Shown here one piece after another: positions 1 to 64,000 of a stretch of 64,000 bases of DNA. The stretch comes from Phyllobates terribilis (taxonomy: Eukaryota). The notes under the pieces are model-generated. The model saw only the letters and a program-made list of their open reading frames with translations. It did no database searches and had not been told where the DNA came from. Every line of letters begins with the position of its first letter. The first letter of the stretch is position 1. The DNA is taken from positions 1,612,001 to 1,676,000 of the forward strand of contig NW_027362797.1 of assembly GCF_046119375.1 (NCBI RefSeq). The letters run 5' to 3'. The position numbers and the translations under genes are program-made.

Positions 1-431
1 TGGCAGGCTGCACACTTACGCTTGCATTCCAAGTAAACAAAGCAGATGCTAACTTCTATCATCATCATCATGCTCCTCACCATGGCACTCTGATGGAGAA
101 GCCAGGGCCCACCAGAGGAGTCTGGTTGTCTGGTGGGCTCGTCCAATGCTGCCCTAAAGCAGGCCAGGCTAAGAAAAGTGTGGGGAAGGTTACCGGGACA
201 AATAGTGGCGGCTGGGGACAGAGTATGGAGACCTCGCTGCCGAAGCAGCCATGAGGTAGTGGCCAGCTTCGGCCTCCTCCAAACGAAAAGGCCCCATTTC
301 AGGTGCAAGCTAGCAGTATGGTATTGCAGCCTGCGGGTGGGTGGGTGGTTGGCTGCATATTTGCGCTTGCATTACAAGGAATGGGGGAGGTATAATTGAA
401 CACTGCCCTGGGACAAGGACTTGCATGGGGA

Positions 432-570
432 TAATTGCAAGTCTGCATCTTCTGATGCGGCAAGGATCACTTCTGATGGGCACACTTTTAGGCAGTGACC
501 TGGGTGTCAGAGATGCTTCCAGGGGTCTTCCCTATGCTGTTCCCATGTCTTTTCAGCACTGTATGCATGT
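432..570 (-). mobile_element. Fragment of hAT-type non-autonomous family (same family as 30366-40592)
   Basis: gtgacctgggtgtcagagatgcttcc...tcccatgtc resembles 24636-24710 and the reverse complement of ~30535-30605. Confidence 0.5.
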
Positions 571-701
571 GTCACACAGCACATGGCCAGATAAGGTTGT
601 AAAATGTTAAAATGACATTTCCCGGTGAATGCATTTGTCACGGTTGAAAGCAATACAAAAACACATAAAAAATGCTACTTGTGAACATAGACCAAGGTGT
701 G

Positions 702-856
702 GAGGAGTATTTTTGTTTTTGTTTTTTTATTTTACCTTATACACAAGTCTTTACCCTGGAAAGGATGTTCCTTAACATATTTCGCAGGAAAACAGTTTCA
801 GTTTCGTTTTTGAACGTTTTATTGTGAGCCTGCAAACGTGGCTTAATACCTCTGAC
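702..856 (-). mobile_element. Fragment of hAT-type non-autonomous family, subterminal region
   Basis: Inverted near-copy of ~30615-30765 (ggtcagaggtattaagcc...ccagggtaaagacttgtgtataaggtaaaata). Confidence 0.65.
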
Positions 857-1400
857 CAGGGCCGGCTTAAGCACCCGGCGCACCTGGGCAAGTGCCGGGG
901 CCCTGAGCAGGAGGAGGGGCCCACTCGCCATTGGGCACCCACCACGCTATGGAACCCGTGAGCGGAGAAGAGCGGTGTCAGCGCCCGCCACCCCCCCGCT
1001 TGCTCAGGGCCCCAGCAGCCGGCACAATACTTACCTCTCCCCGTGCCTCCGCAGCGTCTTCCGCGTCCTCTGACTGTGACGTCTCAGGTCAGAGGGCACG
1101 GTGATGTCTTTACACCGTGCACGCTCTCTCCTGAGCTGTCACAGCGCAGAGCAGGAAGACATGGGCGACGCTGGAGTCTGGAGCAGCAGCAAGTGAGAAG
1201 TGAGGTGAGTATTTGATTTTTTTTTTTCATGTATGGGGGCATGGGGCATTATATGGTTGGGTGGTGACATCCTGCATGGGGCATTATAAGGGAGGGGAGG
1301 GGGTGTGACATCCTGCATGGGACATTATAAGGGAGGGGGGGTGACATCCTGCAAGGGGCATTAAAAGGGGGGGAACATCTTGCATGGAGCTGTTATAGCA
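857..1400. mobile_element. Left end of a CAGGGCCGG-type hAT-like MITE with GC-rich imperfect hairpin core and short G-rich tandem repeats
   Basis: Starts cagggccggc; hairpin core 1027-1210; repeats of gggcattataagggagggg...gacatcctgcatgg; partner end/TSD not established. Confidence 0.45.
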
Positions 1401-1846
1401 GAAGATGGAGTCCCTCAAGTTTAAAGGCCCCATCTATGCTATACAAGTCTGACAGTTATTTTAGGTAAAAAAAAACAGCAAGCTGAAATGTTCCTTCTTG
1501 TATCAATAGCATGTCCTTGCTAAAAAGATAACATGTACTCCCTGGCCAGATATTTCATCTTGTAGCAATAATGTGTTCTTGCAAGAAGATAAAATGGCCT
1601 TGCTAACCAGATAAGTCTAATTAAATATTTTAAAGCATACAGAAACTAGCTTTTTTTCGCTTGTTCAGCTAAACTGTATAATCGAACCATATATGGCAAA
1701 TCCGTTTCCTGCCTTCAGGGTGTATATTAGCCCTGTGTTTTGTAATAAAGGTTAGAGTATGTTTAGACACAAACATCCTGTCCTGTGTCTTCTTCTCTCC
1801 GATATCGTAATCCAAAGGATAGAAGACCAAGAATGTAGTGACGACA

Positions 1847-2056
1847 GAGCGTTATATGGGGGTCAGTATTCTGTATGGAGCGTTATATGGGGGTCAGTAT
1901 TCTGGATGGAGTGTTATTTGGGGGCCAGTATTCTGGATGGAGCATTTTATGGAGGCCAGTATCCTGTATAGAGCGTTATATGGGGACCAGTATTCTGTAT
2001 GGAGCGTTATATGGGGACCAGTATCCTGTATGGAGCATTTTATGGGGACCAGTACG
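1847..2056 (+). repeat. 31-bp tandem repeat, ~7 copies
   Basis: Unit ~gagcgttatatggggaccagtattctgtatg. Confidence 0.85.
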
Positions 2057-2404
2057 ATGTAACGGGGAACCTGATCCTGCGATCAGACCTGCTAAAGTCC
2101 TCGGCTAGTCTGCACGAAGACCTATAGATGCAAGGGAGGGATCCCTACAAGAACTAGGGACTGGGATAAAGTTGGGCACCTCCTAGCAGAAATTGTAGCA
2201 GTAAAAGACAAACACACAACATAGAACATAAAGGTCCGAAGACCAAGCTAAACTGACTGAGAAAGGTAGCTAAGCACCAGGCTAACTTAAGAGTAGAAAT
2301 TACAATGAAGTCCAGCAAGGCCAGGAGGGCGGAGCAGGATTAAATAGGCAAACAAAGTCATGTGACCAGCAAGATAGAAAAAACCTAACAGGAGAGTTCT
2401 AACA
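2053..2404 (-). mobile_element. Truncated, diverged LTR related to Gypsy B
   Basis: Aligns with the part of LTR 10315-10733 from tacgatgtaac to gttctaaca; first ~70 bp missing, no TSD. Confidence 0.8.
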
Positions 2405-2811
2405 ATCATAGGCCTAAATGCATATTCATAAAATATAAGAATTTTTGTATTAAATAAATATCTATTAACAGGTAATGGTAGGAACAAAGTGCACAGTGCA
2501 AATGGTTATATACAAAAAGGACACGCAGCAGTGGAGACATTATTCATAATGATGTCAATTCATACCATGTATACCATGCTAAAACCCTTCCGTAATAGGA
2601 CTGTGCCAATAAGTAACAAATCATATGGTCTATATATATAAAACTAAGTATTTGGCATGTCCTTACTGTCCAACATATGGCACTACCCAATCCAGACACA
2701 GCCTAATAGTACTATTCGTAGCCTATCTAGAAGGTAAATTCCACATTGGGATAAGTATTCATAACACACTGGTGTAAACGGAAGGCAGCAAGTCTCCAAC
2801 AACAGTACGGC

Positions 2812-2851
2812 TGTCCCAACACGAGTTTCGAACTCCCTTCGTCAGGGGGCA
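2812..2851 (-). ncRNA. Degenerate minimal type I hammerhead ribozyme (PLE-associated)
   Basis: Minus strand tgcccc-CTGACGA-a-gggagttc-GAAA-ctcgt-GTT-gggaca: catalytic core, short stem II, GUU triplet, stem I with one mismatch. Confidence 0.55.
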
Positions 2852-3288
2852 TACAGAGTGTATAGTGCAGGGGTTTAAAAAGGGCACCAAATGACATCGC
2901 GGCCCAGGAAGTGACGCATGCGTCACCATGTCAACTGGTATGATAGCCAGCGTCATGTGACGGCAAGACGCCACGATCACATGGGAACCACATGACCCGA
3001 AGTCAGACGGCACAGAGAGCCGGCAGGGACCGCGGAAGTATAGCGCACATGCGTACAGGGTCGCGATGGATAACAAAGAATCCCATTCCAAGAATATGCA
3101 CACAATGACTGACACAGGTAAATATGAACATTGAAATCACAATATGGGCATAATCAAAATACAGAAAGGGCAGTCTGGCCACAACACCATAACCATTCAA
3201 ATATCTAGATCATATAGATATAGCATGTAGACTGCAAGGAAGGTATAAAATAAAACCATGTCCATATGTTAACATTGACTCATATATA

Positions 3289-4402
3289 CAGGTACAAAAA
3301 GTGAAACTCATATATTATATACAGTCATTACAGAGTGATCTATTTCAAGTGTTTATTTCTGTTAATGATGATTATGGCTTACAGCCAATGAAAACACAAA
3401 AGTCATTATCTCAGTAAACTAGAATAATTAACAAAAAACACCTGCAAAGGCTTCCTAAGCATTTAAAAAGGTCCCTTAGTCTGTTTCAATAGCCTCCACA
3501 ATTATGGGTAAGACTGCTGACTTGACAGATGTCCAGAACGTAACTGACACACTACTGACACACTCCACAAGGTCCCAAAGTTCCAATTTTCATGTGGAAA
3601 TCAAGGTCCCAGAGTCTGGAGGAAAAGTGGAGAGGCCACAATCCAAGCTGCTTGAGGTCTAGTGTGAAGTTCCCACAATCAGTGATGGTTTGGGGAGCCA
3701 TGTCATCTGCTGGTGTAGGTCCACTGTCTTTTATCAAGAACAAAGTCAGCGCAGCCATCTACCAGGAAATTTTAGAGCACTTCATGCTTCCCTCTACCGA
3801 CAAGCTTTATGGAGATGGAAATTTCATTCTCCAGCAGGACTTGGCACCTGTCCACATTGCCAAAAGTACCAATATCTGGTTTAAAAACAAGAGTATCACT
3901 GTGCTTGATTGGCCAGCAAACTCTCCTGACCTTAACCCCATAGAGAATCTATGAGGTATTGTCAAGAGGAAGATGAGAGACACCAGACCCAACAATGCAG
4001 ACGAGCTGAAGGCTGCTATCAAAGCAACCTGGGCTTCCATAACACCTCAGCAGTGCCACAGGCTGATCGCCTCCATGCCACGCCGCATTGATGCAGTAAT
4101 TGATGCAAAAGGAGCCCCGACCAAGTATTGAGTGCATTTACTGAACATGCATTTCAATAGGCCAACGTTTCAGATTTTAAAATCATTTTTCAAGCTGTTA
4201 GAAAGTATTCTAATTTGCTGAGATAATAACTTTTGTGTTTTCATTGGCTGTAAGCCATAATCATCAACATTAACAGAAATAAACACTTGAAATAGATCAC
4301 TCTGTGTGTAATGACTTTATTTAATATGAGTTTCACTTTTTGTATTGAAGAACTGAAATAAATTAACTTTTTGATGATATTTAATTTTGTGAGATGCACC
4401 TG
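3289..4402 (+). mobile_element. Tc1/mariner element with long inverted repeats, internally deleted
   Basis: TA|CAGGT...ACCTG|TA ends; >100 bp of inverted terminal similarity (caaaaagtgaaactcatat / atatgagtttcactttttg); transposase remnant. Confidence 0.92.
3592..4131 (+). pseudogene. Tc1 transposase C-terminal half (second D and E of the DD34E triad)
   Basis: VMVWGAMS...QQDLAPVH...WPANSPDLNPIENL* continuing GIVKRKMR...GAPTKY*; in-frame stop at 3952-3954; N-terminus deleted. Confidence 0.92.
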
Positions 4403-4841
4403 TATATATGACACTTGTATAGTGCAATAGCCACGTCCTCATCAATACTACAACAAAGCTATAAATCTGTAAACACCTAGCAATAACAAAGTTACATAAC
4501 TGGTTGTACATAGTGTTTACAATTGAAAGCACATAATCACCAATGAAACTCCGCATAGGACTAACAATGTATCAATGTTTTTATATGGTGTAATATTGTA
4601 GACCTAATGTCAGGCACAGCAAAAAACAAACTGGCAGACCCATAGCATAGATAGTAGTACAGTCACTATAACACATATATATGCATATATAAATGAGGAT
4701 AACGTAAATAAGGAACCCTAGAGTATAAAAAGAAAACAAGTAAGCAAATAAAATTTATTAAAATCGGATAAGAACACTTGCAACAACCATGTGGACAAAT
4801 ACAAGCAGATAAGAACTAAAGCCACAATGATGGGTAATCAA

Positions 4842-5330
4842 TCACAGAAAGGATGCAAAGTTAATATTTTCATTCAGTCTGCTGGGATGTAGTGTATTGA
4901 GCTTCCAAATCCAGCGAGATTCTAACTGCGCCAATCTCGGACTAGTTTTACCTCCACGTCTGTTGGGTACAATAGAGTCAATCCCTCCAATTGTGAGGAG
5001 AGAACTGTCAAATTTGTGATGTAAATTAAAGTGACTTGGTATGGTCTTGAGTGTGGATGTATCCGTGTAGTCAGATGCTGCATCAATACCCAATACATGA
5101 TCACAAATACGCATCTTAAATTGTCGAGTGGTCAAGCCCACATAGATAAGTCCACATGGACAGGTGGCAAAATAAATAACCTTTTTTGTAGTGCAAGTGA
5201 TACGCTTCTCAATCTTGTAGGTCTTGGACCCACTGGAATTAAAGAACGTATCACTGCGATCAACATTGGGACAAGCTACACATCAACCACACAGAACACA
5301 TCCACATCTCCTACTGGCACCATCCAAGAA
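4842..5330 (-). pseudogene. PLE GIY-YIG endonuclease domain remnant
   Basis: ITCTTKKVIYFATCPCGLIYVGLTTRQFKMRICDH...LESRWIWKLNTLHPSRLN. Confidence 0.88.
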
Positions 5331-5521
5331 TGTGATCACATGACAAGGACGCCAGCTGGCATCGCGGTGAATGAAGTATGCGTCACTTTGTGGGCCGTGA
5401 TATCTTTTGGCGCCCTTTTAAAACCCCTGCACTATGCACTCTATGATCACTAGTATTAGTAAAATTATTGCTATATGTTACATACTATTACACTACAACT
5501 TTTCCTATGAATTCCTTTTAC

Positions 5522-8290
5522 TATGGAGAACCATGGGAGAGTGCATGATATTTTACCAAGGACCATGAGGAGTACAATATATTCTATGTAGGACCATATG
5601 GAGTGCATGATATTCTATGGGGGACCATGGGGAGTGCATTATATTCTATGGGGGACCATGGGGAGTGCATTATATTCTATGGGGGACCATGGGGAGTGCA
5701 TTATATTCTATGGAGAATCATGGGGAGTGCATTATATTCTATGGAGAATCATGGGGAGTGCATTATATTCTATGGAGGACAATGGGGAGCACATTATATT
5801 CTATGGAGGACCATGAAGGGTGCCTTATATTCTATGGAGGACCATGTGAAGTACATTATATTCAATGAAGGACCATGGGGAGTGCATGATATTCTATTGA
5901 GGACCATTGGGAGAGGTGCATTATATTGTATGGAGGACTGTAGGTAGCGCATTTTATTCTATGGGGGACCATGGGGAGTACATGATATTCTATGGAGGAC
6001 CATGGGGGGCGCATTATATTCTATGGAGGACCATGGGGAGTGGATGATATCCTATGAAGGACCATGGGTAGAGCATTATATTCTATGAAGGGCCATGGGG
6101 AGAGCATTATATTCTATGGAGGACCATGGGGAGTGCATTATATTCTATGGAGGACCATGGGGAGTGCATTATATTCTATGGAGTACCATGGTGAGTGCAT
6201 TATATTAAATGGAGGATGATGGGGAGTTGTATGGAGGAGCATGGGGAGAGGGGCATTATATTATATGGCTGACCAATTGGAGAGCATTATATTCTATGGA
6301 AGACCATGGGGACAGCATTATATTCTATGGAGGACCAAGGGGAAATAATTATATTCTATGAAGGACCATGAGGAGGGCATTATATTATATGGCTGACCAA
6401 TTAGAGAGCATTATATTCTATGGAAGACCATGGGAACAGCATTATATTCTATGGAGGACCATGGGGAGTGCATGATATTCTATGGAGGACCATTGGGAGA
6501 GGTGCATTATATTCTATGGAGGACTATAGGGTGCGCATTTTATTCTATGGAGGACCATGGGGAGTACATGATATTCAATGGAGGACCATGGGGGGTGCAT
6601 TATATTCTATGAAGAACCATGGGGACAGCATTGTATTCTATGGAGTACCATGGGGAGTGCACTATATTAGGTGGAATGATGGGGAGTGCCTTATGTTGTA
6701 TGGAGGAGGATGAGGAGAGGGGCATTATATTATATGGCTGACCAATTGGAGAGCATTATATTCTATGGAGGACCATGGTGGAATGCATTATATTCTAGGA
6801 AGGACCATGAGGAGTACAATATATTCTATGTAGGATCATAGGGAGTGAATGATATTCTATTGATGACTATGGGGAGAGCATAATATTCTATGGAGGACCA
6901 CGTGGAGAGGATGCTATTCTATGGAGGACCAAGGGGAGAGCATTATATTCTATAAAGGACCATGGGGAGAGCATTATATTCTATAGAGGACCATGGGGAG
7001 AGCATGATATTCTATTGAGGACCTTGAGCATTATAGGGCATTATTGTAACATGCAGAAGTAGTGCTGTTGCTTCCAAATCATCCAGCAACTGTTACAAAT
7101 AGCACAAGCACCGGAGATAGGAAGTGTTTTGCTCCAAAAGTATCCAGCAACTAGAGAGTTTAACACAGTCACCGGAGATAGGGATTGTTTTAGCAGAGTC
7201 CCAGGGGGATTGTGGGGAACTTTTTATTGTAGTCTGGCTGAAGCCGAAGAGAAAGGTGGCATGTTATCTGTATCTGACAGAAGGCAACTGAACAGGATTC
7301 AGATCAGGAGAGAAATTAAACACAGGTCAGATAAACTCCCTGAACTAACAGTGCAGAGTTTTATTGGGCAGGAAGATAAGGACTGAAATAAATTGTGTCA
7401 CAGGGATCATCTCCCTCATCAAACCCTCCCCCCTCCATCTCCATGCAGGATAAAGAATGCTGTGTACTATTGTGTCCTTGTGAAGGAAAAGCCTGTGTTT
7501 GGGTATGCATAGAAGTGTGCTTCTAAGAGATCTAATCTATGCTGAATTGTGCTACTGAAGAGTCTGTAATACTGTGCCTTGTGAAGAAACTACGGTATTG
7601 TTACTGGAGCTGGTTGCTCAAGAAATTCAGACTGTACTTTATTGAAGATTGTTGCTGTAATATCCCTGAATTACACTGAATCAGATTAAATTCCACTGTT
7701 AAACTGTTGAAAAAGACTCTTGTCAGATCTGTCTGGTCAGCAATTGAATCTATCGTGTGCCTGAGAGAAGCTGCAGCCTATGGTTGCCCTGAGTAATGGT
7801 TCCCCCAGGATTCCAAAGAATTCATGAAGCCCTTATCTGAACCTAGCAGCGTGCGTGTAACATTATATTCTATGGAGAACCGTGGGGGGTGCATTATTTT
7901 CTATGGAGGACCATGGTGAGTGCATTATATTAGATGAAGGATGATGGGGAGTACATTATGTTGTATGGAGGAGAATGGGGAGAGCATAATACTATATGGA
8001 GGACCAAGGGAATAGCATTATATTCTATGGAGGACTATGGGGGGTGCATTATATTCTATGGAAGAGGTTGGGGAATGCATGATATTCTATGCAGGACCAT
8101 GTGGGGTGCATTATATTTTATGGAGGACCATGTGGATGGAGTACATTGTATTATATGGAGGACCATAGGGAGTGCATTATACTATATGGAGGACTATGGG
8201 GATTGAATTATACTATATGGAGGACTATGGGGAGTGCAGAATACTATATATATGGGGGCACTTTTGTTGGCATTATACTTTATGGGGGCA
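5522..8290 (+). repeat. Degenerate 31-bp satellite array, split by a solo LTR
   Basis: Unit ~ggaccatggggagtgcattatattctatgga, dozens of copies on both sides of 7045-7862. Confidence 0.92.
7045..7862. mobile_element. Probable solo LTR (818 bp) inserted in the satellite
   Basis: TG...CA ends with TTAT on both sides (7041-7044, 7863-7866); non-repetitive sequence interrupting the array. Confidence 0.65.
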
Positions 8291-8340
8291 ATGAAAGAGA
8301 AGTCTAGGACTTCAGCAGTAGTAGAATTATTTTGTAAAGG

Positions 8341-9159
8341 TGTCATGTTACTGGCGATACTGGACTGGAGGTCAGTGGCCGGAGCAGATGTGTACAGGTG
8401 ACCTGACCGTGGGAAGACTTCTGGGGACGCAGTATATGGCGGTAGTAGTTCACCCTGTCAGCAGATGCAGTATATGGTGGTAGTAGTTCACCTTGTCAGC
8501 AGATGCAGTATATGGTGGTAGTAGTTCACCTTGTCAGCAGATGCAGTATATGGCGGTAGTAGTTCACCATGTCAGCAGATGCAGTATATGGCAGTAGTAG
8601 TTCACCATGTCAGCAGATGCAGTATATGGTGGTAGTAGTTCACCTTGTCAGCAGATGCAGTATATGGCGGTAGTAGTTCACCTTGTCAGCAGATGCAGTA
8701 TATGGCGGTAGAAGTTCACTATGTCAGCAGATGCAGTATATGGCGGTGGTAGTTCACTATGTCAGCAGATGTAGGGGCCCGCCCGAGCAAGGGCTGGCCG
8801 GGATCACACACGAGCACCAGGTTCGTTTAGGCAATAGAAGTTCGAGGTAGGAACGGCAGAGTTTTCACAAGAAGCAGGAAGGAGCCAGCAGAACACCTTC
8901 CAAATCAGGAGCTCAGATAATGCTTCACTTAGTTAGACTGAGCACCACAATACTCAGCAACAGGAAGCTGCACAGGGCCAGGTATATATAGCAGGTCCAA
9001 TCAATCTCAATCAGGGCGGGAACAATCAGAAGGGCAGGTGATGATCTCTATCCCAGACGAAGTTCATATGATTTCAGGCAGGAGTTAAACAAGTTCCGAA
9101 TAGCTCCACAGCAAAGGATCAGACTAGCAAGCAATGGGTCACAGGTTCAAATCCTAACA
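8341..9159 (-). repeat. Gypsy A 3' LTR (819 bp, nine 38-bp internal repeats)
   Basis: Direct repeat of 21037-21779; PPT aagaggggagtat adjacent. Confidence 0.96.
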
Positions 9160-9170
9160 ATACTCCCCTC

Positions 9171-9311
9171 TTAACGGCGGCCTCTGGATGCAATTTGCCC
9201 AGGCTTTGCAGGATACCGCTGATGAAATTGTCTAATCAAACGGGGAGCATTGACGTTGCTTACTGGTTCCCATGAATTTTCTTCCGTGTCGTAGCCCTGC
9301 CATTTGATTAA
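9171..9311 (-). pseudogene. Gypsy A chromodomain C-terminal part, separated by the piggyBac
   Basis: Rejoining at TTAA gives NCLQYLIKWQGYDTEENSWEP..., stop at 9171-9173. Confidence 0.9.
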
Positions 9312-9714
9312 CCCTCCGTCACATACAATAGGTCTGACAGGCACATCTCTTTTACTTTCATTTCTCCTTCCTCACCAGATTGTGTGGAAATCCCCTCCCT
9401 CCAGGTAGTCTCCTGTCTCTAGCAGCTCTGTGAAACCTCATACCACAGTTGGATTGCAGAGCTTCAGGAGGACAGATATAACTGCACTAATCTCTCAGGC
9501 TCATTGTATGTGAACACGTCACACTCAATAAGGTTGGTATTTTATGTTTTTATTCATCACAATTGTTTATTTAGCTTGTTTTATGAATGTATAGCACAAA
9601 GTGTGAGGATATTTCATAGAAATAAGGCAGATTAAAAAAGAAAGTGTGCTGCTCAGGCATATACAGTAGTTCCCTAACACATATTCCTTCTCTTGCTTCA
9701 GATTATCTGCTGAA

Positions 9715-10314
9715 ATGGAGAGGAAAATGTACAATTTATCAAAAAACCTTGATGTTGAGAAAGTAACAAATATGCTGTTAGATGATGCAGACCCCACACT
9801 GAATGAGGATTTAGGAGAGGAAAGTGAGATTGATTCTCATGATGAGGTGGAAGTATGTGAAGTGGATTCTGAAACAGAGCCAGATGGTGACAGTGATGAG
9901 GATGAAGATGTAGAATCTTATTATATGGGAAAAGATAAAAAAAAACAATGGAACAAGAAGCCACTCCAGAAAAAACGTAGGGAACCTCAAAACATTATTA
10001 CTCACCTTCCTGCAGTTATAGGAACTACAAGTAATGCAAAAACTGCAGTTGAATGCTGGAATAGTTTATTCGATGACATTCTGGACTCTATTGTCACATA
10101 TACCAACCAATATATAGACATTATAAAGGACAAGTTCATCTGCAACAGAACCATCAAGGCCACAGATGAAATAGAACTGGGTGCTTTTTTGGATTAGTAT
10201 ACCTTGCAGGAGCTTATAGGGCAAATAGACAAAGTTTGGAGTAAAGATGGGGATGGAGTTGAAAAATTTGGCCTTGTTATGTCCATAAACAGATTCAAGC
10301 TTCTAATTCGTTGC
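9715..10314 (+). pseudogene. piggyBac transposase N-terminal part (acidic N-terminus, frameshifted near 10195)
   Basis: Acidic tract then ...AVECWNSLF...; continues LLIRC into LRFDD across the Gypsy B insertion. Confidence 0.85.
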
Positions 10315-10733
10315 TGTTATGTTCTGCTACCAGAGCTAAGGAAAGAGAGGAGATCTGTCCCTACGATAGAACTCAGCTGAATCCCTACGATGTAACAGGG
10401 GACCTGATCCTGCGATCAGACCTGCTAAAGTCCTAAGCTAGTCTGTACGGAGACCTATAGATGTGGGGGAGGAATCCCTACAAGTACTAAGGACTGGGAG
10501 GAAAATGGACACCTCCTAACAGAAATAGTAGCAGACAGACGAACAAACAAAATATATAGAACATAGAGGTCCGTAGACCAAGCAAACTAACAGAGTTAGA
10601 TACAGAGCACAGGCTAGCTAGAAAGTAGTTATACAATGAAGTCCAGCAAAGCCAGAAGGGCGGAGCAGGATTAAATAGGCCAACAAGGTCATGTGACCAG
10701 CAAAGGAAAAAACCTAAGAGCAAGGTTCTAACA
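10315..10733 (-). repeat. Gypsy B 3' LTR
   Basis: Identical by eye to 14861-15279. Confidence 0.97.
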
Positions 10734-10745
10734 GTACCCCCCCTT

Positions 10746-13312
10746 CTAAGAGGATCCTCCGGATCCCCTAGGACCAGGCTTATCAGGAAATCTCCTGTGA
10801 AACGCTCTGATAAGTCTGGACGCGGAAACATCATCTGACCTCACCCAAGAGTTATCCTCGGGTCCGAAACCTTTCCAGGCCACAAGATACTGCAAACTAC
10901 CTCTATACCGTCTAGAGTTAAGGATGCGAGAAATTTCATATTCCCCGTCCTCCACCACCGGAGGAACAGAGGCAGAGGCATCACCATCCGACACAACAGC
11001 TTTTTTTAACAGAGAGACATGAAATACCGGATTAATTCTCCAGGAGGTAGGAACCTCCAACCTAACAGCAGATTGGTTGACAACCTGAAGCACCTTAAAG
11101 GGCCCTACAAACTTGGGACCCAATTTCTTAGAAGGAATCCTCAACCGCAGATTCCTAGAGGACAACCAAACCATGTCACCAACAGCGAACAAAACCTCCT
11201 GTCGTTTCCTATCAAAGTAGTCTTTAGATTTTCTGTTGGCCTCCTGAAGATTACCACGCACATCCGTCCAAACTCTCTCCAAATCACCGGAAAAATTCTC
11301 CTCCTCAGGCACGGCACATCCCAACTTGGAGAACGACCCAAACGACGGATGTCTCCCAGAACAACAAAAAAAAGGCGAACAACCAGCAGAAGAAGATGTA
11401 TGATTGTTCAGAGCAAATTCAGCAAGTGGCAGAAACTCAGACCACCCCTCTTGATTGTCTGCCACAAAACAACGCAAGAACTGCTCAACATCCTGGTTTT
11501 TCCTTTCTGTCTGGCCATTAGATTCAGGATGATATCCGGACGAGAACGATAAATGAACTCCCAACCTGTCACAAAAGGCACGCCAAAAACGAGCCACGAA
11601 CTGAGGACCCCTATCAGAAACAATGTCAGTAGGAACGCCATGAAGTCTGACAATTTCCTTGACAAAGGCCTTAGCGAGAGTTTTAGCGCAGGGCAGTTTG
11701 ACGAAGGGAACCAAGTGACACATCTTGCTAAAACGGTCCATGACCACCCAGATGACAGTAAAACCCTCAGAGGGGGGAAGGTCAGTTATAAAGTCCATAG
11801 CCAAATGTGTCCAAGGAGCACTAGGAACCTCCAAAGGACAAAGCAACCCCGCAGCAGGAGTATGAGAGGACTTAGATCTAGCACATATAGTACGTTGACG
11901 CACCCACTTAATGACTTCCTTCTGCCATCCAGGCCACCAAAAACTGCGACCCACCAGTCTCTTGGTCTCAGAGATTCCGGGATGACCTGCCAACCGAGAT
12001 TCGTGACACTCAACAAACAAATCTCTCCTAAAGGTCCCAGGCACAAACAACCTCCCATGAGGAGTGTTAGATGGGGCATTCTCCTGTGCTTTAAGAATCT
12101 CATCTTCCAAAACGGAGTCCAAAGCAGCTATCACAACACCTTCTTGTAAAATGTTCTCCTCTTTCTCAGCACCGACTATGGGAGAAAAACTGCGAGACAA
12201 GGCATCCGCCTTAACATTCTTAGTACCAGGGATGTAAGTAACGGAGAAATTAAACCGCGAGAAAAACAGTGCCCACCTAGCCTGACGGGCATTCAGGCGC
12301 TTGGCAGCATCAAGATATATCAGATTTTTATGATCCGTAAGAACCTGAACGGGAAATTCCGCACCTTCCAAGAAGTGGCGCCAGTGTTCAAATGCGAGTT
12401 TAATAGCCAATAATTCCCGATTACCAATATCGTAATTCAGTTCAGTCTCCGAAAATTTTTTTGAAAAAAAGGCACAGGGATGTAATCCATCCCCGTTATC
12501 CTGAGACAATACTGCGCCAACCCCCACAGAGGAAGCATCAACCTCAACCAAAAACGGCTTAGTCACATCAGGCTGCATAAGGATGGGAGCAGAGGTGAAC
12601 CTCTCCTTGAGATACACAAAAGCTTCAATAGCCTCAGAAGACCACTGAACCGCATCAGCACCTTTCCTGGTGAGATCGGTCAGAGGTTTGACAATACTAG
12701 AAAAATTTTTTATGAATTTTCTGTAATAATTGGCGAAACCTAAAAACCTCTGTATCGATTTCAAACCAATAGGCCTAGGCCATTCCTGTACAGCTTGAAC
12801 TTTAACCGGGTCCATCTCAAAACCTTCGCTGGAGATAATGTAACCCAAAAAACTAATTCTCTGTACAGCGAACTCACATTTCTCCAGCTTAGCAAAAAGC
12901 GAATTGTCCATTAACAACTGTAATACCTCACGTACGCTCCGCCAATGAGACTCCAGATCCGGCGAATAAATCAAAATGTCATCCAAATACACAACCACAT
13001 TTTTGCCGATCAAAGGTCTAAGGATGTCATTAATAAGATTCTGAAAAAATGCAGGAGCATTGGTAAGACCAAAAGGCATCACCAGATTCTCAAAATGACC
13101 CACAGGAGTGTTAAAAGCAGTCTTCCATTCGTCACCCTCCTTCATGCGCAACAGATTGTATGCCCCCTTAAGGTCAATTTTAGAGAACCACTTGGCCCCC
13201 ATTAACTGGTTAAACAGATCAGGAATCAATGGCAGTGGGTAAGGATTGCGTACAGTAATTTTGTTAATCTCACGAAAATCCAGACAAGGACGTAAACCGC
13301 CGTCCTTTTTTT
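10746..13312 (-). CDS. Gypsy B RT-RNase H-integrase-chromodomain (3' part of polyprotein)
   Basis: YLDD, VEVDAS, TDH, MDFITDLP/DRFSK/SDRG/ERKN, GPFKV, YLVAWKGFGPEDNSW. Confidence 0.95.
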
Positions 13313-14812
13313 TTACAAAAAAAATCCAACCGCCACAGGAGACTTAGAGGGCCTAATGTGACCGGCGGCCAAACTTGTCTGTATGTATTCCTCCAAAGCC
13401 TTCCTCTCAGGAATAGTAAGGTTAAATAAACGACTTTTAGGAAGAGTCGCTCCAGGGACAAATTCAATAGAACAATCATAGTCTCTATGGAGAGGCAAAA
13501 CCTGCGATTCCTTCTCAGAAAAAACTCTCCAAAAATCCTGAATAGGAACAGGCAATTCTCCCCTATCCAAAGCTGCAATACGCCCGTTACAACACTTGTC
13601 ATAACATTTATGGCTCCAAGATTTAATTTCATTGGTAGACCAATCCAGTACAGGATTGTGAAATTTTAACCAGGGCAATCCCAATATTACTGGAGAAGGC
13701 AAGTTATTCAACACTACCAAATCCAATTTCTCATGGTGAACACCATTAATAGTGAGGGGAAATTCACAGACCTTGAGAGTAATATTCTTCAAAGGGGAAC
13801 CATCCACAGAAACCACAGCAATGGGGGATGATAAAGGTTCGGGTTTTAAATTGAGTCTTTCCAAGAATCCCCCATCAATTACATTCAGAGTAGACCCACA
13901 ATCGACAAACACCCGAAATTCCATTAATTTTTCCTGAGCAATCGTGGAAGCAGCTAAAAATACACCCTTGGAATTTAAACAGGCAATACGGGCATGACTG
14001 ACCATTTTTTTTTCTTTCTTCATACGAAGCTCACAGCCTTTAATCAAATGACCAGATTTTCCGCAATAGAAACACAAGCCTTCAAAAAGTCTACGGTCTT
14101 TTTCTTGAGAGCGAGGTGCCACCGATCTAATCTCCATCGGTTCACCACTGTTAGTACACACATTCTTATAACCAGAAACTGACATAGCAGAGGATTTGCT
14201 CTCATTAACCCTTGCACGCAGTCTTCTATCCACCCGTATAGCTAATTGCATAGCCTGTTGCAAATCTTCAGGTGTAGGATAAGCAATTAGCAGGTCTTTA
14301 ACCCTTTCATTGAGCCCAGCAAGAAATAGACTTTTCAGAGCAGAATCGTTCCACCCTGTTTGAGTAGACCATCGACGGAAATGAGTACAATATTTTTCCA
14401 CATTACCTGATCCTTGTCTCAAACGTCTTAACTCAGTCTCAGCTGATGCGACACGGTCAGGATCATCATATAATAGCCCCAAAGCAGAAAAAAAACTATC
14501 CACTGATCTGAAGCATGTATCACTAGGTTGCAAAGAAAAGGCCCACTCCTGAGGCTCTTTGCGCAAAAGTGACATTATGAACCCTATGCGCTGGGATTCA
14601 TCCCCAGAGGACTTGGGTCTCAAACGAAAATACAATAAGCAAGCATTTTTAAATGAAAAAAATTCTCGGTGTTCACCAAAAAATAAATCCGGCAAACATA
14701 CCTTAGGCTCCAAGAAATGTGCTCCAGGACAGTTACTCACGTGCTGACGGAGCTCGGCCACCTCCAGAGAGAGTCCCTGCAGGCGATGAGCCAAATCCTG
14801 AACCGACACCAT
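13313..14812 (-). CDS. Gypsy B Gag-protease (5' part of polyprotein)
   Basis: 499 aa; CFYCGKSGHLIKGC knuckle, FVDCGST aspartic protease; frame breaks in a T8/A9 homopolymer at FF(F)VKKK. Confidence 0.92.
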   Translation of the reverse strand: MVSVQDLAHRLQGLSLEVAELRQHVSNCPGAHFLEPKVCLPDLFFGEHREFFSFKNACLLYFRLRPKSSGDESQRIGFIMSLLRKEPQEWAFSLQPSDTCFRSVDSFFSALGLLYDDPDRVASAETELRRLRQGSGNVEKYCTHFRRWSTQTGWNDSALKSLFLAGLNERVKDLLIAYPTPEDLQQAMQLAIRVDRRLRARVNESKSSAMSVSGYKNVCTNSGEPMEIRSVAPRSQEKDRRLFEGLCFYCGKSGHLIKGCELRMKKEKKMVSHARIACLNSKGVFLAASTIAQEKLMEFRVFVDCGSTLNVIDGGFLERLNLKPEPLSSPIAVVSVDGSPLKNITLKVCEFPLTINGVHHEKLDLVVLNNLPSPVILGLPWLKFHNPVLDWSTNEIKSWSHKCYDKCCNGRIAALDRGELPVPIQDFWRVFSEKESQVLPLHRDYDCSIEFVPGATLPKSRLFNLTIPERKALEEYIQTSLAAGHIRPSKSPVAVGFFL

Positions 14813-14860
14813 GATGGAACAGAAAAATCTTTCCTTAGAGAATTTGCAGGCTGGACTTAC

Positions 14861-15279
14861 TGTTATGTTCTGCTACCAGAGCTAAGGAAAGAGAGGAGAT
14901 CTGTCCCTACGATAGAACTCAGCTGAATCCCTACGATGTAACAGGGGACCTGATCCTGCGATCAGACCTGCTAAAGTCCTAAGCTAGTCTGTACGGAGAC
15001 CTATAGATGTGGGGGAGGAATCCCTACAAGTACTAAGGACTGGGAGGAAAATGGACACCTCCTAACAGAAATAGTAGCAGACAGACGAACAAACAAAATA
15101 TATAGAACATAGAGGTCCGTAGACCAAGCAAACTAACAGAGTTAGATACAGAGCACAGGCTAGCTAGAAAGTAGTTATACAATGAAGTCCAGCAAAGCCA
15201 GAAGGGCGGAGCAGGATTAAATAGGCCAACAAGGTCATGTGACCAGCAAAGGAAAAAACCTAAGAGCAAGGTTCTAACA
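14861..15279 (-). repeat. Gypsy B 5' LTR
   Basis: Identical by eye to 10315-10733; TATTTAA box at 15217-15223. Confidence 0.97.
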
Positions 15280-15284
15280 GTTGC

Positions 15285-16446
15285 CTTCGGTTTGACGACA
15301 GAACTACCCGAACCGAACGTAAAACACATGACCGACTTGCTCCAATTCGTGATATATTCCAAAAATTTGTTGAAAACTGTAAAAAAAAGCTATTGCCCTG
15401 GGGAGAATCTCACTATTGACGAAATGCTCCCTGGTTTTCGTGGTAAATGTGCCTTTCATCAATATATTCCATCAAAGCCTAACAAATATGGAATAAAAAT
15501 GTATGCCCTTGTTGATGCCAGTAAGACCTACACTTACAACCTGGAAGTTTATGCAGGAAAACAACCAGAAGGTCCTTACTGTGTCAGCAACAAACCCAGT
15601 GATGTTGTAAAAAGACTGGCTGAGCCCTTATTTGGATCGGGTCGCAATATAACAGCTGACAATTGGTTTTCAAATTGTGATCTGATTGATTATCTGAAAA
15701 TGCAGAAGCTTTCATATGTCGGAACTGTAAGAAAAAATAAAAAAGAATTGCCTACACAGTTTGTAAGTGTGAAAGGGAGACAACAGTACTGCAGTATGTT
15801 TGCATTCCATAATGGAAAGGTTTTGGTTTCCTATGTACCACAAGCAAAAAAAATTGTACTTCTTCTATCAACACTTCATGATGATGATGCCATCGATCCT
15901 GAGACTGAGGCACAAAAAAACCCGGAGATAATTACATTTTATAATGCAACCAAAGGGGGTGTTGATACAGCTGATCAGATGTGCTCAACTTTCAACGTCA
16001 GCAGAAACACCAAACGCTGGCCAATGGTCATATTTTTTGCTATGTTGAATTTGGGTGGTATAAATTCACAAGTCATTTACCCTGAAAACAAGCTTGAACC
16101 ACTCCGTAGACGATTCTATCTGAAAAAATTGGCCCATGAACTAGTGCTTGGAGAGCTACGCAGGAGAAGTATGAAAACAATCGGTATCCCGGCTCGCCTT
16201 AAAGTTCAGCTCAAAAGATTCCGCCCAGAAGATGATAGTGAAAATTCACCACCTGCACCACCTCCCAAAAGAAGGAGATGCACCACCTGCACCACGGAAA
16301 GCGGAATCAGAAGGCTTTCTAATTATGAATGTCACAAATTTCATAATGCAATCTGCCTGACACATGCAAAAATGATGTGTAATTCTTGCTCTTTGCTCTG
16401 CAAGTGTAATTTTTCTGGGGAAACTTCAGGATCTAATTCTGATTGA
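15285..16446 (+). pseudogene. piggyBac transposase catalytic core and Cys-rich tail
   Basis: TIDEML, YIPSKPNKYGIK, ITADNWF, KGGVDTADQM (DDD triad) and C-terminal CTTC...CHK..NAICLTH. Confidence 0.95.
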
Positions 16447-16779
16447 ATATGTGTTTAATAGTACTTAAGGTACCTTAAAATTGAGTTTGTTTCCATAAAT
16501 TTTCTTTGTAGAGTTTTTTGACACAGTCGAACTGGGGACTATTTGGCGGGAGTTTTGAAATGTTTGTATTTCAGAGTTATTAGTTTTATGTTAAGTAAAT
16601 GTTTTTTTTTTGCCCCTGATTATGTGTAGTCTCTTTTATTACATCCCTATGAAGGTTACGGATCACTTTTAGAGCACTGAAATTGCAAACATTAGATATT
16701 ATAGGTATTTTTCTAGCCTGCGCCTGACAGTCACATTGTATGTGAACTCGTTAGAACCGATATTGTATGTGACGGAGGG

Positions 16780-19700
16780 TTAAGTATTGTAAACAATTTC
16801 TGTGTATTCGGGAATCTAAGATCTTTTCCACCACAAACTGCTCCTGTCCGTCCACTTCAATTGCATCGGGAGGCGGAGGGGAACGTTCTGGAAATGGATT
16901 GGCTGTGGCGGCTTTCAACAAAGACACGTGAAACACGGGATGAATCTTCATTGATGTTGGTAGCTGTAGACGTACAGCCAATGGACTCACAATCTTACTG
17001 ATTTTGTATGGTCCCACAAACTTTTGTCCTAATTTAGGAGAAGGAATCTTCAATTTCAAATTCTTAGTGGATAACCACACTCGATCTCCAATCCTAAACG
17101 TGGGAGTGGGTCTACGATACTTGTCGGCAGTTTTTTTTATATTTCTCCTGAGCTTCCCTTAATGTGTCTTTCAGAACATTCAGATTTTTCTGTAGAAGAG
17201 AGATTCTTTCTGCGACTGCTGGTATTAATGGTGACACAGGATTCTTGGGAAGGATGTTTGGGTGATATCCAAGATTTGCAAAAAATGCGTCTATTTCGTA
17301 GAGGCATTCTGTGAATTGTTATATGAAAATTCCGCAAATGGCAACAGATCTACCCAGTCGTCTTGCAGATGGCAAATATAACAACGAAGATACTGCTCCA
17401 GCGTCTGATTCGTACGTTCTGTATGACCGTTAGATTGCGGATGATAAGCGGTTGACAATCGTACCTTGATGTCTAGCGCTGAGCATAAACTGCGCCAGAA
17501 TTTAGATGTAAATTGCACACCTCGATCTGAGACGACTTCATCCGGCACTCCGTGGAGGCGAAAAACATTGCAAATTATCAGATCAGCTGTATCTTTTGCT
17601 GAAGGCAGACCTGAACACGGGATAAAATGCGCTGCTTTCGTAAGTCGATCCACTACTACCAGAATGGATGTTTTTCCCTTCGAGTCTGGTAGGTCTACTA
17701 TAAAGTCCATTGAAATCGATCCCCATGGTCGAGTTGGGATGGCGAGAGGCTGCAATAGTCCCATAGGAGATGCACGTGGAGTCTTATATCTGGCACAGAT
17801 GTCACAGGAATTAACGTACTTCTTCACGTCTTCTTGAAAGTTCGGCCACCAAAAGAAACGTGACAAAAATTCCTGCGTTTTCTGTACCCCTTTGTGCCCT
17901 GCAACTTTAGAATCATGCACTAGTTGTAGAACTTTTAATCGAGCTGCTTCTTGCACATATAGTCGTCGACCATCGGTCCATACTTGATTTTTAAAAAACA
18001 GATGCACGTCCTCTGATGGACGTGATAGAAACGAGTCTGTTTCGTATGCTGCTTTCAAATCTTCCAGCAAATCTCCATCATGTATTACTCCCAAGATCTT
18101 AGTATCTGCCACAATGGGTTTGGGTGTTGTTACGAGGTTAGCCTCACTTGAAAACATTCGGGATAATGCGTCTGCTTTCTTGTTACGGGTGCCTGGTCGG
18201 TATGAAATTACAAAATTGAATTGATTCAAAAACAGACTCCAACGGGTCTGCCGAGGAGAGAGGCATTTTGCAGACCTGATAAACTCTAGATTGCGATGAT
18301 CGGTCAACACCAGAATTTGTTGTGCAGCCCCCTGGAGATGATGTCTCCACTCTTTGAATGCTGATATGATGGCGAGCAATTCTTTATTTACCACGTCATA
18401 GTTTTTTTTTGGCTAAAGACATACGTTGTGAGAAAAATGCGCAGGGATGCAGCAACTTCTTTTCCCCTGTCCTCTGAGAGAGGATAGCACCGACCGCACA
18501 GTCTGAAGCATCCACCTCGACGATAAAAGCCAATTCAGGGTCAGGATGGCGTAGTATGGGAGTCGTCGTGAATTTCATTTTTAAATGAGAGAATGCTTCT
18601 TGCGCTTGGGGGGTTCAGATGAATTTTGCTCCTTTTTTTGTTAGTTGCGTGATGGGTGCCACGATTTCTGAAAAATTCTTGACAAAACGTCTGTAAAAGT
18701 TGGCGAACCTCACAAAATGCTGAACTTCTTTCACATTTTTAGGGATAGGCCACTCTGTGATAGCTTGCGTTTTCTTAGCATCCATCCGTAATCCTTGAGG
18801 TGAAATTATGTATCCCAAGAACTGGATCTCTTCTTGATGGAATTCACATTTTTCTAATTTAATATATAACGAATTCTCAGGATGTCATCTAGATAAACGA
18901 CCATGAACTGGTCCAACAGGTCTCGGAAAATATCATTTGCCAGGTGCTGGAAAGTAGCTGGAGCATTGCAAAGTCCGAAGGGCATCACTAGACTCTCAAA
19001 GTGTCCATATCGGGTACGAAAAGCCGTCTTCCATTCATCCCCAGGTTTTATACATACTAAATTATATGCCCCACGTAAATCTAACTTAGTGAAGATTTTC
19101 GCACTTTGCACTTTTTCTAGGAGTTCCGGGATCAACGGTAGGGGATAACGATTTTTGACCGTGACTTTATTAAGCTCCCTGTAGTCCACTACTGGCCGTA
19201 GTGCTCCATCCTTCTTTTTAAAGAAGAATATAGGGGCTCCAGCGGGCGAGGATGATGGACGGATGAATTTTTTGCTTAGATTTTCAGCAATAAATTCTTT
19301 GAGAGCCTTCAGTTCAGGACCCGCTAGAGGGTAGATAGTTCCAAATGGTATAGCTGCCCCTGGGAATAGCTCTATTGGGCAATTGTACGGTCGATGTGGG
19401 GGAAGTGTATCCGCTCCCCTCTTGTCACAGACATCTAGGAAATCTTCATACACCGCTGGTAGCTGAGGCAATTCTGGATTCTGAGCTGCTTCTAATGTGG
19501 ACTCACTTGGAACCTCCGCCTGAACTTCCTTTTCGGGGAAACTAATCTTTTTTATCTCCCAATCGATGATAGGGTTTTGCTTCTGCAACCAGGGCAGACC
19601 TAAAATGCTGGGAAAATGTGGAGAAGAAATAATTAGGAATGTCAACATCTCGCGATGCTGCGGCTCAATATAGATCTCCAAAAGTCCTGTCTCATGATCC

Positions 19701-20257
19701 ACTGGCCCTGAATTCAGTGGAGATCCATCGACCGTCTCCATCACAATAGGTGAACGTCTTTTCTGCACATCTATGCCATGTTTTTGAGCAAATGCAGAAT
19801 CCATGAAAGTCCCACTGGCCCCAGAGTCGATCATGGCTGATGCGGTGATCCACTGGGAGTTAACCTTCAGTTTGATAGTTACAAAACAATGGGATTCTCG
19901 GCTCTCCTTCCTGGTATGTGGAGCTATGGATGATATGGACTGGATCTCATCTTTAGCGTAATCAGTTTCTGAGATGAAAGACTCCTCGTCGGAAGAATCA
20001 GGATCCATTATGGCCGCCACCATTTTCCTTGAACGGTTTGTGGGACGACTTGGACAGTTAATGAGAAAATGTCCTGCTTCCCCGCAGTACAAACATAGAT
20101 TCTCTTTAAATCTCTGTTCTCTTCGTTCTGCACTCGCTCGTCTCTGGATCGCATCCACTTGCATTGGCTCTAATTCTGTATCTGGGAAATTTCGGCTAGG
20201 CCCTTCTTTAGTGACCGATGGCAGGGAGGAGTTATACGAGTTAGTTGAACGATTCAT
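16780..20257 (-). pseudogene. Gypsy A pol (protease, RT, RNase H, integrase, start of chromodomain), multiple frameshifts
   Basis: MIDSGASG protease; [14 protein letters not shown]; VEVDAS and TDH RNase H; H...GH...C..C and MDFIVDLP integrase; GPYKI GPY/F motif. Confidence 0.93.
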
Positions 20258-20275
20258 GGAGGTCCACTTCTCTTG

Positions 20276-21016
20276 TCATCGTTCAGACAGACGGGTGTCA
20301 ACCCGGATGCAATGCTTGATAAAATCATCCAGATCCGAAGGGGTCTCTCCACGGGCAAGTTCGTCCTTTACTGCACTAGAAAGTCCTCTTTTAAAGAAAG
20401 TTACCTTTGCTGCATTATTCCATTCGGTGTCGACGGCCCACCTCCTATACTCCATAGCATACTCTGCGACAGGACGTTTGCCTTGCCGTAATGCCAGCAA
20501 CGTTGATTCAGCTGTAGCTGCACGATTTGGGTCATCAAACATCTGCTGCATCGCTCGAATAAACTCATTCAAATTGTCTAAACGTGCGTCCCAAGTCTCA
20601 ATCAGAGGATTAGCCCAAGCGATCGCTTTGTGGGTTAACAGCATAATGATGCATAACACCTTTGACCTATCGGTCGGGAACTGATTAGCATGTGTATCGA
20701 ACAGGTAGCATTGATTCAAAAATCCACGAAATTTGTCTCGATCACCGCCAAAACGAAAAGGTGGTAGCTTGGGCGGCTTGGCAAACGCCGAGATGGGAGC
20801 TTGTCCTTCTAGCTGTGTAATTCGAGCAGTCAACACTTGTACCGCATTCTGCAGATCTTGGATAGCTTGTTGGCGATTCTGAACATTATGATCGCTCTGT
20901 ACAATAAATGCGTCTACCCGTGATTTTCCATTCATCTGTTCGGTGTGCAGACTGGATATTGCACCCTGCAGTTTTCTGACACGTGTCTCCATAGTTTCTG
21001 CCCCAGCGGCCTCCAT
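20276..21016 (-). pseudogene. Gypsy A gag (capsid-like) ORF
   Basis: PPKLPPFRFGGDRDKFRGFLNQC...LRQGKRPVAEYAMEYRR; CCHC knuckle [14 protein letters not shown] lies in the next frame. Confidence 0.9.
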
Positions 21017-21036
21017 TTTTGAGAGGCTGAGTATTC

Positions 21037-21779
21037 TGTCACGTTACTGGCGATACTGGACTGGAGGTCAGTGGCCGGAGCAGATGTGTACAGGTGACCT
21101 GACCGTGGGAAGACTTCTGGGGATGCAGTATATGGCGGTAGTAGTTCACCTTGTCAGCATATGCAGTATATGGCGGTAGTAGTTCACCTTGTCAGCAGAT
21201 GCAGTATATGGCGGTAGTAGTTCACCTTGTCAGCAGATGCAGTATATGGCGGTAGTAGTTCACTATGTCAGCAGATGCAGTATATGGCGGTAGTAGTTCA
21301 CTATGTCAGCAGATGCAGTATATGGCGGTAGTAGTTCACCATGTCAGCAGATGCAGTATATGGCGGTGGTAGTTCACTATGTCAGCAGATGCAGGGGCCC
21401 GCCCGAGCAAGGGCCGGCCGGGATCACACACGAGCACCAGGTTCGTTTAGGCAATAGAAGTTCGAGGTAGGAACAGCAGAGTCTTCACAAGAAGCAGGAA
21501 GGCGCCAGCAGAACACCTTCCAAATCAGGAGCTCAGATAATGCTTCACTCAGTTAGACTGAGCACCACAATACTCAGCAACAGGAAGCTGCACAGGGCCA
21601 GGTATATATAGCAGGTCCAATCAATCTCAATCAGGGCGGGAACAATCAGCAGGGCAGGTGATGATCTCTATCCCAGACGAAGTTCATATGGTTTCAGGCA
21701 GGAGTTAAACAAGTTCCGAATAACTCCACAGCAAAGGATCAGACTAGCAAGCAATGGGTCACAGGTTCAAATCCTAACA
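21037..21779 (-). repeat. Gypsy A 5' LTR (743 bp, seven 38-bp internal repeats)
   Basis: Direct repeat of 8341-9159; TATATATA box near 21603-21610. Confidence 0.96.
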
Positions 21780-21907
21780 AAAGGCTGCAAAGTTGTGAGA
21801 AATGCTCTTTTCTGTGACCCTGACAAGTATTTATTTATTTTTTTGGGTGGGTAGGGCCCAATTAGAACTTCTGCTATGGGGTCCCATGACTTCTATGTAC
21901 GTCCCTG
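21780..21907. mobile_element. Right end of a CAGGG-type hAT-like MITE
   Basis: gggccc...gctatgggggtcccatgacttctatgtacgtccctg terminal pattern. Confidence 0.4.
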
Positions 21908-23760
21908 TGCTTAGCCATACGGCGAGACTCAGGAGGAACGGAGCGCTATTTGCCTCCTAGAGTATAGATTTTCCTAGCATAGTTCGCCGACACCATATAC
22001 AGAGCACCTGAGTGCTAGAAGAGCAGAGTACCTCCTCAAGTGACCCCATTTTGGAAATTATACCCCTCTGGGAATTTATTTAAAGATGTAGTCACCTTTT
22101 TGACTACATGTGTGTTTTCCAGAAACAAGCAGCATTGGATGTTGCTCAGTGAAAATTGCAAACTTCTGTTGTAGTGATCAGTACGTTGTGGTCCCCAGTA
22201 TGTTGTAGTCCACAGTACGTTGTAGTGCCCAGCTTGTGCTTCTGGAGACATGCACCCATAAATTAGGCAGGCTGTAATCACTACAGAAATGTCAAACATG
22301 TGGACGCTAAATGTGATTTAGGGAGACTGTAAAGCTCAGAAGGGAGAGGCGCATTTGGATTTGGGAGCGCAGAATTTGCTGAATTTCTTTTGGGGGGTGA
22401 GGAGCCATTTTACTTTTCCAGAGCCTTTGTGCTACCAGTAACGTGGAAGCCCCTATATTTCCATTGACAGATGACAGACCTGAGTGGGGGCTTTTTTTGT
22501 GGATTGATTTGAAGCTTTTGTTAGGAACATTTTACATAACATTTTGAATTACATTTATCCGGCGCTCTACGCTGAGCACTTGTATCGGCGTTTCCATTTA
22601 AATTTCCAAGTGACATGATTCAGATGAAACCCCCTAGGGATGCTTTCACCATAATGAGGCAGCAGAGTTACTCTGGACTCCATCTAGCATCTGTTCAGCT
22701 TTGTCTTTTTTTTCAGAGGTGCACAAAACTGTGGCCGACGGCACTTTTATGCACGCCTAAAAAGACGGACACCGTGGGATGATAGACCAGATGGCGTCCA
22801 CAGTGCCTGCATCTGCCTCATTATAGGGAATCTTCCACCCGGGGTTCCGTCTGAATCACCTATTTCAAAGTTTTACATGGAAACCCCAGTGTAAGCGCTC
22901 AGCACAGAGCGCAGGATAAATGTGAGTCGAGTCTTACGGAGATCTGCAATATTTGGGAAACCGAATGAACAAATCAACAACAGGTTGATATTTGAGAGCT
23001 ATACTTTTTTATATTTCTGCCAACACTCATGTGAGGGCTTGTTTTTTGCGGGACAAGTTGACATTTTTATTGGTACCATTATTGTTTTTTTATCAGTCTC
23101 TATTCTGATGTTTTTGGGAGGTAGAATGAACAAAAACCAGCAATTCAGGAATTGTTTTTTTTTCTTATGCTGTATTGCTGCTCCACGTGTAGTAAAATTA
23201 ATAAGGCAGCTTCTTCGGGTCAGTACGATTACAGCGATACCACATTTATATATTTTTTTTATGTTTTGGCGCTTTTACACAATAAAAACTATTTTATAGA
23301 AAAAATAATTATTTTTGCATCGCTTTATTCTGAGAGCTATAACTTTTTATTATTTTTCCGCTGATGGAGCTGTATAGCAGCTTGTTTTTTGCAGGACAAG
23401 ATGACATTTTCAGCGCTACCATTTTTGTTTACATATGATTTCATTTTATTATTACACTTTTTGTTCTGCAGTATGATGATTTTTTGTGCTTAGTTTTTTT
23501 TGTTTGTTTTTTTACAGTGTTCACTGAAGGGGTTAACTAATGGAACATTTTTATAGGGTGGGTCATTCCGGACGCAGCGATACCAGATATGTGTACTTTT
23601 TCTGTTTGATTTGTATTTTTTCATAAAAATATTTGTTTATATGCACAATAAATATATAGATTTTTTTTATTATTTAAGTTTTAAAAAATTTATTTTTTTC
23701 TTTTTACTTAGTCCCCTTATGGGACTTTCACAGCTCTGATCACAGTTTTAAAGCATAGCA
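21908..23760. repeat. Unclassified AT-rich interspersed repeat, probably a non-autonomous DNA transposon
   Basis: Internal self-similarity (22960-23110 vs 23300-23440) and motifs such as caagtgaccccattttggaaa; no coding capacity; boundaries approximate. Confidence 0.35.
22551..22923. mobile_element. Degenerate palindromic MITE
   Basis: Arms acatttatcc.gcgctct..gctgagc / gctcagcacagagcgcaggataaatgt and ataatgaggcag / ctgcctcattat. Confidence 0.7.
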
Positions 23761-23779
23761 ATGCAGTAGCAGTACCATG

Positions 23780-24578
23780 TTTCATTATCATTGCGGAAAA
23801 ATCCGCAGCACAACCAATTTGGGCCCTATTTCGCGGCGAAATCGCGCCCATTGACTTCCATTGAACCGCATAAAATCCACATGTATACAAGTATACATGC
23901 GGATGTTATGCGGTTCAATGCGCGGATGGTACCCGGGATGGGAGAAGAGGAGACTCTCATCTGACCTGGGTACCAACGTACCTGCAAGTTAAAAAAGAAT
24001 TATAAAGTGAAAAATAAAAGAAAATATTCATACTCACCCCTCCGTCGGCCCCCGGCGGCGATCTTCTCTCCTTGGCGGCCCGCGGTGTATTGATAGAACC
24101 TGCGGTGATGTCATTTAGTCAGCTGATGGTCACGTAACCATCAGCTGACCGCTGACGTCAGCGGTCGCGTGACCATCAGCTGACTAAATTACGTCACTGC
24201 AGGTCCTGGCAGTACACCGCGGGCCGCCAAGAAGAGAGGATCGCCACCAGGAGGAGACCGGGGGCCGACGGAGAGGTGAGTATAAGTTTTTTTTTTTTCT
24301 CTTTTTACTTTTTAATTCTTTACACTAGATGCACGATTTGAAGCAGAAATCTCCTCATAAGTTGGTCACACAATATAAATCCATGCCAGTTGCATGGATT
24401 TATATTGTGTGACCAACTTGCCAAGCCCTTTTCCAAGTGATGCTCAAAATCGCTTGGAAAACCGTTTGAAAAAAACGCATGCATAAACGCATGTAAAATC
24501 CGCATGCGTTCTTTCTGCCAAGGAGATGCAGAAACGCTGAGGAAATTTCTACTTCAAATCTGCATCGTGGGCACATAC
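23780..24578 (-). mobile_element. Harbinger-like MITE, inverted relative of 49897-50749, with near-perfect central hairpin (24030-24283)
   Basis: Ends gcatcgtgggcacatac; internal blocks match the reverse complement of 49897-50150 and 50395-50450. Confidence 0.65.
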
Positions 24579-24874
24579 ACGTATTGTGAGTCCGTAAAAG
24601 TGGTGTAATACCTCTGACAATATTGTTCACAACAGTGACCTGGGAATCAGAGATGCTTCCATCGGTCTTCCCCATGATGTTCCTATGTCATTTGAGCACT
24701 GTTCCCATCGATTTGGGCAATTTTTAGGCCCTCTGCTGATCTCCGATGGGGGGGTGGGGGCGCCGGAAAAATGCTCGAGTTTCCCATAGACTTACATTGG
24801 GCTTGTTGCTCGAATCGAGCACCCGAGTATTCCAATTTGCTCGACTTGAGCATTTTAGTACTCGCTCATCACTA
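24579..24874 (-). mobile_element. Terminal segment of hAT-type family (TAGTGATGAGCG terminus)
   Basis: Ends tactcgctcatcacta; homologous to the reverse complement of 30366-30660. Confidence 0.75.
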
Positions 24875-25769
24875 ATTGCCACCTGTTCACATGGGCCAAT
24901 AAGTGAACCAAGCTTTTTTTTTTTTTTTACTATGACATGGGAGATGTTTCTGAATGAAGCCGGGACAACGTCATCCATAACTGTGTGGAGCGGGAAAGCT
25001 ATAGTGACAGGTGAAGCTACACCTGTACCACGTCAGCAGCACAGAGGAATTATGGGACTTCTATGAGGATCTATTCAGCGTGCGTGAACATTCTGACATT
25101 GTAACTGACATATCTGCTATGAATAAAGAAAAAGAAAGAAGGGGGCTGGAGGCAAGGAACCTAGATGGAAGCCCCAAATGACCGGGAGGGGACAGGAGGG
25201 TGTAATTTGAACTTAAAAGGATAGGGATTGGATATAGGTTGAAGGGCGGGCATTTGAGGGGGGGGGGTAGATAAAGCAGAAAGGGTGGGGTGAGAAACGG
25301 TCAGTTCAGAGAAGAAAGCATTGGAACGCGACAGGCCGGACACGAGAGTCGGGGTCTGGAAATCAAGGAAGGTCACAGACGGCAGGAAGGACCAGAGCCA
25401 GGATTGACGGAGGATGAGCAGCGGAGACGGCGGCGAGTGCTCAGGTCCCCCCTGGTGACGAGGAGGCCAGGGGCGCGGGCCTTGCGCTGCAGCAGGAGTC
25501 GGACGGATCAGAGAGTGGGGAGGATAGAGGTGAATCCAGGTGTCGGCAGGACACAGGAATTTCGGCTGGCAGGGACACAGCACCTGCGCAGCTGGGTGAG
25601 TTTGCTTCTATGTCTTGTTTGTCGCCCGCTGGGTCATTACTGTATGAGGGAGTTGATAGGCAGTCGGCGGGGCCCAGCGGGCAAAATATTAGGGGAGGTT
25701 GCGGGTCAGATATAATGGGTCTTAGAGACATTTTGTTTAATATGTTGCAATTTTTAGCTAGAATAGATA

Positions 25770-26697
25770 GTGGGGGGAGTTAATCAGGGTGGATTGGCAC
25801 CCGCGGCAGCGACGTGGGAGCCTAGTCAACCGGTGTCTTTGCAGGTGGGAAGCGAGATGGGCAGGTTGGGGGTCAGTGCAGATATTATACCTTCTGGGGT
25901 ATCGGTTTGTGTGCAGACAGAGAAGGACAAGGCGGATAATGTAAGACTGGACGATAGGGCAAAAGGGGAAGTTTATGTGTGCTTTGAGGGGCCGTTGGGG
26001 GCACACCTAAACAAAGAGGTAAAGGAAAAAATTTGGCGGGATGAGTACGTAGAGATTTTTTCCCTTCTTCCATTGGAAAAGTTTAACCTGGATAAGGGAA
26101 AAAGGGATGAGAGTAGAAAAGAGGAGGAGGAGAAGCGTAGGTGGAGGTTGATTCCTCAGACGTTTGTAAATTGGTTACAGGCTTTCGCAATATTGGCTAG
26201 TGTTATTGGGGAGAAAGCTCCTGATAATTGCTCAGGCTTATTCTGCTACCTTGATGCTTTCGGGGAGGCCCAGAGGACTTACGGGGGTCAGGCGTGGTTA
26301 AGATATGATGAGCAATTTCGGCAGAGAAAAGCAGTCCGACCGGAGATCAGATGGGATCAGAAAGACATTGGGTTGTGGTTGAGGGTTATGGCTCCAGTGA
26401 GGTATGGGCAGTCCTTTCACGGGGAACAACAGTAGCGGGAATCAATCAGCGGGACATGGGGGAGGTAGTCAGGGGGCGCAAAACATTAAAAAGGAAGCGG
26501 GAACTTGCTGGCAATTTAATGATGGCCAATGCAAGTACGGGAACTCCTGTAAATTCAAGCATGTGTGCTCCCATTGTAATGGAAGTTCACATCGAGCATC
26601 AAAATGCTTTAAGAGAGGAAAAGGAAAGCCGTTGGTGGTTACCGGTCAAGGGGGTTACTCCGGTGAGGGTTCACGCGATGGCCCCCTTTCTAAATAG
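25770..26697 (+). pseudogene. Ngaro/DIRS gag-like ORF with C-terminal Cys/His finger
   Basis: WLQAFAILASV...AWLRYDEQFRQR...WD; CWQFNDGQCKYGNSCKFKHVCSHCNGSSHRASKC after a frame break near 26430. Confidence 0.85.
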
Positions 26698-28251
26698 GTA
26701 TCCGGATCAGTTGAAGGCTAAAGTTATTGAGGATGGGTTTTTGGATGGTTTTAGAATACCAGCTCCTGATCATGTAGTTCCTTTTTCGGTTAAAAATTTA
26801 ATGTTGGCTCACCGTTATCCAGAGGTGGTTAAGACGAAGTTAGCTAAAGAGGTTGAATTGGGCAGGATGGCGGGACCGTTTCAGGAATTGCCTAGCATCA
26901 AGGTGATTATTTCACCGTTAGGAGTTGTGCCCAAGAAAGAGGTGAATAAGTTTCGCTTGATTCAGCATTTGTCATACCCTAAAGGGCTTTCAGTGAATGA
27001 TGGCATTGCGCAGGAGTTGTGTTCGGTCCAATATACATCTTTTGATGCGGCGGCACAATGGGTACGGAGGTATGGGCCAGGCTCGTTGCTAGCTAAGCCT
27101 GATATTGAGTCTGCTTTTAGGTTGTTGCCAGTTCACCCGGATAGCATCCCGTTGTTGGGATGTTTTTGGGAAGGGGAGTATTATGTTGATAGATGTTTGC
27201 CAATGGGTTGTTCAATTTCGTGTTCTTTGTTTGAAACTTTCAGTAGTTTTTTAGAATGGGTAGTGAAGGACCTGGCTTCTGTGAAGTCGGTCATTCATTA
27301 TTTGGACGACTTCTTGTTTATAGGTCCCCCGCAATCATTGTTGTGTAGGAATTTGTTAGGTACTATGGAGTGGGTGGCAGAGCATTTTGGCGTACCTTTG
27401 GCAGTAGAAAAGACGGAAGGCCCTTGCACAACCCTAAGTTTCCTGGACATTGTAATTGATACTGAAAGGATGGAGTGTCGGTTACCAGATGATAAATTGA
27501 TTTTGCTTAAACAGGAGGGCGATAGGATCCGGAGATTGCGCAAGGTGACACTGAAAGAGTTACAGTCACTGTTAGGGCGTTTGAATTTTGTGGGCAGGAT
27601 TATGCCAATGGGAAGAATATTTTGTCGCAGGTTGGCTGGAGCGACAGCAGGAGTGCGGGCTTCGCATCATTTTATTCGCTTAAATAAACAACACAAGGAG
27701 GATCTGAAAGTTTGGAAGTTGTTTCTGCAAAATTATAACGTAAGATCGTTAATACAGGAGGAGTTTTTGAACAGTTATGATTGTGAGATATTTACGGATG
27801 CTGCAGGAGGTGCTGGTTATGGGGCATACTGGAAAGGACGGCGGAGTGTAGGTGAGTGGCCGAATATGTGGAAAGAGAGGGGTCTTACGAGGAACTTGGC
27901 ATTTTTGGAGTTGTTTCCTATTGTTGTGGCGGTGAATATTTGGGGGGAGTGTTTTGCCAACAGGAGAATTCGGTTTCACTGCGATAACATGGGAGTGGTA
28001 TCGGTCATCAACAGTTTGTCGGCCTCGTCGCCGCCTGTAATTAGGTTGCTGAGGGAACTTGTACTTTGTTGCTTAAGTTGAACGCTTGGATTACAGCAGT
28101 CCTTGTGCCAGGTGTAAAAAATTCCATAGCAGATGCCTTGTCTCGTTTTCAGTGGGATCGTTTTCGGGCACTAGCACCAGAGGCAGAGGACGTGGGTCAA
28201 GAATGCCCTTCGCGGTTGTGGCAGATGGTTATGGAGGAGCGGGACTGTTAA
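26351..28251 (+). pseudogene. Ngaro/DIRS reverse transcriptase-RNase H
   Basis: ISPLGVVPKK, KPDIESAFR, LPMGCS, HYLDDFL, FTDAAGG, LELFPI, HCDN, then IADALSR in a shifted frame. Confidence 0.93.
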
Positions 28252-29114
28252 TACAAGAGTCTATCACAAGGCAGACCTGGGCATCATACGAGGCATCGTG
28301 GCGAGTATGGCAAAGTTGGATTCGGGAGTGGGGTGGAGTGGAGAGTGAGGTAGATAGAGAGACGGCTGTGTTGTTTCTGCTGGGAAGGGCGGCGGAGAGC
28401 GGATGGTCTGTTTCAAAAGTTGGCAAGTTTGTGGCAGGATTAGCATTTGGTTTTAAATTGCTGGGTACGAAGGATGTTACGAAGGCCTTTTTGGTGAAGC
28501 AAACTTTGAAGGGCTTTAGGAGAGGAGGTAAAGTGTTGGATAAACGTAGGCCGGTAACCTTTAGTATCTTGGAACGTTTGGGTTTGGTAATGGATAGGAT
28601 TTGTTGTTCATTTTTTGAGGCCACATTGTTTAGATTGGCTTTTGCATTGGCATTTTTTGGTGCACTGAGGATAGGTGAATTGGTGGCACCAAGCAGGAAT
28701 AAGGTTGGGGGTTTGTTTGCTGAGGATATGAGCGGTTGAAATGGGGGCATTGAATTTTGGATAAGGCGGGGGAAGACAGATCAATTGGGCAGAGGAAAAC
28801 GTGTGGTCTTAGGTGAGGTTAAGGGATCTTTGGTTTGTCCTAGGACATGTTTAATGGCTTACTGGCAGGTTTGCTCAGGGAGGAAGGGCCCATTATTGTG
28901 TCATGAAAATGGTGAATTTTTATCGCGTTTCCAGTTTATAGCAGTGTTTAAGAAGGGTATTGCTGAGTTGGGCCTTAGCCCTGAGGTATATGGGTCATAT
29001 TCCTTCAGAATTGGCGCGTCGTCGGAAGCGGATGGTTTGGGGTTAGGCAAGGAAGTGATAAAACGCATTGGGAGATGGAGTTCCGATCGATACCTGTCTT
29101 ATGTAAGGAATTAG
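28086..29114 (+). pseudogene. Tyrosine recombinase, one in-frame TGA at 28737-28739
   Basis: ALRIGEL (R), KTDQ (K), YSFRIGA (HxxR with H>Y), GRWSS, YLSYVR (Y). Confidence 0.92.
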
Positions 29115-29139
29115 GCATTCGGTCTAATGTAATTATCTT

Positions 29140-29769
29140 TTGGATTTAAATATTTTTGGTTGTCTTGTTGCAGGTGGAGTCCCGTTGTTAGTGTGGATTA
29201 TGGGGCACTCTTTTGTCCACTGGGGGGCGCTGCGGGAGGACGTGAGGCCCGACGGTAGGCAATTGGGCTTCAGCCGAGAGCAAGCCGTGGTTCGGTGGTT
29301 GGGTTTCCGAGGGATGGTGTGGAGAAGAGTACTGCCAGAGTTCCATAAAGCAGCTCGTTTGGATCGGGCACCGGATATTTTAGTGCTGCACATGGGAGGG
29401 AATGATTTGGGGGCTCGACCAGTCAGGGAATTGATGAGGGACATTAAAATTGATCTTTTAAGGCTATGGACATCGTTTCCTGAGGTGTTGACTGTTTGGT
29501 CTGAGGTGGTGCCCAGAAAAACATGGATGGAGGCCAGATCATTGAAGGGAATTAATAGGGCACGTATAAAGTTGAACAGAGCCATATCAGCTTTTGTTAA
29601 CAGGAATGGGTGAGTAAGCGTACGGCATCTTGATCTGGAAGTGGGAGTTGGAGAATTTTGGGCAAAGGATGGCGTGCATTTGAATGATATAGGCATCGAT
29701 TTATGGGCACTGGCCATACAGGGGGGGATTGAAAGGGCTTTGGTGGTGTTGGGGCGCTCACGAGCCTGA
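29140..29769 (+). pseudogene. SGNH/GDSL hydrolase ORF of the YR retrotransposon, one in-frame TGA at 29611-29613
   Basis: Block I VWIMGHSF, block III LHMGGNDL, block V DGVHL all in one frame. Confidence 0.88.
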
Positions 29770-30760
29770 GGTGGTCAGGGCTGTTCGTTTGTGGCGGGGG
29801 GGGGGGGTTCGGGTTCTTGGAGTTGGCACGGAAGTGTCGGTAAAAAAGGAGATTATCAAGTTACTGGCATTGGCTTGATTAAGTGGGGTGATCTGGCATT
29901 TTGGTTTTGGGGGCTCTGGACGGGGTTTTACCCTGGGAGCTTTTGGTGCCCTTGAGCTGGTGTGGTACGGCTGAGGGTAACATGGTGGTTCAAGTACTGT
30001 TTGGTTTATGCCAGATCATTTTTTTTAACTCCAAGAACCCTTACCCTTGTTATTATAATGTTTATATGTTAATATTGTTGTTTGTTAATAAAACGGCCGC
30101 TGTGGCCAAATTTATCCAAAGAGAAAATTACAGGTGCAGTGTTTTATTTGGCATGGGTGAAAAGGGGAGGGGGAATGTGAACAATGGAACCCGGGTTGGC
30201 CGTACACGGTCAGGAGGTGGAAAGATGGTGCCAGCCTCTGGTAGAAGACTGAAAAAAGGTATCAACAAATACATGTTGAAACCATTGTTAGACTTGGAAT
30301 AGGTTGATTCTGAATGTTTCCTGTTAATTGATGGTGATGAACACAGACACTCATTGTCTCCTTATTAGTGTTGAGCGAGCACTAAAATGCTCGGGTGCTC
30401 GAAGCTCGGGCCGAGCTCGCCATGATACTCGGGTGCTCGACCCGAGCAACGAGCCCAATGTAAGTCTATGGGAGACCCGAGCATTTTTGCCCCGGCAGTC
30501 TGTTGAAAGCCTAAAAGGTGCCCAAAACGATAGTGACAGTGCTCAAATGACATGGGGACAGCATGGGCATCACCCCAGGAAGCATTTCTGACCCCCAGGT
30601 CACTGCTGTCAACAACGTGGTCAGAGGTATTAAGCCACTTTTACGGGCTCACAATAAAACGTTCAAAAACGAAACTGAAACGGTTTTCCTGTGACTGAAC
30701 ACATCCTTTCCAGGGTAAAGACTTGTGTATAAGGTAAAATAAATAACCAAAAACAAAAAT

Positions 30761-33700
30761 ACCTCATACACCCGCTCTACTCCATAAACGCGCGGCTCCG
30801 CTCCGCACACCTCATACACGCGCGTCTCCGCTCCGCACACCTCGTACACGCGCGTCTCCGCTCCGCACACCTCATACACGCGCGTCTCCGCTCCGCACAC
30901 CTCGTACACGCGCGTCTCCGCTCCGCACACCTCGTACACGCGCGTCTCCGCTCCGCACACCTCGTACACGCGCGTCTCCGCTCCGCACACCTCGTACACG
31001 CGCGTCTCCGCTCCGCACACCTCGTACACGCGCGTCTCCGCTCCGCACACCTCGCATACGCGCGTCTCCGCTCCGTACACCTCGTACACGCGCGTCTCCG
31101 CTCCGCACACCTCGTACACGCGCGTCTCCGCTCCGCACACCTCGCATACGCGTGTCTCCGCTCCGTACACCTTGTACACGCTCGGCTCCGCTCCGCACAC
31201 CTCGTACACACACGTCTCCGCTCCGTACACCTCGCATACGCGCGGCTCCATTCTGCTCCGCACACCTCGTACACGCGCGGCTCCACTCCGTACACCTCGT
31301 ACACGCGCGAATCTGCTCTGTACACCACGAACACGCGCGGCTCTATTCCGCACACCTCGTACACGCGTAGCTCTGTTCCGCACACCTCGTACATGCGCGT
31401 CTCCGCTCCGTACACCTCGCATACGCGCGGCTCCATTCTGCTCCGCACACCTCGTACACGCGCGGCTCCACTCCGTACACCTCGTACACGCGCGAATCTG
31501 CTCTGTACACCACGAACACGCGCGGCTCTATTCCGCACACCTCGTACACGCGTAGCTCTGTTCCGCACACCTCGTACACGCGCGGCTCCGCTCCGTACAC
31601 CTCGTACACGCGCAAATCCGCTCTGTACACCTCGTACACGCGCGGCTCCGCTCCGTACACGCGCGGCTCCGCTCCGTACACCTCGTACACGCGCGGCTCC
31701 GCTCCGTACACCTCGTACACGCGCGGCTCCGCTCCGTACACCTCGTACATGCGCGGCTCCGCTCCGAACACCTCGTACACGCGCGGCTCAGCTCCATACA
31801 CCTCGTACATCTGCGTCTCCGCTCCGTACACCTTGTACTTGCGCGGCTCCACTCTGCTCCGCACAACTCATACACGCTCGTCTCCGCTTCGTACACCTCA
31901 TACACGCACGGCTCCATTCCGTACACCTCGTACACACGTAGATCTGCTCCGTACACCTCGTGCATGCGCCACTCTGCTCCGCTCCGTACACCTCGTACAC
32001 ATGCGGCTCCGCTCCGTACACCTCTTACACGTGAGGCTCTGCTCCGTACACCTCGTACACGCGTGGCTCTGCTCCGTACACCTCGTACACGTGTGGCTCT
32101 GCTCCGTACACCTCGTACACGCGCGGCTCCGCTCCGTACACCTCATACACGCGCGGCTCCGCTCCGTACACCTCGTACACGTGCGGCTCTGCTCCGTACA
32201 CCTCGTACACACGCGGATCCGCTCCATACACTTCGTACACGCACGGATCCACTCCGCTCCGTACACCTTGTACATGCGCGGCTCCGCTCCGTACACCTCG
32301 AACACGCGCGGCTCCGCTCCGTACATCTCGTACATGCTCAGCTCTGCTCCGTACACCTCGTACACGCGCTTCTCTGCTCTGTACACCTCATACACGCACG
32401 GCTCCGCTCCGTTCACCTCGTATACGCGCGGCTCCGCTCTGCTCCACACACCTCGTACACGCGTGGCTCCACTCTGTATACCTCGTACACACGCGGCTCC
32501 GCTCTGTACACTTGTACACGCGCAGCTCTGCTCCGTACACCTCATACACGCGCGGCTCCGCTCCGTACACCTCGTACACGTGCGGATCCGCTCCGTACAC
32601 CTCGTACACGCACGGATCCACTCCGCTCCGTACACCTCGTACATGCGCGACTACGCTCCGCTCCGTACACCTCGTACACGCGCTTTTCTGCTCCGTACAC
32701 CTCATACACGTACGGCTCTGCTCCGTACACCTCGTACACGCGCAGCTCCGCTCTGCTCCGCACACCTCGTACACGCGTGGCTCCGCTCCGTACACCTCGT
32801 ACACGCGCGGCTCCGCTCTGTACACCTTGTACACACCCGTCTCTGCTCTGTACACCTCGTACACGCGCGGCTCCGCTCTGTACACCTCGTACACGCACGG
32901 ATCCACTCCGCTCCGTACACCTCGAACACGCGCGGCTCCGCTCCGTACACCTCGTACACACGCGGCTCCTCTCTGTACACCTTGTACACGCGCCGCTCTG
33001 CTCCGCACACCTCATACACGCGCAGCTCCGCCCTGCTCCGCACACCTCGTACACGCGCGGCTCCGCTCCGTACACCTCGTACACGCGTGTCTCCGCTCCG
33101 TACACGCTTGGCTCCGCTCCTTACACCTCGTACACGCGCGTCTCCGCTCCGTACACCTCGTACACGCTCTGCTCCACTCCGTACAGCTCGTACACGCGCG
33201 GCTACGCTTCGTACACCTCGTACACGCTCCGCTCCGTACACCTTGTACTCGCGCGGCTCCGCTCTGCTCCGCACAACTGGTACATGCGCGTCTCAGCTCT
33301 GTACACCTCATACACGTGCTGATCCGCTCCGTACACCTCGTACACGCGCAGATCCGCTCCGTACACCTCGTACACGCACGGCTCCGCTCCGTACACCTCG
33401 TACACGCTCTGCTCCACTCCGTACACCTCTTACACGCGCGGCTCCGTTCCGTGCACCTCGTACACGCGCGGCTCCGCTCCGTACACCTCGCATACGCGCA
33501 GCTCCGCACACCTCATACACGCGCGGCTCCGCTCCGTATACCTCGTACACGTGCGGATCCGCTCCGTACACCACGAACACGCCCGGCTCCGCTCCGCACA
33601 CCTCGTAGACGCGTGTCTCCGCTCCGCACACCTCGTAGACGCGTGTCTCCGCTCCGCACACCTCGTAGACGCGTGTCTCCGCTCCGCACACCTCGTAGAC

Positions 33701-36700
33701 GCGTGTCTCCGCTCCGCACACCTCGTAGACGCGTGTCTCCGCTCCGCACACCTCGTAGACGCGTGTCTCCGCTCCGTACACCTTGTACACGCTCGGCTTC
33801 GCTCCGCACACCTCGTACACGCGAGTCTCCGCTCCGTACACCTCGCATACGCGCGGCTCTATTCTGCTCCGCACACCTCTTACACGCGCGGCTCCGCTCC
33901 GTACACCTCTTACACGCGCGGCTCCGCTCCGTACACCTCTTACACGCGCGAATTTGCTCTGTACACCACGAACACGCGCGGCTCCGCTCCGCACACCTCG
34001 TACACGCATGGCTCTGTTCCACACACCTCGTACACGCTCGGCTCCGCTCCGTACACTTCGTACACGCGCAAATCCGCTCTGTACACCACGAACATGCGTG
34101 GCTCCGCTCCGTACACCTCGTACACGCGCGGCTCCGCTCCGTACACCTCGTACACGCGCGGCTCCGCTCCGTACACCTCGTACACGCGCGGCTTCGCTCC
34201 GTACACCTCGTGTACGCGCGGCGCCATTCTGCTCCGCACACCTCGTACACGCGCGGCTCAGCTCCATGCACCTCGTACATGCGCGTCTCCACTCTGCTCC
34301 GCACAACTCGTACACGCTTGTCTCCGCTTCGTACACCTAATACACGCACGGCTCCGCTCCGTACACCTCGTACACGCGTAGATCTGCTCCGTACACCTCG
34401 TACACACGCTGGGCTCCCTTCCGTACACCTCGTACACGTGCGGCTCCGCTCCGTACACCTCGTACACGCGCGTCTCCGCTCCGTACACCTCGTACACGCT
34501 CTGCTCCACTCCGTACACCTCGTACACGCGTGGCTCCGCTCCGTACACCTCGCACACGCTCCGCTCCATACACCTTGTACTTGCGCGGCTCCGCTCTGCT
34601 CCGCACAACTGGTACACGCGCGGCTCAGCTCCGTACACCTCGTAAACGTGCGGCTCCGCTCTGTACACCTCGTACACGTGCGGCTCCGCTCCGCACACCT
34701 CGTACATGCGTGGCTCTTCTCCGTACACCTCGTACACACGCGGCTCTGCTCCGTACACGCACGGATCCGCTCCGCTCTGTACACCTCGTACATGCGCGGC
34801 TCCGCGTCGTACACCTCGAACACGTGCGGCTCCGCGTCGTACACCTCGAACACGTGCGGCTCCGCGTCGTACACCTCGAACACGTGCGGCTCCGCGTCGT
34901 ACACCTCGAACACGCGCGGCTCCGCTCCGTATTTCTCGTACACGCTCGGCTCTGCTCCATACACCTCGTACACGCGCTTCTCTGCTCCATACATCTCATA
35001 CACGCACGGCTCCGCACCGTACACCTCGTACACACGCGGATCCTCTCCGCACACCTCGCACACACGCGGCTCTGCTCTGTACACCTTGTACACGTGCGGC
35101 TCTGCTCCGTACACCTCGTACACGCGTGGATCCGCTCTGCTCCGCACACCTCGTACACGCGTGGATCCGCTCTGCTCCGCACACCTCGTACACGCGCGGC
35201 TCTGCTCTGCTCCACACACCTCGTACACGTGCGGCTCCGCTCCGTACACCTCGTACACGCGCGGCTCCGCTCCGTACACCCCGTACATGCGCGGATCCGC
35301 TCTGCTCCGTACACCTCGTACACGCACGGATCCGCTCCGTACACCTCTTACACGTGCGGCTCCGCTCCGCACACCTCGTACACACGCGAATACGCTCCGT
35401 ACACCTCGTACACACGTGGGATCCGCTCCACTCCGTACAGCTCGTACACGCGCGGCTCCGCTCCGTACACCTCGTACACACATGTCTCCACTCCGCACAC
35501 CTCGTACACGCGTGGGATCCGCTCCGCTCTGTACATCTCGTACACACGCGGCTCCGCTTCGTACACCTCGTACACACGCTGCTCCGCTCCGTATACCTCG
35601 TACACGCGCGAATCCGCTCCGTACACCACGAACACGTGCGGCTCCGCTCCGCACACCTCGTACACACTCGGCTCCGCACACCTCATATACGCGCGTCTCC
35701 GCTCTGCTCCGCACACCTCGTACACGCGTGGATCCGCTCTGTACACCACGAACACGCGTGGCTCCGCTCCGTACACCTCGTATACAGGCTTGTCTCCGCT
35801 CCGTACATCTTGTACACGCTCGGCTCCGCTCCGTACACCTCGTATACGCGCGGCTCCGCTCCGTACACCTCGTACACGCGCGGCTCCGCTCCGTACACCT
35901 CGTATACGCGCGGCTCCGCTCCGTACACCTCGTATACGCGCGGCTCCGCTCCGTACACCTCTTATACGCGCGGCTCCGCTCCATACACCTTGTATACGCG
36001 CGGCTCCGCTCCGTACACCTCGTGTACGAGCGGCTCCATTCTGCTCCGAACACTTCGTACACGCGCGGCTCCGCTCCGTACACCTCGTACACTCGCGGCT
36101 CCTCTCTGTACACCTCTTACACGCGCGGCTCCGCTCCGTACACCTCGTACACGCTCTGCTCCGTACACCTTGTACACGCGCGGCTCTGCTCTGCTCCACA
36201 CACCTCGTACACGTGCAGCTCCGCTCCGTACACCTCGTACACGCGTGGCTCCGCTCCGTACACCTCGTACACGCAGGTCCGCTCCGCACGCTCGTACACG
36301 CGCGGCTCCGCTCCGCACGCTCGTACACGCGCGGATCCGCTCCGTACACCACGAACACGTGCGGCTCCGCTCCACACACCTCGTACACGCTCTGCTCCGC
36401 ACACATCGTACACGCGTGGATCCGCTCTGTACACCACGAATACGCGTGGCTCCGCTCCGTACGCCTCGTATACAGGCTTGTCTCCGCTCCATACATCTCG
36501 TACACGCTCGGCTCCACTCCGTACACCTCGTATATGCGCGGCTCCGCTCCGTACACCTCGTGTACGCGCGGCTCCATTCTGCTCCGCACACTTCGTACAC
36601 GTGCGGCTCCTCTCTGTACACCTCGTACACGCGCGGCTCCGCTCTGTACACCTCGTACACGCTCTGCCCCGTACACCTTGTACTCGCGCGGCTCCGCTCT

Positions 36701-37392
36701 GCTCCGCACAACTGGTACACTCGCGTCTCAGCTCCGTACACCTTGTACACGCGCTGATCCGCTCCGTACACCTTGTACACGCGCTGATCCGCTCCGTACA
36801 CGTCGTACACGCGCAGATCCGCTCCGTACACCTCGTACACGTGCCGCTCTGCTCCACTCCGTACACCTCGTACACGCGCGGCTCCGCTCCGTACACCTCG
36901 TACTCGCTCTGCTCCACTCCGTACACCTCGTACACGTGCGGCTCCGTTCCGTACACCTCGTACACGCGCGAATCCGCTCCGTACACCTCGTACACTCGCG
37001 GCTCCTCTCTGTACACCTCGTACACGCGCGGCTCCGCTCCGTACACCTCGTACATGCGCGGATCCGCTCCACTCCGCACACCTCGTACACGCGTAGCTCC
37101 GCTCCGTACACCTCGCACACACGCGGCTCTGCTCCGTACACGCACGGATCCACTCCGCTCTGTACACCTCGTACACGTGCGGCTCCGCTCCGTACACCTC
37201 GTACACGCGCGGCTCCGCTCTGCTCCGCACACCTCGTACACGCGCGGCTCTGCTCCGTACACATCGTACACACAGCTCCGCACACTCGTACACATGCGGC
37301 TCCGCTCCGTACACCTCGTACACGCGCGGCTCCGCTCCGTACACCTCGTACACGCGCGGATCCGCTCCGTATATCTCGTACACGCGCGGCTC
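30761..37392 (+). repeat. 6.6-kb CpG-rich minisatellite, 30-bp unit with 20/25/35-bp variants
   Basis: Unit ~cacctcgtacacgcgcggctccgctccgta, roughly 220 units. Confidence 0.98.
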
Positions 37393-37395
37393 AAC

Positions 37396-37668
37396 TTATT
37401 TAGCTCTGTATGGCAGTATTACCTGGGCGGTGTGTTATTTAGCTCTGTATGGCGGTATTATCCGGGCGGTGTGTTATTTAGCTCTGTATGGCGGTATTAT
37501 CCGGGCGGTGTGTTATTTAGCACTGTATGGCGGTATTATCCGGGCGGTGTGTTCTTTAGCATTGTATGGCGGTATTATCTGGGCGGTGTGCTATTTAGCT
37601 CTATATGGCAGTATTATCTGGGCGGTGTGTTATTTAGCACTGTATGGCGGTATTATCCGGGCGGTGTG
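37396..37668 (+). repeat. 39-bp tandem repeat, 7 copies
   Basis: Unit ttatttagctctgtatggcggtattatccgggcggtgtg. Confidence 0.95.
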
Positions 37669-37689
37669 TTAGGGTACTCTGCCTCCCTC

Positions 37690-38344
37690 CCCTTATGTGC
37701 TGCTGGCCTCGCTCTGCGTGTCCTCCTGCCATGTTGGGTCAGTTACTAGATCATCCACCACCTCCTCCTCTTCCACTTCCGCACCACGGTCCTCCTCCTC
37801 ACTTCGTGGCAATTGTGTCTCATCATCGTCCACCTCTTGTGACAAATTACCAGCGTCGCCTTCCTGTGGCCGTGGCTGTTCAAATATTTGGCCATGGGAT
37901 CTCCTCTTCCACCACTTCAAGCGGAGCAGGCGAGGGGCCCAAATATGGAAATGGACCAGTGAACAGCTCTTCAGAGTGTCCAACTGTGGGATCAGTTGCT
38001 GTCTGACGACACTCGGCATGGTGGGAGAAAGGAGCATCAGGGTGAGGAGGAGTATGCGGTCGAGACTCACGGCTACTAAGATTTGACCGTGTGGAAGACA
38101 GACCGGAGGTGGTGGTGCCCAGGTAACTGGAAGTATTATCTGCTATCCAATTAATAACCTGTTCACACTGATCAGTTCGCAATAGTGGTGTTGTGTGCTT
38201 CCCTAGTAATTCAGTAAAGAACTGGGAGCGAGAAGATGTGGCTGTTGGTTGTGGCACATTTTCACCTTGGCCACAGCCCCGTCCTCTGCACGCACCATCA
38301 CCAGAACGTCCAGTTACACGTCCCTTGCCACGCGCCTTGCCCAT
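37690..38344 (-). pseudogene. N-terminal remnant of a hAT transposase
   Basis: RG-rich start MGKARGKGR, CEQVINWIADN and acidic DDLVTDPTW segments; frameshifted; no catalytic domain; located inside hAT TIRs. Confidence 0.6.
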
Positions 38345-38409
38345 TGTAAAGGAAGTACTATAGCTTACACTCGCACTATCAATAGAAAAAGGGTAATAAA
38401 AAGTAGATT

Positions 38410-39900
38410 AGAACCGTGGAAGAGGAAAACCACAGTTCTATTTCTCTGGCCTACACCCGACTCTTTTAAACAATCTGAACAATCAGGGAGAAACTATTAC
38501 TGTTTTTCTTTACGGAAAAAATACCAAAAGCTGAATAATAGAGACTTTTTACCGTGGAATGGCAAAACCACAGTTCTTGTTTACTGGGGTATACTGTTTT
38601 TTTTTTTTAGGTAAAAATGGCCCAAAAGTGGATAACAAAGAGGTTTGAATCGTGGAACTGCAAAACCACAGTTCTATTTCTCTGGCCTACACCAGAATAT
38701 TTTCAACAAATATATTTGTGTCTGAACAATCAGGGAGACACTACTACATTTTTTTTTTATGGCAAAAAATGCCAAAGGCAGGATAATAGAGATTTTTTAC
38801 CGTGGAACAGCAAAACCACAGCTATAATTTACTGGTGTATACCAGACTCTTTTAAACACATATATTGGTGTCTGAACAATCAGGAGACACTATTACTGTT
38901 TTTCTTTACGGAAAAAATACCAAAAGCTGGATAATAGAGATTTTTTACTGTGGAACTGCAAAACCACAGTTCTATTTCTCGGGCCTACACCAGACTATTT
39001 TAAACAGATATATTGGTGTCTGAACAATCAGGAGATACTATTACTGTTTTTCTTTACGGAAAAAATACCAAAAGCTTGGATAATAGAGATTTTTTACCTT
39101 GGGACGGCAAAACCACAGTTATAATTTACTGGTGTATACCAGACTCTTTTAAACAGATATATTTGTGTCTGAACAATCAGGAGACACTATTACTGTTTTT
39201 CTTTACGGCAAAAGATGCCAAAAGCAGGATAATACAGAGATTTGACCCGTGGAACTGCAAAACCACAGTTCCATTTCTCGGGCCTGCACCAAACTATTTT
39301 CAACAGATATATTTGTGTCTGAACAATCAGGAGGCACTATTACTGTTTGTCTTTGCGGCAAAAAATGCCAAAAGCAGGATAATAGAGATTTTTCATCGTG
39401 GAACGGCAAAACCACAGTTATAATTTACTGGTGTATACCAGACTCTTTTAAACAGATATATTGGTGTCTGAACAATCAGGAGACACTATTACTGTTTTTC
39501 TTTACAGAAAAAATACCAAAAGCTGGATAATAGAGATTTTTTACCGTGGAACGGCAAAACCACACTTCTATTTCTTGGGCCTACACCAGACTATTTTCAA
39601 CAAATATATTTGTGTCTGAACAATCAGGGAGACACTATTACTGTTTTTTTTTACGGTAAAAGATGCCAAAAGTAGGATAATAGAGATTTTTTACCGTGGA
39701 ACGGAAAAAACACAGTTATAATTTACTGGTGTATACCAGACTTTTTAAAATAGATATATTTGCCGCTGAACAGTGAGCGACACACTCAAACTGTTTTTTT
39801 TAAGGTAAAAATGGCCCAAAAGTGGATAATACAGAGGTTTGAACCGTGGAACTGCAAAACCACACTTCTATTTCTCTGGCCTACACCAGACTCTTTTAAA
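38410..39900 (+). repeat. ~149-bp tandem array, ~10 units, alternating A/B variants
   Basis: aaaaccaca(g/c)tt recurs about every 149-150 bp from 38.66 to 39.86 kb. Confidence 0.9.
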
Positions 39901-40910
39901 AAAATATATTTGTGTCTGAACTGTCACAGACACACTTCTTTTTTTTTTTTCTTTTTTTTGGGGGGGGGGCACCAAAAGGTTAATAAGATGGGTATTTGTA
40001 CAGTGTGAAGGAGGGAAAAAAAAAAAAGAGGATTTAGATGAAAAAAAAGGATTTTTCCTGGCCCCCGAGACCTGGAGCTAAGTCCAGCAATTTCAGCAAC
40101 AGGAGCACACAGGACTGTAATGCAGCGTTTGCTGGTATAACCACTGCGTCTCCTATACAGCCTGCCTGCCTGATATCTGGGATGGATATTAGTCCTGAGA
40201 AGGACTGTTTGGTTGATCTGGCAGCCTTTACAGACCCTACACTAACTATTTCGCAGTATATATCTCTCCCTAAATCAGCAGCGCTGTCCCTACACTGTCT
40301 GATCCCAGCCGTCTGTGTCCTAGATGGCGGCGCCCGGTTTTAAATACTCGAGGTGACGCTGTGCGGCCAGCCAATCAATGTAATGCCCACAACCAACATG
40401 GCTGCGGCATTACAGTGACTGGCTGGCAATCCCTGCATGTTCATTGGCTCTGTAAAGAGCGCCAAACGTGCAGGGCGGAGACACAAGCTCCCGCCCGAGT
40501 AACCCGGAAATGCTCGGTGCTCGCCGAACATACCGAGTAGCTTGATGCTCGGGCGAGTACCGAGTAGTGTCGAGCATGCTCGCTCAACACTGCTCCTTAT
40601 CTGTGGAGAAAAAAAAGGAAAAATATATAAAATAATTAATTTATCAGACAATAAGAAACTAAATGAGAAACTAAATATTTCCAAGAATATTCTAAAAATA
40701 ACATTATAGTTTTGAAAATAATAGAGGATTTTTTCTTGCCTCCATCCCAGGTGGATGAGGCCACGCTTGTATCACTTCACTAGTACAGAGGAATTATGGC
40801 ACTTGTAGGAAGAGCTGGTCAACGTGAGCTCTCATTCTGATGTTGCAACTGCCATATCCACTGGAGAGAAGTAGGAAAATGGGGTGGAAAGATGGTGCCA
40901 GCCATGGATA

Positions 40911-41933
40911 TGTGTCACCCTGGCCTGGATGCCACAAATGTATAATAAAGCTGTGTCTGAGAGCAGGAGGGAGGTTCTCTGGTCAGGGACCATTAGCATG
41001 CTGCACATCCTGTCCCAGGCCAATAGGGGGAGCAGGCTGCCCCTATAAATGCTGGAAATGGGGGCAGGGTTAGAGAGAGCTGGACGACCTGTCTCTGAAG
41101 CGAGAGGCGTCCCAGAGAAGGGAGAGTCAGTTGAGCTGTAGCTGAGGAGGTCGTGTGGCAGTAGAAGAGCCACGAGCCAGGGACGGAAGGCGAGGTGAGC
41201 CTGTTCTGGCTGAGAGAGAAACTGATCTACCGGACTTTGGTGTCCGAGGCTGTTAGGATTCCAAGTCTTACAGCAAATAACCAGCCCGCAGGGGATTGTA
41301 TGTCCCTTGGCCTAAGAAGCCCAGAGGTTCCGCCACAGCAGAAGGGACCAGCAAAGTTGCACCAGGCCAAGAGTAGAAAGGGACCCAAGTTGCAAGCCAT
41401 ACGGGCGAGAAGACACGGCGAACTCAGGAACGTGGGCTGTTACACCACGAGGAGGGAAATAGCCAGAAAGAGCGCAGAGAGCACGGTAGGCCTTCACCCT
41501 CACCCTGACCAGGAGGGCTTCCCACTTGTTCTCAGACATCCAGGCCCCCTCATAGCCGGTACTGTTTTTGGGTCGTCTCACCTGTTCCAATAAAGACCCT
41601 GAACTGTTCAAGAGGCCTCCTTTTTCTGGCTATTGCGATCGGAATCATCCCCTCCATCATCCACTTACACTGCCCTGGGGCTACACTCCTCCCGTGGGGA
41701 GTTATACTACTCAGTGCTGCACACTTACATCTGCCCCAGCGGTCTGCACTGCAGCGGCGGTTATCCCTGACCGCAATCCACGGGTGGCGTAGTCGGAACT
41801 TCTCATACATATAACAAAAGACGGTTCCCCTTTAAGCCTGACACCCTGAGCACGAGACCGGGTCGCCACTACTACTCCCCGTCCGCATCCAGAGGCCCGG
41901 CCCTGAGTATCCCACGGCCCAGGGGGCGAGTCA
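40911..41933 (+). repeat. Gypsy C 5' LTR (1,023 bp)
   Basis: TG...CA; TATAAA near 41043, AATAAA near 41589. Confidence 0.96.
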
Positions 41934-41939
41934 GCTTTC

Positions 41940-41957
41940 TGGCGTAGTCGGCAGGAT
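41940..41957 (+). promoter_or_regulatory. Primer-binding site complementary to the tRNA-Ser 3' end
   Basis: TGGCGTAGTCGGCAGGAT is the complement of ATCCTGCCGACTACGCCA, the vertebrate tRNA-Ser 3' end. Confidence 0.92.
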
Positions 41958-42335
41958 TGTGACCAACTCGCCACAAACGGGTATTGCATGCCTAGAAAAG
42001 ACTTCATACTTACCTGAAAAAGAGGTTTCCCGCCATCCGGAGCCATTTCCCGCCATCTTCATCCGTTTCCCGCCATCCTCAGCCGTGTTCCCGCCATTGG
42101 ACGCCATCTTTAGGACGCCGCGCAGGAAGAAGAGAGGCGTGGACGTCCAAACCGCGCGAGACCCGAAGCCACGCCCTACACACCGACGCTGTGCAAGGTC
42201 CTGGAAAGAGTGAGAGCGACGCTGACGTCACCAGGACGCGACGCAAGGTCCTCGCCCGGAGCAGCACCAGCTGAGCCGCGGCCTACGGAAGAGGATCAAC
42301 GGAAGGTAGGCCACGCTTAACTAGGGGGGAGGAAG

Positions 42336-43328
42336 ATGACGGACGCGGAGGGACCTTCTACCACCAGCGTGGCTGCAGCAGCGGTGATGCCGTTCTCCAT
42401 GCCCTACATCCCCGGAGCAGCCTGGCTGCCCCAATACTCAGGGGAATCCCATACCTTAACTGACTTTAAAGAAAGACTACACAGTCTATTTAAAGTTTAT
42501 CCCCTGACAGAAGAACAGAAAGTGAGCATTCTGACGGGGCAGTTAACCGGCGCAGCCCAGCGGGAAGTGAAATCATGGTCAGATGAGGAGAAAAGGACTG
42601 TAAGGGACATTCTGACCCAGCTGCGGAGTACCTTTGACACCCGTACCTCAGCAGAGATCAAAATGCGGTTCTATGGCTGTAAACAGCGGGCACAGGACAG
42701 CATCAGAGACTATGCCCTAAATTTGCAGGAAGCCTTGAGAGCCATCAAACAAGCTGACCCTGTCAGCGTGCAGGATACAGATAAGCTACTAACAGAACAG
42801 TTCATAGAAGGTCTGCTGTCTAGTGCCCACAGAACCCAGCTGCGCCTCATGTTCTTTCAAAACCCTGGTCTAACCTTTGCCCAATTCAAGGACAGGGCAA
42901 TAAGGGTGCTCCGTGAACCTGCACTAAGTGGCGCTATAAACCCCCGGCGCCCTGCTCTCACCTATCACCAGGAGGCAGCGCCCTCTTCTATGGACTCTGT
43001 GGGGGCCGATGCACAGGCCCTGAACCAAGCCCCGTCGAAAGATCTGCATCACCAAGTCCAGGAGCTGACCAGGAGCGTCGCGGCGTTGACCAGGACTGTC
43101 CAGGCGTTACAAGTGGACCCGTCAAGACCCATCGAGTTGGCTTCAAGTCCGGAGGATGTCCCGTGGCGTCGACAGAGGAGAACCCCGTCGTTCCGAGGGA
43201 GGCCCACAGACCGCTACGCAGAGGATGGACAGCCCATTTGCCATCGATGCAGCCAGCCCGGACACATTTCCAGGTACTGTAATTTAAACGGGTCCAACCT
43301 GGGGCAGAGGGCCAAACCCCAGGCATAA
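42336..43328 (+). CDS. Gypsy C Gag (PNMA-like capsid plus CCHC knuckle)
   Basis: 330 aa open frame; CHRCSQPGHISRYC. Confidence 0.9.
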   Translation: MTDAEGPSTTSVAAAAVMPFSMPYIPGAAWLPQYSGESHTLTDFKERLHSLFKVYPLTEEQKVSILTGQLTGAAQREVKSWSDEEKRTVRDILTQLRSTFDTRTSAEIKMRFYGCKQRAQDSIRDYALNLQEALRAIKQADPVSVQDTDKLLTEQFIEGLLSSAHRTQLRLMFFQNPGLTFAQFKDRAIRVLREPALSGAINPRRPALTYHQEAAPSSMDSVGADAQALNQAPSKDLHHQVQELTRSVAALTRTVQALQVDPSRPIELASSPEDVPWRRQRRTPSFRGRPTDRYAEDGQPICHRCSQPGHISRYCNLNGSNLGQRAKPQA

Positions 43329-43387
43329 GATCACCAGGCCCTTACAATTGGCGTAATAAGTACGTTGGGGGGTGCCCGGTTTTACCC

Positions 43388-46300
43388 GTGGTGCTGGACG
43401 GTATCCCCATGAGTGCCTTGCTGGATACCGGGTCGCAAGTAACTACTATCCCTTATGTACTTTTTAAGCAGTATTGGACTGATGCTGATATAACACGGTA
43501 TCCAGACAATGACTTGAGCATCATCGCCAGTAATGGCTTGCCCGTGCCGCAGATGGGGTTCAAAGAGATGACCATTAAGATTGGTAAAGTTGAACTGTCA
43601 GCACAGGGGGTGATTATTGTGGACATTGACCGTCGTGAAAGTCACCCTAAAATAACTGTGGGTACTAACGTGATTGAAAATTGTCTTTCAGAGATAATTG
43701 TAATTTTACAGCAGGTGGCGGTGAATGCTAGTTCCAGCCAACAGAGAGTCCTCAACAAAGAGATAAAGGCTCTGATGAGGTGGCAGCAGGTAGAACTGTC
43801 TAGTGGTGAGATCGGTAGCGTAAGAATGAGTGACCCATTCCCCATTTCCATGCCTCCCAAAAGTGAAATGATGATCTGGTGTCGGACTGCAATCGGGTTG
43901 AGAGGCAGAGACTACCAAGCCATGGTAGAACCCGTGTACTCCGACAGCAGGCCCACCATTTTGACAGCCCGGGGGGTGGTTGATGTCCGTCATGGGAGGG
44001 TGCCCGTTCGCATCCTCAACATTGAGGAGAGGGAGGTACACTTACCCAGGTACGCTACACTTGCCAAACTGTTTGCTGTTGAACACAAAGCTATCAGGGC
44101 CGTGGAACCGTTGCCCCCATCTCCACAGGCGGAGGGTAATGGCTCCCAGAAACAAAAGGAGGACTGGTGCCAGAAACTCCATTTGGGTGCTGACTCCACT
44201 CCCCTGCACCAAAAACAAGGAGTCTACCGGGTGGTTCAGGAGTACGAGAGAATTTTTAGTAAGCACCCGCTAGACTTCGGCCGAGTAAAGGGAGTAGAAC
44301 ACCATATCCCCACGGGAAGCCACCCACCAATAAAAGAGAGACACAGACCTGTACCCCCTGCACATTATCAGAACGCAAAGGGCATGCTGAGAGAAATGAA
44401 AGAAGCTGGGGTCATTAGAGATAGCTGTAGCCCCTGGGCAGCCCCCTTGGTTCTGGTAAAAAAGAAAGACGGTACCATGAGAATGTGCGTGGACTATAGA
44501 CAAATCAACCGTATCACTCATAAAGACGCGTACCCGTTACCTAGGATAGAGAAGTCTTTGGCAGCCCTAAAATCAGCTAACATCTTCTCTACGTTGGACC
44601 TTACTAGTGGGTACTGGCAGGTTCCTGTGGCAGAGGCTGACAAGGAGAAGACCGCCTTCACCACCCCGATGGGATTGAGCGAATTCAACTGTATGCCCTT
44701 CGGGCTCTGCAACGCACCAGGGACCTTCCAGAGGCTGATGGAATGCTGTCTAGGGCACCGAAACTTCGAGACGGTCCTACTTTACCTGGACGACGTGATC
44801 GTCTATTCGAAGACCTACGAGGACCATCTAAAACACCTGGCAGAGGTGTTCGAAGCCCTGGCAGGCTATGGCCTGAAGGTGAAACCATCAAAGTGTCACC
44901 TGTTGAAACCGAAGGTCCAGTACCTAGGGCACGTGGTGAGTGCAGAAGGAGTAGCCCCCGACCCTGACAAAGTCACAGTAATCAAGAGCTGGCCAAGCCC
45001 CTCAAACATCAAAGAATTGAGGCAGTTCCTCGGGTTGGTGGGCTACTACCGAAGGTTCATCCCCGGGTTCACTAAGATGGCAGCTCGAATGCAGGACCTC
45101 CTGATAGGTCAATCCAAATCCAGAAGTCAAAACCACCCTTCAAGTGGGACAAGCCGGAAGAGGAGTCCTTCCGCCAGTTGAAGATGGCCCTCACGGGGGA
45201 TGAGATCCTGGCCTACCCCGATTATGGCCAGCCTTTTATCCTCCACACAGACGCCAGTAATGTGGGGCTGGGAGCCGTACTGTCACAAAACCAACAGGGC
45301 AGAGAAAGGGTGATCGCATATGCCAGCCGGAAGCTGAGGCCCACTGAAAGAAACCTGGAGAATTACAGCTCCTTCAAGCTAGAATTCTTGGCAGTGGTGT
45401 GGGCCGTCACAGAACGGTTTAAGCATTACCTGGCCTCCGCAAAGTTCACCGTGTACACGGACAACAACCCGTTGACACACCTGGACAATGCAAGACTAGG
45501 TGCCCTAGAGCAGCGGTGGATGGCGCGACTCTCGAATTATGACTTCACGATCAAGTACCGGGCAGGCAGAACCAATGCCAATGCTGACACCCTATCAAGA
45601 ATGCTTCACTTACCTGACGGAGGCGAAGACCCAGAAGAGCTGGAGGAGGTAGAACTCCCTGCGTTTCACCAGTATGGAGCAACTCAATACTCCCACCGCG
45701 TGAAGGAGGAAGACTTAACAACCATCATGATCAAGCCGAGACCCAAGATAGTGACCCTGCAATCCGCATGGTGAAAGACCTGCAGACCCGGGAAGATGCC
45801 CGTCTAGATCCGGATGCTCCAGAGGAAGCCAAGCAGCTATGGAAAGAGAAGAGCAGGCTGTTCCTCTATGAAGGTAAGCTGTGCAGGAGACTCGTCAACC
45901 ACCGGATTCATGAGCTGACCTGGCAAGTCGTGGTCCCAAGGCGAGATGCAGCTATGGTCCTGGAGGCTTACCATGACAGAGTGGGGCACTTCGGCTGGAA
46001 GAAACTGGAGTTCCTGCTAAGAGGATGGTTTTTCTGGATCGGCATGAGAGGGGCTGTAGAGAAGTGATGCAAAGACTGTGGCCCTTGTAATCTAAGGAGG
46101 AAGGACCGCACCAGCCAGAAGACACCCTTGAGGCCCATTGTCACCAAGCAGCCTCTTGAGCTGGTAGCTCTGGACCACGTCAAATTGGCTCCAAGCCGGT
46201 CAGGATACGTTTATGCCCTGACAATCGTGAACCACTATTCCCGATTTCTAGTGGTGGTCCCTGTAAAAGACTTGACAGCTCAAATGGCGGCCAGAGCCTT

Positions 46301-47429
46301 CCAGCAATATTTCTGCCTCCCACACGGGTATCCGGAACAGGTCCTGACAGACCAGGGTCCAGCGTTCGAGGCTGAAATCTTCCAAGAGTTCTGCAACCTC
46401 TATGGCTGTAAGAAGATTCGGACAACGCCTTACCACCCACAAACCAACGGGATGTGTGAGAAAATGAACAATATAGTCATTGATCTCCTGAAGACGTTGC
46501 CCCTGGAGGAACGCAGCCTGTGGCCAGAAAAACTGCTGGACCTGATAGACTTATACAATCATATCCCGGTGAATGCTACAAACTGCACCCCGGCTTACCT
46601 GATGCGAGCCAAACCAGGTAAGCTGCCCATAGACCTGGAGATGGGAGTCCTAACACCCGAGGACACCTCCCCAGATGCGGACTGGGATACGGAAAGGCGA
46701 CTGCAGTAGAAGAAGGTACAGGAGAGTGTGAAGAAGAGCCTGGCCCAGGTGAGAGAAAGGCAAGAGAGACTCTTCAACCAACACGCCCCTGCTGGTCCCC
46801 TAGAACCCGGTGAGCAGGTCCTGAAGCGATAGAGAAGGCTACACAAGCTGGACGACCAGTGGGAAAGGGAACCCTACACAGAACTGCAGTCTGATCACGA
46901 CAACCCGAAGGTGTGCGTGATCACCAAGGATGGAGGAGAAACCACTAGTACCGTCTCCAGAGATCACCTAAAAAGGTGCCCCGAGCAACTACAAAGTGCA
47001 GAAGAGGATCAAAGTGACCTTGAACCCGCAGAGGACAAGGAAGAGATGATCAGCACAGTTCTTGGGGAGTTCCCTCAGTCCTGGACTCGAATAAACAATG
47101 CCATAGTGGTACCCGTCCTACATTTCCTGCAACTAATTCAGCAACAACCTACACTAGAGCAGGAAGGGGAAGAAGAACAAGCAGCCCCAGAGGCAGAAGA
47201 GCCTGTACCAGCAGCCCAGGAGAATCAACCCTCTGCTGACAATGAGCCTGCCATGCCTGCGGTAAGCCAAAGGACCCGCAGACAGCTGCCTGCCCTGCCT
47301 GTAAATCTAGCCAATGACTGCACCCCGAGCGCTAGTGAGAAAAGCCAGGTTAGACCACCACCAGACAGTTGGTTACGTAGGTCAACCCGGAGCACTAAAG
47401 GGCAAATACCAGCTCGCTGGAGAGTGTAG
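43388..47429 (+). pseudogene. Gypsy C pol (PR-RT-RH-INT), several frameshifts and stops
   Basis: LLDTGSQVT, LDLTSGYWQ, YLDD, LHTDAS, YTDN, ALDHV/TDQG/EKMN, C-terminal LRRSTRSTKG tail. Confidence 0.94.
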
Positions 47430-47828
47430 GGTGTGATAGCAAATGTAAATAGCCTGCAAAATGTTGAATTGTTTAAAATGTAATTGCATGACCAGTAACT
47501 ACGCTTTTTCTCAGTTTCTTTCAGTTAATACATGGACTAACAGGTTATGAACTGTGAGTAACCGAGACTTTCCTGTAAATATGTTTGGAGCTTAACCAAC
47601 GGAAGGAACAAGGACTGTCAAAGACTTGGGGCTACGGCAGACTCCCACCTGGTTTGAGCTCCCCGTTGTTGTTGGTGAGATGGACACCTGGTCACAGACC
47701 ACACTGTGACCTTAAGAACTCAACCTGTGCGTCGTTTGCTTTTACTTGCCTAATAATGTTTTTATGGTCATGCATATTACTCTTGTTTTAAGCTTAGTCC
47801 CGGAGTACTAAGTTTTACTAGGGGGGAA

Positions 47829-48850
47829 TGTGTCACCCTGGCCTGGATGCCACAAATGTATAATAAAGCTTTGTCTGAGAGCAGGAGGGAGGTTCTCTGG
47901 TCAGGGACCATTAGCATGCAGCACATCCTGTCCCAGGCCAGTAGGGGGAGCAGGCTGCCCCTATAAAAGCTGGAAATGGGGGCAGGGTTAGAGAGAGCTG
48001 GACGACCTGTCTCTGAAGCGAGAGGCGTCCCAGAGAAGGGAGAGTCAGTTGAGCTGTAGCTGAGGAGGTCATGTGGCAGTAGAGGAGCCACGAGCCAGGG
48101 ACGGAAGGCGAGGTGAGCCTGTCCTGGCTGAGAGAGAAACTGATCTACCGGACTTTGGTGTCCGAGGCTGTCAGAATTCCAAGTCCTACAGCAAATAACC
48201 AGCCCGCAGGGGATTGTATGTCCCTTGGCCTAAGAAGCCCGGAGGTTCCGCCACAGCAGAAGGGACCAGCAAAGTTGCACCAGGTCAAGAGTAGAAAGGG
48301 ACCCAAGTTGCAAGCCATACGGGCGAGAAGACACGGCGAGCTCAGGAACGTGGGCTGTTACACCACGAGGAGGGAAATAGCCAGAAAGAGTGCAGAGAGC
48401 ACAGTAGGCCTTCACCCTCACCTTGACCAGGAGGGCTTCCCACTTGTTCTCAGACATCCAGGCCCCCTCATAGCCGGGACTGTTTTTGGGTCGTCTCACC
48501 TGTTCCAATAAAGACTCTGAACTGTTCAAGGGGCCTCCGTTTCCTGGCTATTGCGATCGGAATCATCCCCTCCATCATCCACTTACACTGCCCTGGGGCT
48601 ACACTCCTCCCGTGGGGAGTTATACTACTCCGTGCTGCACACTTACATCTGCCCCAGCGGTCTGCACTGCAGCTGCGGTTATCCCTGACTGCAATCCACG
48701 GGTGGCGTAGTCGGAACTTCCCATACATATAACAAAAGACGGTTCCCCTTTAAGCCTGACACCCTGAGCACGGGACCGGGTCGCCACTACTACTCCCCAT
48801 CTGCATCCAGAGGCCCGGCCCTGAGTATCCCACGGCCCAGGGGCAAGTCA
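47829..48850 (+). repeat. Gypsy C 3' LTR (1,022 bp)
   Basis: Direct repeat of the 5' LTR. Confidence 0.96.
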
Positions 48851-49896
48851 GATAGTTGTCTCAGCTCAGCATTTGAAGTAGCACATTTTTGCTGAGAATT
48901 ATTGTATTTGTTAATAGCAGCCAACCTTGCTGGGTGATCTCTGATGCGGGGTTGCTCGATGCTGGGAAGGTTTTAAAAGGTCGCTGTCCACCTACTCCTC
49001 ATTTAGAGCCTCTGACCATCTCAATATCAAAGAATCCATTTGAGTTTAGATTCTCTATTTTTGTTTTATTGGATTATCTGTAGGAGAATGCAGCAATTAT
49101 TTGCGCTGGTCTTTAGGAGGTGACAGAATTCTCTGATCTGTACCTCTCTGATATAGTTGTCCAGCTTTGCGAATATCTTCTGCAGTTGTGGAGGAAAATG
49201 CTACTATATCTCTTGGGTTAGAGCAAAAGATTTATTGCTGCCTGTCTTGTATATAACAGTTGCGTTATCAAATTGCCAATAGATGGAGGTGGGACTGTAG
49301 TGACGGTTGGGAGAGTCTCTTGACTATTCTCAGGGTTGTGAAATAACTGAGGGTTGTTTGACCAGTGTCCACCACAGTTGCACTACGAGTAGTAGTGTTT
49401 AGTGATGATTGAGCGCTAAAATGTTCGAGTGCTCGTTATTCGAATTGAGCAGGTCAGACGCTCAGACGGGCTCAACTCAAGTACCGAATATAATGGAAGT
49501 CAAAGGGAAACTCGAGCATTTTTCCGGAAGACGCTAACAGGAGGGCTGGGGAGGCAGGAAAATCACTGAATTGGATGGAAACAGTGCTCAAATTGAATGG
49601 GAACAGCATGGGGAAGGTGCCTGGATGCATCTCTTACTTCCAGATCGCTGCTGGGAACGATGTTGTCAGAGTATTACTCCACTTTTACAGACTGACAACA
49701 AAATGTACAAAACCGAAGAGTTCTTTCCTGTATAATGACTTGTGTATAGGGCAAAATAAAAAAGAGGAAAAAAACCTGCCTTTTCCACCTCTTAATAGCC
49801 GCGCCACGCTCACCGTATTTACCCGTTGCCTATGACTACAGTAGATGACATAGTAGAGGGGGAAATAAATCTGCACCCACCGGAAGTCACCGGTAA

Positions 49897-50749
49897 GGGT
49901 ATGTGCACACGATGCAGAAAATTTCTGCATCATTTCTGCATCTCCCTGGCAGAAAAAACGCATGCAGATTGTGCATGCGTTTTTCCTGCAGAATACATGC
50001 GGATCCACATGCAGATTGACATGCGTTTCCGCATGCAGATTGACAAGCGCTTTCCAGGCGATTTTAGCATCACCTGGAAAGTGCTTGACAACTAGGTCAC
50101 ACTATATAATCCATGCAAACAGCATGGATTTATATAGTGTGACCCGAGAGAGTGTATATACTTACCTCCGATGGCCCGCGCTGTCCTGCTTTACAAAGTT
50201 CCCGGCTGCCGGCAACTTTGAATTGAAAGACCTGCCGACGTCAGCGTCACGTGACCCGTCACATGACTCTGACGTCACCGCAGGTCCTACAACTCACTGC
50301 AAGTGCCGGGAACCAAGCGGGAGCGCTGCGCGGGCCGACAGATGGTAAGTATACATTTATTTTTTATTTTATTCTTTTTTTTACAGCTTTTTTAATGGTA
50401 CCTGGGTGTGGATGAGACTCTCCTCTCCTCCACACTCGGGTACCATTTGCATATTAGAACGCGCCAATAACGCAAGTACAAATGCTGTCTTGCGGAATTG
50501 GCGCGTTCTAATGCAAGTCAATGGCGGTGAAATCGCCGCGTTTCCGCAAAATTAATTGACATGCTGCGGATTTTTGACCGCAGCGTTGACGCTGCGGAAA
50601 AATCCGCATCATGGGCACAGCACATGCGGATTTCCATTGGGGAACATTGCTTCCCTTCTACCATGCGTTTTTCATGCGTTTCCGCGGCGTTTACGCAACT
50701 GCAAAAACGCCGCGGAAACGCATGAAATACGCATCGTGTGAACTCAGCC
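49897..50749 (+). mobile_element. PIF/Harbinger-like MITE
   Basis: TAA on both sides; imperfect TIR GGGTATGTGCACACGATGC / GGCTGAGTTCACACGATGC; central hairpin 50160-50350. Confidence 0.7.
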
Positions 50750-51232
50750 TAAATGTAATTTTAATATTTTAGTACCTTATCTGGGCATGTGGTGTGTGTG
50801 ACCTGGTCAGACACATCCTGTTTAATTTATGAAGGAGGGACTCTGAAACTCACAAAGCCTATGCAGAAAATGCAAGAACTGCCAAAAATTAGAAGGAAGA
50901 GGGACTCCGATACACCATGTATTAGACATAAAGGCGGGCCTCATGCACATTCTGTTAAAATTGTTCGGTAGTGATACTGCTAGACTCATATAGTCTATGC
51001 ACTACGTGCAAGAGCCGCCAAAAATTAGAAGGAGGGACTGCAATACACCTTGGAAGACACGTATAGAAGGGCCTCAGAAAACATTTTTCCCAGCGATTAA
51101 AATTACTGTAACAGCAATTAAACATTGACTATATGCCTGCCATAATCTAAGCTCTCTCTCCTAGATCAACTCTCCCTGAACTGCTTCAAGAGGAGTGGGG
51201 GCCGAGCATCGCGTCACCGAGTCTTATATAAG

Positions 51233-51818
51233 TGTCACGGGTGTGTCTGATGCAACAGACAGTCGCTCTGGATCTGTTTGTAGAAGGTCACTGCGTCCGG
51301 CATTGCAGACGCTGTCTTAATTCATCTGCTATTAGGACCCAGCGGCTACCTCCCTTCTGCTCAGATTGACACACCCTAGTATGGGTGTTTAAAAACTATC
51401 AGTCTGCTTCAGGGTTTCACCGGTGATATTTTTATTTTCATTGGCTCTGACTTGGAGTACTAGCAGTCGGCTAAGATTCTTCTCTGGTGCCCTTGGAGGA
51501 CTGTTGGCGTTGCTCCTCTGGTGTCTGCTCAAGCTAAATTATCCCCTTTGTTTGACTACCTTGTTGTCTTTAGTTTGTAGTGGGGCCTGACTAGTGCTCA
51601 CCCCCTCCACCTCCCTATCTTGGGCCAAGCTCTTTGGGTATAAACAGGGCTTAGGTTTCCTGCTTGGCGATTGGTGTGAAACCAATATAGGAATGGTAGG
51701 GTAGGCAGGGCATTATTAGATCTGCCTAGGGGTCTCAACTCCCCCTTTCTCTAGTGTTTGGCCTTCCTTCCCCTCTTTTCTTCTTGTTGCACTTAGTCTT
51801 CCTACATTGTGTGTGACA
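51233..51818. mobile_element. Solo LTR (586 bp)
   Basis: TGTCAC...GTGACA ends and 5-bp TSD ATAAG (51228-51232, 51819-51823). Confidence 0.9.
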
Positions 51819-52468
51819 ATAAGACCCAATGACGCGATGCGGCAGGCCAATCACAGTAAAGCCAGTAGCCAACATGGCTACGGCATTACCGTGTATGGCA
51901 GAAAATCCCAACATGTTTATTGGCTGTCTAACAGCTGAGAAACATGCAGGGCGGGGACTTCAGCATGGCGCTCGATCGCCCGCAATACTAGATTGAGTAA
52001 GGAGCTTACCCGAGCACCCCAATGCTCTATCGAGTATCGAGCAGTGGCGAGCACGTTTGCTCATCACTAGTAGTGATATGATAATCGGACACTTATCAGT
52101 TAGATCTTGTCTAGTAGACATCCTAACATATTGGAGCTGTACTACTAATGGAGTTATAAATGAGGCTGATCCAGACCTAAATATTGGTCCTGAAATATTT
52201 GGGGTAAGACCTCTGATGATTGGTAACTTGTGGAGCACCAGGTTCTGATACGGAGGAGTTTAAATGAGAAATGCCTCTTGTAAGTGATACGTTTTCTGCT
52301 TGTCACCTGTTATCTGGAGCTGGTGAGCTCTAATCATCATGAGATGGGTGGGAAAGCAATGAATCAGGTTATTTAATACATTATTCAGTTCAGATGTTAA
52401 ACTTAATTTTATATTTTAATTATTGTAATGGCTCACAATCTAATTATTGGTATTGTTGTGGCTTACAA

Positions 52469-52648
52469 TGTAAACTCCCTATCCATATGTCTTTAGAGTG
52501 TGGGAGGAAACCGGAGTACCCGGAGGAAACCCACGCAATCATGGGGAGAACATACAAACTCCTTGCTGATGTTGTCTTGGCGGGATTGGATCCCCGGACC
52601 CCAGTGCTGCAAGGCTTCAGTGCTAACCACTGAGCCACCGTGCTGCCC
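52469..52648 (-). mobile_element. tRNA-derived V-SINE-type SINE, 3'-truncated
   Basis: Minus strand gggcagcacggTGGCTCAGTGGttagc (A box), GGATCCAATCC (B-box-like), core gggtttcctccgggtactccggtttcctcccac. Confidence 0.88.
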
Positions 52649-52747
52649 AAAACGTAATTCAGACAAGTTGTTTCCGTTACAACAGCTCCATCCATCGCTT
52701 CTTCAGCCTTGTACTGTATAGCGAGGAGAGCTGTCCGCCTTGTCTCT

Positions 52748-52865
52748 TCACCCTGAGTTGCTCTTGTTGCTGTGACATCCTAACGTGGTGGCCAGTTGAT
52801 GTATTCGAGCTCCACAGCGGCGGCAATAACATTTATTCTTTGGTATTTTATTGAAACGCCCGCAT
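52748..52865 (-). CDS. gcna: GCNA/ACRC-like gene, last coding exon (second half of zinc finger, stop)
   Basis: Acceptor ctttgtAG; phase 2; (K)CGRFNKIPKNKCYCRRCGARIHQL...SG*. Confidence 0.8.
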
Positions 52866-53138
52866 CTACAAAGATAGAAGGAATATTGGTTAACAGACTG
52901 GCATGAATGTTGGTTAGTACCATGGATTGTATCAAAAAGTATAAATTGTAAAAAAAAATATGAATAACTGTCTGTAGGCAACAAAATATAATATGTAGCA
53001 TCCTCAACCCTACAGCTTCCAGACGTCAGTCTACTCTGATAGTAGTAAAATATAGAAGCGTAATACCAACAGAGCCGCACCGGTGTCATTCCACAGTGAT
53101 TGCGTTTCATGAGGTATAGAATCATGAGATTTACTTAC

Positions 53139-53346
53139 TTGTTATTACATAAAGTACATTGATAGTAGAAGTTATACTTTATGATATAATTGTGATACTT
53201 CGTCACGTCTGGCAGCTCAGGATGGATGGATTTGATGCTTTTTGCATAATCCTGCCATAACGGTCCATGGTTGTCGTTAATTTCACCGTTGATCAACCAG
53301 CAGGCAGCATGGCACATCTTGTGTGCAAGTGTGGATCGCAATCGCT
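53139..53346 (-). CDS. gcna: GCNA/ACRC-like gene, SprT active-site exon (208 nt)
   Basis: ttttcAG / GTAAGT; (E)RLRSTLAHKMCHAACWLING...HGPLWQ...IHPELPDVTKYHNY...YQCTLC, recognisable GCNA SprT motifs. Confidence 0.9.
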
Positions 53347-55405
53347 CTGAAAATAAAAGAGTTTATACAGGCATGAGATGAACTAAGTACACCCTGTTTG
53401 AAGTCTTTGGTTTTACATATCAGGATATAATAAAACATATGTGGTCCTTAGAAGATCTTCAAAGAAGGGAGATACAATCTGAGATGAACAACTCCATGTC
53501 ATTATTTATTTATCAAAAACTGTGAGAAAAATTAGATGCATCCCAAGAATCAATAGCTTGGTAAGCAAGCCCATGTGGATGAACAGTTAATTAATGGGAA
53601 CCTGTCAGTTCCGGTAGTCCTGTTAACCTGCAGATATAGGGTTAATCAGCAGGTCACTAGTGCTATGAAGGTGCCTGGCCACAGCACTGGAAGTGTGACA
53701 CCAGGAAGAAAATGAACTTTATTTCCCACAGAAGCTGCCGGCTGTCAGTCATGTGACGCACCCCCTGGGCCATGTGCAAGGGATACCCGGAGCCGGATCT
53801 GGATAGGGGTAGTAGTCCTTGTGGCGGTGACCCGGTCCGTGCCCAGGGTGTCAAACTAAGTGGCAGTCTATGGCAGTAGATGTTAACTTGATTGTCGACT
53901 ACGCCACCCGTTGAGTGCGGCTTTGACGCCGCCGCTGCAGAGCAGTCCGCTGAGGCCGGTGGTATATGTGCAGCAGTGATGGTATAACCCCCAACGGGAG
54001 GGGTATGGCCTCAGGGCAGCAGGTGTGGATGATGGGGGTTGTGATGATGCAGAAAGAAGACTCAGAGTCAGGAGATGCAGTTCAGGGTTTTTACTTACTG
54101 GTGTTCTTTTGGTCACTCTGGCCTTGAGTGACCACCCGAGCCGTGCTGCGTCCACCAGGTCCTGGACTCGGCTAACCCCCAGGCGATTCCGGAGCGTGGT
54201 CCTGAGCTCCCTTCTGACTCTCTCTCTCTCTCTCTGGCTGTTCCCACCAGGGATCCACCTGTGTCCGGCTCCCTCGGGTCTCTTGTTGGTTAAACCTTCC
54301 CTGGCTTCCCTGACCCTATGCTCGGTGTGCCATTCTGGTGGATTTGGTGAGGGTCGTGGCAGATCCTGCCCACGACCTCCGGTTCCTGGCTAAGGTTTGT
54401 TTTGGCCTCTGCCAGCTTGGGATCCGGTACCCTTGTCCGCCAACCCTTCACCCTTTTGTCTTTATTCTGGGGTCTTGGGGTTCCCTTCTTGTCTTTCTCT
54501 CTGGGTCCTTCTTTTCTCCTCTCTCCCTCTGCAGGCTTGGCTCTGGAGCTGGGCCCAGCCGGAGCCACAGCTCCCTGTCAGCCCTCCTGGCTGAGCTCCT
54601 CTGCTCTGCTCCTCAGGCTAAAAAGACCCTGTCCTAAGATGGTGCCCACCATATATACTCCCTCTATGTGTGAGCCCAGGTGACTAGCACCCAATGAGCT
54701 CCTAGCTTTACCCAGACTACTCCCCCTATCTGCCCCTACACTACTGGGATGTTCCACCCCCCTCCCACTCCAGCCAGGGACAGACGCTGTCGTACCTGCA
54801 CATATACTGGTGGGAGTACCGTAGTTCTGTCCCCCGGAAATGGGATGTATGTAGTGCATGCAGCCTACTGAGTCCTGGTCCACACTCCATCCTTACCCGG
54901 GAGTGGAATACCACACCTCTGGCTTGAGGTGTAATACCCCTGTAGCAGCCGAATCCTCAGGGTGCTACATTCCCCCCTGGTAAATCACAGCACGTCCTCG
55001 GGCTGTAAAAGAGCAAAATATCCAAAAACATACAAAATTTTTGCAAAAACATCATAAACATATAAAACACTATATATATATCAGCAGCATAATACTCTTC
55101 ATATAAAACATTTTTGACCTCTGGCCACTTGTGCAAATTGTGACCAGGTAAGTGCCACAGTCTCTGGTAGAAAAAACAGTTTCCTATAAAACCGGTAGGG
55201 GGCACTTTAGGAAGCGCAACTATATACAAAGGGATATGGCCGCTCTCAGTCCTCGGCCAGTGGGGAAAAAGGGATGGCTGCTCACAGTCCTCAGCCTGTG
55301 GGGAGATGGGACACACTGGAACAGTTCACTGGTCCCAACGGGGACTATAATGGTAACAGTTATTGTACCTTCACGGGTAACTATTTACAGTGCTCCTACT
55401 GTACA

Positions 55406-57007
55406 TCAGTGGCGACGTCCTCCAGCTCCTTCCTCCGTGTACCCTTCAGACCCGTCCGGGTCCTCTTGCTCCTCCTGACACCTCAGCTCTTTCTCTGTCA
55501 GTCGGTGTACATGAAGGGCATAGGGTCCTTTGGCACATTGGTGCCGGGTGAAGGTGACCTCATCACCCAGGTAAAGGTCACGACCTCTGTGTCCCTCCGG
55601 TAGGTGGGACTCGACATCTCTTCTGGTCACGAAGACGTCGCCGGGGGTGTGATGATCTCTGATGAAGACCCAAACGTGCTGCAGTTGGAATTTGATTACA
55701 GTCCCGGTGGCACGGGGACCGTGGGCTGCACGGGGGTTCCTTCGGGTCCGGCTCTTTTGTTCTGCACTCTTTACTTGCAGCCGCTCCTCGCGAACCCGTC
55801 TCTCTCTCCGTTCTCGCTCAAAGACTTCCAACTGCTGGCGGCAGCACTCTGCACGCTCCGCTGCAGCCGCCCGGGTCTCTTGAGTGAACCCGATGAGGTC
55901 TCCTCCAGTGGGGTCCCACGCAAACTGCGCTTCCTCCAGCGAGAGTGGGGTGATCTTGGCGGGCGCCGGAGCCGGGATCAGGGGCTCATCCAGGGGCCTT
56001 TCCTTCCGGAGTCGGGGATGGTAGTACTCCGGTGGCCACTCAAAGGGCTGCCCATCCGGGCAAGTGTGTTGGGCAAACAAGTCTTCACCCAGGTGCGGCA
56101 CAGTGGAAGTTGAGGGCGCGGTGGTGGCAGCGGCGCCCGGGATCACTAGGCCTTGCGACCAGGCTTGGGGTACCCTGAAGGTAAAGGGCACCGTGAAGAC
56201 GGCGGCGCCCGGGGGCACTCGGCCTTGCGACCAGGCCGGTGGCGTCTCCTGCTTGGCCGCGCTCAGGGTTGAGGCGCGTGACGTCACAGGGGGCGTGGTC
56301 GCGGCTCCTGCTTGGGGCCTAGTCTGGAGCGGTAGCGGTGCGGCAACGGGCACGATCAGTGGGGCTTCGGGCTCTGCGACGGGGAGTGGGGGTAGGCTTA
56401 CGGTGGCTGGGCTTGGGGTAGTGACGTCCCCTTTACTTGCCTCCGTCTCTTCAGCTCCCTCTGCGGCGTCGTCTCCGGCCTCCGTCCCTTCTGCATCCTC
56501 TTCAGGGGCAGGCGTGCTCCTCGTTGCAGGTGGTGTGCTCCGCTGGCGGGTTCCAGCCTGCTGGGCCATCTCCCTGCTCCACTCCGTCAGTGTTTCTCGC
56601 TGCACCTGGGCCATCCTCCGTGCGAGGCCCTCCAGCGCGGTCTGTGCACGCTCCCGGTCTCGGGGGAGCTGTGCCAGGATCTCCACCAGGTCTTGTGGAG
56701 TGGTAGCTTGCATCAGGCTCCTGACCACAGGGTCGGTGCTGCCTGCCTCTCCCTCCATCTCCGGGTACGGCTCCTCCAGACTTCTCCAAGCTGCTCCCAT
56801 CTTCTCTCTTTTGTTCTGTCTCCGCCCACATTGAGGGCGGTCCTCGGGCAACTTGGTGATTGTCAGTTCCAGGGGCAGACCCCCCACGCTGATGGACATC
56901 TCAATCATTGCAGTCTCTGCTGTTGGGGGCGGTCTTCGTTTTTGGCGCCATTCTTGGTCCTGGCCCACGATGGGAGGTGGCCTCTTGCCACCCTCTGGCA
57001 CGCCCAT
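55406..57007 (-). CDS. 533-aa coiled-coil/Pro-rich protein with C-terminal cold-shock domain (~55499-55711)
   Basis: ATGTVIKFQLQHVWVFIRDHHTPGDVFVTRRDV...RDLYLGDEVTFTRHQCAKGPYALHVHRL follows the CSD pattern (GTVKWF, RNP1 GFI, RNP2 DVFV, V.F, KG..A.V); start codon uncertain (in-frame ATG also at 57283). Confidence 0.8.
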   Translation of the reverse strand: MGVPEGGKRPPPIVGQDQEWRQKRRPPPTAETAMIEMSISVGGLPLELTITKLPEDRPQCGRRQNKREKMGAAWRSLEEPYPEMEGEAGSTDPVVRSLMQATTPQDLVEILAQLPRDRERAQTALEGLARRMAQVQRETLTEWSREMAQQAGTRQRSTPPATRSTPAPEEDAEGTEAGDDAAEGAEETEASKGDVTTPSPATVSLPPLPVAEPEAPLIVPVAAPLPLQTRPQAGAATTPPVTSRASTLSAAKQETPPAWSQGRVPPGAAVFTVPFTFRVPQAWSQGLVIPGAAATTAPSTSTVPHLGEDLFAQHTCPDGQPFEWPPEYYHPRLRKERPLDEPLIPAPAPAKITPLSLEEAQFAWDPTGGDLIGFTQETRAAAAERAECCRQQLEVFERERRERRVREERLQVKSAEQKSRTRRNPRAAHGPRATGTVIKFQLQHVWVFIRDHHTPGDVFVTRRDVESHLPEGHRGRDLYLGDEVTFTRHQCAKGPYALHVHRLTEKELRCQEEQEDPDGSEGYTEEGAGGRRH

Positions 57008-57241
57008 AATGGCGTCCGCTCTGCCAGGGCGGGAAATCTTCTGAAATGGCGGGAACCGCTTCCCAGTGGCGGGAAACTCTGTGGATGGCGGGAAAAGACT
57101 GCAGAAGGCGGGCAAATGGCGGGAAACGATCCGAGATGGCGTCCGATGGCGGGGACCCTCCGGAATTGGCGGGAGACTTCTTTTTACGGTAAATATGAAC
57201 TTTTCTTCAGGCACGCAGTACCCGGTGGTTGCGGGCACGTT

Positions 57242-57259
57242 ATCCTGCCGACTACGCCA
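57242..57259 (-). promoter_or_regulatory. tRNA-Ser primer-binding site of element D
   Basis: TGGCGTAGTCGGCAGGAT on the minus strand, 4 nt from the 5' LTR. Confidence 0.92.
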
Positions 57260-59192
57260 AAGTTGACGCACCCCCTGGGCCATGTGCAAGGGATACCCGG
57301 AGCCGGATCTGGATAGGGGTAGTAGTCCTTGTGGCGGTGACCCGGTCCGTGCCCAGGGTGTCAAACTAAGTGGCAGTCTATGGCAGTAGATGTTAACTTG
57401 ATTGTCGACTACGCCACCCGTTGAGTGCGGCTTTGACGCCGCCGCTGCACAGCAGTCCGCTGAGGCCGGTGGTATATGTGCAGCAGTGATGGTATAACCC
57501 CCAACGGGATGGGTATGGCCTCAGGGCAGCAGGTGTGGATGATGGGGGTTGTGATGATGCAGAAAGAAGACTCAGAGTCAGGAGATGCAGTTCAGGGTTT
57601 TTACTTACTGGTGTTCTTTTGGTCACTCTGGCCTTGAGTGACCACCCGAGCCGTGCTGCGTCCACCAGGTCCTGGACTCGGCTAACCCCCAGGCGATTCC
57701 GGAGCGTGGTCCTGAGCTCCCTTCTGACTCTCTCTCTCTCTCTGGCTGTTCCCACCAGGGATCCACCTGTGTCCGGCTCCCTCGGGTCTCTTGTTGGTTG
57801 AACCTTCCCTGGCTTCCCTGACCCTATGCTCGGTGTGCCATTCTGGTGGATTTGGTGAGGATCGTGGCAGATCCTGCCCACGACCTCCGGTTCCTGGCTA
57901 AGGTTTGTTTTGGCCTCTGCCAGCTTGGGATCCGGTACCCTTGTCCGCCAACCCTTCACCCTTTTGTCTTTATTCTGGGGTCTTGGGGTTCCCTTCTTGT
58001 CTTTCTCTCTGGGTCCTTCTTTTCTCCTCTCTCCCTCTGCAGGCTTGGCTCTGGAGCTGGGCCCAGCCGGAGCCACAGCTCCCTGTCAGCCCTCCTGGCT
58101 GAGCTCCTCTGCTCTGCTCCTCAGGCTAAAAAGACCCTGTCCTAAGATTGTGCCCACCATATATACTCCCTCTATGTGTGAGCCCAGGTGACTAGCACCC
58201 AATGAGCTCCTAGCTTTACCCAGACTACTCCCCCTATCTGCCCCTACACTACTGGGATGTTCCACCCCCCTCCCACTCCAGCCAGGGACAGACGCTGTCG
58301 TACCTGCACATATACTGGTGGGAGTACCGTAGTTCTGTCCCCCGGAAATGGGATGTATGTAGTGCATGCAGCCTACTGAGTCCTGGTCCACACTCCATCC
58401 TTACCCGGGAGTGGAATACCACACCTCTGGCTTGAGGTGTAATACCCCTGTAGCAGCCGAATCCTCAGGGTGCTACACATGCAGACATGCCTGGATCAAT
58501 TACAGTCACCACTTAGAGCACTGAGAGCGGTGTCTGTAAAAACACCCTGACACTGACTGAGAGCCACACTGAACTGTGCACAGTAGAGCTGGCTGTCAGT
58601 CAGTGCCGGGATGTGCTTACAGTCGTCGCTCTCAGTGACCGGTGACTGTAATTGCTCTGAGTATGCCGGTTCTCTGCAAGCCGGCAGCTCCTGGATGAAG
58701 TAAAGTTCATTTTCTCCCGGGTGCTGCACTTTCAGTACTGCGGCCGGGCACTCTCATAGCACTATTATCCTATACAATAACCCTTTATCTGCAGATTAAT
58801 AGCATTATTGGACCTTACAGGTTCCCTTTTAGTTCATATTATTAGCAGCATATGGCTGCTGCAAAACGTATTAATTCCAATTAAAGCAACAAAGGTGTAC
58901 TTAATCTTTCACACACTGCTTTTCTATGTTGGCCTAGTTTTTGTCAAATACATAATGTCACAGAGTTATTTATCAGGAGTTGTTGTTTCCTGAGGTTGTA
59001 TTTCCTTAACTTTAAGACATTCAAAGCACCAAATGCTTTTTTATTTTGTCCTGATGTAAATCCATGGAATTCAAAGAGGGTGTACTTAGTTCTTCTCAAT
59101 GAGTATATGAGATGTATGATATCCCAAGTAGCAGCTTTTTACCATGTATACACGTTATCTTATGAAGCTGCTGGAAGTGATGTGAAACCTAC

Positions 59193-59322
59193 CGGCAGAA
59201 TCCAAGACTTTATCGGAAACCTGAATAATGGAATAACGTTGGTTATTCTTCTGTATGTTACCGCTTCGTCCGGATGTTGTTTTCAGTCCCTTATTCCACA
59301 CAATTTTCATTTTTTCAGGAAG
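59193..59322 (-). CDS. gcna: GCNA/ACRC-like gene, SprT exon (130 nt)
   Basis: tttttAG / GTAGGT; LPEKMKIVWNKGLKTTSG...IQVSDKVLDSA. Confidence 0.88.
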
Positions 59323-59780
59323 CTAAAAAGAGGAAACAATTTTCATTAAATCTGTAAACTCTTAGGTCCCAATCTATCAAAGCACCCAACGCTCATATGT
59401 AATTTACTTTACTGGTCTTCTTATATGGGGCATGGGGTATTGTGAGAAGTCCAAGTTGTGACAGCAACAACAAAAATAAACTTATAAAATGTCCAAATGT
59501 CAACTAAATGGATTTATTTATAAATGTAAAAATCCTTTCAACTTCAAACCATAATCTGAGAATCTCTATGTCTGTGAATGGTGGATATCATGTAGGTCTC
59601 CACTCATTCCATAGATAAGAACAAGGTTTTCCACAGATTTTCAATAACTCATTTTCAGAAGTGTAACCAAGGTATTAAGGTGCCCTCCAGAAAGCTAAAG
59701 CCACTTTTCTTGGAAATAATTGTTGGAGGAGGGAGATGATGTATTTGTCATGTATAACCCAGATACGGATGAAAGCATAC

Positions 59781-59925
59781 CTGATTAAAGAAGACTGTTT
59801 CATTATACAGCTGATACAGTTCTTGTGCTAGCTCCTCTTTATTCTCCTGGAAGTTTGTCACGTAGATGGAACTTGGTGATATGATGTCTTCCAGGAAACA
59901 ACCAGGGATTTTGCACATCGGCATA
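59781..59925 (-). CDS. gcna: GCNA/ACRC-like gene, exon (145 nt)
   Basis: ttcccAG / GTATGC; MCKIPGCFLEDI...NKEELAQELYQLYNETVF. Confidence 0.88.
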
Positions 59926-60021
59926 CTGGGAAAAATAAGGAATCATTTATAAATTCACAAGAAACATTTCTTACCTAGTTCATGGTTTTATATAGAGATA
60001 TTTATGTACAACATAACTCAC

Positions 60022-60067
60022 CTCTCCTCTGTGTCGGAGGTCTCCTCAGCATCAGATGGTTCATTAT
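60022..60067 (-). CDS. gcna: GCNA/ACRC-like gene, short acidic exon (46 nt)
   Basis: gaacAG / GTGAGT; (D)NEPSDAEETSDTEE(S); phase matches the next exon. Confidence 0.7.
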
Positions 60068-60726
60068 CTGTTCAGAAATATGGAACAGTGAAAAGATTTT
60101 TCTAAGTTTTAGGCTCAAAACTGATGATAAGACATGTCAGTATACAGGTCTATACTAGAGAGGGGTCTATAAACATGGAGTCTGGAGAGCCAATAAGACT
60201 GCAAATATATGTTCAAGCCAGAGCAGAATACATCACTGACCAGACTACCAGAGATCCTCAGGATCCAACATTAGGACCAGAATCGGACATGATAATGAGG
60301 TCCAAACCCAACAGGACCCAGGAGTTTTAGCAGACGTCTACCCCACCTGCTGCTCAGTTAAACTGTCCTTATTGATTATATGATTTCTATGTTCAGTAGA
60401 AGATTAGAAGAGAACATGTCCTATGTAGCCGGAGTGTGGACCCTCAAAAATCTCAACCATTCTAACAATGGTTTTCAGGAAATAAATGGAAGCTAAGATT
60501 AGATGATTTCCAACTAGATATGAAAAGTTAAGTCACTTAATATGTTCTGCACAGGTAATACTATCATATTAGTTATTTATGGCAGATCAAAAGTAAAGGT
60601 CTGTCCAGTGGGGCCTCCATCTAACATGAAACTAGACGTCCCATGACCTTATTTGCTATGTCATGGTAACTTTCATAGGTTTCAATGGAGATGTGGGGGC
60701 ACTTGTAAAAGACTCTACTGATGTCT

Positions 60727-61486
60727 ATCAGTGAATATGAATAGCGGTACCAGAGCGCCAATAACAGGGCAAAAATATTAAAAGGACTGATTTATTAATA
60801 CACACACAACGCGTTTCGGTGGACACAGCCACCTTCATCAGGTGTGACAAGCAGCAAACAATTGATCCTTATATACATTTGACTAGGTATACAATTACTT
60901 AAAAGGGGCGGGGCCAGATACAGAGTAATACCTCTATATTAACCCCTTGAGTTCATATATGCTCAATAGAGTAAAAAGGATTGTTATAAAATAATGCCTA
61001 ATGAAGCATATAGGGTTCTTATAAAAAGGATTCGCTGTAAAAAAAAACAACTTGTGAATCCTATAATCTTAATACTTCATAGGATATATTGTCATCTACC
61101 ACCCTATATTTTAGATTATATAAAAAAAAAATAATAATAATTTTTACATACAACATAAAACAATGCATAAATATAAAGTTATAAAATTACAATCAGTTTC
61201 TACCATTGTAATTAGGAAAAGTAGACGAAGAAAGGAAAGAGAAAAAAAAAGAGAAAAAAATAAAAAAATAAAAAAATAAAAAAATTCCAAAAAAATCCCC
61301 AAAAAAATCGCCCAAAAAAATAAATAAAAAAAATAAAAATTTTTTCTTTAAATTTTTTCTCCTTTCTCTCTCTCCTCCCTCCTCCCCTCCCTCTCTCCTT
61401 TCCCCTCTTCCCTCCTTCTCTCTCTCCTCCCCCCTCCTCCTCAATATAAAAGATATATATAATAAATTTGCTAAAATATGAAAACA
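60727..61486 (-). repeat. Left arm of ~760-bp near-perfect inverted repeat (partner 62192-62950)
   Basis: Reverse complement of 62192-62950 with only a few differences. Confidence 0.95.
60803..60846 (-). ncRNA. Minimal type I hammerhead ribozyme (minus-strand copy)
   Basis: Exact reverse complement of 62831-62874. Confidence 0.82.
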
Positions 61487-61494
61487 CATAGACT

Positions 61495-61745
61495 CGATAG
61501 ATAGACTCGAACGCCCCCATATATAGATTTGCATAACTGGGGGCAAACCTCGTCCCCATCGCGCAGCCCCTCAGCTGCCGATACATCACCCCCTCAAAAG
61601 AAAATACATTGTTCTCAAGAATGAAAGTTATACCCCTCAATAAAAAGTTTTTTTGAGGATCTTGTAAGTTAGGGTCCTCATCTAGGAATATTTTAATTGC
61701 CTGTAAACCCAGAAGACCGAACCATTCAGCTCCTATTAGCAATAA
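61495..61745 (-). pseudogene. Inverted PLE reverse transcriptase fragment
   Basis: ILENNVFSFEGVMYRQLRGCAMGTRFAPSYANLYMG. Confidence 0.9.
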
Positions 61746-62186
61746 TGTTATAAATGTAATGTCCCTAAATGCTTATGCTGTCAATCCATTGATAACGGAG
61801 CCAAAACATTCGTCTCTGCGGTCACTGGAGAGATATATCCCATTCGCTTTAGACTTACATGTCAGTCCTCATATGTGATCTATCTGCTCCAGTGCACCTG
61901 CGGCCTGCAATACATTGGCCGCACTATCCAGGAAATGCACTCAAGATTAAATAAACATCGCCAAAACATTAGAAACGGCTTTCCCCTACATAGTGTTTCT
62001 AATCATTTCTTAAAAGAACATCAAAAAAATCCTAATAACCTAAAACTAACTATCATTGATCATATAGTTGATACACACCCTGATAGACTAAATCGTCTCA
62101 TTACATGTGAAAATTATTGGATTTTCAAAATGGGAACCTTGTCTCCTGAAGGTTTGAACCTTAATATAGAGAAGACAACTTTTTAA
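61746..62186 (+). pseudogene. PLE zinc-binding linker and GIY-YIG endonuclease
   Basis: CYKCNVPKCLCC...LTCQSSYVIYLLQCTCGLQYIGRT...HRQNI...SVSNHF...ENYWIFKMGTLSPEGLN. Confidence 0.92.
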
Positions 62187-62191
62187 ATAAT

Positions 62192-62950
62192 TGTTTTCAT
62201 ATTTTAGCAAATTTATTATATATATCTTTTATATGGAGGAGGAGGGGGGAGGAGAGAGAGAAGGAGGGAAGAGGGGAAAGGAGAGAGGGAGGGGAGGAGG
62301 GAGGAGAGAGAGAAAGGAGAAAAAATTTAAAGAAAAGTTTTTTATTTTTTTTATTTATTTTTTTGGGGGATTTTTTTGGGGATTTTTTTTGGAATTTTTT
62401 TTTTTCTCTTTTTTTTTCTCTTTCCTTTTTTTTCTCTTTCCTTTCTTCGTCTACTTTTCCTAATTACAATGGTAGAAACTGATTGTAATTTTATAACTTT
62501 ATATTTATGCATTGTTTTATGTTGTATGTAAAAATTATTATTATTATTTTTTTATATAATCTAAAATATAGGGTGGTAGATGACAATATATCCTATGAAG
62601 TATTAAGATTATAGGATTCACAAGTTTTGTTTTTTTTTACAGCGAATCCTTTTTATAAGAACCCTATATGCTTCATTAGGCATTATTTTATAACAATCCT
62701 TTTTACTCTATTGAGCATATATGAACTCAAGGGGTTAATATAGAGGTATTACTCTGTATCTGGCCCCGCCCCTTTTAAGTAATTGTATACCTAGTCAAAT
62801 GTATATAAGGATCAATTGTTTGCTGCTTGTCACACCTGATGAAGGTGGCTGTGTCCACCGAAACGCGTTGTGTGTGTATTAATAAATCAGTCCTTTTAAT
62901 ATTTTTGCCCTGTTATTGGCGCTCTGGTACTGCTATTCATATTCACTGAT
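62192..62950 (+). repeat. Right arm (PLE 3' UTR / pseudo-LTR) with polypurine and poly-T tracts
   Basis: Follows the EN stop codon directly; inverted copy at 60727-61486. Confidence 0.95.
62831..62874 (+). ncRNA. Minimal type I hammerhead ribozyme
   Basis: cacac-CTGATGA-a-ggtgg(ctgtgt)ccacc-GAAA-CGCG-TT-gtgtg: full core, 5-bp stems I and II, palindromic ACGCGT stem III. Confidence 0.85.
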
Positions 62951-63501
62951 TGTCCCTTTCCCCCTGTTGGGGTGTGGTAGAGCTGCCTTTAATCTATTGT
63001 TTTTTCACCTGTGGGAGCAATTTAATTAAAATTACTACCCTGGTTTTCCAAGCTGCGCTGCCTTAACCCCTCCGGAACGTTGCCGGGGGTGTTGGTGAAG
63101 CTGGGCGTCCATCTCGACGTTACATGCTACTAACCTGACCACGTGATCCACCACCGAGAGATCAGGATCTGTGAACGCCGCTGGAAATAGATGACAGCCA
63201 CCAACAGAGCGGAGCTTGTGGAGCTTTACACTGGGGTTGTGCAGAGGTGCACAACTTCATAAGGTTAGTAGCCATCCTCACACCCCTCTAACAATTGCAA
63301 TACTGAGTCACCCATTGCGCCTTGTTCTCTCCTCTCTTTACATATTGAGTCTGCTATTGCTGGGGGCTTAGCCTCAAGACCAGGAGCTGCAAATTGGGCG
63401 ACCCAGATTGTTCTACACATCGAGAGACGGAAAAACCTTGCAGAATCATCAACAGATAAGAACTGTGTTTAAGACTTTAAAATCTAAATTGCTGGATCAT
63501 T

Positions 63502-64000
63502 ATGGACTTTTATGTGACCAATAGAGAGAAATTTAGATTATCTCTGATCAATACAGCCCTTAGTAAAGACTTTAAAGATGGCGACAGATGCATATATAAT
63601 AATCCAACTATGCTGAATGATATAGATCAAAAAAGGTTACGTGGACTGTTTTTGAACTTAGAAAATAATAGCAAAATAGAAATAACTAATCACATAGACA
63701 CAATGTTTTTAGAACATTACATTAAGGATAACATAATACCCAAGGGATTGAGAATGAATCTCAATTCATCCTTTCCTCAGGATATTGTTTTTACTGAAAG
63801 ATGGGACAGGTGTATTTCTGATTGCTCAACAACACTGATCAGATTGTTGATTGATAAAAGGAATACTCTGGCTATGCATGCTTTAGAAACAATAGCTAAA
63901 ATTAAAGGGGATTTGGAGTTCTTTTCTTCATCTACGGAATATTTTGCCACAGATAATGAGGTAAAACTAAGACTGGCTAAGTTTGAAAATGATTTAATAA
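63502..64000 (+). CDS. N-terminus of a PLE polyprotein ORF, open to the window edge (absent from the ORF track)
   Basis: My translation: MDFYVTNREKF...FLEHYIKDNIIPKGLRMNL...ERWDRCISDCSTTLIRLLID, no stop in 166 codons; the IPKGLR motif resembles PLE N-termini. Confidence 0.7.
   Translation, partial: MDFYVTNREKFRLSLINTALSKDFKDGDRCIYNNPTMLNDIDQKRLRGLFLNLENNSKIEITNHIDTMFLEHYIKDNIIPKGLRMNLNSSFPQDIVFTERWDRCISDCSTTLIRLLIDKRNTLAMHALETIAKIKGDLEFFSSSTEYFATDNEVKLRLAKFENDLI

Follow-up and report, generated by a model that had tools for sequence, protein, structure and literature searches.

A recently inserted non-autonomous LTR element in a poison frog, very probably a Ty3/Gypsy passenger, carries a cold-shock-domain protein as its single, selected gene

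The window analysed here, a 64,000-nucleotide stretch of the Phyllobates terribilis assembly GCF_046119375.1 (contig NW_027362797.1, positions 1,612,001 to 1,676,000), contains a minus-strand LTR retroelement. Its LTRs (53754-54969 and 57264-58477) are identical at 1209 of 1214 aligned bases (99.59%), with a single 2-nt indel in addition, and the 4-bp target-site duplication (TSD) CATG is found at both element ends. Read on the minus strand, the LTR sequence runs TGTAGC...GCGTCA, with TG...TCA termini. The internal region spans ~2.3 kb and begins with a 4-nt spacer between the 5' LTR and an 18-nt primer-binding site (PBS, 57259-57242). The features are as follows.

40911..48850, plus strand: nearby gag-pol element (Ty3/Gypsy, partner clade), with the same PBS and pol spread over several frames (comparison)
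53750..53753, no strand: left target-site duplication CATG (sequence)
53754..54969, minus strand: 3' LTR (LTR alignment)
54970..54978, minus strand: polypurine tract (PPT), near-identical in gag-pol partners (sequence)
54979..55405, minus strand: 3' UTR, resembling partner 3' regions in short patches only (sequence)
55406..57007, minus strand: single ORF of 533 aa, its ATG conserved across subfamilies (ORF calls, alignment)
55493..55711, minus strand: cold-shock domain (CSD), aa 433-505, dN/dS about 0.1, with V at two RNP1 positions that are G in dispersed copies (Pfam, Foldseek, alignment)
55739..55873, minus strand: charged long helix spanning aa 379-423, immediately N-terminal to the CSD and containing a conserved Cys (AlphaFold, alignment)
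55886..55918, minus strand: conserved W-D-x-x-G-x-x-L-x-G-F motif ahead of the helix (alignment)
55958..56551, minus strand: Pro/Ala-rich disordered linker, aa 153-350, dN/dS 0.4-0.8 (AlphaFold, dN/dS)
56540..56656, minus strand: first long helix, aa 118-156, under moderate constraint (AlphaFold, dN/dS)
57008..57241, minus strand: leader with short repeats, common to gag-pol partners as far as the ATG (comparison)
57242..57259, minus strand: 18-nt primer-binding site, putatively of tRNA-Ser type (sequence)
57264..57605, minus strand: distal 5' LTR, putative U5, the sole LTR part common to partners (75-85%; comparison)
57264..58477, minus strand: 5' LTR, of which the proximal 870 nt occur in CSD elements only (comparison)
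57283, minus strand: in-frame ATG inside the distal 5' LTR (sequence)
57407-57416, minus strand: second PBS-like motif inside the distal 5' LTR (sequence)
about 58160-58165, minus strand: TATA-like motif in the 5' LTR (sequence)
58478..58481, no strand: right target-site duplication CATG (sequence)

These measurements bear out the preliminary description of this DNA, which had reported ~1.2-kb LTRs of ~99.6% identity, a CATG TSD, an 18-nt PBS and a PPT. It had also stated that the element has no protease, reverse transcriptase (RT) or integrase and no recognisable capsid or CCHC motif, and Pfam together with a pattern search indeed returned only the CSD: no protease, RT, RNase H or integrase was detected by Pfam between the LTRs, no gag or pol Pfam family was matched in the ORF, and no CCHC pattern was found there. 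Judged by tRNA anatomy, the PBS may be of tRNA-Ser type. ARAGORN recovered a whole tRNA gene at none of four loci checked; at the same four, the PBS is extended by T-arm and variable-arm sequence, once with a TGA anticodon.

The only long sense-strand ORF runs from the ATG at 57007 to the stop at 55406, within an open frame of 704 codons. Its C-terminal part had been described as CSD-like from its letters. While the window copy scores 20.8-24.7 bits against the Pfam CSD family, below the cut-off of 27, the seven sister or related proteins scanned score 32-40 bits, above it. The AlphaFold model of the C-terminal 194 residues (mean pLDDT 66.5) includes a five-stranded barrel, which Foldseek matches to the CSDs of CspA, YBX1/2, UNR and Lin28, with CspA and YBX at about 2 Å; the domain assignment thus rests on sister copies above the cut-off and on an OB-fold barrel. 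The full-length model, of low confidence (45.5), consists of two long helices (118-156 and 379-423) and disorder, in agreement with the two helical stretches and Pro/Ala-rich linker described earlier, and has no capsid fold. Searches of the ESM Atlas gave CSD clusters only for the C-terminal part (under 0.9) and no usable match for residues 1-170. A homodimer prediction for the helix and CSD scored 0.01.

The preliminary description had cautioned that RNP1 glycines read V in this copy. The valines are confirmed and confined to the window insertion, dispersed copies reading GWGF. Among the 30 top loci, an RNP1 glycine is changed in 11, all of them on contigs C37 or C810, and the remaining 19 of 19 have GWGF; when loci were sampled in order of position, GWGF was present in 24 of 30 and six showed no match to the motif. 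In correction of the preliminary description, the window insertion belongs to a segmentally repeated unit on C37, where an integrase lies nearby at a near-constant offset and two fetched repeats have identical flanks. Since the RNP1 changes among the 30 top loci occur only on C37 and C810 and C37 carries these segmental repeats, the copy in the window is a slightly mutated member of a family whose RNP1 is canonical. The frog ORF has in common with YBX1/YBX2 (FRGY2) the CSD fold, the RNP1 G-x-G-F and the D-x-F-V motif. It differs from Y-box proteins in its identity of about 28% in structure matches and in having no Y-box tail; in the family, the Phe of both RNP1 and RNP2 is retained, but other residues stand in place of the Trp in the first strand and the His in RNP2. 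These two we take to be base-stacking, RNA-contacting positions in YBX1/Csp, so the RNA specificity of the family may differ.

The element is very abundant. A 24-nt pattern spanning the PPT/LTR junction has 26,427 exact matches in the 10.6-Gb assembly, against 0 for a control. The ORF lies upstream in 30 of the first 30 of these loci, and integrase or pol in none of them; this and the junction sample described below consist of the first loci of contig C1 and are not random draws. In 11 of 13 paired copies, the LTRs are 99.4-99.9% identical and each copy has its own 4-bp TSD, while of the other two one has LTRs 92% identical and one mismatched LTRs. As the LTRs of sampled copies differ from those of the window by 10-26%, the young LTR pairs indicate that many subfamilies were recently active. 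Collectively, the family has amplified as a pol-less element through independent insertions. An ORF confined to one copy would have spoken against the preliminary description; it is present in thousands. The closest named proteins come from P. terribilis, Ranitomeya variabilis, R. imitator and Anomaloglossus baeobatrachus, that is, three dendrobatoid genera. Among the 150 protein matches listed, six are single-stretch, all from these dendrobatoid frogs; the remainder are mostly multi-stretch, and three that were examined are dinoflagellate proteins. Word-index protein searches returned two Phyllobates proteins only.

Selection on the ORF was assessed with twelve natural ORFs that align to the window ORF at 39-79% identity, using pairwise Nei-Gojobori dN/dS for 13 pairs, which share branches and hence are non-independent. 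In 10 of the 13 pairs the CSD has a dN/dS of 0.07-0.14; two deep pairs show 0.21-0.31, and one is saturated. Values are 0.09-0.37 for the W-D motif and helix ahead of the CSD and 0.38-0.76 for the linker; the N-terminal 80 codons range over 0.22-0.78, with intervals that often reach 1. For calibration, the gag of partner elements gives 0.12-0.20 and their pol 0.065-0.073. Several loci were chosen by Pfam CSD score, which biases the set toward intact domains, yet synonymous divergence in the CSD is still 0.7-2.0. The CSD is under strong purifying selection between subfamilies and is as constrained as partner gag; its dN/dS of about 0.1 is far from the value near 1 that, according to the preliminary description, would have undone its reading. 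The element in the window is a recent non-autonomous insertion with one selected gene, very probably a Ty3/Gypsy passenger.

The likely source of the CSD is a Y-box gene of the host. With a 20-row profile in which two very divergent members are included, YBX1 scores best of the vertebrate CSDs at 47 bits and bacterial Csp reaches 37-38, with CARHSP1, Lin28 and CSDE1 all under 19 bits. The alignment of one divergent member to YBX1 is free of gaps. Without the two divergent members, the profile gives 41 bits for E. coli CspA and 39 for YBX1; since this narrower profile puts CspA slightly above YBX1, a Y-box donor is unproven. In a CSD tree of 75 columns, all 35 element CSDs group together apart from the five host rows, with weak support (89/50); the host rows are degenerate, and YBX is represented among them only by one degenerate, YBX-like sequence. 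Searches started from divergent CSDs revealed no fewer than three other LTR lineages, called distinct by their LTR ends, with a CSD and no pol between the LTRs: a young one without DNA similarity to the window element (L219, L243) and two older ones, L245 and L255, whose LTR ends differ. CSD-only derivatives also occur in the genome.

The counterparts of these elements are young Ty3/Gypsy gag-pol elements. The LTR-PBS junction has 61,766 matches in the genome, and the first 30 comprise 16 of CSD type and 14 of gag type. Thirteen gag-pol elements were fetched whole. They belong to a clade with PNMA-type gag and the domain order PR-RT-RH-INT, their LTRs are 97.2-99.9% identical, their TSDs are of 4 bp where read, and in several the frames of gag and pol are open. 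They have the same LTR end and PBS as the passengers and a near-identical PPT. Both kinds have in common the final 290-340 nt of the LTR, the PBS and the repeats of the leader, up to the passenger ATG; the proximal 870 nt of the passenger LTR are not shared by the partners. None of the 13 contains a CSD, and the gag-pol relative already carrying the ORF that could have explained the element away was not seen among them. More broadly, no autonomous family with both pol and CSD was found among the junction loci, the 13 partners or the relatives of L248, an old locus discussed below.

In a tree of U5 and leader (36 rows: 22 passengers and 14 helpers; L159 was left out for a pattern mismatch), both kinds interleave, four passenger-helper changes are needed, and a single passenger clade is rejected (AU p=2.4e-44). 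Given this interleaving, repeated exchange is indicated, with co-packaging as its simplest reading. Some U5 rows are single LTRs and possible post-insertion chimeras, L084/L118 being one. Post-insertion recombination explains such rows and not those with matching LTR pairs, as in L086/L123, a passenger with a helper-like U5 end and LTRs 99.7% identical. With U5 identity to the nearest partner of about 80% only, no single helper is pinned down. The Gypsy element at 40911-48850, with PNMA-type gag and a U5 and leader about 71% identical to those of the window element, was considered as the specific helper and rejected, as its U5 is the most distant (67%) and its pol is split over frames. On these comparisons, a passenger/helper relation with the Ty3/Gypsy gag-pol clade is very probable, and the borrowing of enzymes in trans proposed in the preliminary description now has candidate partner families.

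A mechanism can be proposed in which the passenger would provide promoter, PBS, PPT and a helper-like leader, the latter likely a packaging signal, while partner Gag and Pol would supply the particle and the enzymes. Passenger RNA would be reverse-transcribed and integrated by the partner enzymes inside partner particles, and U5, PBS and leader would have been swapped repeatedly during co-packaging. The ORF may have taken the place of everything after the shared leader, its CSD coming from a host Y-box gene. Its helix-plus-CSD protein would bind its own RNA soon after translation, leading either to protection or to steering into gag-pol particles, and would chiefly benefit the RNA encoding it: a dN/dS of 0.1 would hardly be sustainable for a product shared among tens of thousands of copies, which would point to a benefit in cis. 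We therefore lean, with some reserve, toward a cis-acting RNA-binding role in protection or packaging. This layout is reminiscent of LINE-1 ORF1p, a retroelement RNA chaperone with a disordered N-terminus, a long helix and an RNA-binding domain; ORF1p, however, has an RRM and a CTD, is a proven trimer and belongs to an autonomous non-LTR element, as far as the accessible description allows (PMC5940361); the likeness claimed here is one of layout. A wider proposal, which we regard as possible and hold only tentatively, is that satellite-like LTR passengers in at least four poison-frog LTR lineages have as their sole gene a captured Y-box CSD on an ORF1p-like stalk, whose protein would load its own RNA into helper Gypsy particles before helper RNA, and that they helped inflate giant genomes.

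Alternatively, the protein might serve every member of the clade in trans, for instance as a shield of retrotransposon RNA against decay or piRNA pathways or as a booster of translation. This would be a mutualism like that of Quinta/Cereba, with selection operating because an active source locus gains within the very cell that expresses it. In the sample, passengers are about as frequent as gag-pol elements (16 vs 14), the same kind of cargo occurs in several LTR lineages, and a mutualistic Gag-donating passenger is described from wheat in the portion of the report available (bioRxiv 10.64898/2026.03.01.708851). Gag-like constraint would nevertheless be difficult to maintain for a shared, many-copy product, and the gene is retained by none of 13 partners, so this reading seems rather unlikely to us. 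The leader and PBS common to helpers, the passengers that equal or exceed helpers in the sample, and a W-D motif and helix as constrained as the CSD, as would befit an interaction surface, would equally suit a satellite-type competitor whose protein binds helper leader RNA or helper Gag and diverts particles to passenger RNA; as the helpers are likewise young and abundant, we consider it improbable.

Two other explanations were weighed. The ORF could be a highly diverged Gag, of TR-GAG or MaLR-like type, with a CSD in place of the zinc-knuckle nucleocapsid and a particle of its own, given its gag position after the shared leader and its order of helices first and nucleic-acid-binding domain last. 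Profile-profile comparison of the ORF with partner Gag by hhalign, however, yields a probability of 0.2% (shallow alignments limit its sensitivity), there is no gag/PNMA Pfam match and no capsid fold in the model, viral structures match the ORF model at E<0.001 only through the CSD, and the existence of derivatives with the CSD alone also counts against this reading, which is highly improbable. Nor is the ORF recognisable as a retained Gag with capsid and zinc knuckle, as in TR-GAG elements. A likeness of the linker to the gag N-terminus, noticed by eye, was dropped, the stretch being absent from deeper subfamilies and hhalign returning nothing. The elements could also be deletion derivatives of an autonomous Gypsy with the CSD as an extra ORF that merely hitch-hikes, and the old locus L248 does join gag-pol directly to the 3' end of a CSD. 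This junction is unique, however: an integrase lies upstream in one of 30 relatives, namely the query itself, and it looks like a helper-passenger recombinant. With selection operating between pol-less subfamilies, hitch-hiking is extremely improbable.

Non-autonomous LTR elements are usually non-coding or Gag-retaining. Like the frog element, TR-GAG and RLG_Quinta/RLG_Cereba are non-autonomous, have one ORF and need an autonomous partner, but according to the available part of their description this ORF is Gag with or without protease (bioRxiv 10.64898/2026.03.01.708851). In the frog ORF, by contrast, homology to Gag is undetectable and the C-terminal domain is a CSD of host type. Dasheng/RIRE2 of rice and SNRE/SNARE of soybean are likewise high-copy passenger/partner pairs, and LTR swapping between the soybean pair is named in the title of the paper; they are plant elements, and the accessible text of their descriptions does not mention a selected RNA-binding cargo (PMC3701649). 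Repeated capture of the Pfam00313 CSD is reported for bird endogenous retroviruses (46 ERVs), which are also vertebrate LTR retroelements; these are retroviruses identified by RT, and neither a pol-less family nor a selection test is reported in the portion available (PMC12287698). By contrast, the CSD ORF of the frog element is its sole gene, the clade is Ty3/Gypsy and the copies number tens of thousands; the element has no retroviral RT with gag/pol/env, as the CSD-carrying ERV class does, and its partners are Ty3/Gypsy. The host protein YB-1 also supports HIV RNA metabolism and virion output, according to the accessible text (PMC6040738).

Plant passenger-helper pairs, Gag-only passengers and CSD capture in bird ERVs are thus known already, and these precedents, as far as their available texts go, cover parts only. 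The preliminary description knew of no similar LTR family; this stands for a pol-less, CSD-only family and gives way as regards CSD capture, reported in bird ERVs in the accessible part of that study (PMC12287698). No description of a pol-less LTR family with a selected CSD as sole gene was found in the openly searchable literature, Repbase and Dfam lying outside that scope, and the accessible text of a frog-wide survey of transposable elements does not mention cold shock (PMC12822217).

What sets the frog elements apart is a host-type RNA-binding domain as the only gene, with Gag-like constraint and in several LTR lineages. It would imply that a step of the retrotransposon cycle, such as RNA protection, germline localisation or selective packaging, can be won by a passenger's own protein. 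With these elements, the question of why CSDs are captured by retroelements of vertebrates also becomes testable; such capture was noted and left unexplained for bird ERVs in the text available (PMC12287698). One subgroup alone makes up ~120 Mb, or about 1% of the assembly, a rough figure obtained by multiplying 26,427 junctions by 4.7 kb on the assumption of full length. One study reports, in its accessible part, that a large share of the repeat DNA of poison frogs is unclassifiable (PMC12208295), and homology-based annotation would tend to overlook pol-less elements of this type.

Contigs of four sequencing runs, which may be of RNA, cover the element; DNA of a 26,000-copy repeat would be able to give such coverage too, and it carries no weight here as a sign of expression. 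Finally, the frame can be extended upstream through the PBS to the ATG at 57283; leader lengths keep this frame in 14 of 14 cases, and pN/pS of the extension is 0.62-1.23.

Cold-shock domains (CSDs) occur in the frog genome in LTR lineages other than that of the window passenger, the pol-less element with a single CSD ORF. A second young lineage (L219, L220, L242, L243 and L247), whose LTRs run TGTAAT...TTACA and are 98-99.7% identical, has a PBS of the same type as the window passenger but shares no DNA similarity with it. Its single ORF, which carries a divergent and central CSD, is not accompanied by pol. Two older lineages, L245 and L255, likewise contain a CSD and lack pol between their LTRs; their LTR ends and PBS sequences differ from those of the window passenger.

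Three old CSD copies lie together on contig C4 (L191-L193, 791.48-791.52 Mb). The RNP2 His, which is replaced in the main passenger family, is retained in the two copies whose domain was read, and the L191 CSD can be aligned with YBX1 without gaps. These copies are possibly the closest to the captured form of the domain. In older derivatives (L040, L053, L055 and L161-L177), the ORF has been cut down to a Met, the CSD and a short tail, and the PBS is unlike that of the window passenger. Among 30 relatives, a single old gag-pol element, L248, runs into a CSD passenger's 3' end and is likely a recombinant.

Regarding host genes, intronless retrocopies of CSDE1/UNR, several with long open frames, are located on contig C1 (L031-L036, 734.44 Mb). 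The annotated frog R3HCC1 model P0002 starts with a helix and CSD piece of the passenger family, reflecting either a gene-model error or exonisation.

A second PBS-like motif is present within U5 (window 57407-57416 and 53897-53906) and is conserved in passengers and their gag-pol partners. At L287-L290, the PBS is followed by additional tRNA sequence (T-arm, variable arm and, in one case, an anticodon), a pattern suggestive of over-copying of the primer tRNA.

The window contains further repeats, the first three labelled from reading of their translations:

10311-15281, Gypsy element (LTR identity 99.8%) that interrupts a DNA-transposon-like ORF
17291-21043, second Gypsy remnant
25767-28739, DIRS-like element
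60727-62950, long inverted repeat, arm complementarity up to 100%

The window itself belongs to a large unit (L157, L158) of which about ten repeats lie along contig C37 and on some small contigs, and both LTR elements recur at near-constant offsets. Head-to-tail passenger arrays with LTRs in common are found at L074, L160 and G000:C5 132.53 Mb.
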